A stretch of 64,000 nucleotides of DNA from Halobacteriovoraceae bacterium (GCA_963719505.1 CAVRCF010000005.1:1056001-1120000), one strand, 5' to 3'. Positions 1-64,000 are shown, numbered from the stretch's first letter. Notes: generated by a model not told the origin, from the sequence alone. Made by a program: numbers and translations.

Positions 1-133
1 CTGAGCACCGCTTAAAGTCTTTCTTTCGATTCTTATCGAAGAATTCATTATTAATTTATCTAGGTCATCAAGCAGTACTCTTTCCTGTGATTTATTTAAT
101 CTTTAAACTTAAAAACTAGATTTCTTTCAAGGT

Positions 134-1426
134 CTAGTTCTTTTGGGAAATAAAGTACTTTTCATAAAAGTAAATAATAATCATTAACACCAAAGAAATA
201 ACGATAACCGTTGGGTCATCTTTTCCTTTAACATATAAGAGACCTCCCAAGACAACGAAATCAAGTAAAAGTGAAACCTTTAATATCCAAGAAGAAAATT
301 GAACCTCGTCTCGATTAGCATTTTTAAGCACTCCAAAATGAATAAGCATGTCCATCACTAAATAGAAAAGTGCTCCCATTGCAGCAATTCTACCAACATC
401 AAATGTAATTGTTAATACACCAGCTAATACCGCGATATAAACAAGTACATGGTTTTGAACTGTTCCAGGCATTCCAAAGTGTTTATGAGGAACAAGTTCC
501 ATATCGGTCAGCATCTTTAGCATTCTTGTCACTGCAAACATACTTGCAATAATTCCAGAAACTGTAGCAATTAGTGCAACTCCAACAGTTAAGCTGACTC
601 CGAGTTCTCCCAATATTGGTCGCGAAGCCTCGGCTAGTGAATAATTCTTAGCTTTTAATATTTCCTCTAAACTGAGACTGCTACCTACTGCCAAACTGAC
701 AAGTACATAGACGACTGTACATATAGCTAAAGAGATCAAGATTGCACGCCCAACATTCTTTTTGGGTTCTACAATTTCTCCCCCACTATTGGTAATTGTC
801 GTAAACCCTTTGAAAGCTAAAACTCCAATGGCGATAGCTCCTATAAAGTTTAAAGGTGTCGTTCCCAGTTCGTTGGCATTAAGCGAAGGGAGTGAAACTC
901 CACTTGCAACTAATCCTCCAACGGCCAACAAAACCAGACCAACGGCTTTTAGAATTGCCATTACAAATGAAAAGCTTTGAATTGATTTATTACTAAGTAT
1001 ATTTATTAGAAATGAAAAGACTATAAGTCCTAAGCCCAACCACGGAATATATTCTGCACCAAGGCTTATATACTTTGATTGAACAAGATAGTTACCAAAT
1101 GTTCTTGCGACTAAACTTTGATTAATGATCATCGAGACGAGCATTAGAATTGCACCCCAAGCAGCTATAACTCCTTTGCCATAAACCTTGACGAGGATCA
1201 TTGCAATTCCACCAGACGAAGGATAACTATTAGACATTTTAATGTAAGTATAAGATGTGATGGATGAAACAATGCCTGCCCCAATAAATGCCCACATCAA
1301 TAAATTTCCAGCGTAGTTGGCTATTTGGCCAGTTAGAGCAAAGACTCCAGCACCAATCATTACACCAGTGCCCATTGAAACGGCACCAAGCAAAGAAATA
1401 TTACTTTTTGAATCAGACTTTTCCAA
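134..1426 (-). CDS. APC-family amino acid permease
   Basis: About 12 hydrophobic segments; N-terminal GxMIGAGVF motif and AFKGF...GEIVEPKKN motif typical of APC permeases; TTG start with GAGGAG RBS. Confidence 0.85.
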   Translation of the reverse strand: MEKSDSKSNISLLGAVSMGTGVMIGAGVFALTGQIANYAGNLLMWAFIGAGIVSSITSYTYIKMSNSYPSSGGIAMILVKVYGKGVIAAWGAILMLVSMIINQSLVARTFGNYLVQSKYISLGAEYIPWLGLGLIVFSFLINILSNKSIQSFSFVMAILKAVGLVLLAVGGLVASGVSLPSLNANELGTTPLNFIGAIAIGVLAFKGFTTITNSGGEIVEPKKNVGRAILISLAICTVVYVLVSLAVGSSLSLEEILKAKNYSLAEASRPILGELGVSLTVGVALIATVSGIIASMFAVTRMLKMLTDMELVPHKHFGMPGTVQNHVLVYIAVLAGVLTITFDVGRIAAMGALFYLVMDMLIHFGVLKNANRDEVQFSSWILKVSLLLDFVVLGGLLYVKGKDDPTVIVISLVLMIIIYFYEKYFISQKN

Positions 1427-1478
1427 AATAGGCTCCTCAATAAAATAGATAAAAACGTCAATAAATTCTTCTTAGAAG

Positions 1479-1497
1479 TATACACCACGGGGGTATA
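1479..1497. promoter_or_regulatory. CsoR/RcnR-type operator inside a sigma70-like promoter
   Basis: TATAC-ACCACGGGG-GTATA; on the minus strand it occupies the 17-bp spacer and overlaps the -10 of ATGACA-N17-TATACT upstream of the permease. Confidence 0.7.
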
Positions 1498-1553
1498 TCT
1501 GTCATTTTAAGAAGTTATCTAGTTTTCTAAACATTTTATAGTTTCACCTCAAC

Positions 1554-2420
1554 TCACATTGAAGAAATTTGATCTACTGTTTCAAGTTTTAAGTTTTTAT
1601 TTTCACAAGACTTATTCAATAGCCAACCAAAGATTCTTCTTCTTTGACTTCCAAAGTTAATCTCAGGATGAAACTGTGTTCCAAGAATAGGTCTATTTTC
1701 AAACTCCATTGACTCAGCTATTTGTCCGCTATTTGAAAAAGAAGTTAACTTTATTTTTGGCCATCTTTCTTTTTTAAATTGATTAAAATAATCTACACGA
1801 ACACCTTGATGGTGATACTTATAGCCTCGAAAGTGAGAATACTTTAATATTGATTTAATCAGGGAAGGTCCTTCATTTAAGCGAACTCTATCAAAAAGAT
1901 ATCTACGGTTTTTAATACCAAGTTCTTCTTTAATATCGACGTAAAGTGGAATCCCTTGGGATACCGCAAGCATCTGCATCCCACGACAAATTCCGAGTAC
2001 AGGAAGACTCTTATAGTTTGAGTTAGCAAAATAACTTTTTAATACATCTCTTTCAAAGGGATCGCGAATCTCACCTTCAGTACTATAGTCAACAAGAGAA
2101 TCCAGCTGTTCGATTCTGGCCCTTAAATCAGGCTCTACATTTGCTGTATACAATTTGGGATTTATATCTGCACCACCAGGAATAACAATTCCATCAATAT
2201 CAGAGAAGTCTGATTGGATCTGTTTTTTGTACATATCGACAATTTCAATTTTATAACCATACTTACGGGCTATCTTTTTTAAAGCTCTCCCATAGAAATA
2301 TTTACATTTTGTCGTACAACCAATTTTTAGAACTTCATTTTTTGGAAGCTTACAGGTTTGGTCATGGGCCAATAAAAAAGAAGACTGAATCAATAGCGAG
2401 AAACTTAAAATTTTATACAT
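1554..2420 (-). CDS. Secreted class I glutamine amidotransferase-like peptidase C26 (gamma-glutamyl hydrolase family)
   Basis: PGGADINP, LGICRGMQ (catalytic Cys), HHQGV and QFHPE motifs; signal peptide. Confidence 0.85.
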   Translation of the reverse strand: MYKILSFSLLIQSSFLLAHDQTCKLPKNEVLKIGCTTKCKYFYGRALKKIARKYGYKIEIVDMYKKQIQSDFSDIDGIVIPGGADINPKLYTANVEPDLRARIEQLDSLVDYSTEGEIRDPFERDVLKSYFANSNYKSLPVLGICRGMQMLAVSQGIPLYVDIKEELGIKNRRYLFDRVRLNEGPSLIKSILKYSHFRGYKYHHQGVRVDYFNQFKKERWPKIKLTSFSNSGQIAESMEFENRPILGTQFHPEINFGSQRRRIFGWLLNKSCENKNLKLETVDQISSM

Positions 2421-2568
2421 AGTTATACTCCATCAATATATTGTCTATCAAAACATACTGATATTTATATAGGGAAAATGTTTACGTATCAACAAATTAA
2501 GTCAGTTATAAATTACTTATAGGTCGCTCTATAGAACTTTTACACAACCTGTAATATGATATACTTGT

Positions 2569-2585
2569 ATACACTATGGGGGTAT
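2569..2585. promoter_or_regulatory. CsoR/RcnR-type operator
   Basis: ATAC-ACTATGGGG-GTAT within TTGTAT-N17-TATAAA upstream of the cytochrome lipoprotein. Confidence 0.7.
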
Positions 2586-2611
2586 GCTATAAAACGAATA
2601 TGAGAAGATCT

Positions 2612-2989
2612 ATGAAACAATTACTTGTCATTACTACTCTATCGCTGATGACTTCTTGCTATCAAGAAGTCAATTCCAATAGCTTTGACGACCGCTACTC
2701 AGTGTCTAATGGTATTGATACTAGTACAGCAAATGGTAAAAGACTCTCCGATGCATATGATGTCTTAAGTAATAAATGCATGAATTGTCACACTGGTTAT
2801 CATAATAATTGGTCAGATTTTACTACTGATTCAAAGTGGATAGAAGCAAACCTCGTTGAGTCCAATAATGCTTATCTCTCATCACTGGTGCTTCGAATGA
2901 AAAACACTGGTGGAAATATGCCTAAAGACAATCCACAAATAAAAGAAGAAGATTTTGATATTATTATTGAGTGGATCGATAATATTTAA
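2612..2989 (+). CDS. Monoheme c-type cytochrome lipoprotein
   Basis: Lipobox (LMTSC), CMNCH heme motif, distal-Met motif GNMP, terminal 'IIEWID' helix; start moved to MKQLL because the upstream ATG lies inside the operator. Confidence 0.75.
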   Translation: MKQLLVITTLSLMTSCYQEVNSNSFDDRYSVSNGIDTSTANGKRLSDAYDVLSNKCMNCHTGYHNNWSDFTTDSKWIEANLVESNNAYLSSLVLRMKNTGGNMPKDNPQIKEEDFDIIIEWIDNI

Positions 2990-3777
2990 AAATAAGTTCT
3001 TAAATCCAACCCCCAAAAGCTAGATGGATACTCATTAAGACTTCCTAGTGTGATCGCAAATGATATGTTCTCAAAACTCCATTCTCCAGAGAATTGATAT
3101 CCAAAAGAGAAACTCTCTTCCCCATCAATTCTTCCTCCTGAAGGAGCATTATAGTCGCCTCGTTTAAATAAAAGAGGAATACCAAACTTAACAAAGACTC
3201 TGTCTTTTGGTCGCCAAATAAGACTTGTCATAGACATCAATGCATCAACTGGAATGTCGCTTTGGATAAACTTTATACTATTTGAATCTTCGCCAACTGT
3301 TGCTGTGAGGTAAGCATAGCAAAGACTCGACTCAATTCCCCATAAGGCATTCATTTTTCGATAGCCACCACCTAAACATGGGCCTCTTTCTTTAGAGTTT
3401 AGAGAAGTTACATTTCCAGAAGAGTCTTTTAGTTCAAGGTCATAGTTCCAAGTTAGATAACTCAGACTAACAAAGTAGTCTGAGTTAAATTTACTTCTAT
3501 TAAACTTATCAAGTTCTACATCGTAGAGTTCATATAGTACTTCAAAGTCATACTCATCACTTTGCTCAAATGAGTCTGATTCCTCAAGCATACTGAATAG
3601 CTCTTGAAAAACAGAGGACGAAGGCTTTGTAACACCTCTTTGGATCTCTACCAGTTGTGTTTCAATCTCATGATAAAAGCTTTGTTGATTTTTAGCCTCT
3701 AGTGAGCTTGCTATAGCGGAGCTCACCTGAACAAAAGTAAAAAAAGCAATAAATATATAAATCGATCTTAAAACCAT
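2986..3777 (-). CDS. Putative outer-membrane beta-barrel protein
   Basis: Signal peptide, amphipathic beta-strand pattern, C-terminal aromatic (LRTYF); start overlaps stop of upstream gene. Confidence 0.55.
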   Translation of the reverse strand: MVLRSIYIFIAFFTFVQVSSAIASSLEAKNQQSFYHEIETQLVEIQRGVTKPSSSVFQELFSMLEESDSFEQSDEYDFEVLYELYDVELDKFNRSKFNSDYFVSLSYLTWNYDLELKDSSGNVTSLNSKERGPCLGGGYRKMNALWGIESSLCYAYLTATVGEDSNSIKFIQSDIPVDALMSMTSLIWRPKDRVFVKFGIPLLFKRGDYNAPSGGRIDGEESFSFGYQFSGEWSFENISFAITLGSLNEYPSSFWGLDLRTYF

Positions 3778-4916
3778 AAATGTAATTGTCCTGCAAAATC
3801 CCAAGAGTCATCAGTAACTGAATTGGGGCTATAACTTTTCGTGTTGTACAAATCAATTCGTAACTCAACACCCTGGACAAGGAAATACTGTAATCCAGGG
3901 CCAAGTCTATATGTTTCGGATTCCAAAGTTACATCTGGTTGAAAGTATTCACCTGTCACAAATAGATATGTTCCCCTTCGAAGTAGAATGTGGTTTTGAA
4001 CAAAAGCAAAGGAGCTCTCAACTTGTTCCTGAGTTGCCAAAAATTTCTGTCTCTTTCTTCCAAGTTCCACTAAAATACTCGAGCCTTTGGAGAGACCAAA
4101 CTTTCCATGAACAGAAAGTAAAGTATTTTCAATATAGTCAGATGTTGAGTTTAAAAATGAAAGACCTGGCTTTGATGAATTTGAAAAGTTATATTCTAAT
4201 TTTGTTGAAAAACCTTTTTGTCGAAGATCTTCAGACTGGTACAAACTTCCAATAAATCCGTTGACTCCTATCTCATATTTATCTTCGTTAAAATGTAGCA
4301 ATACTCCGTGTGATTGATCGTTTTGAGCTAGCTCAGTGACAGATCGACTAAAGGCAATATGATCTGGGACTCTAATCCCATAAACCTTATCCATCATTCC
4401 AATATAGAAACCAAAGTTATTAGTTGGTCTTAGACCTATATAATGTTCTCTGGATCGATAATTTCCAACATCCTCTCCTTTTTGTGACCTAGGTGTAGGC
4501 GCGTAGCCATAGCTAATTGATGCAATATACTTATCATTTCCCTGGAGCCGAAAAACAGTATTGATGTCAGCTTGCATGTGTATATATTCAGCCTCACTAC
4601 CGCCTTTATCTATATTTCTCTTCAAGCTTAGACCACGGTAATTTACCGAAGGTCTAATCCAAGAATTAAAGGCCTTCATATATAGGAAACCACTATCTTG
4701 TGCAATTTCATCCTCAGATTTCTCGGAGTCATGCACCCACCTATCAGAGATGGCCGTCGCAGAAACTGCTCTTCCATAATCATTTAATGGTCCATTACCA
4801 TAAGGGTTATAATGGCACGTGAGGCAAGCGTTATAGCCTTGCCCTATAAAATTGGGATAAGAATAAGAATTAAAACTAAGAAGTGTAAAAAAAAGAATGA
4901 GTGATTTTTTATTCAT
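3768..4916 (-). CDS. Monoheme cytochrome-porin fusion (Cyc2-like architecture)
   Basis: Signal peptide, then YPNFIGQGYNACLTCH...LNDYGR, then a beta-strand-rich region ending in barrel signature QLHLWF. Confidence 0.65.
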   Translation of the reverse strand: MNKKSLILFFTLLSFNSYSYPNFIGQGYNACLTCHYNPYGNGPLNDYGRAVSATAISDRWVHDSEKSEDEIAQDSGFLYMKAFNSWIRPSVNYRGLSLKRNIDKGGSEAEYIHMQADINTVFRLQGNDKYIASISYGYAPTPRSQKGEDVGNYRSREHYIGLRPTNNFGFYIGMMDKVYGIRVPDHIAFSRSVTELAQNDQSHGVLLHFNEDKYEIGVNGFIGSLYQSEDLRQKGFSTKLEYNFSNSSKPGLSFLNSTSDYIENTLLSVHGKFGLSKGSSILVELGRKRQKFLATQEQVESSFAFVQNHILLRRGTYLFVTGEYFQPDVTLESETYRLGPGLQYFLVQGVELRIDLYNTKSYSPNSVTDDSWDFAGQLHLWF

Positions 4917-4933
4917 TTGTTACTTTATACATT

Positions 4934-4968
4934 AAAAAGCACGTCTGCATTGAGAAGACGTGCTTTTT
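4934..4968. terminator. Intra-operon intrinsic terminator/stabilising hairpin
   Basis: AAAAAGCACGTCT-loop-AGACGTGCTTTTT perfect stem with A/T tracts. Confidence 0.65.
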
Positions 4969-4988
4969 CTATTTTAATTATTTAAAGA

Positions 4989-5273
4989 CTAGTTAGCTCT
5001 GTGACACTCAAATGGGTCAGTAGCATCGTGTCTGTGACAAGAATAACCAATACTTGTTCCATCAGTTAGATAAAGTTTTACACTTACACCTTGGCTCATG
5101 GGAGAAGCTTTAATACCTTTGAATAGATTGATCTGTGCAACAGTAGCGTCCGCTTCAAACTGAACTAATGAGGCCGTTACTGCTTCACTTGTATCAACTA
5201 AAACATCACCAGGATTTGCGAAAAGTCCTGTTGAAATTGTAAGAAAACTTAAAGTTAATAATAATTTCTTCAT
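4989..5273 (-). CDS. Small secreted protein with CHxH...CH putative metal-binding motif
   Basis: Signal peptide; C-terminal YSCHRHDATDPFECH; homologous to C-terminal domain of the upstream gene. Confidence 0.7.
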   Translation of the reverse strand: MKKLLLTLSFLTISTGLFANPGDVLVDTSEAVTASLVQFEADATVAQINLFKGIKASPMSQGVSVKLYLTDGTSIGYSCHRHDATDPFECHRAN

Positions 5274-5292
5274 TCTAAATTCCTTTGTTTAT

Positions 5293-6048
5293 TTATTTAT
5301 TACCCGTAAGATGGCACTCATACGGGTCACTATCTTCATGTCTGTGACATGAGTAACTCTTTATTTGATTTGCTAATGAAATATTAACTGTAACTCCATC
5401 TGCTTTTAATACTGACTCTATGCTAAGTAAAGACTGCGAGCCATCATTACTTTGAGAAGCAATAAAAGATTTAACGCTGGCACTAACTGCATCTTTTACA
5501 TTTTGTATATTTGCTAGACCAATAACAGCAGTTGGTTCTTCATCATCATCTCCCCAGTCATCATCCCAATCGTCATCATCTTCGTCATCCTCGTCGCTAG
5601 TTGGACATTCTGATGGAATCTGTTGAAGCTCATCTTTAGGTGCACAAGCTTCAATCCATTTTTTTATAAAATCAATTTCTTCCTGCTGAAGTGATCCTTC
5701 AATTGGCATATCTCCACTTTTGACCGATAAAAACAAGCGACTAATCTGAGGTTTTCCTTTAACCAATAAAGGAACAAACCTATCAATCATTGCTTTCTCA
5801 TAAGTAGAAAAGTCAATAGGATCGTTTACAGGTTTTGCATCGGGACCAGAGTGACAAGACATACACTTTGGTTTTAAAATGTATTTCTTTAAAGATTCAT
5901 AGCTCAGCGGAGCCTCACCTCTAATTAATTGATTATCTCTGACTAAATTATTTGTCTCTACAAACTCCAACTTACTTGGATTTCTCTCCATACAGCCAAA
6001 AGCCAACAGAAAAACGCTAAATATAAAAAAGATATTTGTTTTTTGCAT
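5293..6048 (-). CDS. Monoheme cytochrome c lipoprotein with acidic linker and CHxH...CH domain
   Basis: Lipobox (LAFGC), CMSCH, GDMP, poly-D/E linker, C-terminal YSCHRHEDSDPYECH. Confidence 0.75.
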   Translation of the reverse strand: MQKTNIFFIFSVFLLAFGCMERNPSKLEFVETNNLVRDNQLIRGEAPLSYESLKKYILKPKCMSCHSGPDAKPVNDPIDFSTYEKAMIDRFVPLLVKGKPQISRLFLSVKSGDMPIEGSLQQEEIDFIKKWIEACAPKDELQQIPSECPTSDEDDEDDDDWDDDWGDDDEEPTAVIGLANIQNVKDAVSASVKSFIASQSNDGSQSLLSIESVLKADGVTVNISLANQIKSYSCHRHEDSDPYECHLTGNK

Positions 6049-6083
6049 AACTAGACTATATCTCCTCAATTTATTATTTGCAA

Positions 6084-6100
6084 ATACCCAGTAGGGGTAT
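6084..6100. promoter_or_regulatory. CsoR/RcnR-type operator
   Basis: ATAC-CCAGTAGGG-GTAT just upstream of the RBS of the cytochrome/porin operon. Confidence 0.75.
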
Positions 6101-6462
6101 GGTAAATTCTACAAAGAGTGTAGAGAGTATTGACGATTTAATAAAAGAACTATGTATAAAGTATTAAATATTCAGCACCTTGGTAGCCATTACGACTTAA
6201 ATTTTTAATTGTGACACTCTTTTTACAAAACCTTCAAAAGATCAACTACACAGCAGCTACAGCAAGCCTACAAAGTGAAATTTGTCTTAGGTTGAGTCTT
6301 TTGACAATTTTATTTTTTATGTATTCTTCTTCAGTATCACTTTGTCACTGAATAAGTATTATATATCATAGAGACTGTAAGATTACCCTGAAAAACTAGT
6401 TACTTTTTGATACCACTAAAGATCTAACCAACTAACTTCATGAAGATTTAATCATTAATAAT

Positions 6463-6479
6463 GTACCCCCACCCCCTAT
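6463..6479. promoter_or_regulatory. Degenerate CsoR/RcnR-type operator
   Basis: GTAC-CCCCACCCC-CTAT; same length and C-tract but imperfect arms; upstream of the His-rich cluster. Confidence 0.35.
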
Positions 6480-6561
6480 TGAGAAGTTAGACTTTTTTCA
6501 CTGACCTTAGGACTCGGATAGAAGATATTAAACCCACAAATATTTTTCATAGGAGTTAAAA

Positions 6562-7008
6562 ATGAAAATCACACTTGCTTTTATTATATTACTAAGTTTC
6601 TCAAATGCCTTTGCTCGTTGTTACAATGCAAACCAAATTTCAAGAAGTGCTCATCAACTTGCAAATGAAGCAAGTAGATTTGACAATGTTATAGACCACA
6701 TGAATGGCTACTCTCATCTATCAAGGGAAATCCATCAACTAGAAAATGAGGCTAAACATTTTCACAGAACAGTGGAACGTGGATCAAGTTGTAACCATAT
6801 TATAAGAGACTTCAATGATGTTTCTCGAAAATTCCAACATCTATCTAGTTCACTCAGAAGAGCGCACTCAACTCACCACAACCACCATGTAATGAATGAT
6901 TTTTACAGCCTCCAACATTCTTTTCAAGACCTAAGATCAGAAGTAATGAGATTACGAGGTGGTGGACATCACGGAAATGGCGATCACTGGAAATCTGATA
7001 GTCTTTAA
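6562..7008 (+). CDS. Secreted His-rich helical protein
   Basis: Signal peptide, AGGAG RBS, repeated (A/I)HQLxNEAxxF(D/H)xxV(D/E) helices, His-rich tail. Confidence 0.75.
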   Translation: MKITLAFIILLSFSNAFARCYNANQISRSAHQLANEASRFDNVIDHMNGYSHLSREIHQLENEAKHFHRTVERGSSCNHIIRDFNDVSRKFQHLSSSLRRAHSTHHNHHVMNDFYSLQHSFQDLRSEVMRLRGGGHHGNGDHWKSDSL

Positions 7009-7045
7009 AAATCAACTTTATAACAATTAAACCTGGAATGTATTT

Positions 7046-7609
7046 ATGAAAAAGATATTACTACTTTTAACACTTTTAATTTTACCAACACTATCTTTTG
7101 CTGGCTGTAACTCATACATGATTGATAACTATGGAGACGGTGAAGTAATACAATCTTTTCGAAGTCGTGGTTTCATCTTTTCTTGTTACAGAGTTGCTAA
7201 AAAGTGTAGACGAGCTCTAGCGTTTTCTCCGGAAGACGCTGTTTGTATCGATTCAAGAGTTTTCGCATGGAAAATGGTCACTGAGTTATCTCACGATCTA
7301 GAAAAGTCATCAAAGCTACTTCATCGCAACCTAGAAAATATCTTAGGTGATCATGATGAAAGTCAGTCACCAGAAGTTAATCACTTAATTGAGTATGCCC
7401 ATGAACTGTCTGAATCCTCTAAGGAGCTCCATGAAGCCGTTGAGAGATATAGAGTTCAATCTAGAGACACAAGGTCTGAATATAATAAAGTTTTGTTTTA
7501 TATAAATAAAATAAACGCAACTTTTACACATGACCACTTCTCACATGAAACAGTCGAACTACACATGGAGATAAAAAAACTTTTTAGAGACTTAAGACGA
7601 TTTTACTAA
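7046..7609 (+). CDS. Secreted His-rich helical protein (paralog)
   Basis: Signal peptide, Cys-containing N-domain, SHDLEKSSKLLH / AHELSESSKELHEAVE repeats. Confidence 0.7.
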   Translation: MKKILLLLTLLILPTLSFAGCNSYMIDNYGDGEVIQSFRSRGFIFSCYRVAKKCRRALAFSPEDAVCIDSRVFAWKMVTELSHDLEKSSKLLHRNLENILGDHDESQSPEVNHLIEYAHELSESSKELHEAVERYRVQSRDTRSEYNKVLFYINKINATFTHDHFSHETVELHMEIKKLFRDLRRFY

Positions 7610-7637
7610 CTATTAATAAAGAACCAAAGGGTTATAA

Positions 7638-8417
7638 ATGAAGAATCTATTTCAGCCACTACTTATCGTATTTGTCATGCTTTTAGGAAGTATGTCAGCA
7701 TATGCGCATCAAATTACAATTGAAGATCTTAAACTTATTAAAGAGTTCGCCCATGATCTTGAAAAAGAATCTAAAAAGCTTCACGATCAAGTTGAGTTGA
7801 TCATTGCAACACCTACTCAAAATGATGAGGAACTGATTGAGCAACTTCATCTTTTTGAGAAATCAGCAAAACGATTCCATATGGATGTTGAAAGTCACTA
7901 CTCACAGCCAATGCTTACTAGAAATAAATTCTTCGAACTAATGACCCAATATAATATTGTGTCCAGAACGATTGAGGAATTTAATATTTACTCGCAAGTT
8001 GAAAACCAATATCTTGGAATTCTCTCATTAGTTGAATCGATAAACATCTATTATAACTTCTGGAACTATATTCAAATAAAAGAGATCGCTCATCACATTA
8101 ACAAAGTATCTAGCAAGATTTATCGCGCAATAGACTCAGATTTAACGGGTGGACGAACTTCACACGAACGAGGAGCACTGAGAGCATTGAATAATTTCAC
8201 ACTCGCTTCTCATGATTTTCATAATGGAGTGGAAGATAACTTCAGCTCTCCAGAGAATACAAGAGTGACACTAGCTCAACTTCTAGACTCACACTTTGAT
8301 GCTGAATTTGAACTGGATTACATATCTGTATCTCCATTACTTATGAATGCTTTCATTGATTTAAAAGTTGACCTAAGAAAGTTACAAGAAATATATAAAT
8401 GGAATTGGTACTTATAA
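7638..8417 (+). CDS. Secreted His-rich helical protein with two tandem domains (paralog)
   Basis: Signal peptide; AHDLEKESKKLH, LHLFEKSAKRFHMDVE, AHHINKVSSKIY, LNNFTLASHDFHNGVE. Confidence 0.7.
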   Translation: MKNLFQPLLIVFVMLLGSMSAYAHQITIEDLKLIKEFAHDLEKESKKLHDQVELIIATPTQNDEELIEQLHLFEKSAKRFHMDVESHYSQPMLTRNKFFELMTQYNIVSRTIEEFNIYSQVENQYLGILSLVESINIYYNFWNYIQIKEIAHHINKVSSKIYRAIDSDLTGGRTSHERGALRALNNFTLASHDFHNGVEDNFSSPENTRVTLAQLLDSHFDAEFELDYISVSPLLMNAFIDLKVDLRKLQEIYKWNWYL

Positions 8418-8452
8418 AAGTTTCCAACAAATTACTAAGAAAAGGAAAAAAA

Positions 8453-8888
8453 ATGAAACATTTTAATATCTTTAAAGTTTTAATTGTACTTATAACTCTA
8501 AGCTTAAGCGCTAGTGTACTTGCCTCTGACAATAACTGTCGTGGTACATACGATATGTATGACGACACCTGTTATATGGATAATGGAGAATACACCCACT
8601 ACAATTACGACAATGGAAGAAGACTCATCCATGGAAATAATGGCTCTTTTACTTTACACGACTGGAGAGGTGGAAGTCATATTGGTAGTCACTCAGGTAG
8701 ACATTACAATACTCATCAAAGCTACCGATACTCTAGAAATGTTGATCATCGCTACGGACATCAAAATCGTGGTCAATGGAAGATATGATAATCAAAATCG
8801 TGGTCATGGAAGATATGGTAATCAAAATCGCGGACACGGAAGATATGGTAATCAAAATCGTGGACATAGCCGAAGACACACCTATTAA
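8453..8888 (+). CDS. Secreted Gly/His/Arg/Asn-rich protein with NQNRGHGRYG repeats; +1 frameshift near 8775
   Basis: Signal peptide from MKHFNIF; the first repeat unit is 31 nt (ggtcaatgga) against 30 nt (ggtcatgga), and removing one A fuses ORFs 8399..8788 and 8514..8888. Confidence 0.65.
8760..8867 (+). repeat. Coding tandem repeat, about 3.6 x 30 bp
   Basis: ATCAAAATCGYGGWCAYGGAAGATATGRTA units at 8760, 8791, 8821 and partial at 8851. Confidence 0.9.
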
Positions 8889-8897
8889 CATAAACCC

Positions 8898-8927
8898 TAT
8901 GCATAGACTCGTTTCGGTCTATGCATA
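8898..8927. terminator. Hairpin, probable terminator
   Basis: TATGCATAGAC-loop-GTCTATGCATA right after the stop codon. Confidence 0.55.
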
Positions 8928-9162
8928 AAGACAATCACTAAAAAGTAATTAAATAACAGCCTTAACTAACAGGATCTTTTCACCTAGTTTTTCGGACAGC
9001 CTTACTTAGTAAATGAAAGCGCAATACAAAAGAGATCAAGTAAGAAGGAACAATCAGGTTTAATGGCGTAATTATTAGACAGTTGAAAATTCAGATAATC
9101 CCATAATCAAGTAAACTCTGACACACCAAAGACTTGCCGCTAAATCACAAGTAAATATGAGT

Positions 9163-9693
9163 TTAGTTCTCTTCTTGCCGGAGAATTAGTTTTGAATCCT
9201 TAATCCACTTATTTACTTCGAAAATCTCGTTTTCTGTCAGCCCAGAGTCCCAATGTATAATTTTATATTTCAATGGAGGCATTTCATCTTTTTTAATAGT
9301 TTTAAACAATGCATTTAGGTCATCAACTGGACTACCGTGTCCCCCGAACGGGAAGTCATGAGACATATCCATGTGTTTCTTTGCTTCTTCCATATCGTTG
9401 TCCATCGTTTGTTTTACACCCGGAATATTATAGTACCAAGGAAGGTCATTATTAACACCGTGACAAGAAAGACACTTCTTTGCAAATATCTGTTTAACAC
9501 CGTTTAAATATTTACTATTAATTTGCTCTAAAGACTCTTCTGATGGTCCATTTGAAATAATCTCAAAACCATCTGAGTCAAACTCAGTCTGTTCCATTAA
9601 TGAAGATTCATTATGCCCCCCTTCTCCGTCGGCATAAGCAGAAGAAGAAGAGAATATAAAAATCGTTGCAAAAATTGTTAGTAGCTTATTCAT
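9163..9693 (-). CDS. Heme-binding domain protein (Haem_bd-type monoheme cytochrome)
   Basis: Signal peptide, KKCLSCH, LPWYYNIPG, EMPPLKYKIIHW motifs. Confidence 0.8.
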   Translation of the reverse strand: MNKLLTIFATIFIFSSSSAYADGEGGHNESSLMEQTEFDSDGFEIISNGPSEESLEQINSKYLNGVKQIFAKKCLSCHGVNNDLPWYYNIPGVKQTMDNDMEEAKKHMDMSHDFPFGGHGSPVDDLNALFKTIKKDEMPPLKYKIIHWDSGLTENEIFEVNKWIKDSKLILRQEEN

Positions 9694-9696
9694 TAA

Positions 9697-10119
9697 CTAT
9701 TTCGCTTTTTTAATTCCATTCACGATAATCATATTCACACTACTACTAGTAAAAACTTTTCCTTTTACAGCAACTTGTTCTTCAGCATATTTTAGAAATT
9801 TTTTATTTGTTTCTCTCAAGTCGGCATGGCCTTCACCTGAGATTTGATAAATCTTGTTGTCTTTAGTTAAAATACCTATTGGAAGTCCTTTTTCGGCACA
9901 ATCTTTAAAGCAATCTTTATGATTCGACCCTTTTGAATCGTGCTTTATATAGCAAGTTAACCCTACTAGTTGTCCAGAAATTAAAACATCAGCTTTTTCA
10001 ATTGAATCATGACTTGAACTCGCCGCTTTCCCTTTGGCATGTTCTTCGTCACCATGAGCAAAAACTGAACTTGTCGACACCAATACTAATAAAGAAAAGA
10101 TTGTTAATATTTTATTCAT
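9697..10119 (-). CDS. Secreted Cys/His-motif protein, possibly metal-binding OB-fold
   Basis: GGAGG RBS before MNKILT; signal peptide, AHGDEEH, GLTCY..H..HKDCFKDCAEKGLP motif. Confidence 0.65.
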   Translation of the reverse strand: MNKILTIFSLLVLVSTSSVFAHGDEEHAKGKAASSSHDSIEKADVLISGQLVGLTCYIKHDSKGSNHKDCFKDCAEKGLPIGILTKDNKIYQISGEGHADLRETNKKFLKYAEEQVAVKGKVFTSSSVNMIIVNGIKKAK

Positions 10120-10140
10120 ACTACCTCCGATGAAAAAACG

Positions 10141-10157
10141 ATACCCCCCAAGGGTAT
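10141..10157. promoter_or_regulatory. CsoR/RcnR-type operator
   Basis: ATAC-CCCCCAAGG-GTAT in the divergent intergenic region. Confidence 0.75.
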
Positions 10158-10285
10158 GCCCAAAAAAGAAAAAATACAATACCTTATCGTATTTAACTGT
10201 TATTCGGTAAATATTGATCCTATATTTACGAATTTTCTCCTCAAACGGACCTTTAATTATCAAAGGAAACCTAATAAGATTATGT

Positions 10286-11575
10286 ATGAAGAAAGACTCA
10301 AATGATCGGAATGAAGAGATAAGCGCAGAAACTCTAAATAAAGGGTGCTCATGCATCACTTTTGATAAAGAATTACTAAAGTCAAATTTCCCTACAAATT
10401 CGCTTAAATTTCATTTATTAGAAAACTTAATCTTAACTCATCCAACAATATTTTCCTCTATAGCTGTTTTTTTATCTAAAGCGAATTACGAAATAATAAC
10501 TCAAGTCATTTTTACGATTGAAAAAATAATTAGTTCATCCTTGTATCAAGAACAAAGTTTAAATAGAATCTCAGGAATTTCTCCATTTCATTTTGGTCCA
10601 AAAGGAGTTTTTATGGGTTACGACTTTCATATCTCGAGTGAAGGTCCAAAACTGATAGAAATCAATACAAACGCTGGAGGTGCGCTGTTGAGTCTAGAAT
10701 TAGCCAAAGCCCAACAGCGCTGTTGCATATCTCAGGACTTATACCACAAGTCTACAATTGAGCTTTCTAAACTTGAATCTATATTTATCGAAATGTTTAT
10801 TAACGAGTGGAAAAGTCAAAAGGGTAATATAAAAATGGGATTAGTCGCAATTGTCGACAATGAACCTGAATCACAATTTCTCTATCCAGAGTTTCAATTA
10901 TTTCAATACCTATTTTCAGAATATAGTATTCGCTCAATTATAGTTGCCCCTCGTGACTTAAAATGGACAAATGGAAATCTAACCTTCGGCAATGAAGTAG
11001 TCGATCTCGTCTACAATAGGTTAACCGATTTTTATTTCGAAGAAGAAGAAAATAGTGATCTTCTCAGTGCTTATAAATCAGGTTCTACAGTTTTTACGCC
11101 TTCCCCTATCCATCATGCTCTTTATGCAAACAAGTTAAACCTTATCAAACTTAGTAATAAGCATGCGCTAGATAAATTAAAGGTCTCCACAAAAGATCAA
11201 GAGATACTTTTAAAAGTTATCCCCGAAACGGAAGAAGTTCTAAAAGAAAACAATTTAGAATTATGGAGTAGAAGAAAATCACTATTTTTTAAACCTATTG
11301 CCGGTTATGGTAGTAAAGCTGCCTATCGCGGAGATAAAATCACAAGGAAAGTCTGGGAACACGTACTTAACAGTAGCTATATCGCTCAAAAAATTGTTCC
11401 ACCAGGAGAAAGACTTGTAACAGTTGATAATAATAAAACAAACCTCAAGTTAGATTTAAGAGCTTATGTTTTTGATGGCAAGATACAACTTATGTCGTCA
11501 CGACTTTATTCCGGTCAGACTACTAACTTCAGAACGGAAGGTGGAGGCTTCGCTCCAGTATTTATAATTCCATAA
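10286..11575 (+). CDS. ATP-grasp-like ligase (glutathione synthetase-like/circularly permuted type)
   Basis: GYDFH...GPKLIEINTNAGG, VYNR, FFKPIAGYGSK, YIAQKIV, DLRAY, NFRTEGGG motifs; start uncertain. Confidence 0.65.
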   Translation: MKKDSNDRNEEISAETLNKGCSCITFDKELLKSNFPTNSLKFHLLENLILTHPTIFSSIAVFLSKANYEIITQVIFTIEKIISSSLYQEQSLNRISGISPFHFGPKGVFMGYDFHISSEGPKLIEINTNAGGALLSLELAKAQQRCCISQDLYHKSTIELSKLESIFIEMFINEWKSQKGNIKMGLVAIVDNEPESQFLYPEFQLFQYLFSEYSIRSIIVAPRDLKWTNGNLTFGNEVVDLVYNRLTDFYFEEEENSDLLSAYKSGSTVFTPSPIHHALYANKLNLIKLSNKHALDKLKVSTKDQEILLKVIPETEEVLKENNLELWSRRKSLFFKPIAGYGSKAAYRGDKITRKVWEHVLNSSYIAQKIVPPGERLVTVDNNKTNLKLDLRAYVFDGKIQLMSSRLYSGQTTNFRTEGGGFAPVFIIP

Positions 11576-11688
11576 TAAATAGAAATATTAGGGAGACTCC
11601 AATTTGTTTTATATTCTTATTGGATTAAGAAATGTGTGGTTTAACTCTTATCAAGTCCTTTAAAAGATAAAGTTCCTATGCCTGCCAA

Positions 11689-13850
11689 TTACCAGATATA
11701 AGAAATTCCGGCTCCTGCTCCAAAACGGCTTTCATAACTTGTAAAAATGGATAGATTCTTTGTTGCAATATATTCAAGGCCCAGGTTCCAGACATAATCT
11801 TTTTCCCAAGTAGTTATTATCTGGCAACTGTTCTTTCCAACCAAAATCATTCGTAACTTCCCAGTACCCATAAATTGCAACTCTTGAAAAAAGTAAGTAA
11901 TCCACATCGAAAGAGAGTTGAAGGTTTAAATCAGAGTCAATTCTCACATTTGAATCTACAAAGTAAGGTAAGAGCCATTTAATACCTAACGTTCCAACCG
12001 TCTCAGTCGCATCAAGTTCTTCCTCTACCTTATTTTCTGTATTTGCTCCTAAATAAACTCTAAAGTAATCAGATAAAAAACGATCATAACTTATATCCGC
12101 CTCTAGGTTTTTATTCCAACCGTATTCAGCACCGAGGTTCAATTGATTTCGTGTGTTTGAACTTGTTATTTCAATTGAACTATAATGACTTGCAGCTTTT
12201 GTCTCGGCCCATGTATACCAATGCTTATCCATGTCTAAAACATTTGATAAGTGCAAAATTATCTAACCTTGAATCTCTCTTGTCTCCATAACTAAAGATT
12301 CGCGCCATCCCTCCCTTCATATGGTAGAGAACGTGGCAGTGAAAAAACCAATCTCCCGCTTCATTTGCTGGAAATTCAATAGTTACTGACTTCATAGGTT
12401 CAACGTCTACAGTATGCTTAAGAGGAGAATATTCTCCATTTTTATTTAACACTCTGAAAAAATGTCCGTGCAGATGCATCGGATGGTGCATCATCGTTTT
12501 ATTATTTAACACAATTCGAATTACTTCACCTCGTCTAATCTTAATCTTATCGACTTCTGATAAAGTTTTCCCGTTTAAACTCCAGACATAGCGCCACATA
12601 TTTCCCGTAAGATTTAATTTAATATTTCTGACATTATTATCAGAGAGGTTTGTTTTGACAGGAGACTTTAAAATATCATAACTAAATTCTGCCTTATTAG
12701 AGTTCATCTTCTCATCCACTTCCATGTCATCACTTTTCATATTATGATCCATCATTTTATGTGATGAGTGGTCCATCTTTTTCATATTAGACATTGAGTG
12801 ATCCATTTCCATACCAGAACTCATATCCATGTTGTGATTCATGCCACCTGAGTTTTTCGTTCTCTCAATATAATCAGGAGCTTTTACGACCATCGCTTTA
12901 TGGACTTTACCACGGCCAAGTATTGCAGTGGTAAAACCCGAACCATCTTGAGCCGAAGCCCTAAATTCAATACTTCCGGCGCTAGGAATTGTAACAATAT
13001 AATCATAAGTCTCGGCAATTGCATGGAGTACTTTTGATGTCTTAACTGGAACAACATCGACACCATCAGAGGAAACCAACTTTGCATTAGCATCTCCAAT
13101 TGTCGTCCAGAAATAAGTTGAAGCTGCTGCATTTATAACTCTAACTCGAACTCTTTCACCGGCTTTTAATTCGGGGTACTGAATCCTCTTTTTACCATTA
13201 ATTAAAAATGCATCATAATAAACATCAGAAATATCTATTCCCGGCATTCTCATTTTCCAAAGCCCTAAAAGACCGCCTAAGGCTCCATTTGAGATTGCAT
13301 CAGCGATACTAACAGCCGTTTTCTTTTTTATGCTGTACCAATCACTCCCTCTTTTTAGAGTTCGCAAAACCTCATTTGGATTTTCATCTGTCCAATCAGA
13401 TAGTACAAGCACAAGATCTCTATCATATTTTAACTTTTGATTTTTAGGTTTAATAACAATTGAGCCATAAACGCCTTGTTGCTCCTGTAAACCTGTATGC
13501 GAGTGATACCAATATGTCCCCGAATGTGATATTGGAAAACGGTATGAAAACGTCTCACCGGGCCTAATAGGTGGTGTTGTTAAGTAAGGCACGCCGTCTT
13601 GAAAGTTAGGTAAAATGAGCCCATGCCAATGAATAGAGGTCTCAACATCCATATTATTAGTGACATTAATCTCAGCAGTGTCCCCCTCTGTGAATGTTAA
13701 TACCGGTCCCGGAATAGAATCATTTATGGCCATTCCCACTCTTTCTTTACCAGAGAATGAAACATTTTTTTCATCTATTGTAAGATCATAGCTTTTTGCA
13801 AAACTAGAAAGGCTTATAAGAATTGAAAGCATAAGAATGAGTAACTTCAC
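11689..13850 (-). CDS. CopA/PcoA-family multicopper oxidase with C-terminal beta-barrel-like domain; two frameshifts (about 12250 and 11810)
   Basis: HWHG, YWYHSH, HPMHLHGH, FFHCHVLYHM copper motifs; Met/His-rich insert; GTG start with GGAG RBS; barrel-like C-terminus continues in ORFs 11774..12256 and 11689..11907, ending SYIW. Confidence 0.8.
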
Positions 13851-13955
13851 ATTTTTCTCCAAATTGTATTTTTGAATTAGAATCTTTTGAGACTCTTTTA
13901 TCCAATTATTAATCACTTTAATTTCGGCTACCGTTAATTTATAGTCCAAGTGCAT
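13851..13955 (-). pseudogene. Relic of the C-terminus of a Haem_bd-type gene
   Basis: HLDYKLTVAEIKVINNWIKESQKILIQ aligns with HWDSGLTENEIFEVNKWIKDSKLILRQ of 9163..9693. Confidence 0.55.
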
Positions 13956-14138
13956 CTGTCTATAATTGCTCTATTAGTAAGGTGTAATATAAGATTGCAC
14001 ATTACGTAATATAAAACAAAAAGACTTACCATCAATATAAGAAACCAGCTCCTATATTGAATCACCCTAATGGCTAGACAAAACTGATTTCTCCGGACTT
14101 AAAACTTATTTAAAGCCTGCGTTCTACAAACAATTCTT

Positions 14139-14609
14139 TTAATATTTTTCAAATATTTTTGTGTGTCCTGTACTATCAAAAGAATAAACATTGAACTTCT
14201 CTTTATGTTTTCCATACTCCATTCCGGGACTTCCCATGGGCATATCAGGAACAACTAAACCTTTTTTACGATTTACATCTTCAAGAAATTTTTTGATGCT
14301 AGCGGCAGGAACATGTCCTTCAAAAACAAATTTCCCCATAACAGCGGTGTGGCAACTTCTTTTATCTTGCGGAACACCTAAGGAGTCCTTCATTTCTGAT
14401 AAGTTATCAATTGGTTTTTCTGTTAGTTTGAATCCATTATCCCTCATATGCTCAACCCACTTAGTGCAACATCCACAACTAGGATTTTTATAAACAATCA
14501 TTTCTTGCTCTAAGTATGAAGTTTCAGTTGTTGTTTTTGAAGTAGGAGCATCATTTGTGCAAGACACTCCAACAAACAATAAAAAGACTAAAATTAAATT
14601 TTTTCTCAT
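14139..14609 (-). CDS. DUF411/CopG-type periplasmic metal-binding lipoprotein
   Basis: YKNPSCGCCTKW, SCHTA, EGHVPA, MPMGSPGME motifs; lipobox VGVSC. Confidence 0.85.
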   Translation of the reverse strand: MRKNLILVFLLFVGVSCTNDAPTSKTTTETSYLEQEMIVYKNPSCGCCTKWVEHMRDNGFKLTEKPIDNLSEMKDSLGVPQDKRSCHTAVMGKFVFEGHVPAASIKKFLEDVNRKKGLVVPDMPMGSPGMEYGKHKEKFNVYSFDSTGHTKIFEKY

Positions 14610-14746
14610 ACCAACTCCCTGTTTGAAAAATCTTTTGTAATATTTATAATCTGAAAGCATTTCAATTTTGGATAATTTCCCACTCTCTCATCAATAAGGT
14701 TATTGACTATTTGTTGTAAATTAATTAAATTGTATTCATAGGCACC

Positions 14747-14763
14747 ATACCCCCCACTGGTAT
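14747..14763. promoter_or_regulatory. CsoR/RcnR-type operator
   Basis: ATAC-CCCCCACTG-GTAT upstream of the DUF411 gene. Confidence 0.7.
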
Positions 14764-14981
14764 ACGATGTATATGACTTTTATCAATTTTAAGAAGTAAG
14801 AGTTGTAATCGATATCTACGCATTGCTAAATGCCCAAAAGTAATTTAATCTACAAATGTGAAAGATGAAAGATCATATAGAACATTTAAGAACAAACATC
14901 CTGACAAAGCAGAGCTGTTTAATATTAATTTGGCATACAACTCGCGGTGATGATAATCTCAGGCTATTCAAAGGAGACAAA

Positions 14982-15479
14982 ATGAAGTTACTCATTATAT
15001 TCACACTTTTATTACAAGCTAATATCAGTTTCGCACTTAATAAGTCTATATCTATAGATGTAGAGCTATCCCCTGCCGGCTCTTTTAAAATAAAGTCTAA
15101 TCGAATTAAAGGAAAAGTTTATCTAAAAGATGGAAGCCTTGAAGCTAATGATATAAAAATATTAGTTAAAAACCTTAAAACAGGTATAGACCTTAGAGAT
15201 GAGCATTTAAAGAAAAAGCTTGGGATTGAAAATGATCCTAAAGCGGCTCTAAATTTGATCTCTGCGCAAGGAAAAAATGGAACTGGAAAAGGTATTTTTA
15301 AAGTCCTAGGAAAAACTCAACAGTCAACATTCACTTACAAAAAAGTTGGAAACTCCGAGATAGCCGCTTCTTTCACGCTAAGTCTCAAGGAATTTGGAAT
15401 TGATGGTGTTAGTTATATGGGTATAGGAGTCCAGGACATAGTTACAATAAATATAACCTTACCATATATAGAAAAGTAA
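14982..15479 (+). CDS. YceI-family periplasmic protein
   Basis: LKTGIDLRDEHL motif, signal peptide, AAGGAG RBS; sigma54-like TGGCA-TACAACTC-GC near 14931. Confidence 0.75.
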   Translation: MKLLIIFTLLLQANISFALNKSISIDVELSPAGSFKIKSNRIKGKVYLKDGSLEANDIKILVKNLKTGIDLRDEHLKKKLGIENDPKAALNLISAQGKNGTGKGIFKVLGKTQQSTFTYKKVGNSEIAASFTLSLKEFGIDGVSYMGIGVQDIVTINITLPYIEK

Positions 15480-15569
15480 TATTTTTCATTTCAAAGAAAG
15501 CATTTATCCTCCGTTAAGAGGTAGACGCCAAGAGTGAGGTCGCGAAAAAGAGTTAGTATTCTTATAATG

Positions 15570-17132
15570 CTATATTTCTTTAGAGTTATTAGAGAGACAC
15601 TGAATAGGTGAATTTTTCTTAATATAATCCTCCATAATGTCCCAATAAAAGATCCCAGTATGATGAAAGTATGGCAGCTTGTTCTTTAGCTTTCTAGGAA
15701 CTAAAGATCTTAAAGTATGTGCAACTTCCAAAGGCATTGATAATGAATATAATTTATTTCGCTTTACCTTTTTATTACCAACTCTAAGTTTCCAAATTAA
15801 AGTTCTTCCTCCAATAATTGGAACTCTACGAGGTACTACCCACCTCTTAAAGCTAATGCCATCAAGATTGAGTCCAGCTGTCATGGAACTGTTTTGGAGT
15901 ACGATCATAAGCAACTTTAAATACTTACCGTGAATTGAAAACTTAGTTATCTCCCATCCATTATCTTCATATTTACCTAAGTGAGGAAAGTTATCAATCA
16001 TATCAATAAATCGAATTGGCCCTGCAGGAATAAAATCTCCCTCAAAATTTGCCAAATGAAGTCCTACATCAGAGTCAAGAGCTTCTTTTTGCATCCTTGC
16101 CATATGTTTTCCCCAACATGATGGTCGCAGCACCAGAACACCATTTTGAAAGCCCGAAAGATCAATTTTACTGTATCCTATCACTTGCTCAAGATTACGA
16201 TCAAAGTATTTTGATAAGTTATTATATGCTTTTTGTACAAATAACTTAATTCCTACATCTTCAGTTGTATCCTCTTCTATTGGAATTAAATTATATTTTA
16301 AAACTTTAACTGGCTTGCCCCTGACAACATCAATTAAAAGAGAGCCAACATATCGTGAGTTTGATCCAGCTTGCACTATGGGAATTGGTTGGTTCATTTT
16401 ATTAAAAATTATTTTTTCTTCGTTTAAAGCAGTATGACTATGTCCACCAATAATAAGATCAATGTTCTTTGATTTTGCAGCTAATTTTTTATCTTCACTT
16501 AAACCTATATGTGTTAATGCAATGACTAAGTCTTTGCCTTCACTTTTGGCCTTGTCTGCCTGATCATTACCAACTTTTAAATATGGTGCAATATGTCCAG
16601 GTTTTATAGGATATTGAAAATGGGGAGCAGAAGTTGTTAGTCCTATTACCCTTATGGAAATCTTATTCTTAGTTGTATCAAAAAAAGGTTTTACAGTATC
16701 ACCAATATTCATTTCAGGTGTTGCATGCAAGTTTGCTGATATAATTTGGGTCGATATATTGGCACGATTTATTTGTGAACTAAGTACATCTCCCCCTAAC
16801 ATATAATCATGATTTCCAAGGACACTAACCTCAACACCAAGTTTTTCTAATGCTTTAAAAGAATCGACTCCTTCATTTGATAAGAAAAATGATGTCCCCT
16901 CTCCAAAGTCTCCTGCATCAACTTGCAAAACTTCAATATTATTATTTTTTGCTTCTTCGTGAATAGTATTAATTATCGACTTTACTTTTGCATACCCTCC
17001 GCTACCAACACGAGGTCCCTTAAAGTAAGAGTGTAAGTCGTTTGTATGGATAATTTGTAATAATTTGCAATGTCCGACTGTGGGATAGCAAAAGAAAAAT
17101 AATAAAAAAATGATATACTTCAATTTTTCCAC
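15570..17132 (-). CDS. 5'-nucleotidase-type bifunctional metallophosphatase
   Basis: HTNDLH, DAGD, LGNHD, ALTHIG, GGHSH motifs; signal peptide. Confidence 0.85.
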   Translation of the reverse strand: MEKLKYIIFLLFFFCYPTVGHCKLLQIIHTNDLHSYFKGPRVGSGGYAKVKSIINTIHEEAKNNNIEVLQVDAGDFGEGTSFFLSNEGVDSFKALEKLGVEVSVLGNHDYMLGGDVLSSQINRANISTQIISANLHATPEMNIGDTVKPFFDTTKNKISIRVIGLTTSAPHFQYPIKPGHIAPYLKVGNDQADKAKSEGKDLVIALTHIGLSEDKKLAAKSKNIDLIIGGHSHTALNEEKIIFNKMNQPIPIVQAGSNSRYVGSLLIDVVRGKPVKVLKYNLIPIEEDTTEDVGIKLFVQKAYNNLSKYFDRNLEQVIGYSKIDLSGFQNGVLVLRPSCWGKHMARMQKEALDSDVGLHLANFEGDFIPAGPIRFIDMIDNFPHLGKYEDNGWEITKFSIHGKYLKLLMIVLQNSSMTAGLNLDGISFKRWVVPRRVPIIGGRTLIWKLRVGNKKVKRNKLYSLSMPLEVAHTLRSLVPRKLKNKLPYFHHTGIFYWDIMEDYIKKNSPIQCLSNNSKEI

Positions 17133-17367
17133 CTTTTGTTCTACTAGCTAAGAAACTCCATACATGCTTGTTGGTAACACAAGAATACCTCACCTTGGGT
17201 ACAGTTATAAAGATGGAAAATAAGTCGATATACTTTTGAATTAAACAATTATTAAGAAAATTTTACGGACTGTAGTCCAAAAATATCTTGAGAATGTACC
17301 CTTTGCCACAAAGCAGCCACATAAAACCAAGGCAAGATAGATGATATCAACTACTTAGATATTATAA

Positions 17368-17810
17368 GCGTAATTGACAATTTGGCAGTCAGAACAATGA
17401 CTCCTGCTCCGATCATTACACCAGTCTCCATTGAGACGGTACCAAGCAAAGAAATATTACTCTTTTGAATCCGACTTGTCTAAAACAGGCTCCTCAGTAA
17501 AAAAGATATAAACTTCAATAATATTTTTTACTACTGAGGTACACCATGGGGATATAATTCTCATCTTTAGAAAGTCTCTAGTTACTTTTTAACATTTTAT
17601 TATTTTGCCTTTAATCCAATTTAGAGAATTACTCTATTAATTGAAGTTTTAGTTTTTTATTTTTCAAGGTTTTTCCATTAGCCAATCAAGTCTTCTTCTT
17701 CTTTGGCTTCCTATTATTTTTAGGATGAAACTGAGTTCCAAAATTCGGACTACGTCAAACTCCATTGATTTTGAAATTTTCCCATCATTTGCAAAAAAAT
17801 TAATTTTATC
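17368..17810 (-). pseudogene. Decayed duplicate of about 1311-1755 (permease 5' end, operator, C26 3' end)
   Basis: Colinear matches such as atcattacaccagt, accaagcaaagaaatattact, aggctcctca, tacaccatgggg, aggatgaaactg, caaactccattga. Confidence 0.85.
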
Positions 17811-17971
17811 TGTGGGCACCTATGTTTTTGAGGGATTCAACCCAACAAAACATATCGATTTGATCCTTGTTGTTACAGCGAGGTTTTATAATTATGTCGA
17901 CGCAACCTTTGCCTTTTCACGTGGAAACTGACTACTTCGTAACTAAGATTTTTTCAATTATTATAATTATG

Positions 17972-18910
17972 TTAATGAACACAAGTCCTTTCTTCAATAA
18001 TTAGATGTTCTATGTCAAACTTACTTAATATAATATCTCTATAATATTCACTCCCCTTTAGTGAGTTATTATAAATGACAACCTCACAGGCATGGGCACT
18101 CGGAGCAATTCTCCATATATGTAAATCTGTTACCTCTACCTCCTTATCTTCTGTAAAAAGTGATTTAATCGCATCAGCATCTATTAACTTTGAATTTCCA
18201 TCAAGTAGCTCCCATACAGTAGCCTTACAAAGACCGTAGGCCCATTTCAATATAACGAGAGAACCGACGATTCCCATAACTGGATCTGCCCAAGTCCAAC
18301 CGTAATACTTACCAAGGACTAAAGCTACAATTGCTAAGACAGAGGTAAATGCATCAGCAATAACATGAACAAGAGCACTTTTATGATTATGATCATGCAC
18401 ATGATCGTCATGGTGATGATGTTTGTGACTATGGTCATGCCCATGATGATGATCGTGATCTCCAGATAACAATAATGCACTTACAAGGTTTACAATAAGC
18501 CCAAGAATTGAAACTCCAATCGCTGTTGTAAAATTTATTTGTTCAGGGTTCAGAAAACGATGAAAGGATTCAACTCCCATGAATATTGCAACTAATCCAA
18601 GCATTAATGCACTTGTATAACCTCCTAACGGAATGAACTTACCTGCTCCAAAAGTAAATTTTGAATTAAGCTTTTCTGATCTTGCTAGTTTATATGCAAT
18701 AACTGAAATACCTAAAGCTCCAACGTGGCTGGCCATATGCCAACCATCAGCGAGTAAAGCCATTGATCCAGTAATATAACCAAAATAAACTTCTACTATC
18801 ATTGTTACAAAAGTCAGTAAGACCACAAAAATGGTTCTTTTTTCATTGGAACCAATTTTATCATCTTGGATTACATAATCATGTGTATGAGTGTGTGATG
18901 CGTGTGACAT
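17972..18910 (-). CDS. dmeF: CDF-family Co/Ni efflux transporter, DmeF-like
   Basis: SMALLADGWHMASH, His-rich loop, HVIADAFTS, DLHIW motifs. Confidence 0.85.
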   Translation of the reverse strand: MSHASHTHTHDYVIQDDKIGSNEKRTIFVVLLTFVTMIVEVYFGYITGSMALLADGWHMASHVGALGISVIAYKLARSEKLNSKFTFGAGKFIPLGGYTSALMLGLVAIFMGVESFHRFLNPEQINFTTAIGVSILGLIVNLVSALLLSGDHDHHHGHDHSHKHHHHDDHVHDHNHKSALVHVIADAFTSVLAIVALVLGKYYGWTWADPVMGIVGSLVILKWAYGLCKATVWELLDGNSKLIDADAIKSLFTEDKEVEVTDLHIWRIAPSAHACEVVIYNNSLKGSEYYRDIILSKFDIEHLIIEERTCVH

Positions 18911-18918
18911 ATTTCTTC

Positions 18919-19197
18919 CTATTTCCAGTAAGTTTTTAATAATTTTATAAGTTCTAGTGAAGATTTATCCTTAGCTGACTTTGGATTCGTTTTATTTGTC
19001 ATAACATGCTCTTTAATATGATCTTCCACAAGAGACCCCATTAATCCATTTAAACCACCTCGACATGCACTAAGCGTTTGTAAGACCTCAAAACAATCCT
19101 TACCCTCTACAAGTCCTCTTTCTACTGCTTCAAGCTGTCCTTTAATTCTCTTAATTCGTGAAATGATCTTTTTGTTATCTTCAGCTAAATGCCCCAT
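18919..19197 (-). CDS. CsoR/RcnR-family metal-sensing repressor, RcnR/DmeR type
   Basis: RIKRIKGQLEAV...C35...H60..H64 plus H3, giving the H-C-H-H fingerprint; co-oriented with the CDF gene. Confidence 0.9.
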   Translation of the reverse strand: MGHLAEDNKKIISRIKRIKGQLEAVERGLVEGKDCFEVLQTLSACRGGLNGLMGSLVEDHIKEHVMTNKTNPKSAKDKSSLELIKLLKTYWK

Positions 19198-19220
19198 AGG
19201 AATCCTTTGACTTACAATAC

Positions 19221-19239
19221 TATACTATACCCCAGTATA
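19221..19239. promoter_or_regulatory. RcnR/DmeR autoregulatory operator
   Basis: TATACT-ATACCCC-AGTATA directly upstream of the regulator. Confidence 0.8.
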
Positions 19240-19552
19240 TTATATTTATTAAAGATCAAAGTAAAGTATGCTCCCTTAGCATTGATCTTTAATCAACACT
19301 CAATTGCCTTTAAATCAATCTCAATATTAACGCCCTCAATTAAGTAATTAATTTCATTCGCAAGATTCAAACTCAAAAGTTGGCATCATTCTTGACTTAC
19401 AAATGCTAAACACAAGGAGTGAACATGAATCAATATTTTTCAATTGCAGGAAACAAAATTCCAATCGAATTCAAAAATCTTTACGAAGAAGTCTCACGAG
19501 ACTTTTGAGAGAAAAGTTATGGGTGCAATAAAAACTAAAAAGGAGAACAAGA

Positions 19553-19666
19553 ATGAAAAGAATAAAAAGATTTCTAAAGAATCTTCTCATCCACGAAGAC
19601 TACATTAAACGTCTTGAGAGAGAACAACTAGAAATAATAAAAAACTCTTACCCAAAATTCCTATAG
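19553..19666 (+). CDS. Micro-ORF, 37 aa (MKRIKRFLKN...)
   Basis: AAGGAG RBS; first clearly intact member of a chain of small ORFs. Confidence 0.5.
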   Translation: MKRIKRFLKNLLIHEDYIKRLEREQLEIIKNSYPKFL

Positions 19667-19677
19667 GAGGAAATGAC

Positions 19678-19848
19678 ATGGAAAAAAGATACTCAAAACT
19701 AAAAGAAGAAGTCATGGATCTATTTGGGACTATTAGTATCGAAGAGATCGTATGTAATAGGCCTTTATCTAAACTCATGAAAGAGATTGCTCTCTCGCTA
19801 GATAATATTTCTATCATAGAGCGATATAACACAAGGGAGAACATTTAA
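19678..19848 (+). CDS. Micro-ORF, 56 aa (MEKRYSKLKE...)
   Basis: AGGAGG RBS; TAATG overlap with next ORF. Confidence 0.55.
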   Translation: MEKRYSKLKEEVMDLFGTISIEEIVCNRPLSKLMKEIALSLDNISIIERYNTRENI

Positions 19849-19994
19849 TGAAAAACTTAAATCCTGAGAACATAAGAATTAAGATTGAACTTTTAGAGAA
19901 GCTTATATCTAAAAAAGAACTTAGACGAATTTCAATATCAAAAAGACTTATTCGAATTAGAAAGCAACTCAATTGCCTTATGGCATTCAACTAA
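19848..19994 (+). CDS. Micro-ORF, 48 aa, basic (MKNLNPENIR...)
   Basis: GGGAG RBS, translational coupling, stop just before the RBS of the 20005 gene. Confidence 0.5.
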   Translation: MKNLNPENIRIKIELLEKLISKKELRRISISKRLIRIRKQLNCLMAFN

Positions 19995-20004
19995 CGGAGA
20001 ATTT

Positions 20005-21918
20005 ATGAATTATTTATTATTGATTATATTAATATTTAGTACCGCTTGCTCATTTAAAAGTGAAAATAAAAAGAAAGAAGATTCGATAACTTCAACAAGA
20101 GAGCCTCAAACGGGAATACCTGAAGATGAATTAAAGAAGCTCGACTCTGATGGTGACAAGATAAGTGATTATGATGAAATTCAAAATGGATATGATCGTC
20201 ATATAGCAAACCTACCCAAGTTAAGAGTAAATTTCCTTCAGGACTATAACATTACTGTGAATTTTGATAATGAAACAAATTTTGTTATGGATACAAAGAT
20301 TGCCCGAGATAATCCAGACTTTAAGTATCGAGTTGGTAATTTATTTTTAAAAGAAAACTCATACGATAATGCAGCAAAGCTGGGCCGGTTCTCTGGTGTG
20401 TCATGGGGAGAAATTAAACAACAGGACTTCACATGGATAAAATATCCTGAGATCGACAAAGATTTTTATTTTAAAAAAGCACGAGAATATCGATATTGGT
20501 CAAAAAGTAATATTAAAGACTCTACGATCTCACTAGAAAACACTCTTAAGTTAATGGAATCACCACTTTTTGAAAGTATCGAAGAAGTCGAATTAAACTT
20601 TTACTATTATAGTTACTCAAAAGAATCTTATGTATTACTGCATACTGAAAAACTCGATCGTGTATTTCAGTCAGGAACAAGAGAAGATTTCCAAATCAAA
20701 ATTATGAATCCTCCAGCAGAGTTAATTGAAGATACATATTTTCGTCATGGGGAGTTTATTATTTCAGAAGTTAAGGACTTTTTTATTCCTAGTATGAAAA
20801 TGAAGTATTCTGATCTACTTGCATCTGTAAAGGCTAAAACAATTCCGATCTATAAGACGACTCCGTTTGAGTTTGATTTAAACTATGTTGCAATCAAACA
20901 GAATGGAGAAAAGTTCATTGATATCTTAACTAAACTCTACTCAGATAAATTCACAGTCTCTGAAGATAGTTTAACGCAAGTTGAGCAATTCACAACAAAC
21001 CTCCCCGACTACTCGTATCTTCATGAAGTAAACAAAGAAGATAAACTCGGTAAGTGGTTTATTATGACAAATAAAATCAAAGATCATTATTTGAAACATA
21101 ACTTCACAGCAAATGATGCAATTACTTTATCCTATTTAACTGGAACTGAGTTATCAAAAAGAGTTGATGAGAAAGTGTACTCTTTTTCAAAAGAGGTTAA
21201 AAGTAAAGATAACGGAAAACTCTATGCTCTAGGGAATATAACCAATAATAGTGAAATGGAGATTTCAATCTTTCTAAATGAACTTGAAGGTGTAGAGCTC
21301 AACGTAAAAGATGGACGTTTTGCATATCGCCCGCCTAATTGTAGGAATTGTACTGGTACTAACTGGTCTGTTTCATCTGAATTTCAAATCAACTCCTTTT
21401 CAAACTTTAATCGTCAATGGTTTGTACAAAATATTGATGAAGCAAAATCTTCTTTTGAGATACTCATTAATAACAAAGTTTTAAATCTAGAAGAGCTAAT
21501 TGCCTTAAACCATCTAACTTTAGAGTTTAAAGGAGATGAATCCTACAAGTATCTCCATATAGTTCTAAAAGATCTACACGAGCTAGAAGTTATTGAAGCA
21601 GGAAAAGAAAACGTCGCTTTTATAAGAATGCTTCCTATTAAAGTTGGTGAGATTGGAGAAGGTGTCCAGATCAATTCTATGGGAGGTCACAACATAGATA
21701 AAGTCTTTCATGCTGGATTAATTTGTCTTCAAGAGTCTGCAAAGAGAAAGGTTCCTTTAGCAGTAACAAGTTGGAAGTTTGAAGACTGGCAGAAAAAAGT
21801 TCCTTGGGGACAACCTGATCGAAGAACAGGCTACAAACCATCAAAAGGCCAATTAAAGAAATACTGGACTGGAACGATTGTAGATCTAATTTCAACGATA
21901 ACTAACAACTATAACTAG
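20005..21918 (+). CDS. Large ICE lipoprotein with Ca-binding DxDxDxxxD motif
   Basis: Lipobox (STAC), LDSDGDKISDYDE; first large gene of the transfer operon. Confidence 0.7.
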   Translation: MNYLLLIILIFSTACSFKSENKKKEDSITSTREPQTGIPEDELKKLDSDGDKISDYDEIQNGYDRHIANLPKLRVNFLQDYNITVNFDNETNFVMDTKIARDNPDFKYRVGNLFLKENSYDNAAKLGRFSGVSWGEIKQQDFTWIKYPEIDKDFYFKKAREYRYWSKSNIKDSTISLENTLKLMESPLFESIEEVELNFYYYSYSKESYVLLHTEKLDRVFQSGTREDFQIKIMNPPAELIEDTYFRHGEFIISEVKDFFIPSMKMKYSDLLASVKAKTIPIYKTTPFEFDLNYVAIKQNGEKFIDILTKLYSDKFTVSEDSLTQVEQFTTNLPDYSYLHEVNKEDKLGKWFIMTNKIKDHYLKHNFTANDAITLSYLTGTELSKRVDEKVYSFSKEVKSKDNGKLYALGNITNNSEMEISIFLNELEGVELNVKDGRFAYRPPNCRNCTGTNWSVSSEFQINSFSNFNRQWFVQNIDEAKSSFEILINNKVLNLEELIALNHLTLEFKGDESYKYLHIVLKDLHELEVIEAGKENVAFIRMLPIKVGEIGEGVQINSMGGHNIDKVFHAGLICLQESAKRKVPLAVTSWKFEDWQKKVPWGQPDRRTGYKPSKGQLKKYWTGTIVDLISTITNNYN

Positions 21919-21926
21919 GAGAAAAG

Positions 21927-22184
21927 ATGGCTTTGCTCATAAGTATATATTTATTTTTTTCACAAAATGTATTTGCTCGAAGCCTAAAGGCTACAGCAGA
22001 TAAGCTAGCGCAAGAAACTAACAGAATCGGACTTGGAGTTGCTCTATTTGGACTATGCTTGGCAGGGATATATTTCATGCTAGGAAAGCAAGATGCATCA
22101 GCAAAAATGACACAAGTTTTAATGGGGATTGGAATAGTGATTTTAGGCCCAAGTATTCTAACTTTTATCAAAGGATTAGCATAA
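21927..22184 (+). CDS. VirB2/TrbC-like pilin
   Basis: 85 aa, signal region plus two hydrophobic helices, directly upstream of VirB3/VirB4-like genes. Confidence 0.65.
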   Translation: MALLISIYLFFSQNVFARSLKATADKLAQETNRIGLGVALFGLCLAGIYFMLGKQDASAKMTQVLMGIGIVILGPSILTFIKGLA

Positions 22185-22435
22185 TGGAACGATTTCCAAA
22201 ATTCTTAAGTACAAATCCAGTGATTTATGGACTGAGTTTCTATGAGATCGGAGCATTAGTATTAGCTCTATACATTGCAATGATACTAAATCTTTCCTCT
22301 TTTCACAGTTTGATAATTTGTTTGGGATTTATCATTGTTATCAAATTCATTAAAAAGAACTTTGACCTAAAAGGCTTTTTATCTAAAAAATCTAATCAAA
22401 TGGATTTAACACAATTTAAAGGTGGTCGAAAATGA
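22184..22435 (+). CDS. VirB3-like small membrane protein
   Basis: TAATG coupling; PxxxYGL followed by two TM segments; positional. Confidence 0.55.
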   Translation: MERFPKFLSTNPVIYGLSFYEIGALVLALYIAMILNLSSFHSLIICLGFIIVIKFIKKNFDLKGFLSKKSNQMDLTQFKGGRK

Positions 22436-24306
22436 TTCCTTTATATCATGTAAATGGACACGAATTGATTTCATTAAGTGGTAAAGTTAGTTCTTTTTAT
22501 AAAATCACTCCCTCAGATATTGAGGGGGTGACTAATTCAAAAAGCGAAAAAATATTTACTGATATTGAAAAAGACATCATTAACTGTAATGGAGAGATAA
22601 AGTTCTACTGGATAGAAGGAAAAGTATATGTAAATTCATTCTCAGACTTTAAAATCAGTCAAGGTATTCAAAAACCATCAACAACACCATTAGAAGACTT
22701 TTTTGGTACGTATCCACAGGAAGTTAACTTTCACGAAAATTACTTAACTTGTGGAACTGATTTTGTAAGACTGTTTTCAGTTAAAGAGTTTCCTACCTTC
22801 ATTGAAAAGCTAGATACCCTATCATGGCCTGATTTTGTTCTTCACATTAGAAAGCAAGAATCAAATAAAGCAAAAGGAATCATTAACTTCAGAAGGAAGT
22901 TGCACTACTCAAGTCTATTTAAGGGAATGAAAGATATAGATTCTGAGAATGCTTATGAAGAAGCCGAGACTATGCTCCAAAATCTTTCTCATGGTGAGAT
23001 TGCGTTACTTGATATTGAATGTTTTATTATTTTAAAGGCGAAAGATAAAATTGAATTAGATCAAAAATCAAAAGACTTAGTTCATGAATTTAAAAGCGTA
23101 GATTCATTATTATTTCAAGAGGAAAAAGGACTTTCATTCTTTTTCCAAAGTTTAATTCCTGGAGTTGAACCTAGTTTTAAGAGGTCGCAACTATGCTCAT
23201 CAAACTATATCAGTAAAATGCTTCCATTTCATATAGATTTTATTCATGATGGTGGTTTGAAGTTAACAGCAAGAAGTCATAAAGAGCTATACTGGGATCT
23301 TTTCAATCCAACATCTATTAATTATAATGTTTTAATAACTGGTACATCAGGACAGGGTAAGTCAATGATGGCCAATAAAATACTTAAATATGAACTTGGA
23401 AAAGGAACTAAGGCAGTTGTCCTTGATCTTGGAAATAGTTTTTATAAAACAACTAAGTATTATCACGGTGAAGTCTTATCTCATAAGTTTAATCCACTTC
23501 AATTTAAAAACCCTACTTACTTAAAAGAATTTGTACTATCTGTAATTGAAGATAAAACAACAAAAATGGAAGAAGGTAGGCTATTTTCTGTAATTCAAGA
23601 TATTTTGGAATTGAAAATTATAAATTTCGATCATTTTCTAATTGAACTTGAAAAAGAATTTGAAGGAATTAGTTTTTATTTCTCAGAGATTAAAGAATAC
23701 TTCTCCGATGAAGATATTCAACTAAATGATTTAACGTATTGTGATTTCTCAGATTATCCAGAAGCTATGAAAGCTCCTTTGATCATATATCTAATTGAGT
23801 ATTTTAAAAACTTAGAAGGCAAAAAAGTCTTTGTTTTTGATGAATGTTGGCATCTTTTAAACAAGAATGCTGACTATATTGCTGAATGTTTCAGAACATT
23901 TAGAAAACATCATGCGAGTGCAATTGCCATTTCTCAAAATTTAGATGATTTTTCAATAACACAACTCGGTAGAGTCATTATTCAAAACACACATTGGAAA
24001 CTCCTTTTCAGGCAAAGCTTATCTGAATCTGAGTTTATAGATTATCAGTCAATTGAGTTGCTAGAGAGTATTTATTCAAAAAAAGGGGCATACAGTGAAT
24101 TCTTATTACTTTCAGAAGGTATTAAAAAGCCTATTCGTTACTATCCTACTCATCTGGAGTACGAGTTATTTAATACAAACAAAGATGAATCCATCAAGTT
24201 CAATACTTACTTGGTTGAAAACAACAAGTACCTCTCTTTCACAGAGTGTATAGAAAACTATTGTAAGCTCAAAAATCCTTTTTGGGAGTTTACTAATGAA
24301 GATTAA
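22432..24306 (+). CDS. virB4: VirB4-family T4SS ATPase
   Basis: Walker A GTSGQGKS, VLDLGNSF, Walker B FDECWHLL, RTFRKH, AISQN. Confidence 0.85.
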   Translation: MIPLYHVNGHELISLSGKVSSFYKITPSDIEGVTNSKSEKIFTDIEKDIINCNGEIKFYWIEGKVYVNSFSDFKISQGIQKPSTTPLEDFFGTYPQEVNFHENYLTCGTDFVRLFSVKEFPTFIEKLDTLSWPDFVLHIRKQESNKAKGIINFRRKLHYSSLFKGMKDIDSENAYEEAETMLQNLSHGEIALLDIECFIILKAKDKIELDQKSKDLVHEFKSVDSLLFQEEKGLSFFFQSLIPGVEPSFKRSQLCSSNYISKMLPFHIDFIHDGGLKLTARSHKELYWDLFNPTSINYNVLITGTSGQGKSMMANKILKYELGKGTKAVVLDLGNSFYKTTKYYHGEVLSHKFNPLQFKNPTYLKEFVLSVIEDKTTKMEEGRLFSVIQDILELKIINFDHFLIELEKEFEGISFYFSEIKEYFSDEDIQLNDLTYCDFSDYPEAMKAPLIIYLIEYFKNLEGKKVFVFDECWHLLNKNADYIAECFRTFRKHHASAIAISQNLDDFSITQLGRVIIQNTHWKLLFRQSLSESEFIDYQSIELLESIYSKKGAYSEFLLLSEGIKKPIRYYPTHLEYELFNTNKDESIKFNTYLVENNKYLSFTECIENYCKLKNPFWEFTNED

Positions 24307-24958
24307 ATTAACTGCAAGTGTTCTAGCGCTATCTTTATCAATGCCTGTTTATTCTTCTATGTTTGGAGAGGAAACTGCGGTTCTAATTGAAATTGCCTCT
24401 ACAACTGCAAGTCAGCTAAATGAGCTGGAACAACTTGTAACAAATACACAGAAATATACAAAAAAGATGCAAGAGTACAATGAACTAATGATGGATCACT
24501 ATTGGCGAGCTGAAAGAATACTTTTTGTAGCTGAATCATTGGCAGCAAAAAAAGAAGCTAAAAACCTCGGGGATCTTAATTGGGCCATAAGAGAACTAAA
24601 ATACTCAATGGCAGAACTAAAAGGTCTCATGAATGAGTATAAAGACATTAAAAACGAAGAAGATAGGACAAAGTTTCTAGTTAAAAGACAAAAGAAGATA
24701 AACGAAAAAAAAGGAAAACTTGCAGAACATCAGATCAAATCAGCAAAAGATGCAAGCACTACAGGAAGAGCGACGCAAGTAACTGCTCAAAATACAGCTT
24801 TGATTTATGAGCAGAATGTAGAGATGCATAATACTCAGTTAGAGATTTTAGAAAAAATGTCCACTAGTAATCGACTGCAAGCTGAACAACTAGAAGAAAA
24901 AAGACTGGAGCAAATACAAAAGCAAAAGTTTTACGGAATTGATAAGGATAAAAAATGA
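24296..24958 (+). CDS. VirB5/TrbJ-like secreted coiled-coil protein
   Basis: Signal peptide, helical Q/E/K-rich; lies between VirB4 and VirB6-like genes. Confidence 0.55.
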   Translation: MKIKLTASVLALSLSMPVYSSMFGEETAVLIEIASTTASQLNELEQLVTNTQKYTKKMQEYNELMMDHYWRAERILFVAESLAAKKEAKNLGDLNWAIRELKYSMAELKGLMNEYKDIKNEEDRTKFLVKRQKKINEKKGKLAEHQIKSAKDASTTGRATQVTAQNTALIYEQNVEMHNTQLEILEKMSTSNRLQAEQLEEKRLEQIQKQKFYGIDKDKK

Positions 24959-26304
24959 TTAATATTCTAAAAGATATGCTTTTAATTGAAGATCAAAGTG
25001 TATTTAGATTGTACGAAGAGCTTATTAAGATCACTAATTACTTTATAGCTCCTGTTTTTACAATTTCATTAATTCTAGAGTTTTTTGGAGAGATGAATTT
25101 TGCAGAGCCTGTTAAAAAATTATTTCTTGTTGTTATATTTATGGGTGCATTTTACAGCTTCCACACAGAAGCGACCAAAATTGCATTAGAAAGTGCGAGT
25201 ATAACTCTAAAAAAAGTAAGTCCTACGAATTTGTTTGTAAAAAAATGGACTCAGATCAAAGTTCAAACCAAAGAAAAAAAAGGATGGGATTCATTAAAGA
25301 GTATATTAATTCCGAATATCAATGATGTTATTGCGACTACATTTTTTATGCTTGCAAAAATATTCATATGGCTTTTAAAGTTAATATATTCGAGCGTATA
25401 TCATCTTACTTATGTATTTGCTGGTTTTACAGCAATACTCTACTTTCTGGGATGGACTAAAGACGCTTTAAAAGGAACTATTCAAGCAAGTATTTGGTGC
25501 ATGGCCATGCCGTTTGTTATTGTTGCGATACTTTCTTTAGTTGGTAACAGTATCCAAACAAGTGCTTTAAATGGAGAATTACTGATTGCCAAAATAGATT
25601 CCATTATATGGCTGTTTGGGGTGACTCTTCTTTTACTTATAAGTCCTCTTATTACCTATGGAATGGTTCGTGGAGATGGAATTCATTCGTTTGGTTCTAA
25701 GATGGGGTCAATGGTAGTCAGCTCAGGCCTAAAAGCAATGGCACTATATCCAATGCTAGCAACAACATTTAAAGGTGCAACTCGCAGTTTTGGTAAATCT
25801 GGAGCTAATTCATTCTTAGAGCCTCCAATTAAAGACTTACTAAAAAAAGACTTAGCTCCAGATAATAAAAGTCTAAAACTTGTTGAGAGCAAGGGGAAAA
25901 TAAAATCTCCTTTCACTCAGGGCCGACCACTCGATCAAAGGCTAAAATCAGTTGGTTTAACAAAAGATGATGCTATTAAGCTATCAAAGATAAATTCAAC
26001 CACACAGCAAACGAATCAGACTTCAAACAAGTCAAAACAATCACAAGCGTTTAAGAAAAGCCCAATGAGTAAGAATCAACCCAAGATGGGAGAATTAAAA
26101 CCTATTAAAGATTCTAGTACTCAAGCAGACCCATTCGTAAGATTACGAAAACAAAATTTTAAATTTAACGAAAAATACTGGAATGGAATTAATCCTCATA
26201 AAGCACAGGCCATTAAGAAAAAGTACGGCATTCGTGGCACAAATGTTGATCCCAATAAAGTACATAGACCTGTTAAAAACAATAATTTAAGAAAGGAGAA
26301 ATAG
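24955..26304 (+). CDS. VirB6/TrbL-like polytopic membrane protein
   Basis: Several TM segments followed by a long basic low-complexity tail; positional. Confidence 0.6.
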   Translation: MINILKDMLLIEDQSVFRLYEELIKITNYFIAPVFTISLILEFFGEMNFAEPVKKLFLVVIFMGAFYSFHTEATKIALESASITLKKVSPTNLFVKKWTQIKVQTKEKKGWDSLKSILIPNINDVIATTFFMLAKIFIWLLKLIYSSVYHLTYVFAGFTAILYFLGWTKDALKGTIQASIWCMAMPFVIVAILSLVGNSIQTSALNGELLIAKIDSIIWLFGVTLLLLISPLITYGMVRGDGIHSFGSKMGSMVVSSGLKAMALYPMLATTFKGATRSFGKSGANSFLEPPIKDLLKKDLAPDNKSLKLVESKGKIKSPFTQGRPLDQRLKSVGLTKDDAIKLSKINSTTQQTNQTSNKSKQSQAFKKSPMSKNQPKMGELKPIKDSSTQADPFVRLRKQNFKFNEKYWNGINPHKAQAIKKKYGIRGTNVDPNKVHRPVKNNNLRKEK

Positions 26305-26306
26305 AT

Positions 26307-26756
26307 ATGGATTTTGATAGCTACAAAGCATCCTACTTAAAAGAGAATAAAAAACTTAAAGTCGCATTAGCAATTACTCTTATTGTCACATCACTAACGA
26401 CATTAAGTGTTTTTCTTCAACAAAAGCATTATCTTTACAAAGGAAAAGCAATATTTGAGGAAAGACTTTTATCTGTAGAAGTTTGTCGTATTGGATTTGA
26501 AAGTTTAGCAAGTAATGAGCCAAATTCTTATGTGATAACGGACGGAATTTTAGATTTAGTTAACAAATCCCCTTTTTCACTCATTATAGATAAAATACTC
26601 AAGCTAGAATCGCTGGAAGAGAAGTCTTGTAAAATTATTCTAAAATCAGAGGGTAAGTTACTAGCATTCAAGATCAACTTAGAAGAGAGCATCTTTTATC
26701 CATTTCATTATAAAATCATTCAACTAGACGAGCTTGCAATCAAAGAGGAACTATAA
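26307..26756 (+). CDS. VirB8-like bitopic protein
   Basis: Single N-terminal TM; positional. Confidence 0.4.
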   Translation: MDFDSYKASYLKENKKLKVALAITLIVTSLTTLSVFLQQKHYLYKGKAIFEERLLSVEVCRIGFESLASNEPNSYVITDGILDLVNKSPFSLIIDKILKLESLEEKSCKIILKSEGKLLAFKINLEESIFYPFHYKIIQLDELAIKEEL

Positions 26757-27226
26757 TGATGTTCTATATTTTAATGAATCAGATTACCACATTGTTTTTA
26801 AGTCTTAATCTTCTGACTACTCTCAGTTTCGATTCTGAAATTGTGAGTTATTTATATGGTGGGGGTAAAGAAGAAGTGTTTTTTCAAGTTACAAATAATA
26901 ATAGAACTTTGGCATTAAAGCCTCTCATGGATGGAAATTACTCCAATTTACTCGTTATTACTAAAGAGAGAAAATACTATTTTGACTTAAGGCAGTCTTC
27001 AAATATTCCACATCAATTTATAGAAATAAAAGATGGAATTGGAAGCCATGCACTTACAAAAAAAATCAAAACCGATAAGTACGAAATACTTGAAGGACAA
27101 TCTTCAATTCTATTTATTAATAACTCTGAAAATGAAGTTGGGGTGAACTCTATCAAAGTAAAAAAAAGAGAGTACTTCTCAAAAGGAGTACCCATTCTAC
27201 TAAATGGAAAACGCATTCTTAACTAA
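26756..27226 (+). CDS. VirB9-like protein
   Basis: TLALKP...SNLLVITKERKYYFDL resembles the VirB9/TrbG NLxVxT..R.Y.F.L motif. Confidence 0.55.
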   Translation: MMFYILMNQITTLFLSLNLLTTLSFDSEIVSYLYGGGKEEVFFQVTNNNRTLALKPLMDGNYSNLLVITKERKYYFDLRQSSNIPHQFIEIKDGIGSHALTKKIKTDKYEILEGQSSILFINNSENEVGVNSIKVKKREYFSKGVPILLNGKRILN

Positions 27227-27246
27227 GTAACAAAAAAGGCATTTAT

Positions 27247-28005
27247 ATGAAATTTTTAACAATTATTTTAATTGTCATGGGTAGTTTTACTCAAAATACA
27301 GAGTTATGGGCAAAAGAGCCAAGGATAACCATGCTTAAAAAGAAAGAATTAAAAAAAACTGTTTCAATAAAAAGGAGAACTAAGAATGATTTACTTGAAA
27401 ACCTTATTCAGAACAACAAAAGACTCAATGAATTACTTAAATCAAGGACGACTTTACCTGTTATTTGGGAAGGACAAAAGACAATCCTCACAGGAAAAAC
27501 ATACCGTGGTACTCTTCTAAACACAATTGTATCAACCAATCAAGCAAGTCCTGTTTTAGTAAGAGCCCATCTTAATCAAGGTCTCCCCTATAACAGTAAA
27601 TTTTCTTGTCAGGCCATAACCCAAAACAAGCGAGTATTTTGTATTTGTAATAAGTTGATTACTAGCGACAAAGAAATACAGATATCAGCACAACTACTAA
27701 ATATTGATGGTTCAAGTGGCCTTCAAGGGATTTATGAAGATGGTAAAGAAGATCTAATAACTGGTGCAATTATTAGTGACTTTTCTCAAGGGATGCTATC
27801 AGCAGCACAAAACAGAGTAACAACTCCTTTTGGAACGATACAAGACGGCTCACTAAAAAATCAATTGCTACAAGGTGCAATAAATTCAGCAGGAACAACA
27901 TCTAAAATATTGCTAGAAGAAATAAAATCAACGATTCCAATCGTCACAATTGAAGCTGGCACTGAAATATTGATCTACTTCATGGAGGCTTTAAATGAAA
28001 ATTAA
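27247..28005 (+). CDS. VirB10/TrbI-like protein
   Basis: DGSSGLQG motif and terminal VTIEAGTEILIYF strand. Confidence 0.7.
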   Translation: MKFLTIILIVMGSFTQNTELWAKEPRITMLKKKELKKTVSIKRRTKNDLLENLIQNNKRLNELLKSRTTLPVIWEGQKTILTGKTYRGTLLNTIVSTNQASPVLVRAHLNQGLPYNSKFSCQAITQNKRVFCICNKLITSDKEIQISAQLLNIDGSSGLQGIYEDGKEDLITGAIISDFSQGMLSAAQNRVTTPFGTIQDGSLKNQLLQGAINSAGTTSKILLEEIKSTIPIVTIEAGTEILIYFMEALNEN

Positions 28006-28501
28006 CATTTTATTAATTCTACTTTTTTGCTCATCTTGCTCTACCTTAAAAAAATCGGTTGCCAGCGGCACTTTAATCGGTGGTTTAGTGGGAGGAACAG
28101 GAGGTGCTGTGTTTTCCCCTGATGAAGAGTCGACAAATAAGAATGCTTATCTAGGCGGTGTTATTGGTGCTCTGGCAGGAGCAGGAATAGCTTACTTAAT
28201 GCACGACTCACCTAAAAAGAAAGTAAAAGAATCAATGTTATTAGATCAACCAATGCAAAATCACAAGGAGGTTCCTTTATTTGATTTCTCCCCAGAATTA
28301 AAAAACATTAAACCAGAAGTAAACTTCAAACCAATTAAAAAGTACGAAGTACCACTAGAAAAGTTACCAAAAGAGCTTGAGGGAAAGGTAAAAAAACAAT
28401 TTATTCTCGAATATCAGTCGGAAGCTCAAACAATTGAGGTCGGCAATAGAACAATTCAAATAAGTCCTTTTAAGGCATGGGAGCATATTTATGAACAATA
28501 A
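27995..28501 (+). CDS. Glycine-zipper lipoprotein of the transfer region
   Basis: Lipobox (CSSC), GxxxGGxxG zipper helices. Confidence 0.6.
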   Translation: MKINILLILLFCSSCSTLKKSVASGTLIGGLVGGTGGAVFSPDEESTNKNAYLGGVIGALAGAGIAYLMHDSPKKKVKESMLLDQPMQNHKEVPLFDFSPELKNIKPEVNFKPIKKYEVPLEKLPKELEGKVKKQFILEYQSEAQTIEVGNRTIQISPFKAWEHIYEQ

Positions 28502-29870
28502 GAAACAATCACCTCAACTTGATATTTTTTCACCTATTTATGAAATCTTTCATGAACTATGTTTGTTGATAGCTGAACTGGGAAAAGAATTCATTAAGTG
28601 GGTCTTTAAAAAAATGTTTAGTAAAAATCTTGTTTTGGAGAAGATTGATAGAAAGGCTTTAAATGTCAAGAAGACAACGGATCTTGAAGATTCATTAGGA
28701 ATAGATACTAAAAACCGTAAAGATTTCCTTTTAGATGAAATCGACTTTAGACGTCACAGTTTTATTGTTGGTGCATCAGGTTTTGGTAAAACAAACCTTA
28801 TGAGTATTCTCCAAGAACACACATTAAGAAAGAATAAACCCATTATCTTTTTTGATCCAAAAGGAGATATGGAAGCACTTAACACATTTAAAGAAATTTG
28901 TGAGAGGTATAAAAAGCCCTGCTATATTTTCTCTGAGCACTACCATGATTCGATTTCACTCAATCCTGTTCTTGAAGGTACAGTAAACCAAGTTACAGAT
29001 CGAATAATGAGGGCATTTGAATGGTCAGAGCCTTATTACCGAGATGCCTCTAGAAGAAGCTTAACAAAATCACTAAAGATTTTAGAAGCATCTGATCAAG
29101 CCTTTACCCTACAAGCAATCTTTGAAGAACTTGAAAAGATGGAAAGTAAGGAAAATATAGGACTCATAGCAAAGATAGAAGCAATTTTAGAATCTGATTT
29201 TGGAAAGATCTTAAACTCTGACAATGAAGGCCTTACCCTTTCAAAAGTTCGTGAAGAGAGAGCATGTCTTTACATTGGTCTATCTACTCAAGGCTATGGA
29301 GAAACAGCAATGGCGGTAGGCAAACTCTTTTTAGGGGAACTTCTTTATAACTCTTATAAAACACTCAGTGATGAAAAAGATCCCAGGGCAGGACTTAAAA
29401 ATCCAATTAGTGTGTATTTTGATGAGTTTGGCTCTTTAGTAACTCCAGAATTCATAGAGCTTCAAAATAAATGTAGAGGTGCTGGTATTGAATTAACTCT
29501 TGCAGTTCAAACAGCCTCAGATATAGATCGAATTAATTCTGATCTTACAAAGCAAATAGTAGAGAATTCGGGCAACTTATTTATTCTAAAGCAAAGACTA
29601 GATGAGTCAGCTTCATTCTTTGCTAATGCCATTGGAACAATTCTTTCAAAGAAAGAAACACTTATGATGGAAGATGGCGAGCTTCAAAATAGAGGAAGCA
29701 TTAGAGAAGTTAATGAGCTTCTTGTGCATCCAGATATCATAAAAAATTTAACAATAGGACAAGCAGTTCTCTTAAGACAAGGTCCTACAAGATTAAATTT
29801 AATCAATGTACGAAACAGGAGTATGGACGACTTAAAAAAGTTAAATGAGCTTATCAATAAAAATAAATAA
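28491..29870 (+). CDS. Type IV coupling protein (VirD4/TraD-like)
   Basis: HSFIVGASGFGKT, FFDPKGD, YFDEFG, KCRGAG, AVQT motifs. Confidence 0.85.
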   Translation: MNNKKQSPQLDIFSPIYEIFHELCLLIAELGKEFIKWVFKKMFSKNLVLEKIDRKALNVKKTTDLEDSLGIDTKNRKDFLLDEIDFRRHSFIVGASGFGKTNLMSILQEHTLRKNKPIIFFDPKGDMEALNTFKEICERYKKPCYIFSEHYHDSISLNPVLEGTVNQVTDRIMRAFEWSEPYYRDASRRSLTKSLKILEASDQAFTLQAIFEELEKMESKENIGLIAKIEAILESDFGKILNSDNEGLTLSKVREERACLYIGLSTQGYGETAMAVGKLFLGELLYNSYKTLSDEKDPRAGLKNPISVYFDEFGSLVTPEFIELQNKCRGAGIELTLAVQTASDIDRINSDLTKQIVENSGNLFILKQRLDESASFFANAIGTILSKKETLMMEDGELQNRGSIREVNELLVHPDIIKNLTIGQAVLLRQGPTRLNLINVRNRSMDDLKKLNELINKNK

Positions 29871-29896
29871 TAAGCATAAAAGTTTAAGGAGAAGCA

Positions 29897-30655
29897 ATGA
29901 CCCAATTTACTCATTTAAATAGCATTTACATGAACTACCTAGCACCATTACAAAAGTGGAGAATTATGGATTTAGAAAGCCTAAGGAGAGCATGTGACAC
30001 AGAACCAAACTACTTTCATTTTGCTAGAATTATCAGAGAAATGGAGAAAGAAAAGATTGTTGAATCATTTAAACATAGATTCAATGGGAAAAAATATATC
30101 TTTTTTAGCTCATTCGGAGAACGCCAAATATCGAATGAAAAGAATCCAACCGCTATATCAAAAGATTCTTTGATACATGATATGAAGGTGTCAGAATTAG
30201 CACAAAGTTTTTTTAATCTAAACTGGGTTGATTACATAAGTCTTGAGCATGAATTGTTAAATAAAAGAGACTTTAGGCAAACATTCAAAGTCATACCTGA
30301 TGCAATGATGGGTATCAAAGTCGGTGGTAAAAAAATTAATATTGCCTTAGAGCTAGAATTAACCCAAAAGCAGAAACAACGAATACGTGAGAAAGCTAAG
30401 CAGTATATAATTAGCTCGAAATATGAGTATGTTTTGTACTTTTTTTCAAAACAATCCGTGATGAACACCTATATGGAAGAAATTAAAAATACCGTGGGTG
30501 AGAAAAATTTAAACCGATTCTTGTTCGTAATTATACCATCATTGACAGCGAAAGAAACTGATCTAACAGAACTTGATGTGATCCAAGATCAGAACAAAAT
30601 GAAGTTACGAGATGTTTTTGAAGCTTATAAAAGGGGTGTAAATGCTCAACAATAG
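29897..30655 (+). CDS. Replication-relaxation/MOBC-like PD-(D/E)XK relaxase
   Basis: N-terminal wHTH-like region, LIHD, PD-x16-ELELTQKQKQR matching the D-x(6-17)-ExE(R/L)xxKxxxR pattern; directly after the coupling protein. Confidence 0.7.
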   Translation: MTQFTHLNSIYMNYLAPLQKWRIMDLESLRRACDTEPNYFHFARIIREMEKEKIVESFKHRFNGKKYIFFSSFGERQISNEKNPTAISKDSLIHDMKVSELAQSFFNLNWVDYISLEHELLNKRDFRQTFKVIPDAMMGIKVGGKKINIALELELTQKQKQRIREKAKQYIISSKYEYVLYFFSKQSVMNTYMEEIKNTVGEKNLNRFLFVIIPSLTAKETDLTELDVIQDQNKMKLRDVFEAYKRGVNAQQ

Positions 30656-30664
30656 ACATTTCCA

Positions 30665-30795
30665 TAGGCTCGCTAAACTCCTAATTTTGTTACCAAAATT
30701 CCCGCACCGAAATTGACTCCCTCTCTCTCACGATGATCGATAGATGGAGTCAATTTCTACGCGGGAAAAGTAATATAAAGAGTTAAGCGAGCCTA
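30665..30795. repeat. 131-nt imperfect inverted repeat, candidate oriT
   Basis: TAGGCTCGCTAAACTC/GAGTTAAGCGAGCCTA, TTCCCGC/GCGGGAA and GAAATTGACTCC/GGAGTCAATTTC nested arms. Confidence 0.8.
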
Positions 30796-30813
30796 ATATA
30801 AGGAGTAAAGAAG

Positions 30814-31182
30814 ATGGAAAATAATAATGAGGTAATAATAAAAAAAAGAGGAAGAAAACCAAAAAATCAAACAAGAGAGACAGTAATTAATAAAGAACAG
30901 TCAAAGTTTTTTGTAGATTTGAGTAATGAACAAGAGAGCCTTAGTTTGATTTTTGATTTTCTTCTAAAATGTAATGAAAAGAATTATGGCAGACCAATTC
31001 TTTTTAAAGACATTTGTATTTATGCTGTGAGCAAGCTTACAGATAAGGACGTAGACAAGATTCAAGAAGTAAGCCTTAGCGAGATGGAGAAAGTCCAAAG
31101 AGCACTTGATGACTACAATAAAAAGAATGGGCAAAAGCTTGAGTTGGGTGAATTTCTTGTAAAGAAATTAGGAATTAATTAG
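30814..31182 (+). CDS. Hypothetical ICE protein, possibly DNA-binding
   Basis: AAGGAG RBS; basic KKRGRKPK (AT-hook-like) N-terminus. Confidence 0.6.
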   Translation: MENNNEVIIKKRGRKPKNQTRETVINKEQSKFFVDLSNEQESLSLIFDFLLKCNEKNYGRPILFKDICIYAVSKLTDKDVDKIQEVSLSEMEKVQRALDDYNKKNGQKLELGEFLVKKLGIN

Positions 31183-31195
31183 GAGGGATTTAATT

Positions 31196-31504
31196 ATGAA
31201 TATGGACAATAGACAATTATTTATAGGAAGACTTGGAAAAATGCCAGACCTTAGATACACAAAAAATCAAAAGCCTGTTTGTTATTTATCTGTAGCGGTT
31301 ACAGATGAAGATCAACAACAAACGATTTGGAATAAGGTAGTAGTCTGGGGAAAACAAGCAGAACTTGCTAATTTATATCTAAAGAAAGGGAGTGAGGTTT
31401 TTGTGCAAGGCCGCAAATTACTGAAAGAATTTACAACTTCTGAAGGTCATAAAAAATCTTATGAAGAAATAAATGCGAGTTTAATCGGATTTTCAAACCT
31501 TTAA
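31196..31504 (+). CDS. ssb: Single-stranded DNA-binding protein without acidic tail
   Basis: IGRLGKMPDLRYT, WNKVVVWGKQAE, YLKKGSEVFVQG OB-fold motifs. Confidence 0.9.
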   Translation: MNMDNRQLFIGRLGKMPDLRYTKNQKPVCYLSVAVTDEDQQQTIWNKVVVWGKQAELANLYLKKGSEVFVQGRKLLKEFTTSEGHKKSYEEINASLIGFSNL

Positions 31505-31520
31505 AGAATAGGGAGTATGA

Positions 31521-31808
31521 ATGTCTTATAAACATAATTACATTCAGCCAAATTCAGGCTATAATAAAGCTTCTCAGAGGGATCATATCCCCTCTGGGTT
31601 GCTCTTTGAAAATAGAAATAATAATAAGATAGTAGACGAGAATGAAAGATGGCTAACAACGGATGAAGCTGCTTACTACCTAAATATATCTTCAAATGCC
31701 CTAAGAATCTTAGTTCATAGAGCACGAGTAAAGGCATATAAGTTAGGAAGCCGCTTAAGATTTAAAAAATCTGATCTGTTTACCGTTCTCCAATTAAAGG
31801 AGGACTAA
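31521..31808 (+). CDS. Excisionase-like helix-turn-helix protein
   Basis: WLTTDEAAYYLNIS...YKLGSRLRFKKSDL; abuts the integrase. Confidence 0.8.
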   Translation: MSYKHNYIQPNSGYNKASQRDHIPSGLLFENRNNNKIVDENERWLTTDEAAYYLNISSNALRILVHRARVKAYKLGSRLRFKKSDLFTVLQLKED

Positions 31809-32906
31809 ATGCCAATCTATAAACAAATAAAAAATGGCAATACCACTTATACGGTACTTGCTACTCAAAGAATAAATGGAAAACAAGTTAATCGTAAAAG
31901 ACGAAATATAACTTCCATGTCTCAAGCAAAACGAATAGAAGTTGATTTAAAAGTTGAGTTAAGACAACTCAAAGAAACTCCTCACAGATACACTTTGAAT
32001 GACTGGAGTAAAATCTGTATTAAAAAGATGCAGATACAGTTCAAAATATCCACAATTCAAGGTTATGAGGGAAATTTTAACAAATGGATCAACCCTTTTT
32101 TGGGCGAATTTTATATTGATCAAATAACTGGTTTTATGGTTCATGATTTAATCTATCAACATATTACAGGTATCAGTATGGAAGCTCGTCGTGGAATTTT
32201 GAAGAGGTTAAAAAGAATCTTCACAATGGCTATTGAGGAAGGAATACTATATAAAAACCCTGCATTTGGAATAACAGTAAAAGTTCCTGAAGCAAAACAA
32301 CTGGTTTTTAATCGCACAGAGATTAACACTCTACTTTATGAGGCTAACATCAATTCACATCCCTTTTACAATCACTGGGCAATGGCCTTACTAACAGGAA
32401 TGAGAAATGGAGAGCTTTATGCTCTAACTTGGACAGATGTAGACTTTGATAACAAAGTTATCTCTGTAACTAAGGCTGGTCAACTAAGGATGGTCTAGGC
32501 CCTACCAAAAGTACGAGAAACCGCTATATTCCAATATCAAATGAACTTGATATGTTTCTTAAAGACTTGAAGTCAAAGAGTGTAAATCCAGACAATAAAG
32601 TTTTAGAATCACATCAAGGAATGGTCTCAGGGAAATCAAGCAAAGGTACTGAGAGACTTTTGTCGTAAAATTGGTATTACCCCAATAAAATTCCATGATC
32701 TAAGGGCAACATTTATTACTCAATTACTTATCAAGGGAGTTTCCTTGGCAAAGGTTATGAAAATTGTAGGTCATTCGACTATCAAGACCACAATGCGTTA
32801 TTTGAGACTTGTCGCCCAAGATACCCAAGGAGCAACAGAAGTCTCTTGGAATAACCCTTCCTAAAGATAACAACGCGATAATGTTGTTAATCTCTTCCAA
32901 CGCTGA
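31809..32906 (+). CDS. Tyrosine recombinase/integrase with several 1-nt frameshifts
   Basis: LLTGMRNGEL in the first frame; downstream frames give PTKS, KFHDLRATF, VGHS..TTMRY, so catalytic R-K-H-R-H-Y are present; end approximate. Confidence 0.8.
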
Positions 32907-32973
32907 AGTTTTAAGCGATAGTGCTTACCAAAACTTACCAGTTAGACTAAAAATCAATCATTACATATATTTA

Positions 32974-32996
32974 GGAGTGGGCAAATCGCCCGCTCC
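32974..32996. terminator. Hairpin downstream of integrase
   Basis: GGAGTGGGC-AAATC-GCCCGCTCC. Confidence 0.5.
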
Positions 32997-33533
32997 AAAT
33001 CTTTGTATAAAACTCTCACTAAATTTTGTACTTTGAATCTCTGGCTTTTATAAGCCTTGCCCCTCTTTTTCCTGTAAAATAATTATAAATCCAACCCAAA
33101 TCCGCGAGAATCTTTTCCACTGCTCTGACAATATTTTTTTCATTCGGCTCATTTTGAGTTCGCTGGTCCATAGAGGTCGCATAGTTGCGCCTTTTTTTTT
33201 GCTCTAGCTCTTTTTTTTCAATTCGGCTCATTTTAAATCGCTATCTTTTTTTCCAACATCAAAATTTTCCGCGAGTAAACTCAAAACTCTCTTCAAAAAG
33301 CTCCCAGGTACTTTTTCATCTACTTATTTTGTCGCCAAAACAGCCATTCCCAAACCTTTATTCAAAAGTTGTCCCCTACTTCATTTCCATTCTCTATTTT
33401 CCTCCGATAAAAACACAACCTTTCTTCTCGAGCGTATGTTTTAACTACTCAAAGACGTACTCAAGGCGCACGTCTGCCTTGGTGGCAGTAGTTCAAGCTG
33501 GTTTACAATATTCATTTTTCAAAGAACACGCGC

Positions 33534-34904
33534 TCAGGTTTGTAAACTAAACTTAAACAATAAATTTTTCATAATCCTGTTAAGCACCACCTCCTGTTTA
33601 AAGTAAATTCTTAACTTTAGTTTCCGAGCACTTCGGATCAACTGCCCCGCAATATTTATGACATGACTTCTAACACTCTTTGAAAAATATCCAAGCTGTT
33701 TTACACGAATCCTTTCTCCACTTTTTCTATCTCGAACTGTTCGCCACTTCTCTTCCATGCAAAAAGAAATTACTCTCGTTAAATTATGTGCAAACGTTCC
33801 TACTAATCCAAAAATTTTATTCGCTCTCAAACGACGACAAGGAAAGTTTAAAAAATCAAAGCCGTACTTTTGCTCTCGAATATAGCTCTCTGCTGTTGCT
33901 CTATCTTTATAAAACTCAAAAACTTCTTCATTGTTCATCTCTGAAAAACCAATGTTTGTTATGATAGAATAATGTCTATAGTCGTGTTCTTCAGGATTGT
34001 AATTCTTAAAGAGGTCTCGAGCCTCATTGATATCATCTACGCTCTTTCGGGCTCTAATAAAAACGACTCGCATCTCCCCTAAGCTTTTAATTGGGTAATG
34101 AGACATCGCTATTTCACACTCTTTTGACTTGAAAAACTCAAGTTCTGTCTTCTCCCAATTCAACATATTTCGATTCTTCTTTCTAACATATCGACTTATA
34201 TTATCCCTAAGAACTATTGCAAACTTTGCTCCTTTGGCTTGAAGAGCTTTATAAACTTCTTGCTTTCCATATGCGGAGTCTGCTCTAAACCATCTTTCTA
34301 AATGACTTGGACAATTCTTAAAAATTTCATGCACCCAGCGCTCAGCATCTTTACCCGAATGAGTATTTCCAGGACGAAGATCGAACAAATAACTAAATCC
34401 AAATTGATCATAAGCATTTTGAGAATCAAGGCACCACATATTTTTATAGTTCCACGCCATCCCTTCCATATTTTTTCCGTAATGTTCATGAGGCGTAGAA
34501 TCCATTGAAAGAATAAACTTTATATCATCTGGAAACATCAAAGCTCTAAGCTCAAAAGTTAGCTCAACTAAAAATTCCTGTAATTTTTCAGCATGTCTAT
34601 TTCCAAATGACTTTAAAAAATCACCTTGAGTCCTAGCTGCAACCTTCCCAGTAAGTTCTGCAAACAATGGATCTTTATTTGAATTATCAATATCAGAAAG
34701 ACAATCATTTCCAACAACAAACGAATAAAGTAGAGATTTAAACTTATCTAATTGAGTTGGACCTATGTTTTTCTTTTTGCGGGGCATCTTAGATTTGAGT
34801 CTTTTATCTAGTTTTAGTTGCTTCCAGAGCTCTTCAAATAAAAATAGACCAGAATGAGAAGAGAATGTTTGAGAAGTTGATTCAATTTTGATAGTTTTGT
34901 ACAT
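33534..34904 (-). mobile_element. IS1380-family DDE transposase; element ends not resolved
   Basis: SSHSGL, MDST..EHYG, LRPGNTHS, RADSAY, Y..RATAE..IREQK motifs. Confidence 0.85.
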
Positions 34905-35268
34905 GGCAGTTCTTTTGCTAAAAAGCTTTTTTGGTTTGTTTTTTTTTGTTTGGCGATAAAAAGATATCAAAACAAAAAAGCTTTTTCTTTATGCAGGGCC
35001 GTAAAAAAAACACTTTTTTTTCAATTTTTGGGTGAATTTATCAAAATGATGAAAAGCCTTATTACGACTACTTGGAACGCACGATATTAGGTATCATCGT
35101 GCGCGGTTACGTAGAACCTTTTTTATTTTTATCCTACATCTCAACTCTTATTCTTTCCACGATTCAACTCAAATGTGTAGTATTTTTCACAAACTGACCG
35201 TATTTGACTCTTAACCTTTGAAATACGAAATGATCATTATAGACTCCTGTCATACAAAAAGGGTGACT

Positions 35269-36654
35269 ATGAAATATCGAATTGAACAAGACACAATGGG
35301 TGACGTAAAAGTTGAAGACTCTAAGTACTGGGGAGCACAAACCCAGCGATCTTTAGAAAATTTCAAGATTGGAAATGATCACTTTACCCCCGAGATGATT
35401 AGAGCATTTGGTATTCTAAAAAAAGGCGCGGCCCAAGCCAACTATGAACTTGGAAAGCTTGAAGAAAAAAAGAAAGACCTTATCGTCAAAGCTTGCGATG
35501 AAGTCATTAGTGGAAAGTTAAATGACCACTTCCCTCTAGTCGTTTGGCAAACCGGCTCTGGAACGCAAACGAATATGAATTTCAATGAAGTGATTTCCAA
35601 CAGAGCAATTGAATTAGCCGGTGGAGAGATGGGAAGTAAGACTCCAGTTCACCCAAACGATGATGTGAATAAGTCACAGTCTTCAAATGATACTTTTCCC
35701 ACGGCCATGCATATCGCAGCTATTGAGCAGATAGAATCTTCTCTTATTCCAAACTTAGATAAGTTAATAAAAACCTTTAGTGAAAAAATTATTGAATTTG
35801 ATTCTATTGTAAAAATTGGAAGAACTCACTTAATGGATGCAACCCCCCTTACTTTGTCTCAAGAGTTCTCTGGCTATCTTACTCAACTTAAGCACGGTAA
35901 AAAGTGGATAGAACAATCGCTGGAGTTTTTAAGAGAGCTGGCACTTGGAGGGACTGCTGTTGGCACCGGTCTCAACACCCATCCCGACTATGCAAAACTT
36001 GTTGCAAAAAAGATTAGTCAGATCTCTGGTCATAAGTTTGTCACAGCAGAGAATAAATTTGAAGCATTGGCCGCTCACGATGCTGTCGTTGGAGCCTCAG
36101 GTGCGATTAAAAGATTGGCCTGTTCCGTCTTTAAAATTGTAAACGATATTCGATTCCTGGCCAGTGGTCCAAGGTGTGGTTTTGGAGAACTTGAACTTCC
36201 GGCTAATGAGCCCGGCTCTTCAATTATGCCTGGAAAAGTTAATCCCACCCAGTGTGAAGCTCTCTCAATGGTTTGTGTTCAAGTCATGGGTAACGATGCT
36301 GCCATAAGTTTTGCAGGGTCACAGGGAAACTTTGAGCTCAACGTCTACAAGCCGGTGATGATTCACAACCTTCTGCACTCCATAAAAATTTTAGGCGACG
36401 CTCTTGTGTCTTTTAATGAAAACTGTGCGGTTGGGATCAAAGCAAATAAGAAAAATATAGATAAACATCTCAATAATTCTCTTATGCTCGTGACCGCTTT
36501 AAACCAACATATTGGGTATGATAAAGCGGCCAAAGTCGCAAAGAATGCCTTTGATAAAGATTTGACACTCAAAGCCTCCATCGTGGAACTTGGCTATATG
36601 GATGAGGAGACATTTGATAGCCTTGTCGTCCCTAAGGAGATGACTCACCCCTAA
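35269..36654 (+). CDS. fumC: Class II fumarate hydratase
   Basis: [35 protein letters not shown] signature. Confidence 0.97.
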
Positions 36655-36771
36655 AAGAAATTTTCTCGCTGGTGATTTTTGTGTAAAATTCTACACATAC
36701 AGTCTGAAAAAAAATGATAATTTTTATGCTAGAGTGAAGTTGTGAGATATTTTTAACTCAAGGAGATTAAG

Positions 36772-37092
36772 ATGAAAATTGACATTACCTACAGACATGT
36801 TGAATCAACCCCAGCGATTGAAAGTAAAATTCACGAAAAGGCGACACACCTTGAAAAGTATTTTGATGGTGACATCGACGTAAAGTGGGTGTGCGATGTT
36901 GATCGGCATCAACAAAAAAGTGAAGTGACTGTTCACTACGGAAAACAGCATTACTTTGCGAGCAGCGAAGATATGAACCTTTATAAAACTTTTGATCAGG
37001 TGGTGAGTAAAATTGAGAAGCAAATTCGAAAGAACTCTAAAAACCTCCACTCAAAACATACTGAAAGCTTAAATTTTGAACAAGAACTTTAA
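36772..37092 (+). CDS. hpf: Ribosome hibernation promoting factor (HPF/RaiA)
   Basis: MKIDITYRHVESTPAI...EDMNLYKTFD..KIEKQIRK. Confidence 0.85.
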   Translation: MKIDITYRHVESTPAIESKIHEKATHLEKYFDGDIDVKWVCDVDRHQQKSEVTVHYGKQHYFASSEDMNLYKTFDQVVSKIEKQIRKNSKNLHSKHTESLNFEQEL

Positions 37093-37112
37093 TTAAAGAA
37101 AGTGATTCATTC

Positions 37113-37142
37113 TCCGCCTAGAGATCAAAACCTTTAGGCGGA
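37113..37142. terminator. Bidirectional terminator hairpin
   Basis: TCCGCCTA...TAGGCGGA between convergent genes. Confidence 0.6.
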
Positions 37143-37144
37143 AT

Positions 37145-37723
37145 TTAGTTTTGGTGATCTCTTAAATCTTCTTCTGGAACCATCACGACTTTATTTCTTC
37201 CAAGCGATAAACTAGCACTGAAGCAGCCCTCATCCTCAGCACAAACATTATGGAGAAATCCGTCATCACAAAAAACCTCTACCCTATCTGAAGCTTCTCT
37301 TATGGTTGTTCCACAAAAGTGATAGTGATCATTTTCACAAGGCTCAAAGTTTCGCTCTTTGAGTGAACCTTCAATTACCTCATCCACAACAAATTCAGGA
37401 TGAGTGTGAACACCTGTAAATTTATCTCCAGTAAAATAGAGCGTTTCAAATTTTAACGTCCCATGAATAGTCTCTCTTTCGAGATAATTTACTTTTGCAT
37501 GACTTTGACCTGGAATCGCTTTTGGCTTGACTCCGAGTTCTAAGACCTGTTTTTTAAGGACTTTAAAAATGATTTTTAAATTTTCTAGAATCTTATCTTG
37601 GCATTTTTCGTTTTCAATATTTTCAATATATTTTTCAACGGTACTATAATCAAGATTGTTGCAGTACCGTACTTTGCATATTCCTGACTTAGATTTGTCT
37701 ACCTCTGTCTCAACTTTTATCAT
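37145..37723 (-). CDS. Hypothetical cupin-like (cysteine dioxygenase-like) protein
   Basis: TGVHTHP...VIEGSLKE...LHNV metal-binding cupin pattern. Confidence 0.5.
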   Translation of the reverse strand: MIKVETEVDKSKSGICKVRYCNNLDYSTVEKYIENIENEKCQDKILENLKIIFKVLKKQVLELGVKPKAIPGQSHAKVNYLERETIHGTLKFETLYFTGDKFTGVHTHPEFVVDEVIEGSLKERNFEPCENDHYHFCGTTIREASDRVEVFCDDGFLHNVCAEDEGCFSASLSLGRNKVVMVPEEDLRDHQN

Positions 37724-37758
37724 GCTTAATTCTAACCAGAGTTTTACGCTTTTTCAAG

Positions 37759-38130
37759 TTACAGTAATCTCGCACCTTTAGGGACATCTTTATCAAGGTC
37801 AAAAAGAACAATCTCACCTTGAGCGTCTGCAAAGCCTAAAATGAGGACTTCAGACATAAATTTTCCAATTTGCCGGGGCTTAAAATTGACAACGGCCACA
37901 ACTCTTTTTCCAACCAGTGAGTCTGAACTGTAATGATGGGTGATCTGTGCTGAGGATTTTTTTATGCCAATGGGATCTCCAAAATCAACCTTTACTTTAA
38001 ACGCGGGATTTCTTGCTTGGGGAAAATCATGGGCTTCAACAATCTCTCCTATTCGCATATCGACCTTTAAAAAGTCTTCAAATGGAATTTCTTCACTTAT
38101 AGGAGAGCTTGCTGAAAAATTGATGTGCAT
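37759..38130 (-). CDS. csaA: CsaA/tRNA-binding OB-fold protein
   Basis: DFLKVDMRIG, SSAQIT, VVNFKPRQIGKFMSEVLILG. Confidence 0.9.
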   Translation of the reverse strand: MHINFSASSPISEEIPFEDFLKVDMRIGEIVEAHDFPQARNPAFKVKVDFGDPIGIKKSSAQITHHYSSDSLVGKRVVAVVNFKPRQIGKFMSEVLILGFADAQGEIVLFDLDKDVPKGARLL

Positions 38131-38513
38131 TATTTAAGTTTTTTATCTACCGAGTAGTTACCCGCACCCGTAAAAAGGAGAACGATATACATGCAAAGAT
38201 AGAGAATTGCTTTTTCTTTAACGGCCCATGGATCACTGCTATGAACGATAAAGGCCGCAACAAACATTGTGATGATAAGTGGTATACTGGCAAGACGGGT
38301 TTTTAATCCAATGATAAGAAGGAAAGAGCAAATCGCTTCAGCAAATACGGCCATAGCGAGGGAGAAAGTGACTCCTAAACCAATCGGATCCGCAAATTGA
38401 ATTTCTCCACCTGCAAGAAGCATTTGAAACTTTGGTATCCCGTGAGTAAGCATAAGACAGCCTACAGCGACTCTTAAAAATAATAATCCTAAATCATTTG
38501 TTTTTGTATTCAT
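38130..38513 (-). CDS. DoxX-family membrane protein
   Basis: GLLFLRV..G..MLTHG.PK, GLKTRLA, GAGNYSVD. Confidence 0.9.
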   Translation of the reverse strand: MNTKTNDLGLLFLRVAVGCLMLTHGIPKFQMLLAGGEIQFADPIGLGVTFSLAMAVFAEAICSFLLIIGLKTRLASIPLIITMFVAAFIVHSSDPWAVKEKAILYLCMYIVLLFTGAGNYSVDKKLK

Positions 38514-38522
38514 TTTACATCC

Positions 38523-39092
38523 TTAGTATTTAACTGAACATCCATATGGTTTTGTTTTAAAGTAATCAATACTCTGCCCATCTGCGAGCTTTGCCAAAGT
38601 ATCGTCGACGTAGTTTGTCGCTTTTTTTATATCGTTCTCATTGGCCGAAGCAATGCTGTCAATAGCACCTTCATAAACCAACTTGCCTTTGGGGTTAATG
38701 ATATACATATGAGGAGTTGTTTTAGCTTCAAATTTTTGCCCCGTTCTTCCTGCAGTATCAATAAGAAGAGCTCTTGAGTTCATGCCTTCAAGATCGTAAA
38801 TTTTCGACGCTGCTTTTTCATCTTTTAAGTAACCTTGTTTATCGACATTACTTGAGTTGATAGTGAGCCATACAACTTTGCTTTTATATTTCTTTTGAAG
38901 CTTCTGCATATTTTTTGAATCGTAATGCTTTCTAACAAAAGGGCATCCATGATTAAACCATTCCAAAACGACAATCTTTCCCTTAAATTCTTCTAAAGAG
39001 TAGGTTTTTCCATCATGCCCTCGAAGCTTAAAGTTTAGATCTTTTGCAAAAGTCGCTGACGCAATAAGTGATAAAAGTATTAAAAGTTTCAT
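38523..39092 (-). CDS. Redoxin/AhpC-TSA family protein
   Basis: VLEWFNHGCPFV, AKTTPHMYI, YEGAID, PYGCSVKY. Confidence 0.85.
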   Translation of the reverse strand: MKLLILLSLIASATFAKDLNFKLRGHDGKTYSLEEFKGKIVVLEWFNHGCPFVRKHYDSKNMQKLQKKYKSKVVWLTINSSNVDKQGYLKDEKAASKIYDLEGMNSRALLIDTAGRTGQKFEAKTTPHMYIINPKGKLVYEGAIDSIASANENDIKKATNYVDDTLAKLADGQSIDYFKTKPYGCSVKY

Positions 39093-39196
39093 AATCCCTC
39101 GTTTTTTTGAATAAGAATATAAAATCATTTGTTTCTTTAATACACAACAAAAGAAATTGTATTTTCGATTAGGAAGCTTTTGGGTATGATAAGATC

Positions 39197-40747
39197 ATGA
39201 AAAATCTAGATCGAAGAGAATTTTTAACGTTTTTGGGCGCCACAGCTGTTACTTTGACAAACTATGGACTCTTGGCAAATCTTGCAAGTTGTCAAACGAG
39301 ATCCACCACAGGCATCTCCCCAAAGATGAAAGATGAACTGGGCTTGGCCAAAGGTTTACATTATCAGACTCTTATTTCTTGGGGAGATAAAATAAATTCC
39401 TCGGAAACTTTCGGCTTTAACAACGACTATATCGCCATTGAGTCCCTCTCAAGCGACAAACTTCTCATGTGGGTGAATCACGAGTACGTGAATCCTCTTT
39501 TTGTCAGTGGGTACGAGAGAACAAAAGAGAATATCGACAAAGAAAGACGCGCAGTTGGTGGATCGATTATCGAAGTGAACAAAACGGCAAGCGGTTGGAA
39601 ATTTAATCCCGACTCTAAATACAATAAAGGAGTCCGAGGAGATACAAAAATCCCTTTTGCTGGTGGTGTCTCTATTGAAGGCCAGACCTTCGCAGTCGGA
39701 ACCCTGGCCAATTGTGCAGGTGGAAAAACTCCTTGGGGCACGATGCTCACGTGTGAAGAAAATTACGACATGTCTTACGGAGAGAGAGATCAAAATTCTC
39801 GAAAAATAACGGCATCAATGGGCAGCTGGGAGACTTTTTACCCTCACCCGCCAGAGCACTACGGCTGGGTGGTAGAGATCGATCCCAGAACGTCAAAAGC
39901 TCAAAAGCATACTTCAATTGGAAGATTCGCTCATGAATGTGCAACCTGTTTAAATGAAGGAGACAAAGCCATTGTCTATTCTGCAGATGATAAAAATGAC
40001 GAGCATATTTATAAATTTATTTCTTCTTCTAAAGATAATCTCAATACAGGTAAACTCTATGTTGCCAATACCGAGCAAGGAAAGTGGATCTCACTAGACA
40101 TAAATGACTCTCCTCTTTTAAAAAAACACTTTAAAAGCCAACTTGAAATTCAAACCTATACTAGAAAAGCGGCTAAACTCGTTGGAGCGACGCCCCTAGC
40201 GAGACCTGAAGATATTGAAATCCATCCTCAAACAAAAGATGTCTATATTACTCTTACCAATAACAAGCCGGCTGGGAACTTTCATGGCAGCATTTTAAAG
40301 ATTTCTGAAACACAGGGCAATCACGCAAGTCTTACTTTCAAAGCTGAAACCTTTATGCTTGGTGGTGAAGATTCAGGAATAACTTGTCCAGACAATTTAG
40401 CTTTTGATAAAAACGGAAACCTTTGGATGTGTAATGACATATCTGGAAGCTCAATAGGAAAAGCTGCTTATAAGCCTTTTGGTAATAATGGACTTTTTGT
40501 GATTCCAACGTCTGGTCCTCAAGCGGGACAAGCAATTCAGGTCGCTTCAGCTCCAATGGACGCCGAATTCACAGGACTATGCTTTTCTCCAGATGAGACG
40601 AGTTTATTTTTGTCGGTGCAACATCCAGGAGAACTCACTAAGGATATTAAGTTTCCAACAAGCACATGGCCTACAGGAAAAGTCCCAAAACCTTCAGTAG
40701 TTGAAATTACCGGAGACCTTCTTTTAGGATTTACTCAAAAAGCCTAA
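39197..40747 (+). CDS. phoX: PhoX-family alkaline phosphatase (Tat-exported)
   Basis: RREFL Tat motif, NCAGGKTPWG, CEEN, GRFAHE, RPED, PDN, EFTG, VQHPGE. Confidence 0.9.
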   Translation: MKNLDRREFLTFLGATAVTLTNYGLLANLASCQTRSTTGISPKMKDELGLAKGLHYQTLISWGDKINSSETFGFNNDYIAIESLSSDKLLMWVNHEYVNPLFVSGYERTKENIDKERRAVGGSIIEVNKTASGWKFNPDSKYNKGVRGDTKIPFAGGVSIEGQTFAVGTLANCAGGKTPWGTMLTCEENYDMSYGERDQNSRKITASMGSWETFYPHPPEHYGWVVEIDPRTSKAQKHTSIGRFAHECATCLNEGDKAIVYSADDKNDEHIYKFISSSKDNLNTGKLYVANTEQGKWISLDINDSPLLKKHFKSQLEIQTYTRKAAKLVGATPLARPEDIEIHPQTKDVYITLTNNKPAGNFHGSILKISETQGNHASLTFKAETFMLGGEDSGITCPDNLAFDKNGNLWMCNDISGSSIGKAAYKPFGNNGLFVIPTSGPQAGQAIQVASAPMDAEFTGLCFSPDETSLFLSVQHPGELTKDIKFPTSTWPTGKVPKPSVVEITGDLLLGFTQKA

Positions 40748-42183
40748 GCCTCTTCTATCTTATCCATCGTTTTTCCACTCGCTGCAATGGCAATGGACAT
40801 AATTGGACTTAAAAGATTAAAGAAAGCAAAAGGTAGATATGTCATCGTTGCCACCCCTAGGATGGTGCTAAAGTAGGCTCCACATGTATTCCAAGGAACG
40901 AGGACACTTGTCACAGTTGATCCATCCTCCACGGCACGAGAGAGATTTTTTGGGGCCAATCCCATTTTCTCATAGGCTGACTTAAACATTCTTCCAGTGA
41001 CAACAATGGCGATGTACTGATCACTTGTGGTGAGATTTAAAAATATTCCTGATCCAACAGTCGCGGCTACCAAAGATGTAGTTCCTTTAACCAGCTTTAA
41101 AATTGAATTCGCTATAGTTGTGAGCATCCCAGTCACTTCCATCACTCCACCAAAGATCATGGCCATAAGAATCATCCAAACGGTATTCATCATTCCACTC
41201 ATGCCGCCTCTGCTAAAGAGCTTATCAATCATGGCATTGCCAGATTCTATTTCAAATCCAGAAAAAGATGTTTTTAAGAGGACTTTATAAATTCCTTCAA
41301 TCCCCATCGTTCCACCGGCCAACTTAGTGATAAGACTCGTTTGGAAAATAAGAGCAAAAACTCCACCTAAAATCGTTCCAATAAAAAGAGCTGGTACAGC
41401 GGGGACCTTTTTCATCACCAGGCCAATAACGATAAGAGGTAAAAGAAAGAGCCATAGGGAAATATTAAAGTTGGCATCAATAAGTTTTAAAACTTCATCA
41501 ATCTGGTTGGCATTCAAAGTATCACTTGAATATGAAAGCCCTAAAATAAGAAAGATAATAAAAGAGATAAGAATTGAAGGTATGGTGGTATAAGTCATGT
41601 GTTTAATATGGCTAAAGAGGTCACTTCCTGCCATCGCTGGTGCGAGATTTGTCGTGTCTGATAGAGGCGATAACTTATCACCGAAGTAGGATCCTGAAAC
41701 AATAGCTCCGGCCACCATGCCCTCTGGAATACCAAGAGTCTTTCCGATTCCAATAAGAGCAATACCAACTGTTCCAGCAGTAGACCATGAGCTTCCGGTT
41801 GCTATCGAGACCACACTACAAATAATGAGTGAAACGGGAAGAAAAGCTTCTGGACTTATAAGTTTAATTCCGTAGTAAATCATGGTTGGGACAACGCCGT
41901 TGAGAATCCAGACACCAATTAAAGAGCCTACAATCATAAGAATAAGAATTGCTTGGGTGGAAACTGAAACAGAAGCTAACGCCTTTTTTTCTATATCCTT
42001 ATATGGCCTTTTTAAATGAAAGACTCCAATAAAAGCGCAAACCATGGAAGTTAATAGAAGGGCTATTTGATTAGGCCCATATGATGAATCGTCCGCGAAA
42101 ATAACAACATTCAACGTCAAAAGAACAACGAGAACCGCCACCGGGATTAAGGAAACTAATAGAGATGGCTCTTTGTGATGCAT
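40744..42183 (-). CDS. nhaC: Na+/H+ antiporter NhaC
   Basis: TGSSWSTAGT, FGDKLSPLSDTTNLA, LVPWNTCG. Confidence 0.9.
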   Translation of the reverse strand: MHHKEPSLLVSLIPVAVLVVLLTLNVVIFADDSSYGPNQIALLLTSMVCAFIGVFHLKRPYKDIEKKALASVSVSTQAILILMIVGSLIGVWILNGVVPTMIYYGIKLISPEAFLPVSLIICSVVSIATGSSWSTAGTVGIALIGIGKTLGIPEGMVAGAIVSGSYFGDKLSPLSDTTNLAPAMAGSDLFSHIKHMTYTTIPSILISFIIFLILGLSYSSDTLNANQIDEVLKLIDANFNISLWLFLLPLIVIGLVMKKVPAVPALFIGTILGGVFALIFQTSLITKLAGGTMGIEGIYKVLLKTSFSGFEIESGNAMIDKLFSRGGMSGMMNTVWMILMAMIFGGVMEVTGMLTTIANSILKLVKGTTSLVAATVGSGIFLNLTTSDQYIAIVVTGRMFKSAYEKMGLAPKNLSRAVEDGSTVTSVLVPWNTCGAYFSTILGVATMTYLPFAFFNLLSPIMSIAIAASGKTMDKIEEA

Positions 42184-42429
42184 GTTAAAACCCTTTTAAA
42201 TTTTTGTTTTAAGGAATATACAATAATTCATATTGATTTGAAAAATATTGTTTAACTTTTGGACACCCCGACCTAAAGGTATTCACTTTTTCATACCTCA
42301 TCTAAACAAAAAACGACTAAATCACTGTAATCACTAACACTTACCTTTCCTAACACTTGGCATAATACTTGTATGTATATAAGTATATAAATTTACGATT
42401 TTTGTAGAGAGAGAATCGAGGAGAGAGAA

Positions 42430-43809
42430 ATGAAAAACGAAACGAATCAATTCAAAGAGATGTTAATGTGGACTCCAATTGCACTCATGCTGCTTTTAAG
42501 TTCACAAGCCTTCTCACAAGACAAAGAGCCGTCGGTTACACGAGGTCCATCAGTAGTGAATACTGAGTACGAGGGAGACCCTGAAATCCAATTATCATCT
42601 CAAGATGATAAAGAAGAAGACTTCACTCAAACCATTAGTCCTGCAGAGAGAGAGATTCTTGAAGCTGAAGCTAGAAGAGAAGGAAGAGAAGTTAACTGGG
42701 CACAAATCGCTCAAGACAACGCCATCACTATTAGTGGAGAGAACGAAAGAGATGGTGATGTTGTCACTACTGAAACAGAAACTAATATTGACGAAGAAGT
42801 TCTAACAACAGAAATTGAAACTGAGACAGTTGAATCTCTAAAAAAGAAGCTTGCTGAAAAAACGCAGGAGCTAGAAAGTTTAAGAGCATCAATTGATGAT
42901 GGATCAGTTAATACATCAGAAGAAATTGAAAGACTTAATCAAATTATTCTTTCGGCTGAAAGAGAAATTTCAACTCTTTCATCTCAAATTTCTGACCTTA
43001 CAATTGAGACAGAACTTGCCGTCGCAGACAAAGAAGCTTTGGAAGCAAAAGTCTTAGTTGTAGAAATTGAAATTGAGGAACTTAAAGCCCTCTTAGCTGA
43101 AAGAGAAGTTAAAATTGCAGCACTAGAAGCTGAGAAACTTGCTCTTGAAGAAGAAAAAGAAGCTTTAACAGCTCAAACAATTAAACTTAAAGAAGAAAAA
43201 GCTCAACTTGAAACAGTAACTTGTGAACAAGAAGATAGACTTGCAAAACTTGAAGAACTAATCTCAGCTAGCACTAGTGCTCCTGATATTATGGCTGCCA
43301 TGATGATGCAACAACAACAAATGATGATGAGCATGATGATGATGATGAACTCAGGATTTCCAATGACTCAAGCTCCAAGCTTAAGCAACGGAAACGACAA
43401 CCTCAACATGATGATGATGATGCAATCAATGCAACAAGAAAGTAGAATGACTAACTTTCAAAATGGAATCTACGGATTGTTTGGAGCGATGAATAGCACA
43501 ACTCCTACTTACCAAATCGCAGGTGACTATTTTAACGGCGGGGCATACTCAATCATGAATCAAGGTCAAGGTTTTGGTCAGCAACAACAACAAAACCCAA
43601 TGATGATGAATCAACCGATGGTAGCTCAACCTTTTAGCTACAATATGAACAGATCGATTTCTTCAGGAACTAACGGTGTGTTTACAGACTCTGGAAGCAA
43701 TAGTGGCACAGATACTTCAGGCTCTAACGGAGTCCAAGATGGAACAACAACAAATCCAGATCTTTCTGAAGGCGAACTTAAAGACGCACAAGATGCTGGA
43801 ATGGTATAA
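42430..43809 (+). CDS. Secreted coiled-coil protein with Met/Gln-rich low-complexity C-terminus
   Basis: Signal peptide, long E/K/L heptads, MMMQQQQMMMSMMMMM tract. Confidence 0.75.
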   Translation: MKNETNQFKEMLMWTPIALMLLLSSQAFSQDKEPSVTRGPSVVNTEYEGDPEIQLSSQDDKEEDFTQTISPAEREILEAEARREGREVNWAQIAQDNAITISGENERDGDVVTTETETNIDEEVLTTEIETETVESLKKKLAEKTQELESLRASIDDGSVNTSEEIERLNQIILSAEREISTLSSQISDLTIETELAVADKEALEAKVLVVEIEIEELKALLAEREVKIAALEAEKLALEEEKEALTAQTIKLKEEKAQLETVTCEQEDRLAKLEELISASTSAPDIMAAMMMQQQQMMMSMMMMMNSGFPMTQAPSLSNGNDNLNMMMMMQSMQQESRMTNFQNGIYGLFGAMNSTTPTYQIAGDYFNGGAYSIMNQGQGFGQQQQQNPMMMNQPMVAQPFSYNMNRSISSGTNGVFTDSGSNSGTDTSGSNGVQDGTTTNPDLSEGELKDAQDAGMV

Positions 43810-43836
43810 AAAGTAAAACAATCAAGTACAACCTTC

Positions 43837-43862
43837 AAGCCCCTGTAATTCAGGGGCTTTTT
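43837..43862 (+). terminator. Intrinsic terminator
   Basis: AAGCCCCTG-TAATT-CAGGGGCTT followed by T tract. Confidence 0.85.
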
Positions 43863-43933
43863 GTTTTTATCTCGCTATAGGCAAAATTTTCCTAAGCAAA
43901 TATCTTTAAGAGTCGAAAAGTTAAGTAATATTA

Positions 43934-44206
43934 ATGCTCATAAGGACCGAGACTCCAATGAATAACTTAAGACCTGCCCTTAACAAAACAACGAAGAAAA
44001 TCATTAGAAAATGCCATTGTTGCTCTCAGGTTACCGAATCAGAAAAAGAAGTTGAAAAGTGTCTTAGTTGCGGAAAGTCATTTTTACCTTTAAATTATTT
44101 TGATAAAATTCATGGAAATGCTGATTATAAATTCGATGAGTTATGGGCCCAAGGCCATGAACTCGAAGAAGAAGACCTTATCAAAGGACTCTGTGTCATT
44201 TGGTAA
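43934..44206 (+). CDS. Small zinc-ribbon protein
   Basis: CHCC and CLSC pairs; start may be 43958. Confidence 0.6.
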   Translation: MLIRTETPMNNLRPALNKTTKKIIRKCHCCSQVTESEKEVEKCLSCGKSFLPLNYFDKIHGNADYKFDELWAQGHELEEEDLIKGLCVIW

Positions 44207-44244
44207 ATCTAGTCTAAACACCTCTCCTATGGTACCAATAGGAG

Positions 44245-45960
44245 ATGAACCAACTATCCGAAAACAACGACCTTAAAACAAAACTCCACCCAGCTATCAT
44301 CAGACTCTTTGAAAAAAGAGATATTTTTGAAACAGCAGAAGAATACTTCTCTTGGAACTTACTGGACCTCCCTGACATTACTGACATGCTCGATATGGAC
44401 AAGACAGTGGCGCGCATATCCGAAGCCATTGATAAAAAACAAGTCATTGGTATTTATGGTGACTACGATGTAGATGGATGCACTTCTTGTGCACTTTTTT
44501 ATCATTTTTTTAAAATGATCGATGTGGAAGTAGAACTCTTTCAACCAAGTCGTTTTGTTGAAGGATATGGAGTCCATCCTGCAAGTGTGGATACGGCCAT
44601 CGAAAAGGGTGTCTCCCTTCTTATTACGGTTGACTGTGGAATTACAAATCTTGAGACATGTGACTACGCAAAAGAGAGAGGTCTTGATCTGATCATTACT
44701 GATCACCATAAAGACGCGCGTGAACATCTTCCAGATGCCTTCGCCGTCGTAAATCCCAATAGAAGAGATGAGGACAAAGAGGTTTTAAAACCTTTAGCCG
44801 GAGTTGGTGTCTCTTTTGCTGTCTGCCTTGCCCTCAAAAATGAATGGGCCAAACAAGGAAAAGAAATTCCAAGTATCTATCCCCTTTTACAATTTGTGGC
44901 CATTGGAACTATTTGCGACATGGCAAAGTTGACGCCCATGAATATGAAGCTTACTCGCCATGGCCTAAAGCAAATTCCCAAGACGACCTACTCTGGAATT
45001 GCTAGCTTCTTTACCGATGAGGATAGAAACTGCGAAGTCATCCCAAGTGAGAAAATTTCTTTTTATGTGGGACCTCTCATTAACAGTAAAGGCAGATTAG
45101 ATCATCCAGAAAAAGCTTTAAACCTTTTAGTAAGCTCAGACTACAAAGAGGCCTTCGCCAACTATTCTCACCTTGAAATTTCTAATCGAGAAAGAAAAAT
45201 TATTCAAAAAGAGGTTTTTGACGAGGCCCGTACCAATATAACAAAAGAAGTTAAAACAGGTGAGATTTATTCATGTATCACTTATGCCTCTCACTGGCAT
45301 GAGGGTGTTATCGGGATTGTTGCCTCAAAACTCGTTGAAACTTTTGAAGTTCCGGCCGTGGTTTTTACTGACTCTGAAGATCCCAATATTATCAAAGCAA
45401 GTTGTCGAAGTGCAGGAAGCTTAAATCTCTACGACCTTCTCAAAGAATGTTCAGATCTTTTTATAAAGTTTGGTGGCCACAAAGCGGCAGCAGGTCTGTC
45501 GATGCCAAAAGAGAACTTCTCAGCTTTCAAAGAGAGAATGAACAACCTTCTTGTCCCTATCCCTCAAATGGAGAGAACAGTTCAAGACCACTATGATATT
45601 ATTTTAAAATTTCAAGAAATCGATAGAAAGCTTATAAAAGAATTGGCCCTTATGGAGCCTTTTGGAATGGGTAATCAAAGACCTACTTTTAGAATGGTTA
45701 ACGCTCGCATAGAAAGCTATAAAATACTAAAAGACCTTCACGTTAAATGGACTTTTGTCTCTGACGATTTACCTGGACAAAAGATTGGAGGCATAAGCTT
45801 CAACTTTATCGGCAAGTGGAATACAGCAATGCCGGAAGATCTCTTTGAAAAGCAAGAAAAAGAAGGACTCACTGTTCAGTTTAGTCTTGGAATTAACCGC
45901 TTTAGAGGAAACGAAATCATCCAACTTATGGTTGATAAGATCATGCTTGGAGCGATGTGA
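44245..45960 (+). CDS. recJ: Single-stranded DNA exonuclease RecJ
   Basis: YGDYDVDG, ITVDCG, ITDHH, GGHKAAAG, MEPFGMGN. Confidence 0.95.
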   Translation: MNQLSENNDLKTKLHPAIIRLFEKRDIFETAEEYFSWNLLDLPDITDMLDMDKTVARISEAIDKKQVIGIYGDYDVDGCTSCALFYHFFKMIDVEVELFQPSRFVEGYGVHPASVDTAIEKGVSLLITVDCGITNLETCDYAKERGLDLIITDHHKDAREHLPDAFAVVNPNRRDEDKEVLKPLAGVGVSFAVCLALKNEWAKQGKEIPSIYPLLQFVAIGTICDMAKLTPMNMKLTRHGLKQIPKTTYSGIASFFTDEDRNCEVIPSEKISFYVGPLINSKGRLDHPEKALNLLVSSDYKEAFANYSHLEISNRERKIIQKEVFDEARTNITKEVKTGEIYSCITYASHWHEGVIGIVASKLVETFEVPAVVFTDSEDPNIIKASCRSAGSLNLYDLLKECSDLFIKFGGHKAAAGLSMPKENFSAFKERMNNLLVPIPQMERTVQDHYDIILKFQEIDRKLIKELALMEPFGMGNQRPTFRMVNARIESYKILKDLHVKWTFVSDDLPGQKIGGISFNFIGKWNTAMPEDLFEKQEKEGLTVQFSLGINRFRGNEIIQLMVDKIMLGAM

Positions 45961-46754
45961 TTCAAAAAGATAGGTTTCATTACCTTATTAAATTTCAATA
46001 TTTAGGTTTTCGTTTTCATGGTTGGCAAAAACAACCCGATAGCTACAGAACGGTCCAGGGGATGCTCGAGAGAACTCTAAATTTTATCTTTGATAAAAAG
46101 GAAGACTTTAAAACTCTTGGTGCCAGTAGAACAGATGCCATGGTCTCTGCCTTAGAGTCATATTGTAAACTGACAACCATTAATAAATTTGATGCCGAAT
46201 TTATTTTTACTGCACTTAATAAAAATCTTCCCCAAGATATAAAAGCGATAAGTGTTGAAGAAACCACCCCAGAATTTCGCATTATCGATGAATCGAAAAT
46301 AAAGACTTATCAATACTTCTTTAGCAATGTTGAAAAAGCCCATCCTTTTAGTGCTCCTTATATCACAAACTTTTCAGGAAACTTAGATATGTCATTGATG
46401 CATCAAGCGGCAAAAATCTTTGAAGGACATCACAACTTTAGTCGCTACTGCTTTAGACCAAATCCGACGAAAACTTTTGAAAGAGAAATACAAAGTTCAC
46501 TTATAAAAGAAAACACTGAGCTCACGGCAAGTTTTTTTCCCAAAACTTCTTTTGTGTATGAAGTACGTGCAAGTGGATTTTTGAGAAACCAAATAAGGAT
46601 CATGATGGGAGCCATCATTATGGTCGGTAAAGGAGAGATGAGTTTAGAACAGCTGGAACAATCTTTGGTTGGAGAAGAGTTTAAGCTCGCCTCTTTTGTT
46701 GCTCCAGCAAGTGGATTGATGCTCAAAGAACTTAATCTTCAAGCATCAAGTTAA
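45957..46754 (+). CDS. truA: tRNA pseudouridine(38-40) synthase
   Basis: Y.GFRFHGWQKQ, ASRTDAMVSA, GFLRNQIR, APASGL. Confidence 0.9.
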   Translation: MIQKDRFHYLIKFQYLGFRFHGWQKQPDSYRTVQGMLERTLNFIFDKKEDFKTLGASRTDAMVSALESYCKLTTINKFDAEFIFTALNKNLPQDIKAISVEETTPEFRIIDESKIKTYQYFFSNVEKAHPFSAPYITNFSGNLDMSLMHQAAKIFEGHHNFSRYCFRPNPTKTFEREIQSSLIKENTELTASFFPKTSFVYEVRASGFLRNQIRIMMGAIIMVGKGEMSLEQLEQSLVGEEFKLASFVAPASGLMLKELNLQASS

Positions 46755-46756
46755 TT

Positions 46757-47281
46757 TTATCTTTTAACCGTTACTTTTTCCATTACAACATCGTGAACCG
46801 GTCTATCCCCAGGTCCAACTTTAACGGCAGCAATTTTTTCAATTGTCTCCATTCCATCAGTAACTTTTCCAAACACCGTATGACGTCCATTTAAGTGGGG
46901 AGTTGGAGCAAGTGTGACGAAGAACTGAGACCCATTTGTCCCTGGACCAGCATTTGCCATTGAAAGAATTCCAGCTTCATCGTGTTTTAATTCTGGATGA
47001 CACTCATCTTTAAACCTATAACCAGGTCCGCCCATCCCACTACCTTCTGGACAACCGCCTTGGATAACGAAGTTTGAAATAATTCTATGAAAGATTAGGC
47101 CATCATAAAATGGTCCCTCTTTAACTGTTTCCTGTCTTCCTTCAATAAGGTTAACAAAGTTCCAAACAGTTTCAGGACATTCTTTCGCATAGAGAACAAC
47201 ATCAAAGTTTCCCATATTTGTTTCAAACGTTGCATTAATTCTGTCTAAGTCTTCCTTGTGATCATTTTTTGTAAAGCTCAT
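46757..47281 (-). CDS. Cyclophilin-type peptidyl-prolyl isomerase
   Basis: [34 protein letters not shown]. Confidence 0.95.
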
Positions 47282-47304
47282 TTTTTTTCACCTTTTATTT
47301 TTTG

Positions 47305-48045
47305 TTAATAATTAAACTGATTTTTTATTCCTATAATTGAGTCGGTTTTTTGATTGGAAAAAAGATAAACGCTCTTTCCTTTAAAAAGTTTACTCATATC
47401 AATCGCGTAGTGATAATCCAGAACAAAGTCTGTATTATAAGGAGAAAACATCGATTGTGATATTCCCTTTACTCCAGACTCCGAGAACTTATTACTCGTG
47501 ATAAAATCATCTAGCTCTTCAGAAGACAGACACATTGATATAAAAACGGGATGACCTTTTAACATTTTTGAGCTTCTCATCAAACTTTTAAGTTTTTTCA
47601 ATGCCTCTTTGTTCTGTGTCGCTTCATCGATCCAAACTAAATGAATACGGCTAAACTTTGGAACGATAAACTCTCTTCCTCCACCAAGGATTTGCTGGTG
47701 AACATTAAAAGTTAAAAAAGATTCATCTTTTAAGAATACTGTTTTACGGCCAGTTGATTTTTTATATTCTGCAAATCTTCGATTAAGCATAAGTTGATAC
47801 TGAATAAGTTGTTCGTAGTCAAAAGAGTAACTGGCATGCATGTCTTTGAAGTTTATATACCGGATGGGTTCATTTCTTTTACATTTGGCTTCGCTTGAAA
47901 AATTGGCCCAGTCTGGAACATCAGGGAGGTAGTATTTCTCAATACCAGAACCAATATAAACCTGGTCAAGGTCTTGTTTAAACATACCTTCTTCTGTCGT
48001 TGCACAGGACAGCATAAAAAATGATAAGACAAAAAGATATTTCAT
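47305..48045 (-). CDS. Hypothetical lipoprotein
   Basis: Lipobox MLSC; 246-aa ORF co-oriented with neighbours. Confidence 0.65.
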   Translation of the reverse strand: MKYLFVLSFFMLSCATTEEGMFKQDLDQVYIGSGIEKYYLPDVPDWANFSSEAKCKRNEPIRYINFKDMHASYSFDYEQLIQYQLMLNRRFAEYKKSTGRKTVFLKDESFLTFNVHQQILGGGREFIVPKFSRIHLVWIDEATQNKEALKKLKSLMRSSKMLKGHPVFISMCLSSEELDDFITSNKFSESGVKGISQSMFSPYNTDFVLDYHYAIDMSKLFKGKSVYLFSNQKTDSIIGIKNQFNY

Positions 48046-48096
48046 GCCGCAAAGATTATCAACTCTGGATCAATTTGGCTTTTGAAAAATTGGCCC

Positions 48097-48552
48097 TTAG
48101 AGAAAGTAAACCTTGGACTCGCCTTTATCAATACATGAGAATTCGGCAAATTTATAAATGAAATCAATAAATGGTTCGAAAGCTTGGAAGCTTGGAAGGG
48201 ATTTATCAAATTCTCCCCCAAAACGCATAAAAGCTGTCCCTCGTTCATCAATATACTCAGATCCGTGCTTAACATTAACAACGAGTGGCAAAAAGTCATC
48301 TTTTGTAAAATAAACTCTAATCGTTGTGTCCTGACCAGTGGGAAATTGGCCCTTGGCGCTTTTTGTAAAGGGAACTTGAAACAGACATCCATCTTTAGAG
48401 ATATCAACTAAATTAACAGAGTATTTTGTTCCGTTATTGTCGATCTCAGCGTAAGCCCCTAAAAATTCAGAGAATAGAACACGCTCAAATGATCTTTTTC
48501 TCTTATCAATTGAATCTTGTCTTTTTTTCTGAAAATCTATTACCTTGCTCAT
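48097..48552 (-). CDS. PilZ-domain protein
   Basis: RKRSFER (RxxxR) and DISKDG (DxSxxG) motifs. Confidence 0.8.
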   Translation of the reverse strand: MSKVIDFQKKRQDSIDKRKRSFERVLFSEFLGAYAEIDNNGTKYSVNLVDISKDGCLFQVPFTKSAKGQFPTGQDTTIRVYFTKDDFLPLVVNVKHGSEYIDERGTAFMRFGGEFDKSLPSFQAFEPFIDFIYKFAEFSCIDKGESKVYFL

Positions 48553-48692
48553 CTAAGCTCCTTGATGCGTATGTTCAAATAACCTATCGACCAAAACAAT
48601 AAGGATCTTTAAATCAAACTGCTGACAGGCAAAATAAGCTCCCATAAATCTAAGTTATTGGATAAATTGGACCAAGATGATAAGCTGCTCTT

Positions 48693-49607
48693 ATGAAAAA
48701 TTATTCAATACTCGACCAATATCTTTTTGAATTAGAAAAGCATCTGCAGGACATTACCCCAACGGATCGCTCAAGTATCATCTTAGATATTAATCAACAT
48801 ATTCAAGAATCTTTAAAAAATTTTCCAGAGCAAGATATCAAACAAATACTTGATGACTTGGGAGCTCCAGCAAAAGTTGCGAATCATTACCGCTTAGACA
48901 GAGGTTTAAAACTCTTTAAACCGAGTAGACATCCCTTTATCAAGTGGCTCTCTATTACCTTTATCTCTACTTTTGGAATTTTTCTTTTATTCATCACTAT
49001 AATGGTTTGGAAGTTTACTCCCATTTTTGAAGTTAATGAAAAACAAGGGAAAGTTGTTTTCTTGGGCGGGCTTATTGATATTAATATGACCAGTGGAAAG
49101 GTAAAGGTCCTAGATGAATATCACTTTACAGAAAACACCTATACCAATCAATTTGAAGGAGCCATTGATTTTCCAAAAGAAGAGACTGATGAGCTTGTTG
49201 TTAATTTTAAGTCAGGACTTTTTACTTTTACAAACTCTTTAGATGATAAACTTTCTTGGAATTGTAAATTGGAAACCCCTCCTACCGAGTCTTTTATCAA
49301 CCAATCTGGAGAGACAGTTGAGATCGATCTAGAAAATTTTGAAGGGGCCAATTGCGACTTTAAACTTCCATCAAACATTAAGTTAACAGTCGATGGAAAA
49401 GAAGCCAATATCACCGTGACTGACGCTGAATACGACACCTATATCGAACTCAATAACGGTCTCGTAAAGTTTTCTCCAAATCCTGAAGTAGACTATAATT
49501 ACGATTTAAAAGTGAAAAAGGGATCTACAGATGAGTTTTTCTCTGTTCAAAATCCAAACTCTTTTGAAGTGAGAATCTTTATTGAAAATGGAAGTATTAG
49601 GAAATAA
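48693..49607 (+). CDS. HAAS/DUF1700-domain membrane protein
   Basis: YLFELEKHL...ILDDLGAPAKVA N-terminus, one TM, beta-rich periplasmic domain. Confidence 0.65.
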   Translation: MKNYSILDQYLFELEKHLQDITPTDRSSIILDINQHIQESLKNFPEQDIKQILDDLGAPAKVANHYRLDRGLKLFKPSRHPFIKWLSITFISTFGIFLLFITIMVWKFTPIFEVNEKQGKVVFLGGLIDINMTSGKVKVLDEYHFTENTYTNQFEGAIDFPKEETDELVVNFKSGLFTFTNSLDDKLSWNCKLETPPTESFINQSGETVEIDLENFEGANCDFKLPSNIKLTVDGKEANITVTDAEYDTYIELNNGLVKFSPNPEVDYNYDLKVKKGSTDEFFSVQNPNSFEVRIFIENGSIRK

Positions 49608-49944
49608 TTTCTAAGACACTCTCAGGAGGTCTTCCCACTCTGGCTTCTCCTTTATGTAATAAAATTGGTCTCTCCAGTAGTTTGGGATATTTTAAAATCA
49701 CCCTTATAACTTCCTCTATTGTTTCTGGTTTCGATTGAAGGTTTTTATATTCCTCTTCCTTCACTCTGAGGTAACTAGAGGCTTTATTTGGTAAGGCATC
49801 AAAAACCTCTTCTAAAAATTCAATTCCTAAGTCTTTTTCAAGGTATAACAAAAGTTGAGGTTCAATCCCCTTTGACTTTAAAAGTTCTAAGGTTTGTCTA
49901 CTTTTGGAACAGTTTGGATTGTGAATAAGTTTATAATCTGACAT
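49597..49944 (-). CDS. ArsC (glutaredoxin-type) family protein
   Basis: HNPNCSKSR, PKLLERPI, GRPPE. Confidence 0.9.
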   Translation of the reverse strand: MSDYKLIHNPNCSKSRQTLELLKSKGIEPQLLLYLEKDLGIEFLEEVFDALPNKASSYLRVKEEEYKNLQSKPETIEEVIRVILKYPKLLERPILLHKGEARVGRPPESVLEIIS

Positions 49945-49970
49945 GATACTCCTATAAATAAGGATATTTT

Positions 49971-50606
49971 ATGGACTTAAAAGACGTTAGACAAGATTAT
50001 ATGCAAAAGCCTCTCGATATTGAAGGCTATAGAGAAAACCCTGGCAAGCTTTTAGAGAAGTGGTTTGAAGATGCTCTTTCTGAAAATCTTCCTCTACCAA
50101 ACGCAGTCACTCTTTCCACAATAGGTCTAGATGGATTTCCAAATGCTCGGGTCGTCCTCGTGAAAGAAGTCTCTGGTAATAGTCTGGTGATCTACACAGA
50201 TTACGAAAGCACCAAAGGGCTAGAAATAGAGAAAAATAGTAATGTCGCTGTCACAGTTCTTTGGAAAGGGGTTGAAAGACAAATTAGAATTAGAGCAAAG
50301 TGTGAAAAAATATCCTATGAAGAATCCGATAAATATTTTCGCTCTCGTCCAAAAGCATCACAAATAAGTGCTACAGCTTCTCATCAAAGTCAGCCAACTG
50401 AGATGAAGACTTTGGAATCAAAAGTTGAAAGTCTTACAGAACAATATAAAAATGAAGACTCACTACCCTGTCCTCCAAACTGGGGTGGATACAAACTTAT
50501 CTACGACCAAATTGAATTCTGGCAAGGTCGCCCTAATAGATTGCATGATAGATTTCAATTTACCAGAGAAGGAGAATCCTGGAATCTAGAGAGGATTTCT
50601 CCTTAA
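49971..50606 (+). CDS. pdxH: Pyridoxamine 5'-phosphate oxidase
   Basis: PNARVVLVK, YFRSRP, EFWQGRPNRLHDR. Confidence 0.95.
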   Translation: MDLKDVRQDYMQKPLDIEGYRENPGKLLEKWFEDALSENLPLPNAVTLSTIGLDGFPNARVVLVKEVSGNSLVIYTDYESTKGLEIEKNSNVAVTVLWKGVERQIRIRAKCEKISYEESDKYFRSRPKASQISATASHQSQPTEMKTLESKVESLTEQYKNEDSLPCPPNWGGYKLIYDQIEFWQGRPNRLHDRFQFTREGESWNLERISP

Positions 50607-50667
50607 ATTAACTACTTAGGGCTCCAAAATGTCTCTAGAAAAAGACACCTTAAACCGATAAGAATCT

Positions 50668-51861
50668 ATGGGTAAGTGGATCTCCTCTCTATTATTAATC
50701 TTTTATGTGAATCTCTCTGAAGCTTCTCATTGTGATATATCGGGTAGAGTCCCTCTCGTTTTTGATCAATCAAGTGTTGATCTATCTACTCAAGTGAGTC
50801 GTCTCACGGCTTCTTCAATTTGTGAAAACTTCGACAAAGATGACTCTTATATTGACGTAAAAACAAAGCTTGAAACACTTGTCGCCAATCAAACGAATGA
50901 AATATATTCCATCAAAGATCGCCACGATATGGGAAATGCACTCAACACTTGTGAGCCAAACAAAAACTCAAAGGCACTCGTTCTCTCTTTTGCCGGAACA
51001 GGGGCATACAATCCAAGAACGCATTCTCTTTTGGCACAGGTTATTCAATGTCAAAAATTTCAAAACCTCTCAGTGCATTCTAAAAAAGCTGTCTATGGAA
51101 TATTCTTTAACGAGTTAAAAAATAAAAATTCTGCTTATACCAAATGGTCGGGCATCGACAAAGGTATTATGAGCAGTTTTATCTCCGATCCTAAGCTCAA
51201 TGCAAAAGCAAAAGATTTTGACTTTGCCACCTTTGCCTCAGAAGAAAGTGAGATGATAGCTGATCCCCAAAATATAAGTTTAAACTCTTTATCAAGCCTA
51301 GCTGATGAAGTCTTGGCTTCAACTGCCGGACTACCAAAAGGTATTGCTAACGCAAAGAAATGCCTTGTAAAATATGCGATGAAGTCAAAAGAGCTTGGTA
51401 TTCATCCAAAACTCATCATCTTGAGTCACTCCAGTGGTGGAAGATCGGCCGTTAAATTTTTAGAACTTATGAAACAAAATGAGATAAAAGCTGATTTGGT
51501 TATAACTCTAGATCCCGTCGTTGAAGCTCAACATGCCATTGGTGAAGTCGCTTCTCAATATGCTGGACGGGCAAGAGACTATCTCAATCCTTTTACATCA
51601 AACGATAAACCTGTAAGAGTATGGTCAAGAACTCAGCCTCGAAAACTTTATAAAACAAATGCAAAAAAATGGATAAGTTTTTATCAAACGGATGATTCAA
51701 AAGGTCTTGGTACATCACCAGCTTTTGGAATCTACGGCTCTCCTATTAGTGGTGGAGAAAACATAAAAATTGAAGATACAGGGGCATCTGGTCACGGAAA
51801 GATCTGTTATGAAGAAGAAGTTTTAGAAAAAATGAAAAAGAGTATTCTTGATTTGTTTTGA
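50668..51861 (+). CDS. Secreted alpha/beta-hydrolase-like protein
   Basis: Signal peptide; LSHSSGG nucleophile elbow, ITLDP, C-terminal His. Confidence 0.55.
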   Translation: MGKWISSLLLIFYVNLSEASHCDISGRVPLVFDQSSVDLSTQVSRLTASSICENFDKDDSYIDVKTKLETLVANQTNEIYSIKDRHDMGNALNTCEPNKNSKALVLSFAGTGAYNPRTHSLLAQVIQCQKFQNLSVHSKKAVYGIFFNELKNKNSAYTKWSGIDKGIMSSFISDPKLNAKAKDFDFATFASEESEMIADPQNISLNSLSSLADEVLASTAGLPKGIANAKKCLVKYAMKSKELGIHPKLIILSHSSGGRSAVKFLELMKQNEIKADLVITLDPVVEAQHAIGEVASQYAGRARDYLNPFTSNDKPVRVWSRTQPRKLYKTNAKKWISFYQTDDSKGLGTSPAFGIYGSPISGGENIKIEDTGASGHGKICYEEEVLEKMKKSILDLF

Positions 51862-51863
51862 AA

Positions 51864-51901
51864 AAGAAATGGTGGGCGTTGACGGGATCGAATAGCCGAC
51901 A
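51864..51901 (-). repeat. Duplicated 3' end of tRNA-Val (att-like site)
   Basis: AAGAAATGGTGGGCGTTGACGGGATCGAA..GCCGACA matches 58450-58487 with two mismatches. Confidence 0.9.
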
Positions 51902-51951
51902 CATATATATAAGTAACCTATAGCTTAAAGTTCGAGACTTTACTTATACTT

Positions 51952-53589
51952 TTAGTGCTCTTTATACCGGACAGGTGTATTTGAAATATGAAAACTAATC
52001 TTCTCTGCTAGTTCCGTTATATCAATTGGCTTAGACACATGATCTGAAAAACCACTTTTTAAAAATCTTTCTTTTTCTTCAGAGAAGGCAAATGCAGTCA
52101 AAGCAATGATTGGTTTATTAAAATTTGATTTTCTCAAAATCTCAACGGCTTCAAACCCATCCATAACTGGCATCTGAATGTCCATCAAGACTATGTCAAA
52201 GTTTCCACTCTCAACTTTTTCAATTCCTTCTTTTCCATCGTTGGCCGTAGTAATGTTCGCTCCAAGCTGAGTGAGGGTAATCTCGACAAGGCGTCTATTT
52301 TCAACTCCGTCGTCAACATAAAGAACATCAACACCCATAAGTTTTCCTTGAGTACTGTGAAGATTTTTTTCTTCAACCTTTTCAGTTTTTGAGGTGATAA
52401 TTTTATCCATTGAAAATGGATGGGGGTTAATTCGAGCAGAAAAGGTACTTCCTTTGCCAGGGTTTGATGCTAAAAGTTTAAGGTCTCCTCCAAGAGCTTC
52501 TGCAAGTTGACGCGAAATTTTAAGTCCCAAACCAGTACCGCCAAATCTTCTAGTAATTGAGCTGTCGGCTTGAGTAAATGCATTAAACAATTTAGATTCT
52601 ACTTCTGCATCTATTCCAATTCCCGAATCAATTACGTCTACTCTTAGGAGGGGCTCTTTAGTTGTCCCCACTTGATCAAAACTCACAACAACTTTAACAG
52701 TTCCTTTTTTTGTAAATTTAATAGCATTAGTTAAAAGGTTTGTGAGTATTTGCTTAAAGCGAATGGGATCGCTCGTAATCCTTGTTGGTGTTCCTTCTTT
52801 CATCGAGAGATTCAGTTTGAGTCCTTTATCGGATGCCTTTAACTGAAAAAGATTCTCAATATCTTTTAGTAAATCTTTTAATATAAAATTAACCTTCTCT
52901 ACATCGATTCGACCAGCTTCAATTTTAGATAAATCCAGTACATCATTAATGATTCCTAATAAAACTTTCCCACTTCGATCGATGATTTCAATATATTCTT
53001 CTCTTTCCTTATAGTTTGGATTTTTTGTTTTAAGAAGTTTAGAAAATCCAAGTATCGATCCAAGTGGTGTTCTAATTTCATGACTAATATTGGCCAAAAA
53101 ATCAGTCTTTGCACGACTAGCGGCTTCAGCTGTATCTTTAAGTTTCTTCATCGTCTCGGATTGCTCTTGGATCTTTTGAATATACTCATCTTGTATTTGT
53201 TTTTGCTGATCGAGTTCAACAAAGATCTTAACCTTACTTGCTAGAACATGGGGATCATAAGGCTTGTTAAGAAAGTCAACAGCTCCTGCCTCATAACCTT
53301 TAAACATTTGTTTTTGGTCAACAGCTCCAGCTGTTACAAATATAATTGGTATTTTACTCGTATCAGCATGGCTTCTCATCAGTTCTGCAACTTCAAATCC
53401 ATCCATCCCAGGCATCTGTACATCTAGCATCACCAGAGCAAACTTATGGTCTAGCAGTAGACTTAATGCCATATTACCGCTGTCAGCACTAATGATATCA
53501 ACATCGATATCAAGCTCTTGAATACTACTACTCATTGCTTTTATATTACTAGCTTGATCATCAACAATTAATATTTTGGTATTATTCAC
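51952..53589 (-). CDS. Hybrid histidine kinase REC-HisKA-HATPase-REC
   Basis: ILIVDD...LDVQMP, FLANISHEIRTPL, NAIKFT, GGTGLGL, MDIQMPVMDG. Confidence 0.95.
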   Translation of the reverse strand: MNNTKILIVDDQASNIKAMSSSIQELDIDVDIISADSGNMALSLLLDHKFALVMLDVQMPGMDGFEVAELMRSHADTSKIPIIFVTAGAVDQKQMFKGYEAGAVDFLNKPYDPHVLASKVKIFVELDQQKQIQDEYIQKIQEQSETMKKLKDTAEAASRAKTDFLANISHEIRTPLGSILGFSKLLKTKNPNYKEREEYIEIIDRSGKVLLGIINDVLDLSKIEAGRIDVEKVNFILKDLLKDIENLFQLKASDKGLKLNLSMKEGTPTRITSDPIRFKQILTNLLTNAIKFTKKGTVKVVVSFDQVGTTKEPLLRVDVIDSGIGIDAEVESKLFNAFTQADSSITRRFGGTGLGLKISRQLAEALGGDLKLLASNPGKGSTFSARINPHPFSMDKIITSKTEKVEEKNLHSTQGKLMGVDVLYVDDGVENRRLVEITLTQLGANITTANDGKEGIEKVESGNFDIVLMDIQMPVMDGFEAVEILRKSNFNKPIIALTAFAFSEEKERFLKSGFSDHVSKPIDITELAEKISFHISNTPVRYKEH

Positions 53590-54194
53590 AAACTAGCCTT
53601 AGTCCTTTCATGTGACTTTTTAGATATTGCTTCGACAATCTTTGATCCGATCTCTTCTACAGAAAGGATATAATCCACTTTGGCTTGCTGAATTCCTGAA
53701 TTTGGCATTGCTCTAGATTCAGCAGTATCCGGGTCTTGAACAATCGTTACCCCCCCTCTATCCGCAATACTTTTAAGCCCGAGAGCTCCATCACTATTTG
53801 CTCCCGTGAGAAGCACCCCCACCAAGTTCTTACGATAAACTTTCGCGGCAGATTCAAATAAAACATCGATTGATGGTCTCGACCAGTTTTCGAGTTCATC
53901 TAAACTGAGAGCTAATGTAAAGTCTGCTTCGACCAATAGGTGATATCCCGGTGGAGCTATATAGACACACCCTTTCTCAATAATCATTTTATCAGTTCCT
54001 TCTCTTACAGGAATTTTACACTCTGCTGCTAAAATTTTAGGAAGTATTGACTTCGAGTCTCGTGGGAAATGCTGAACAATAAAAATGGGACAAGGAAATG
54101 TGCTGGAAAGTGCACTGAGTACAACTTTCAATGCACTAATTCCTCCTGCAGAAGCCCCAATAACAATGGCATTTTCTTTAGATATACTGAACAT
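53586..54194 (-). CDS. cheB: Stand-alone CheB-type methylesterase (no REC domain)
   Basis: IGASAGG, VQH, RPSIDVLFESAA, LTGANSDGA. Confidence 0.9.
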   Translation of the reverse strand: MFSISKENAIVIGASAGGISALKVVLSALSSTFPCPIFIVQHFPRDSKSILPKILAAECKIPVREGTDKMIIEKGCVYIAPPGYHLLVEADFTLALSLDELENWSRPSIDVLFESAAKVYRKNLVGVLLTGANSDGALGLKSIADRGGVTIVQDPDTAESRAMPNSGIQQAKVDYILSVEEIGSKIVEAISKKSHERTKASL

Positions 54195-55045
54195 TATATA
54201 GGCCCAATCTTTTGATAAATCTCATGAGACTTATCTAAATGCTTAAAAAGAAGATCAAACTTTGTAAACTTTAATGACTCTTTTGATCCAATGCAAAGGT
54301 ATCCCCTGTGGCAAAGACTACGATAAAATAAATCCAATGCTCTATTTTGCAATTCCTTATTAAAATAAATAAACACATTTCTGCACAAGATTAAATTAAC
54401 CTCTGAGAAAACGTCATCAACAGCTAAACTGTGTTCAGAAAAGATTATTCTTTCTTTAAGAAAATTCTCCATAATTGCAGAGTCATGGTCAGATAAATAA
54501 TAATCCGAGAAGACTCCTCTATTTCCAGCTTTCAAATAATTTTTAGTGGATTTTTTGATCTCAAAAGAAGAGTAGACACCTCTTCTGGCATTTTGTATCG
54601 CCAGCGGATTAATATCTGTAGCGTAAAGAGTAGATTTTTCTAATAATCCTGCCTCATGAAGAAGGATGGCCATAGAATAAACTTCCTCCCCCGTGCTACA
54701 GCCCGCGTGCCAAATACGAATAGAAGGATATGTTGCAAGCCTAGGTATTACCTCTTGAGTTAGGTATTTAAAATATTCTGAATCGCGAAACATCTCAGTA
54801 ACTGTAACAGTAAGATCACTTAAGATTTCAGAGAAGAAAATCTTATCATTTTCTACTTTTTCTCTAAGTGCATTTATACTGACAGTTTCATATCGTTCCA
54901 CAGCTCTTAGAATTCGTCGTCTCAAAGATGCCGGCGCATAATTAGTAAAGTCATAGTCATAAACCCTAGAGACACCTTCTATAAAAAGTTCTATATCACG
55001 ATCAACTTTTTCGTCTTCAATATCTTGATTTGAAGTTGAATCCAT
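54194..55045 (-). CDS. cheR: CheR-type protein-glutamate methyltransferase
   Basis: VTEMFRD, RIWHAGCSTGEEVYS, ATDIN, ILCRNVFIYF. Confidence 0.95.
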   Translation of the reverse strand: MDSTSNQDIEDEKVDRDIELFIEGVSRVYDYDFTNYAPASLRRRILRAVERYETVSINALREKVENDKIFFSEILSDLTVTVTEMFRDSEYFKYLTQEVIPRLATYPSIRIWHAGCSTGEEVYSMAILLHEAGLLEKSTLYATDINPLAIQNARRGVYSSFEIKKSTKNYLKAGNRGVFSDYYLSDHDSAIMENFLKERIIFSEHSLAVDDVFSEVNLILCRNVFIYFNKELQNRALDLFYRSLCHRGYLCIGSKESLKFTKFDLLFKHLDKSHEIYQKIGPI

Positions 55046-58000
55046 CTAAAAACCTTTCGGAGAAAGCCAGACTCTTATAAGTGATAATAGTCGTTTTGGA
55101 TCAACAGGCTTTGATAGGTAGTCATTAGCTCCAGCGTTTATACATTCTTCACGATCACCTTTCATAGCTTTTGCTGTTAAGGCGATAATAGGAAGGTCGC
55201 TAAACTTATCTTGCTCTCGAATTTTTCTCATCGCCTCATAACCATCCATTACTGGCATCATAATATCCATTAGAACAATATCGATATTGAGATTAACTTC
55301 GAGAGAGCTTAAGGCTTCAGCTCCATTTCTCGCCACTGTTACTGTTGCAGCTTTATTTTCTAAGACTTTACGAAGTGAAAATATATTTCTCATATCATCA
55401 TCGACTAATAATATATTAGCTCCTTCTAAAACTTGATGGCGCTCTCTCATAACCCTTAATACCCTTTGCTTTGGTAGTGGTAGCTGGTTCTCAACTTTAT
55501 GAAGAAATAAAAGTGTTTCATCTAACAGGCGCTCTTTTGAGTGGATGCTCTTAACAACGATCGAGCTTGAATATTCTCTTAACTTCCTCTCTTCTTCAGA
55601 GTTTAAGTCTTTAGCAGTATGGATAATAATTGGAGGATGGGAAACTGAATCATCGAGAGACATTTCTTGCAGTAGCTCAAGGCCTGTCATATCAGGAAGC
55701 TTATAATCGAGAATGACACAATCATAAGTTGACTCCTTAAGTGCATTCATGGCTGCTTTACCAGTTTTGACCCCGATTGTTTCCACATCATCTAAATCAG
55801 AGATTAGGCTAAATAAATTATTTAATTGAATTTGATCATCTTCCACAAGGAGAATTCTCTTTATAGATCTCGAATCCACATCTAGAATACGATTAAATGC
55901 TTGTTCTAGATCATCCTTTAAAGCTGGCTTCAATAAATACCCAACCGCTCCCATATGTAGAGCATTCTTTTTCTGATCAACTCCAGATGCTATATGAACG
56001 GGAATATGTCTTGTTTTTGGGTTTCTCTTAATGTGCTCCAAAACTTCCATCCCACCTAGACCTGGAAGCTTGAGATCAAGAAAAACGCCACTTGGCATAT
56101 AACGAGCAATATCCTCTAGACCAGCTTCTCCATTTTCACTTAAAATACATTTGAAATTATTTTCTCTGGCCACTTTTGCAACAGCTTGAGCAAAATTTTC
56201 TTCATCTTCAATTATTTGCAGGACCTTATCTCCTGGAACAATTTGATCTCTATCGTCTTGAAAAGCTAGCGAGCGCTCTTTGCCAAGAGGTTTGGGAGAA
56301 ATATCGAGGTTAGAATTCTTTGATAGTGGTTTTCTCTCTATAGGCTTTGAAGTTGGAAATGAAGCTTCTGAAGATTCTCTTAATGCCTCACTATGTTCCA
56401 ATCTTAATGGAAGTAAGAGTGTAAATTTACTTCCTATATTTTTCTCACTCTCTAATCTAATTTCACCATCTAAAAGAACGGCAAGCTCTCTAGAAATTGC
56501 AAGCCCCAGACCTGTTCCCCCGAATTGTCGAGCAGTTGTTCCGTCGGCTTGTCTAAAAGCTTCAAAAATTTCTTCCTGCTTATCTTTAGGTATCCCAACA
56601 CCAGTATCTTCAACAGAGATCGCTATTGGTGTCTCTCTTAACGGTGATTTGAAAATTTTGAAACGAATACTTCCACTTTCCGTGAATTTTAATGCATTAG
56701 ATAGAAAGTTCTTAATAATTTGCTCAACTCGTTGCTTATCTGTAATGATTGTTTCATCAAGTTCTGAAAGATCACATTCAACTTCAAAACTAAGATCTTT
56801 ATGTTCAACTTGGACCTGGAAGCTTGATTTTAAATGGTTTTGAAATGACCTTAAGTTTACAGGCTCAGGAATAAGTTCAACTTTACCAGATTCAATTTTA
56901 GATAAATCAAGAATATCATTTATCAATGACAGTAAATCTTGACCAGAAGATGTAATCGTTTTTAACGAATCGATCTCATCATCTGTGAAAACTTCCCTCT
57001 TATTAGCAGAAAGAAGCTCTGAGAGAATCAAAATACTATTGAGTGGCGTTCTAAGCTCATGAGACATATTTGACAAAAACTCAGACTTATATTGACTACC
57101 AAGCTGTATTTCTTCTTTGGATTTTCTAAGATTATTATTAGATTCTTTGAGAGCTTCAGTTTGCTCTTCAAGCTGCTGTTGCTTTTGCTCTAATTCTGAA
57201 TTAGATTCTTCTAGGTCTGCTTGCTGAGACTCAAGCTTAGAGTAGGCTTCTTCGATCTCTTTTGATTTTTCTGCCAACTCTTCATTTAAAGTCTTAAGCT
57301 CTTCTTGTTGAGCTTGTAAATTATCATTATACTTCTGAGTGTTGTTTAGGTGCTGTTGAATAATGACTCTATTCAAAGCGAGGTCGACGGCAATCCCAAT
57401 GTTCTCGGGGACTATATCTAGAATTCTACGAGTAAGTCCATCAAACGGTTTCAATGTTCCTAGCTCCATAACTCCATTGAGCTTTCCTTCAAAAAATATT
57501 GGGATCGCGACCAAATATTTTGGAGTCATTTCTCCCAAGCTTGATCTAATCTTTAGGTAATAATCACTTGGCACATCATTAAGCTCCACTGCTTTTAATT
57601 GTGAGGCAGCCTCTCCGATGATCCCTTCATTAAAACTAAAAACGTTAGCGTTACTGCTTTCGTCTGTATAAGCATACTTTGCGACTCTTTTTAGTGACTT
57701 TTTGTCATTGCTCAAAATATAAAAGGAGCCAATACTCGCACTTGTAAAACTAGAGACTCTCTCTAATAATATCCTACAAAGATCTTCAACACTTTGAATT
57801 CCTATCATGCTATCGTTTATTTCCGCTATAGCTGACTGAATAGTAGCTTCCTCTGCAAGTTTCTCTGAGGCTTGCTCAATAGCGAGTCTACTTACTTCCA
57901 ATTCTTTCCGGGACTGAATAACTCTTAAAACAATTATTGCAACTGTCCAGAAAGTTACAATTCCAATCCCCCTACTCGTAAGGTTTGCTTGATGAACAGA

Positions 58001-58234
58001 AGTAAGGTTATCTTTTAGAATGAGATCGATACAGGCACCAAAAGTAGAGAGCCCAGCAAACGCTAGAGGAGCCCAAGTCTTTTTAGTTGATACACTCAAT
58101 ACAATCAATACTATATTCAATACCCATACCGTTGTACCAAAAGTTGTAGTGGCATCAATTAAGGCAATCACAACAAAAGCGAAAATAAGTGCAACAGTAA
58201 TAAATAGGTTCTTTTGATCGACTTGATTTTTCAT
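55046..58234 (-). CDS. Membrane hybrid histidine kinase: TM-GAF-coiled coil-HisKA-HATPase-3xREC
   Basis: N-terminal TMs, GAF-like region, FLSNMSHELRTPL, GGTGLGL, three receiver domains. Confidence 0.92.
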   Translation of the reverse strand: MKNQVDQKNLFITVALIFAFVVIALIDATTTFGTTVWVLNIVLIVLSVSTKKTWAPLAFAGLSTFGACIDLILKDNLTSVHQANLTSRGIGIVTFWTVAIIVLRVIQSRKELEVSRLAIEQASEKLAEEATIQSAIAEINDSMIGIQSVEDLCRILLERVSSFTSASIGSFYILSNDKKSLKRVAKYAYTDESSNANVFSFNEGIIGEAASQLKAVELNDVPSDYYLKIRSSLGEMTPKYLVAIPIFFEGKLNGVMELGTLKPFDGLTRRILDIVPENIGIAVDLALNRVIIQQHLNNTQKYNDNLQAQQEELKTLNEELAEKSKEIEEAYSKLESQQADLEESNSELEQKQQQLEEQTEALKESNNNLRKSKEEIQLGSQYKSEFLSNMSHELRTPLNSILILSELLSANKREVFTDDEIDSLKTITSSGQDLLSLINDILDLSKIESGKVELIPEPVNLRSFQNHLKSSFQVQVEHKDLSFEVECDLSELDETIITDKQRVEQIIKNFLSNALKFTESGSIRFKIFKSPLRETPIAISVEDTGVGIPKDKQEEIFEAFRQADGTTARQFGGTGLGLAISRELAVLLDGEIRLESEKNIGSKFTLLLPLRLEHSEALRESSEASFPTSKPIERKPLSKNSNLDISPKPLGKERSLAFQDDRDQIVPGDKVLQIIEDEENFAQAVAKVARENNFKCILSENGEAGLEDIARYMPSGVFLDLKLPGLGGMEVLEHIKRNPKTRHIPVHIASGVDQKKNALHMGAVGYLLKPALKDDLEQAFNRILDVDSRSIKRILLVEDDQIQLNNLFSLISDLDDVETIGVKTGKAAMNALKESTYDCVILDYKLPDMTGLELLQEMSLDDSVSHPPIIIHTAKDLNSEEERKLREYSSSIVVKSIHSKERLLDETLLFLHKVENQLPLPKQRVLRVMRERHQVLEGANILLVDDDMRNIFSLRKVLENKAATVTVARNGAEALSSLEVNLNIDIVLMDIMMPVMDGYEAMRKIREQDKFSDLPIIALTAKAMKGDREECINAGANDYLSKPVDPKRLLSLIRVWLSPKGF

Positions 58235-58455
58235 TTATATATACTTGTTTGGAGTTTGCAATCCTCTTGAGTAGCTTACTTTTAACATCTTTAACATAAT
58301 AATCCCCCAAGAAATTCATCAGAGATGATACTACTTTCTCTCATCACCTACTGTCAAATAATGACGCTTGGCAAATCCAAAGTAAGTAAGCCAGTGTAGA
58401 TTAAACCAACCAAACATTGGGCAAACATGATTAATTTTTGATTATTATTAAGAAA

Positions 58456-58531
58456 TGGTGGGCGTTGACGGGATCGAACCGCCGACATCCACCTTGTAAG
58501 GGTGGCGCTCTCCCAGCTGAGCTAAACGCCC
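58456..58531 (-). tRNA. tRNA-Val(TAC)
   Basis: GGGCGTTTAGCTCAGCTGGGAGAGCGCCACCCT-TAC-AAGGTGGATGTCGGCGGTTCGATCCCGTCAACGCCCACCA, 76 nt with encoded CCA. Confidence 0.97.
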
Positions 58532-58607
58532 ATTTCTTATTGAGGGTCTAATTTATTTTAACTCGCTAAAACTGTCAATAGAAAATCACACTATTTTTAC
58601 TATATTA

Positions 58608-59708
58608 TTAGAGGTTAGAAAGAGCTATTGAGACTGCTTTTTCAGCATCCACGAGTCCTGCCCCGTAGTAATACTGATCTCCTAGAACCATCGCTGACTG
58701 CTTTAAGATCTCTTCCACCTCTTGAGCGCTAAAGAAGGGATTAACGCTATAGATAAGACCAGCAACCGCACTGACTATTGGTGCTGAAAAGGAGGTCCCT
58801 GAAGGACTACTATATTCATCTCCACCAAATGTAATATTGGCCCTTGTTGTAAAAACGTTTCTTGCGGGAGCCATAATATCGAGATTATGTCCCCAGTTAC
58901 TGCCACACCTAAAGCCACAATTCCACTTCGTATTGTTTGGCTCTGTTCCACCGACAATAAAAACATTTTTATAATCCGGATACTTCTTAACTTTTCTTCT
59001 TTGACCTTGGTTTCCAGCAGAATAAACAAGAAGGGCTCCTCTATCTGATGCGTATTTACCAGCTGACTGAATAATCTTTTGATTTACCCCGGTAAAACTA
59101 ACATTGATTACTTTTGCCCCGTTGTCAGCTGCGTACTTGATACAGTCTGCAATTCTACTTGTAGAGGCACTTCCACTTTTACTCGTTATTTTTAGTGGCA
59201 TCACTTTTAAGTGACTGGCGATTCCTTGAGTGTTAACGTTATTATTTGCCAGACCAACGATAAGTCCAGAGACCATTGTTCCGTGGTGAGTGTTTGGACT
59301 AGTATCATTTGAACTATCGACAAAGCTATATCCCGGTACGGATTGACCAGCGAGATCTGGATGTCCTTCTTCAAATCCTGAGTCACAAACTGCTACAACA
59401 ACGTCATGAGGATGAGTTAATAAATCAAGAGCACCTTGAGTCTTAATATTTGTGTGGTGCCATCCACCGTCAAGGCTTTTTGAATTGTCTAAAATAGGCT
59501 CAATCTCTTTTTGCATCTCATCGATTTCAACAAACTCATACTCTCCAGACTTATTCATCTCATCCACAATACTGGCCATTGACCTTGAGTTTTTATTTGA
59601 GATATTTAATTTTTCATAGATTGCATTAGAATCTTTTTTCTTAAAAAGAATTTGATTTCCACTTGCAAAGACACTGAGAGATAGAGTGAGACCTATTAAA
59701 GCTTTCAT
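58608..59708 (-). CDS. Secreted S8 (subtilisin-like) serine protease
   Basis: VAVCDSG, HHGT, SAGN, SGTSFSAP catalytic motifs. Confidence 0.92.
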   Translation of the reverse strand: MKALIGLTLSLSVFASGNQILFKKKDSNAIYEKLNISNKNSRSMASIVDEMNKSGEYEFVEIDEMQKEIEPILDNSKSLDGGWHHTNIKTQGALDLLTHPHDVVVAVCDSGFEEGHPDLAGQSVPGYSFVDSSNDTSPNTHHGTMVSGLIVGLANNNVNTQGIASHLKVMPLKITSKSGSASTSRIADCIKYAADNGAKVINVSFTGVNQKIIQSAGKYASDRGALLVYSAGNQGQRRKVKKYPDYKNVFIVGGTEPNNTKWNCGFRCGSNWGHNLDIMAPARNVFTTRANITFGGDEYSSPSGTSFSAPIVSAVAGLIYSVNPFFSAQEVEEILKQSAMVLGDQYYYGAGLVDAEKAVSIALSNL

Positions 59709-59965
59709 TGATTTCCTTTCGATAAAATTGCTTATAAAGCTTTATCGACAAAAATCGTCATGACCTTTGCTAGTAACCGATGAAGGGACTTTTCTTCCTC
59801 ACAATTAGCCCGTTTATTTCACCTCATATCGCCATAAAATTGAGATAGGTAGGCTTTATTTGGGGGTGTCTATTAGTTGAGCATCTGAGTTGTAAAGAAT
59901 TCAAAGCATGTCATTTTTGACAGCATTGGCCCTATAATAGAAGAAAATTAACTCAGGAGCCTACA

Positions 59966-60739
59966 GTGATATATTCAGTTATAGGATTTTTTATCTTCAT
60001 GAGTCTGTCTGTTTTTGCCAACGAAAAACCTTCAACTTGTGATCTTGATAAGATGAAGTGGGTAGGCATCCCCTTTGACTCTCAGGGAACTTTTAATTCC
60101 AACTGCAAACCTCAAATTTTATATAGTTGGATAGAAAGTCCAAGGACTATTAATGAGAATGATTATAAATGGCCTTTTAGAAGGAAGAGTGCCATTTTTT
60201 TCCACAGAACTCCTCTTGCTACATCCCTGTACGGAAATTTTTCCTATCGAGTAAAACTAAAAGATGACGTGAGATATAAGCTCGTTCCTTGGAATGAAGC
60301 CCATTATAAATGTCTATACCCTGAAGCCGAAAAGAAAGTTACCGTCTATGTTAATCAAGATAAAAATGGCTTTTCTGAATATGTCCTGTGCTCTGAGGGG
60401 CCAGTAGAATCTTGGAGTTTTGGAATGAACGAACATCTCCTTGAGATGAAAAGAGAGTTCGCCTTAATTAAAGAGCTTGGAGCTCTCAATGTGGATGGTT
60501 TTTTGAATCCAAATACTCGTAAATATGGCTGCAATGATTGCTTTCAAAGGTATACAGTTCACGATGCCAGAAATGATGGATCGGAGTCTACAATTTTAAA
60601 GAGCCTAGATTTTATGGAGAGGTTTACAGACTCAAACTTTGGAAAAGTTTTTAGTATAAAAGATATGAAAGCTTACAAAGAAGGACTTAAAGTTAAAGAG
60701 CATTTCAAAACAAACTTAAAGCTTCCATTTCATCAATAA
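59966..60739 (+). CDS. Hypothetical secreted protein
   Basis: GTG start with AGGAG RBS, signal peptide; no motif recognised. Confidence 0.65.
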   Translation: MIYSVIGFFIFMSLSVFANEKPSTCDLDKMKWVGIPFDSQGTFNSNCKPQILYSWIESPRTINENDYKWPFRRKSAIFFHRTPLATSLYGNFSYRVKLKDDVRYKLVPWNEAHYKCLYPEAEKKVTVYVNQDKNGFSEYVLCSEGPVESWSFGMNEHLLEMKREFALIKELGALNVDGFLNPNTRKYGCNDCFQRYTVHDARNDGSESTILKSLDFMERFTDSNFGKVFSIKDMKAYKEGLKVKEHFKTNLKLPFHQ

Positions 60740-60742
60740 AAA

Positions 60743-60766
60743 AGGGGACCCATAAATGGATCCCCT
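60743..60766. terminator. Terminator hairpin between convergent genes
   Basis: AGGGGACCCAT-AA-ATGGATCCCCT with A tract (U tract for lon). Confidence 0.65.
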
Positions 60767-60812
60767 CGTCGGTCATTGTCATCAAATATTTTTTTACTCA
60801 AGCGTCACAAAT

Positions 60813-63242
60813 CTAGTTTGCAACCTGTGCCTGAGGCTTGTCCCCTTCGCCATCAAGTACCTTGAATGCTCTCTCCTTCATAAATTCTTCTGGAGATTGA
60901 AGATCTAATGCGATCTTTAATACTTCTTCAGCTTCTTTTACAGGATAGATATTCATTCCGGCTTTAATTTCGTCTGGTACTTTTGCTAAATCTTTCGCAT
61001 TCTTGAAAGGAATTACAACAGTTTGGATTCCAGCTTGTTTAGCAGCTAAAAGCTTCTCTTTTAAACCACCAATCGGCATAACTCTTCCTCTTAACGAAAT
61101 CTCACCAGTCATGGCAACATCTTGTCTTACAGGAATGCTTGCAATCGCGGAAGTTAAAGCAGTCGCCATGGTGATACCTGCACTTGGCCCATCTTTTGGT
61201 GTCGCACCATCTGGAACATGAACATGGATATCATTTTTATTATACCAGTCGTGATCAACACCTAAGCGATCTCCAATTGATCTAACATAACTCATTGCCG
61301 CTTTGGCTGATTCTTGCATAACGTCTCCAAGTTTACCTGTAACTTGAATTTTTCCTGTTCCTGGAATTGTTACGACTTCAATATGAAGTAACTCTCCACC
61401 AACGCTTGTATAAGCAAGACCATTAACAAGGCCTATCTCTGGTTGTTGTTCAATCATTGTTGATTCAAACTTAAGTGGCCCAAGATATTTCTCTAACGAT
61501 TTTTGTGTAATCGTATATTTCTTACCTTTTTCCACATCGTTCATAACAACATCAGTTGCAATCTTTCTAGCAATTGTATTCATGTATCTTTCAAGTCCAC
61601 GAACACCAGCTTCTCTAGTATATCCTCTAATGATTTTCATAAAGAATTTATCAGAAATACTCACTGGGTATTCAGAAAGACCATGATTTTTCACATGCTT
61701 TTTGAATAAGGTATTTTTTAGCGATTTGAAGTTTCTCAGCAGGTGTGTATCCAGCAATATTGATCATTTCCATTCTATCTCTAAGTGGTCCTGGAATTTT
61801 TCCAATATCATTTGCTGTCATAACAAACATAACTTTTGATAGATCGTATTCTGCTTCAATATAGTGATCGGTAAAGTTAACATTTTGTGCTGGATCTAGA
61901 ACTTCAAGCATTGCTGAAGCTTGGATCCCCTCTCATGTCTGAGCTCATTTTATCGATCTCATCTAAAAGGATAACTGGATTTCCTGTTCCCGCTTTTTTC
62001 ATCGCTTGCATGATCTTACCTGGCATCGCACCAACATAAGTTCTTCTGTGCCCACGAATCTCAGCTTCATCTCTTACACCACCCAGAGAGATTCTTTCGA
62101 ATTTTCTTCCCATTGATGTTGCAAGTGATTTACAGATTGAAGTTTTACCAACTCCTGGAGGACCTGCTAAACAAAGAATCGTTCCATTTGCACTTGAATC
62201 TTCAACTAAAGTTCTCACGGCCATGTATTCTAGAATTCTTTCTTTAACATCTTCAAGACCATAGTGATCTTCATCTAAAACTCTCTTTAGCATGTTTTAC
62301 ACTATTATCGTCTTTTGTGTACTCTTCCCATGGAAGTGAAGTCATCCAATCAATATAGTTTCTTACAACAGCAGACTCTGCTGACATAGGAGACATTGAC
62401 TTAAGTTTCTTGATTTCTTTTTCAACTTTCTCACGAGCCTCTTGTGGCATTTTCTTCGCGGCAAGTTTATCTTCCATCTCTCCAATCTCACCCTTTCCAT
62501 CTTCCTTGTTACCAAGTTCTTTTTGGATCGCGTTCATTTGTTCATTGAGATAGTATTCTTTCTGAGATTTTTCCATCTGTTGTTTAACGCGAGTTCTGAT
62601 TTTCTTCTCAACGTTAATAACTTCGATCTCCCCTTGCATTTTTTCTAAAAGAAGTTGAAGTCTTTGTTCAACATTGACAGCGTTAAGGATCTCTTGTTTT
62701 TCAGGAATCTTCATTGTTAAGTGAGCAACAATGATATCAGCAAGTCTTGAAGAATCAGTGATAGAAGAGATGCTCATAAGAAGTTCCGGTGGAATTCTCT
62801 TATTTAATTTTACGTATTGTTCGAAAACATTCTTAACGCTTCTAACAGTCGCCTCTGTTTCAACTTCTCCAGTTGCAACATCTTCACATTGATCAACGTC
62901 TGCGAAATAACCTTCTGCACGACATTCAAAGTCTGTGATACGAGCTCGATGTTTTCCTTCGATAAGAACTTTTACAGTGTTATCCGGTAAGCGAAGCATT
63001 TGGATGATATTTACAACGGTTCCAATATCGTAAACGTCACTTCTTTCTGGATTTAAAACACTAGCGTCTTTTTGAGTTACGAGAAATAATTCATTGCCAG
63101 CTTTTGCTGCTTTCTCAAGCGCTGCAATTGACTTTTCTCTTCCAACAAATAGCGGGACAACCATATGAGGAAAAATAATAACATCCCTTAGAGGAAGTAA
63201 AGGATAGTTCTTTGAATTTGATGATGACTTCTTGTCCGACAT
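60813..63242 (-). CDS. lon: Lon protease, split by three 1-nt frameshifts (about 62285, 61920, 61705)
   Basis: PLLPLRD N-domain, [37 protein letters not shown] spread over four consecutive ORFs. Confidence 0.95.
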
Positions 63243-63683
63243 AGCACCTCCTGCGCTTTAGCTTCTAGTTGGACCCCCCTAGAGCTATACAATATTATTG
63301 TCCCAGATATTTGAATCGATTGCAAAAAAAATCCCGAGGCAAATATAACCTAGGAGAATTTTGTTTAAATCTATACAATTTTTACAATTTTCGGTGACAA
63401 TATGATCCCTAAATAAAAAAAAATTCAACTTTTTCTCACAAGATGAACATTTCGCTCAGGTTCTATGCTAATAACCCTGCTCATTGATCACCTATTAATA
63501 TCTTCAATTTAATTCTCCCTATTATTAGAAACGCGCTAAAAAAATAGATCTCGATCCTCCCCAAGCATCTATTTCATTGAAGATAGGTGGATACCAGACT
63601 GTTATTCCTACATCATGCATCATAATTCACCGATATTTCATCAAGTTGTGATAAACCTCCTGCATACCCCAAAGGAGAAAACC

Positions 63684-64000
63684 ATGAAATTACTTTCAAT
63701 CATTACATTATTTGGAGCAGTCGCTTCATTTAACGCAAGTGCAGACTGCTTAGTTGAATTAACAGGTGTAAATGTTAACCCTTTTATTGAGCGCGACTGT
63801 CGTGAAGCAATGAAAGAATGTTCAAAGTTCAAAAGAACTAGAAACTATTCTCATCTTCAATGTGAAATTGTAGACGACAACTATAGACCATATAATAATG
63901 GCGGAAATAATAATGGTGGTGGATACAACCCTCCACATAATACTGGTGGTAACTCTGGATATCCAAACGACACAGTTGGAGACATCATTGAGCACTTTAT
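63684..64000 (+). CDS. Secreted protein, truncated by window end
   Basis: AAGGAG RBS; MKLLSIITLFGAVASFNASA signal peptide, Cys domain, N/G-rich linker; open to 64000. Confidence 0.7.
   Translation, partial: MKLLSIITLFGAVASFNASADCLVELTGVNVNPFIERDCREAMKECSKFKRTRNYSHLQCEIVDDNYRPYNNGGNNNGGGYNPPHNTGGNSGYPNDTVGDIIEHF

Follow-up and report, generated by a model that had tools for sequence, protein, structure and literature searches.

A module centred on a putative outer-membrane cytochrome-porin, remotely related to the iron oxidase Cyc2, is encoded in the 64,000-nucleotide (nt) stretch of Halobacteriovoraceae DNA analyzed here (hereafter, the window). The reading that we favor, with moderate confidence, is that this module was expanded by two periplasmic proteins, was placed under the copper sensor CsoR and serves to oxidize a reduced metal. 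A literature search on the family and the module, using Bdellovibrio, Halobacteriovorax, copper and CsoR, found no description of either; supplements and the figshare Cyc2 tree files lay outside its scope and might include such sequences.

The central gene (3768..4916, minus strand) encodes 382 amino acids (aa), and its product starts with MNKKSLILFFTLLSFNSYS followed by YPNFIGQGYNACLTCH...PLNDYGR, that is, with a 19-aa signal-like leader and a CLTCH motif at residues 31-35. C31, C34 and H35 are invariant in an alignment of 43 diverse family members. The AlphaFold2 model, built from a 43-row alignment (pLDDT 90.9, pTM 0.86), consists of a short helical N-domain (approximately residues 20-80) followed by 16 strands, and Foldseek searches with this model retrieved 16-strand porins, namely OmpT (6ehe, E 1.4e-12), OprP (2o4v) and OprO (4rjw). 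Both the sequence and the model agree with the sequence-only reading, which had described an N-terminal CxxCH protein ending as a beta-barrel, and the structural check that it proposed returned a predicted barrel with an N-terminal haem domain. No family in Pfam and NCBIfam matched the protein, a sequence profile search against the PDB gave chance-level matches only (best E 0.08), and the ESM Atlas returned unnamed clusters; the nearest cluster with a name, Porin_O_P (a family carried by 12% of its members), serves as a lead and no more. The open reading frame is intact and keeps all the invariant residues of the family, and short-read contigs covering parts of it contain zero indels there.

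The relation to Cyc2 was assessed by profile and by motif. When the family profile was aligned with 64 canonical Cyc2 sequences by hhalign, the probability was 96.0% (E 4e-9, 332 columns); the N-domain alone gave 95.4% (E 1.8e-8), the barrel alone 46% (E 2e-4), and reversed controls 0.4-2.3%. Plain HMM comparison was weak, with cross-scores of at most 19 bits between Cyc2 and the 43 aligned members and 12.3 bits for the window protein with the canonical Cyc2 HMM, which we built from the 64 sequences chosen by their FAR motif. Over the whole genome of the organism, the sole match of the canonical profile was the C1 paralogue of the cytochrome-porin family (33.7 bits). The motif that defines Cyc2 upstream of CxxCH is AXPXFAR[Q/K][T/Y] (PMC8406198), and the criteria of Keffer et al. 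(2021) include PXL soon after CxxCH, a 16-strand porin, a length of at least 365 aa, a score above the threshold of the FeGenie Cyc2 cluster HMM, Fe(II) oxidation and a haem potential near or above +200 mV. Like Cyc2, the window protein carries one CxxCH close to its N-terminus, behind a signal peptide, and its 16 strands and 382 aa lie within the limits for the porin. FAR itself occurs in 0 of 43 family members versus 64 of 64 canonical Cyc2 sequences, the latter having been chosen by FAR. P-x-[F/Y] at the Cyc2 spacing before CxxCH is found in only 27 of 43 members, the G-P-L-x-D-Y-G-R of the window protein begins 8 residues past the haem His and not 4, and a P(x)L..aromatic-G pattern within 16 residues is present in 30 of 43 members versus 54 of 64 canonical sequences. 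Because the FAR motif fails, the family is best placed, on these sequence comparisons, as a remote relative or sister family of Cyc2 and not as a member; the earlier designation as Cyc2-like therefore stands for architecture and remote homology, but not for membership.

Compared with Acidithiobacillus Cyc2, Mariprofundus Cyc2PV-1 and Leptospirillum Cyt572, the shared features are signal-peptide cleavage immediately ahead of the haem motif, one CxxCH at the mature N-terminus with Pro at -10 and an aromatic residue at -8 from the first Cys, L-[NT]-x-aromatic-G-R past the haem His, a length of 380-480 aa, a near-full-length profile match and a 16-strand porin of OprO/OprP-like fold, OprP and OprO being templates reported for Cyc2 as well (PMC8406198). 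In contrast, the family has I-G-x where PxFAR[Q/K][T/Y] of Cyc2 has A-R-[Q/K], CH and PL are 3-4 residues farther apart, and the hosts live as aerobic predators and not as lithotrophs. We know of no Cyc2 operon with an 8-strand barrel, YceI, lipoprotein cytochromes, a CHxH protein or CsoR control. MtrAB, MtoAB and PioAB likewise combine an outer-membrane barrel with c-type haem for trans-membrane electron transfer, but they are described as separate decahaem proteins inside 26-strand barrels (PMC13741234), whereas in the cytochrome-porin one haem is fused to a 16-strand barrel.

The cytochrome-porin family is common in Bdellovibrionota, occurring in 78 of the 151 genomes of the phylum. Metal genes are normally absent from its vicinity, and its usual neighbors are an 8-strand barrel, a small cytochrome c lipoprotein and YceI. 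Adjacency to the barrel gene was seen in 12, and to YceI in 14, of 22 chromosomal-type loci, and several further unassigned CxxCH proteins lie around. In the window, the lipoprotein is encoded at 2576..2989 (plus strand; likely start at 2612, as judged by alignment) and carries CMNCH, a lipobox Cys and a Met-Pro that is invariant; throughout the phylum, this small monohaem His/Met cytochrome is the conserved companion of the cytochrome-porin. The outer-membrane barrel (2986..3804, minus strand), whose gene overlaps that of the cytochrome-porin by 37 nt, was modeled with weak N-terminal helices and an 8-strand barrel at residues 107-271 (pLDDT above 90), and no family in Pfam and NCBIfam matched it. 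The fourth member conserved with the cytochrome-porin is a YceI-like protein (14865..15479, plus strand), assigned by family match and neighborhood. As a word-based homologue search found only two proteins for the 8-strand barrel and one for the CHxH protein described below, their relatives were gathered through locus searches. The neighborhood check across Bdellovibrionota thus gave a divided answer, since the four-gene module recurs but metal genes are absent at most loci of the family: none of the 22 chromosomal-type and 12 metagenome loci had metal genes or CsoR-type boxes nearby. The ancestral job of the family was probably not copper-specific, because most members sit without metal genes, and the copper link is a property of one sub-clade, not of the whole family.

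This sub-clade, to which the window copy belongs, has the CHxH gene directly upstream of the cytochrome-porin gene, as found in 16 of 28 metagenome loci. Two upstream genes distinguish it, encoding an acidic-tail cytochrome c lipoprotein and a small C-H-x-H...E-C-H protein. The latter is, in the window, a secreted 94-aa protein (4989..5273, minus strand) whose invariant C-terminal Y-x-C-H-R-H-x4-P-F-E-C-H is a candidate metal site, and the former (5293..6069, minus strand) has CMSCH, Met-Pro and a poly-acidic tail and is, in the window copy only, fused to a second CHxH domain (CHRH...ECH C-terminus). The CHxH proteins matched no family in Pfam and NCBIfam. The same arrangement of genes is found in 16 independent loci, at identities of 54-79%, and CsoR-type boxes are present in 12 of these 16 loci versus 0 of 12 loci without the upstream CHxH gene. 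In addition, a C-H-C CsoR gene is adjacent in 4 of the 16 (L162, L168, L170 and L171), divergent from YceI and with a box in between. A single split of the FastTree tree, weakly supported (0.59), has all 12 copper-linked cytochrome-porins on the same side. The neighbors that the sequence-only reading had listed for the cytochrome-porin gene, a cytochrome c lipoprotein, a CHxH protein and a second barrel, are all present.

Between the CHxH and cytochrome-porin genes, a predicted stem-loop (4934..4970, minus strand; -18.3 kcal/mol, z -4.7) is found at the same position in 16 of 16 sub-clade loci, its structure kept but its sequence not, and its U-run mostly missing. A plain operon-breaking terminator was considered for this element and dropped on account of that conservation and the general lack of the U-run. 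The window hairpin is strong, carries a U-run and separates the cytochrome-porin gene from the boxed upstream genes, so that induction of the cytochrome-porin could be damped.

The operator TACMCNNNNNKGGTA occurs at five sites in the window (1481, 2570, 6085, 10142 and 14748), compared with an expectation of 0.12 +/- 0.36, and none of 100 shuffles reached five; the consensus in the sub-clade is TACCC-N5-GGGTA. The individual boxes (coordinates without strand) are TACACCACGGGGGTA (1481..1495), upstream of a permease gene (134..1426, minus strand); TACACTATGGGGGTA (2570..2584), approximately 28 nt before the likely lipoprotein start at 2612; TACCCAGTAGGGGTA (6085..6099), abutting a promoter-like site (6084-6055, minus strand) that heads the gene string from 6069 down to 2986; TACCCCCCAAGGGTA (10142..10156), which has the same sequence as the box in front of the equivalent Haem_bd gene pair in genome G133 (L154); and TACCCCCCACTGGTA (14748..14762), between the divergent DUF411 and YceI genes. 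A PF02583 gene with the C...H-x3-C pattern lies 0.8 kb to the left of the window (C5:1054962-1055207), where a P-type ATPase is also encoded; the CsoR genes next to the module in L162, L168, L170 and L171 are its orthologues. The C-H-C repressor and the palindromic operators at promoters correspond to the C-H-C ligand pattern and G/C-tract palindromes described for CsoR (PMC10141476). The M. tuberculosis cso and B. subtilis copZA regulons share the C-H-C repressor and G/C-tract palindromes flanked by TA(C) at copper-gene promoters. Known CsoR regulons control an exporter ATPase and a chaperone; unlike these, the window boxes precede haem and outer-membrane protein genes too.

Copper control of the window module is well supported by these sequence features, and metal control, as proposed earlier, gains from the finding that, in independent metagenome loci, boxes and the C-H-C CsoR gene are linked to this set of genes; the module would be switched on by copper. 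Its neighbors are themselves copper genes, namely the oxidase-CopB fusion and DUF411 described below and, beyond the left edge of the window, CsoR and the P-type ATPase. The proposal that most units carry the same operator holds for the five CsoR-type boxes, but the cytochrome-porin gene has no box of its own and one unit differs. This unit (17972..19197, minus strand), consisting of an RcnR-type (H-C-H-H) repressor (18934..19197) and a His-rich CDF exporter, has TACTATACCCCAGTA at 19223-19237 and appears from its sequence to be a separate Ni/Co-type unit. Assignment of the common operator to this Ni/Co-type regulator was rejected, as the regulator has a different box and the operator is of CsoR type.

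Other genes of the island include a CopA-type multicopper oxidase fused to a CopB-like barrel (11689..13955, minus strand; oxidase part 12225..13955). The oxidase part contains the three cupredoxin domains (Cu-oxidase_3, E 3.8e-49; Cu-oxidase, E 2.6e-13; Cu-oxidase_2, E 9.6e-38) and matches copper_res_A (TIGR01480, E 5.4e-126) with 421 bits, below the 479-bit cut-off, and the match of the tail to CopB (PF05275) is weak (E 0.0079). In the assembly the gene is divided into three frames, split at about 12251 and 11813 by two one-base differences, but it is one frame in relatives and in short-read contigs, and eight matches in six other genomes are all open frames of 696-782 aa. Judged by these sequences, the oxidase with a barrel tail noted earlier is a real CopA-CopB-type fusion, although not in one frame as assembled. 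It resembles the CopA-CopB (PcoA-PcoB) pair in joining a copper_res_A-type oxidase with a CopB-like barrel and differs in being a single polypeptide in this lineage, a form of which we know no description. Its linkage to the cytochrome-porin is not consistent, as it is present in 5 of 16 sub-clade loci and unlinked in genomes G107 and G133, and the idea that it is a steady part of the assembly was not upheld. The fusion and the conserved intercistronic hairpin are small further additions.

A Haem_bd protein (PF14376, E 1.7e-24; 9163..9693, minus strand) and an upstream 141-aa protein form a pair (9163..10122, minus strand) that stands under the same box in relatives; the Haem_bd protein and the small lipoprotein are the two further CxxCH proteins previously noted nearby. 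Neither the 141-aa protein nor the 453-aa ORF at 10214..11575 matched anything in Pfam and NCBIfam. A DUF411 (CopG-type) protein, assigned by family match, is encoded at 14139..14660 (minus strand). Conjugation genes (VirB4/TraC-like ATPase, VirB9, TrbI/VirB10 and the TraD coupling protein) lie next door with a recombinase fragment (22432..32498, plus strand), and the module may be cargo of an integrative and conjugative element; of the tyrosine recombinase (integrase) there is just a 229-aa fragment, next to a transposase, and no relaxase was recognized among the conjugation genes. The island carries duplication scars, and two of its genes, oxidase-CopB and Lon, are split in the assembly.

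In the mechanism that we propose, the four-gene module would have gained the acidic-tail cytochrome c lipoprotein and the C-H-x-H...E-C-H protein in the sub-clade and come under Cu(I)-sensing CsoR through the TACCC-N5-GGGTA boxes. A rise of cytoplasmic Cu(I) would release CsoR from the boxes, and the module would be expressed alongside DUF411 and the oxidase-CopB fusion. The haem, at the pore's periplasmic mouth, could then accept an electron from a reduced metal ion; the likeliest donor would be Cu(I), perhaps delivered by the CHxH protein, with Fe(II) as the alternative. The electron would travel through the lipoprotein cytochromes to the respiratory chain. Surface oxidation of Cu(I) or Fe(II), as first suggested, would be compatible with this scheme. 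A narrower version, in which the module is a CsoR-run, haem-based cuprous oxidase at the outer membrane, with CHxH taking Cu(I) and the porin and cytochromes feeding the respiratory chain, is possible but rather unlikely.

The wide distribution of the family (78 of 151 genomes) and the 22 and 12 loci with YceI, cytochrome c and CxxCH proteins but neither metal genes nor boxes can also be explained if predatory Bdellovibrionota use the module for general electron transfer in the envelope, with a substrate other than a metal. That substrate could be, for example, a redox compound that is lipid-soluble or comes from the prey, YceI serving to bind an isoprenoid or quinone. The copper-regulated copy would then not be a metal oxidase but would stand in, under stress, for electron carriers damaged by copper. 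Cu(I)-binding envelope proteins are usually enriched in Met and His, and the absence of such enrichment in the copper-linked cytochrome-porins (M+H, 5.25% vs 5.08%) fits this explanation, as do the electron-transfer genes noted in predatory classes in a preprint (10.1101/2022.03.26.485925). Nevertheless, we consider it possible but rather unlikely: two dedicated proteins, one of them bearing an invariant Cys/His motif, were added in the copper sub-clade, and linkage to CsoR and copper oxidase genes is tight there, which a metal-directed role fits better. If, on the other hand, electrons flowed outward, the conduit would be a reductase or peroxidase acting on Cu(II), Fe(III) or peroxide; the direction through a monohaem conduit is not set by sequence alone, and in chromosomal loci several other CxxCH proteins lie around the family. 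Production of Cu(I) would, however, be harmful under copper stress, and the co-regulated multicopper oxidase and DUF411 act on the oxidizing side, as is established for these proteins, so that we think outward flow improbable.

The protein may instead be mainly a porin, a narrow haem-plugged channel that limits metal entry under copper stress, with a structural or sensory haem. The general-porin type of the barrel found by Foldseek agrees with this, the pTM of 0.86 suggests that the N-domain may pack against the barrel, and in E. coli ComR/ComC reportedly bring about a copper-regulated change of outer-membrane permeability. Electron transfer is indicated by the strict association with a His/Met cytochrome c lipoprotein throughout the phylum and by the homology to Cyc2, a proven iron oxidizer (PMC8406198), and we think a role mainly as a porin improbable. 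Finally, the split genes nearby (oxidase-CopB and Lon) and the duplication scars might indicate that the island copy is an inert passenger or decaying, with no role in metal handling, but the intact reading frame, the retained invariant residues, the indel-free short-read contigs and the same gene order in 16 independent loci at 54-79% identity render this very improbable.

Oxidation of a reduced metal under CsoR thus remains our preferred reading. Cyc2, recognized by its FAR motif, is the main marker for calling iron oxidizers in genomes and metagenomes, and a large sister family of the same build, in aerobic predators, escapes that filter. Within this family, one branch is connected to a copper sensor and has new proteins, of the Cys/His and acidic-tail kinds. 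If this branch oxidizes Cu(I) or Fe(II), copper defense has a haem-based arm and Cyc2-type proteins act outside energy metabolism. Should the cuprous oxidase version be true, copper would be detoxified without an oxygen-dependent multicopper oxidase, possibly with some energy gain, and Cyc2-type conduits would extend from iron lithotrophy to metal defense in predators. For this marine predatory bacterium, the module, which lies in a copper-resistance island and is apparently switched on by a copper sensor, hints at haem-based handling of toxic metal.

Envelope and metal genes are densely packed into the initial 19 kb of the window, where the G+C content is 0.33-0.36, compared with 0.36-0.40 at about 34 to 46 kb. 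Here the cytochrome-porin (3768..4916, - strand) encodes 382 residues with a signal-like leader, the mature N-terminus YPNFIGQGYNACLTCHYNPYGNGPLNDYGR and a C-terminus ending in QLHLWF, and has no family match in Pfam or NCBIfam. A word-indexed search returned 819 related proteins at E <= 1e-3, the few named ones being labelled Halobacteriovorax, Bdellovibrionales, Bacteriovoracaceae or Oligoflexales, and an exhaustive search returned 844 cluster representatives, 163 of them below 1e-30. The 150 representatives listed are mostly about 350-420 aa, the remainder being fragments and one 658-aa form. When the family was aligned (43 rows, each 27-72% identical to the window protein), the residues C31, C34 and H35 were invariant and the N-terminal consensus was A-Y-P-x-F-I-G-x-G-Y-x-S-C-x-T-C-H-Y-N-P-x-G-N-G-P-L-x-D-Y-G-R-A. 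The AlphaFold2 model obtained with this alignment as input (pLDDT 90.9, pTM 0.86) has short helices at residues 21-73 and then 16 strands, and Foldseek against the PDB matched it to 16-strand porins (OmpT, E 1.4e-12; also OprP 2o4v and OprO 4rjw). The beta-barrel that the sequence-only reading had noticed is borne out in the model, and the high pTM suggests that the haem domain may pack against the pore.

Four features define Cyc2 in the scheme of Keffer et al. (PMC8406198): a signal peptide, a single CxxCH, the motif AXPXFAR[Q/K][T/Y] on its upstream side with PXL on its downstream side, and a porin that has 16 strands and is 365 aa or longer. Two papers report OprO and OprP as templates for Cyc2 (PMC8406198, PMC13741234), the same two porins that are matched by the cytochrome-porin model. 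A canonical Cyc2 set was obtained by searching species genomes with the motif back-translated to nucleotides; the matching genomes include Mariprofundus, other Zetaproteobacteria, Acidithiobacillus and Chlorobiaceae, and 64 of the 65 full-length proteins were aligned. In the profile-profile comparison, the family matched Cyc2 at 96.0% over the full length (E 4e-9, 332 columns), at 95.4% with the N-terminal domains alone (E 1.8e-8, 33 columns) and at 46% with the barrels alone (E 2e-4), and reversed or mismatched controls gave 0.1-2.3%. Plain HMM cross-scores did not exceed 19 bits in either direction. The Cyc2 profile scored 12.3 bits on the window protein and 33.7 bits on the own-genome paralogue at C1:343277-344437, which was the sole match when six frames of this genome were scanned (E 0.0016 and 0.014, at its two ends). 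P-x-[F/Y] at the Cyc2 spacing was present in 27 of the 43 family members, and FAR, the defining motif of Cyc2, in none. Judged from these comparisons, the cytochrome-porin is very likely a distant homologue of Cyc2 with the same blueprint, but it should not be filed as Cyc2 because the defining motif is absent. The earlier label of a Cyc2-like protein therefore stands in the sense of remote homology and a shared 16-strand porin fold, and fails in the sense of Cyc2 proper; its remark that the FAR residues differ extends to the whole alignment, and the conserved P-to-C spacing to the 27 members.

Members of the family occur in 78 of the 151 genomes sampled from the phylum and in 50 of the 100 genera, frequently in several copies; the own genome has three. 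We inspected the surroundings (+/-6 kb) of 22 loci, 20 from other genomes and two others from the own genome. The small barrel gene (2986..3804, -, in the window) lies 3' of the cytochrome-porin gene in 12 of them, often with an overlap of about 37 nt like that of the window, YceI (14865..15479, +) is close by in 14, and a cytochrome c lipoprotein of 120-130 aa in about half. The model of the small barrel shows weakly predicted helices and an 8-strand barrel with pLDDT above 90 over 107-271, and it matches Ail, OmpX and OmpA. The small cytochrome c of the window (2576..2989, +) has a lipobox Cys, and its CxxCH and invariant Met-Pro fit His/Met ligation. Many other neighbours are CxxCH proteins without family match. 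Homologues of the oxidase, CopB, DUF411 and the CDF exporter were found in none of the 22 regions, Pfam detected no metal-resistance families among 82 neighbours from 12 of the loci, and the CsoR-type strict box, TACCC-N5-GGGTA, did not occur in the 289 kb of the 22 loci. The partners of the module recur across the phylum, metal genes do not accompany them at these loci, and the copper link is confined to the sub-clade with CHxH proteins described below.

Chromosomal copies of the cytochrome-porin at L128, L129, L131 and G000:C1:337001-351000 (own genome) lie in a larger cluster of unassigned proteins, comprising CxxCH proteins of roughly 380 and roughly 450 aa, proteins of 240 and 490 aa, and a gene resembling signal peptidase II. 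In predatory bacteria, such a cluster of haem-protein genes is not known to have been described.

Metagenome contigs scanned for close relatives of the cytochrome-porin gave 28 loci, many on contigs so short that gene absence there means little. At 16 of the 28, a gene for the CHxH protein (91-105 aa; 4989..5273, -, in the window), a small secreted protein, lies directly upstream of the cytochrome-porin, a set that comprises every one of the 15 loci with at least 61% identity plus one short locus. At L168, the CHxH gene is 5 kb off and the cytochrome-porin has its own box. The acidic-tail cytochrome (5293..6069, -) is also present at 12 of the 16 CHxH loci, the remaining contigs stopping short of that position. 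At least one strict box was found at 12 of the 16 (as a rule immediately in front of the acidic-tail cytochrome gene, with another in front of YceI), and at none of the 12 metagenome loci without CHxH. Five of the CHxH loci contain a multicopper oxidase and four a CsoR gene, which is divergent from YceI and the small cytochrome with the box in between. The CHxH C-terminus, Y-x-C-H-R-H-x4-P-F-E-C-H, is invariant in 12/12 CHxH proteins, and the acidic-tail cytochromes have CxxCH, Met-Pro and two further Cys in common; only in the window copy is a second CHxH domain fused to the latter. According to FastTree, a single split separates the 12 full-length copper-linked cytochrome-porins, including that of the window, from every other row (local support 0.59, weak). 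A more careful tree of 23 rows placed the window protein among chromosomal copies from the same bacterial family, with a nearest neighbour of 51% identity (support 89/80, unstarred).

Between the CHxH and cytochrome-porin genes of the window (4934-4970), there is a hairpin of -18.3 kcal/mol (z -4.7), followed by UUUUU. Stem-loops of -8 to -23 kcal/mol occupy the same intercistronic spot at all 16 loci compared, the window and 15 related ones (listed as window, L161-L172, L179, L185, L186 and L188); their stem sequences are unrelated between loci, and the U-run is absent in most. This apparently structure-conserved element may set the ratio of the upstream to the downstream product, via either partial termination or transcript stabilisation. 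A Peptidase_C26/glutamine-amidotransferase-like gene was seen in or beside the copper-linked module at three loci (window 1554-2420, -; L161 2501-3379; L171 2501-3412). The start codon region of the window copy, ATGTATAAA, recurs at 4921-4932 and 6152-6163, possibly as junction remnants.

The five strict boxes of the window precede the permease (1481), the small cytochrome c (2570), the gene string from the acidic-tail cytochrome to the barrel (6085), the pair of a 141-aa protein and Haem_bd (10142) and the divergent DUF411 and YceI genes (14748); they are the common operator noticed by the sequence-only reading. Genome-wide, G/C-rich versions of the box form clusters in just two places: the window island and a second metal island, which lies on contig C2. 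The Haem_bd (PF14376) cytochrome and the Cys/His-containing protein of 133-141 aa form a conserved pair (window 9163-10156, L154 14105-15064, L155 11705-12570), and in G133, the genome holding L154, the pair is under an identical box directly upstream of the oxidase-CopB gene. Among the four CsoR/RcnR-family genes of the own genome, 18934..19197 has an H-C-H-H pattern, the fingerprint of the Ni/Co regulator RcnR; its best NCBIfam matches are FrmR (72 bits) and RcnR (57 bits), each below its own cut-off. It precedes a His-rich CDF exporter, of which a copy with 79% identity was seen in the C2 island, and has its own, different box, TACTATACCCCAGTA. Together, the RcnR-type repressor, exporter and box (17972-19237) make up a Ni/Co-type unit that stands apart from the CsoR boxes. 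The family member 0.8 kb left of the window has a C...H-x3-C pattern; in PMC10141476, C-H-C is described for most CsoR proteins and G/C-tract palindromes as bound by CsoR.

The oxidase-CopB gene (11689..13955, -) is interrupted as assembled, the oxidase frame stopping after 576 residues and the CopB-like part going on in two other frames. The barrel tail had eight matches, spread over six further genomes of the phylum and without exception within open frames of 696-782 aa. Short-read contigs (two runs, one sample) lack one base each at 12251 and 11813; they represent a closely related allele that differs from the window at about 10 positions in every 300-380 bases. Read without these two bases, the window gives a single frame of 754 residues. 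Since relatives have open frames and the short-read contigs give one frame, the predicted oxidase-CopB fusion is real in the lineage, in agreement with the multicopper oxidase with a barrel tail proposed earlier; to our knowledge, the fusion is undescribed. The window copy may be either broken in this strain or mis-assembled. The Lon protease (60813-63242, -) is split into three ORFs and the completeness of the own genome is 83.5%, which suggests indel errors across the assembly.

Left of the window are CsoR, a 715-aa oxidase, a P-type ATPase, mer genes and a sigma-54 activator gene, and right of the island genes resembling VirB4, VirB9, VirB10 and TraD, along with a fragment of a recombinase next to a transposase. 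A mobile origin, as in the proposed ICE cargo, is plausible, but no element ends or relaxase were found at the island. Direct repeats at 1325-1743 and 17381-17799 (73-86% identity, about 16,056 bp apart) take in the 5' end of the permease, the boxed region upstream of it and the 3' end of the amidotransferase. They bracket the 16-kb metal module and resemble a recombination scar between two related islands. At 6562-8888 (+), four or five secreted His-rich ORFs without family match end in 30-nt tandem repeats encoding GRYGNQNRGH units; TG is inserted behind 8775 in the short-read contigs, leaving the frame of the last ORF uncertain. In the second metal island, L157 3198-5093 (G000:C2:207198-209093) encodes a 632-aa protein with a cytochrome c domain and an FTR1 iron permease domain.

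In the paper listings and text passages covered, no description was found of the cytochrome-porin family, a CsoR-controlled Cyc2-like protein or the CHxH proteins. The window protein has the build of a cytochrome-porin and is distantly related to an iron oxidase whose activity has been proven by experiment; its constant partners are a His/Met cytochrome c lipoprotein, the small barrel and YceI. Copper would induce the module, electrons would run inward from a reduced metal through the cytochrome-porin, and the metal might be Cu(I) rather than Fe(II); the absence of Met/His enrichment in the copper-linked proteins, and the fact that most members of the family have no metal genes nearby, count against copper-specific chemistry. 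One branch of the module, with two added proteins, has been recruited into a CsoR-type regulon beside copper oxidases.
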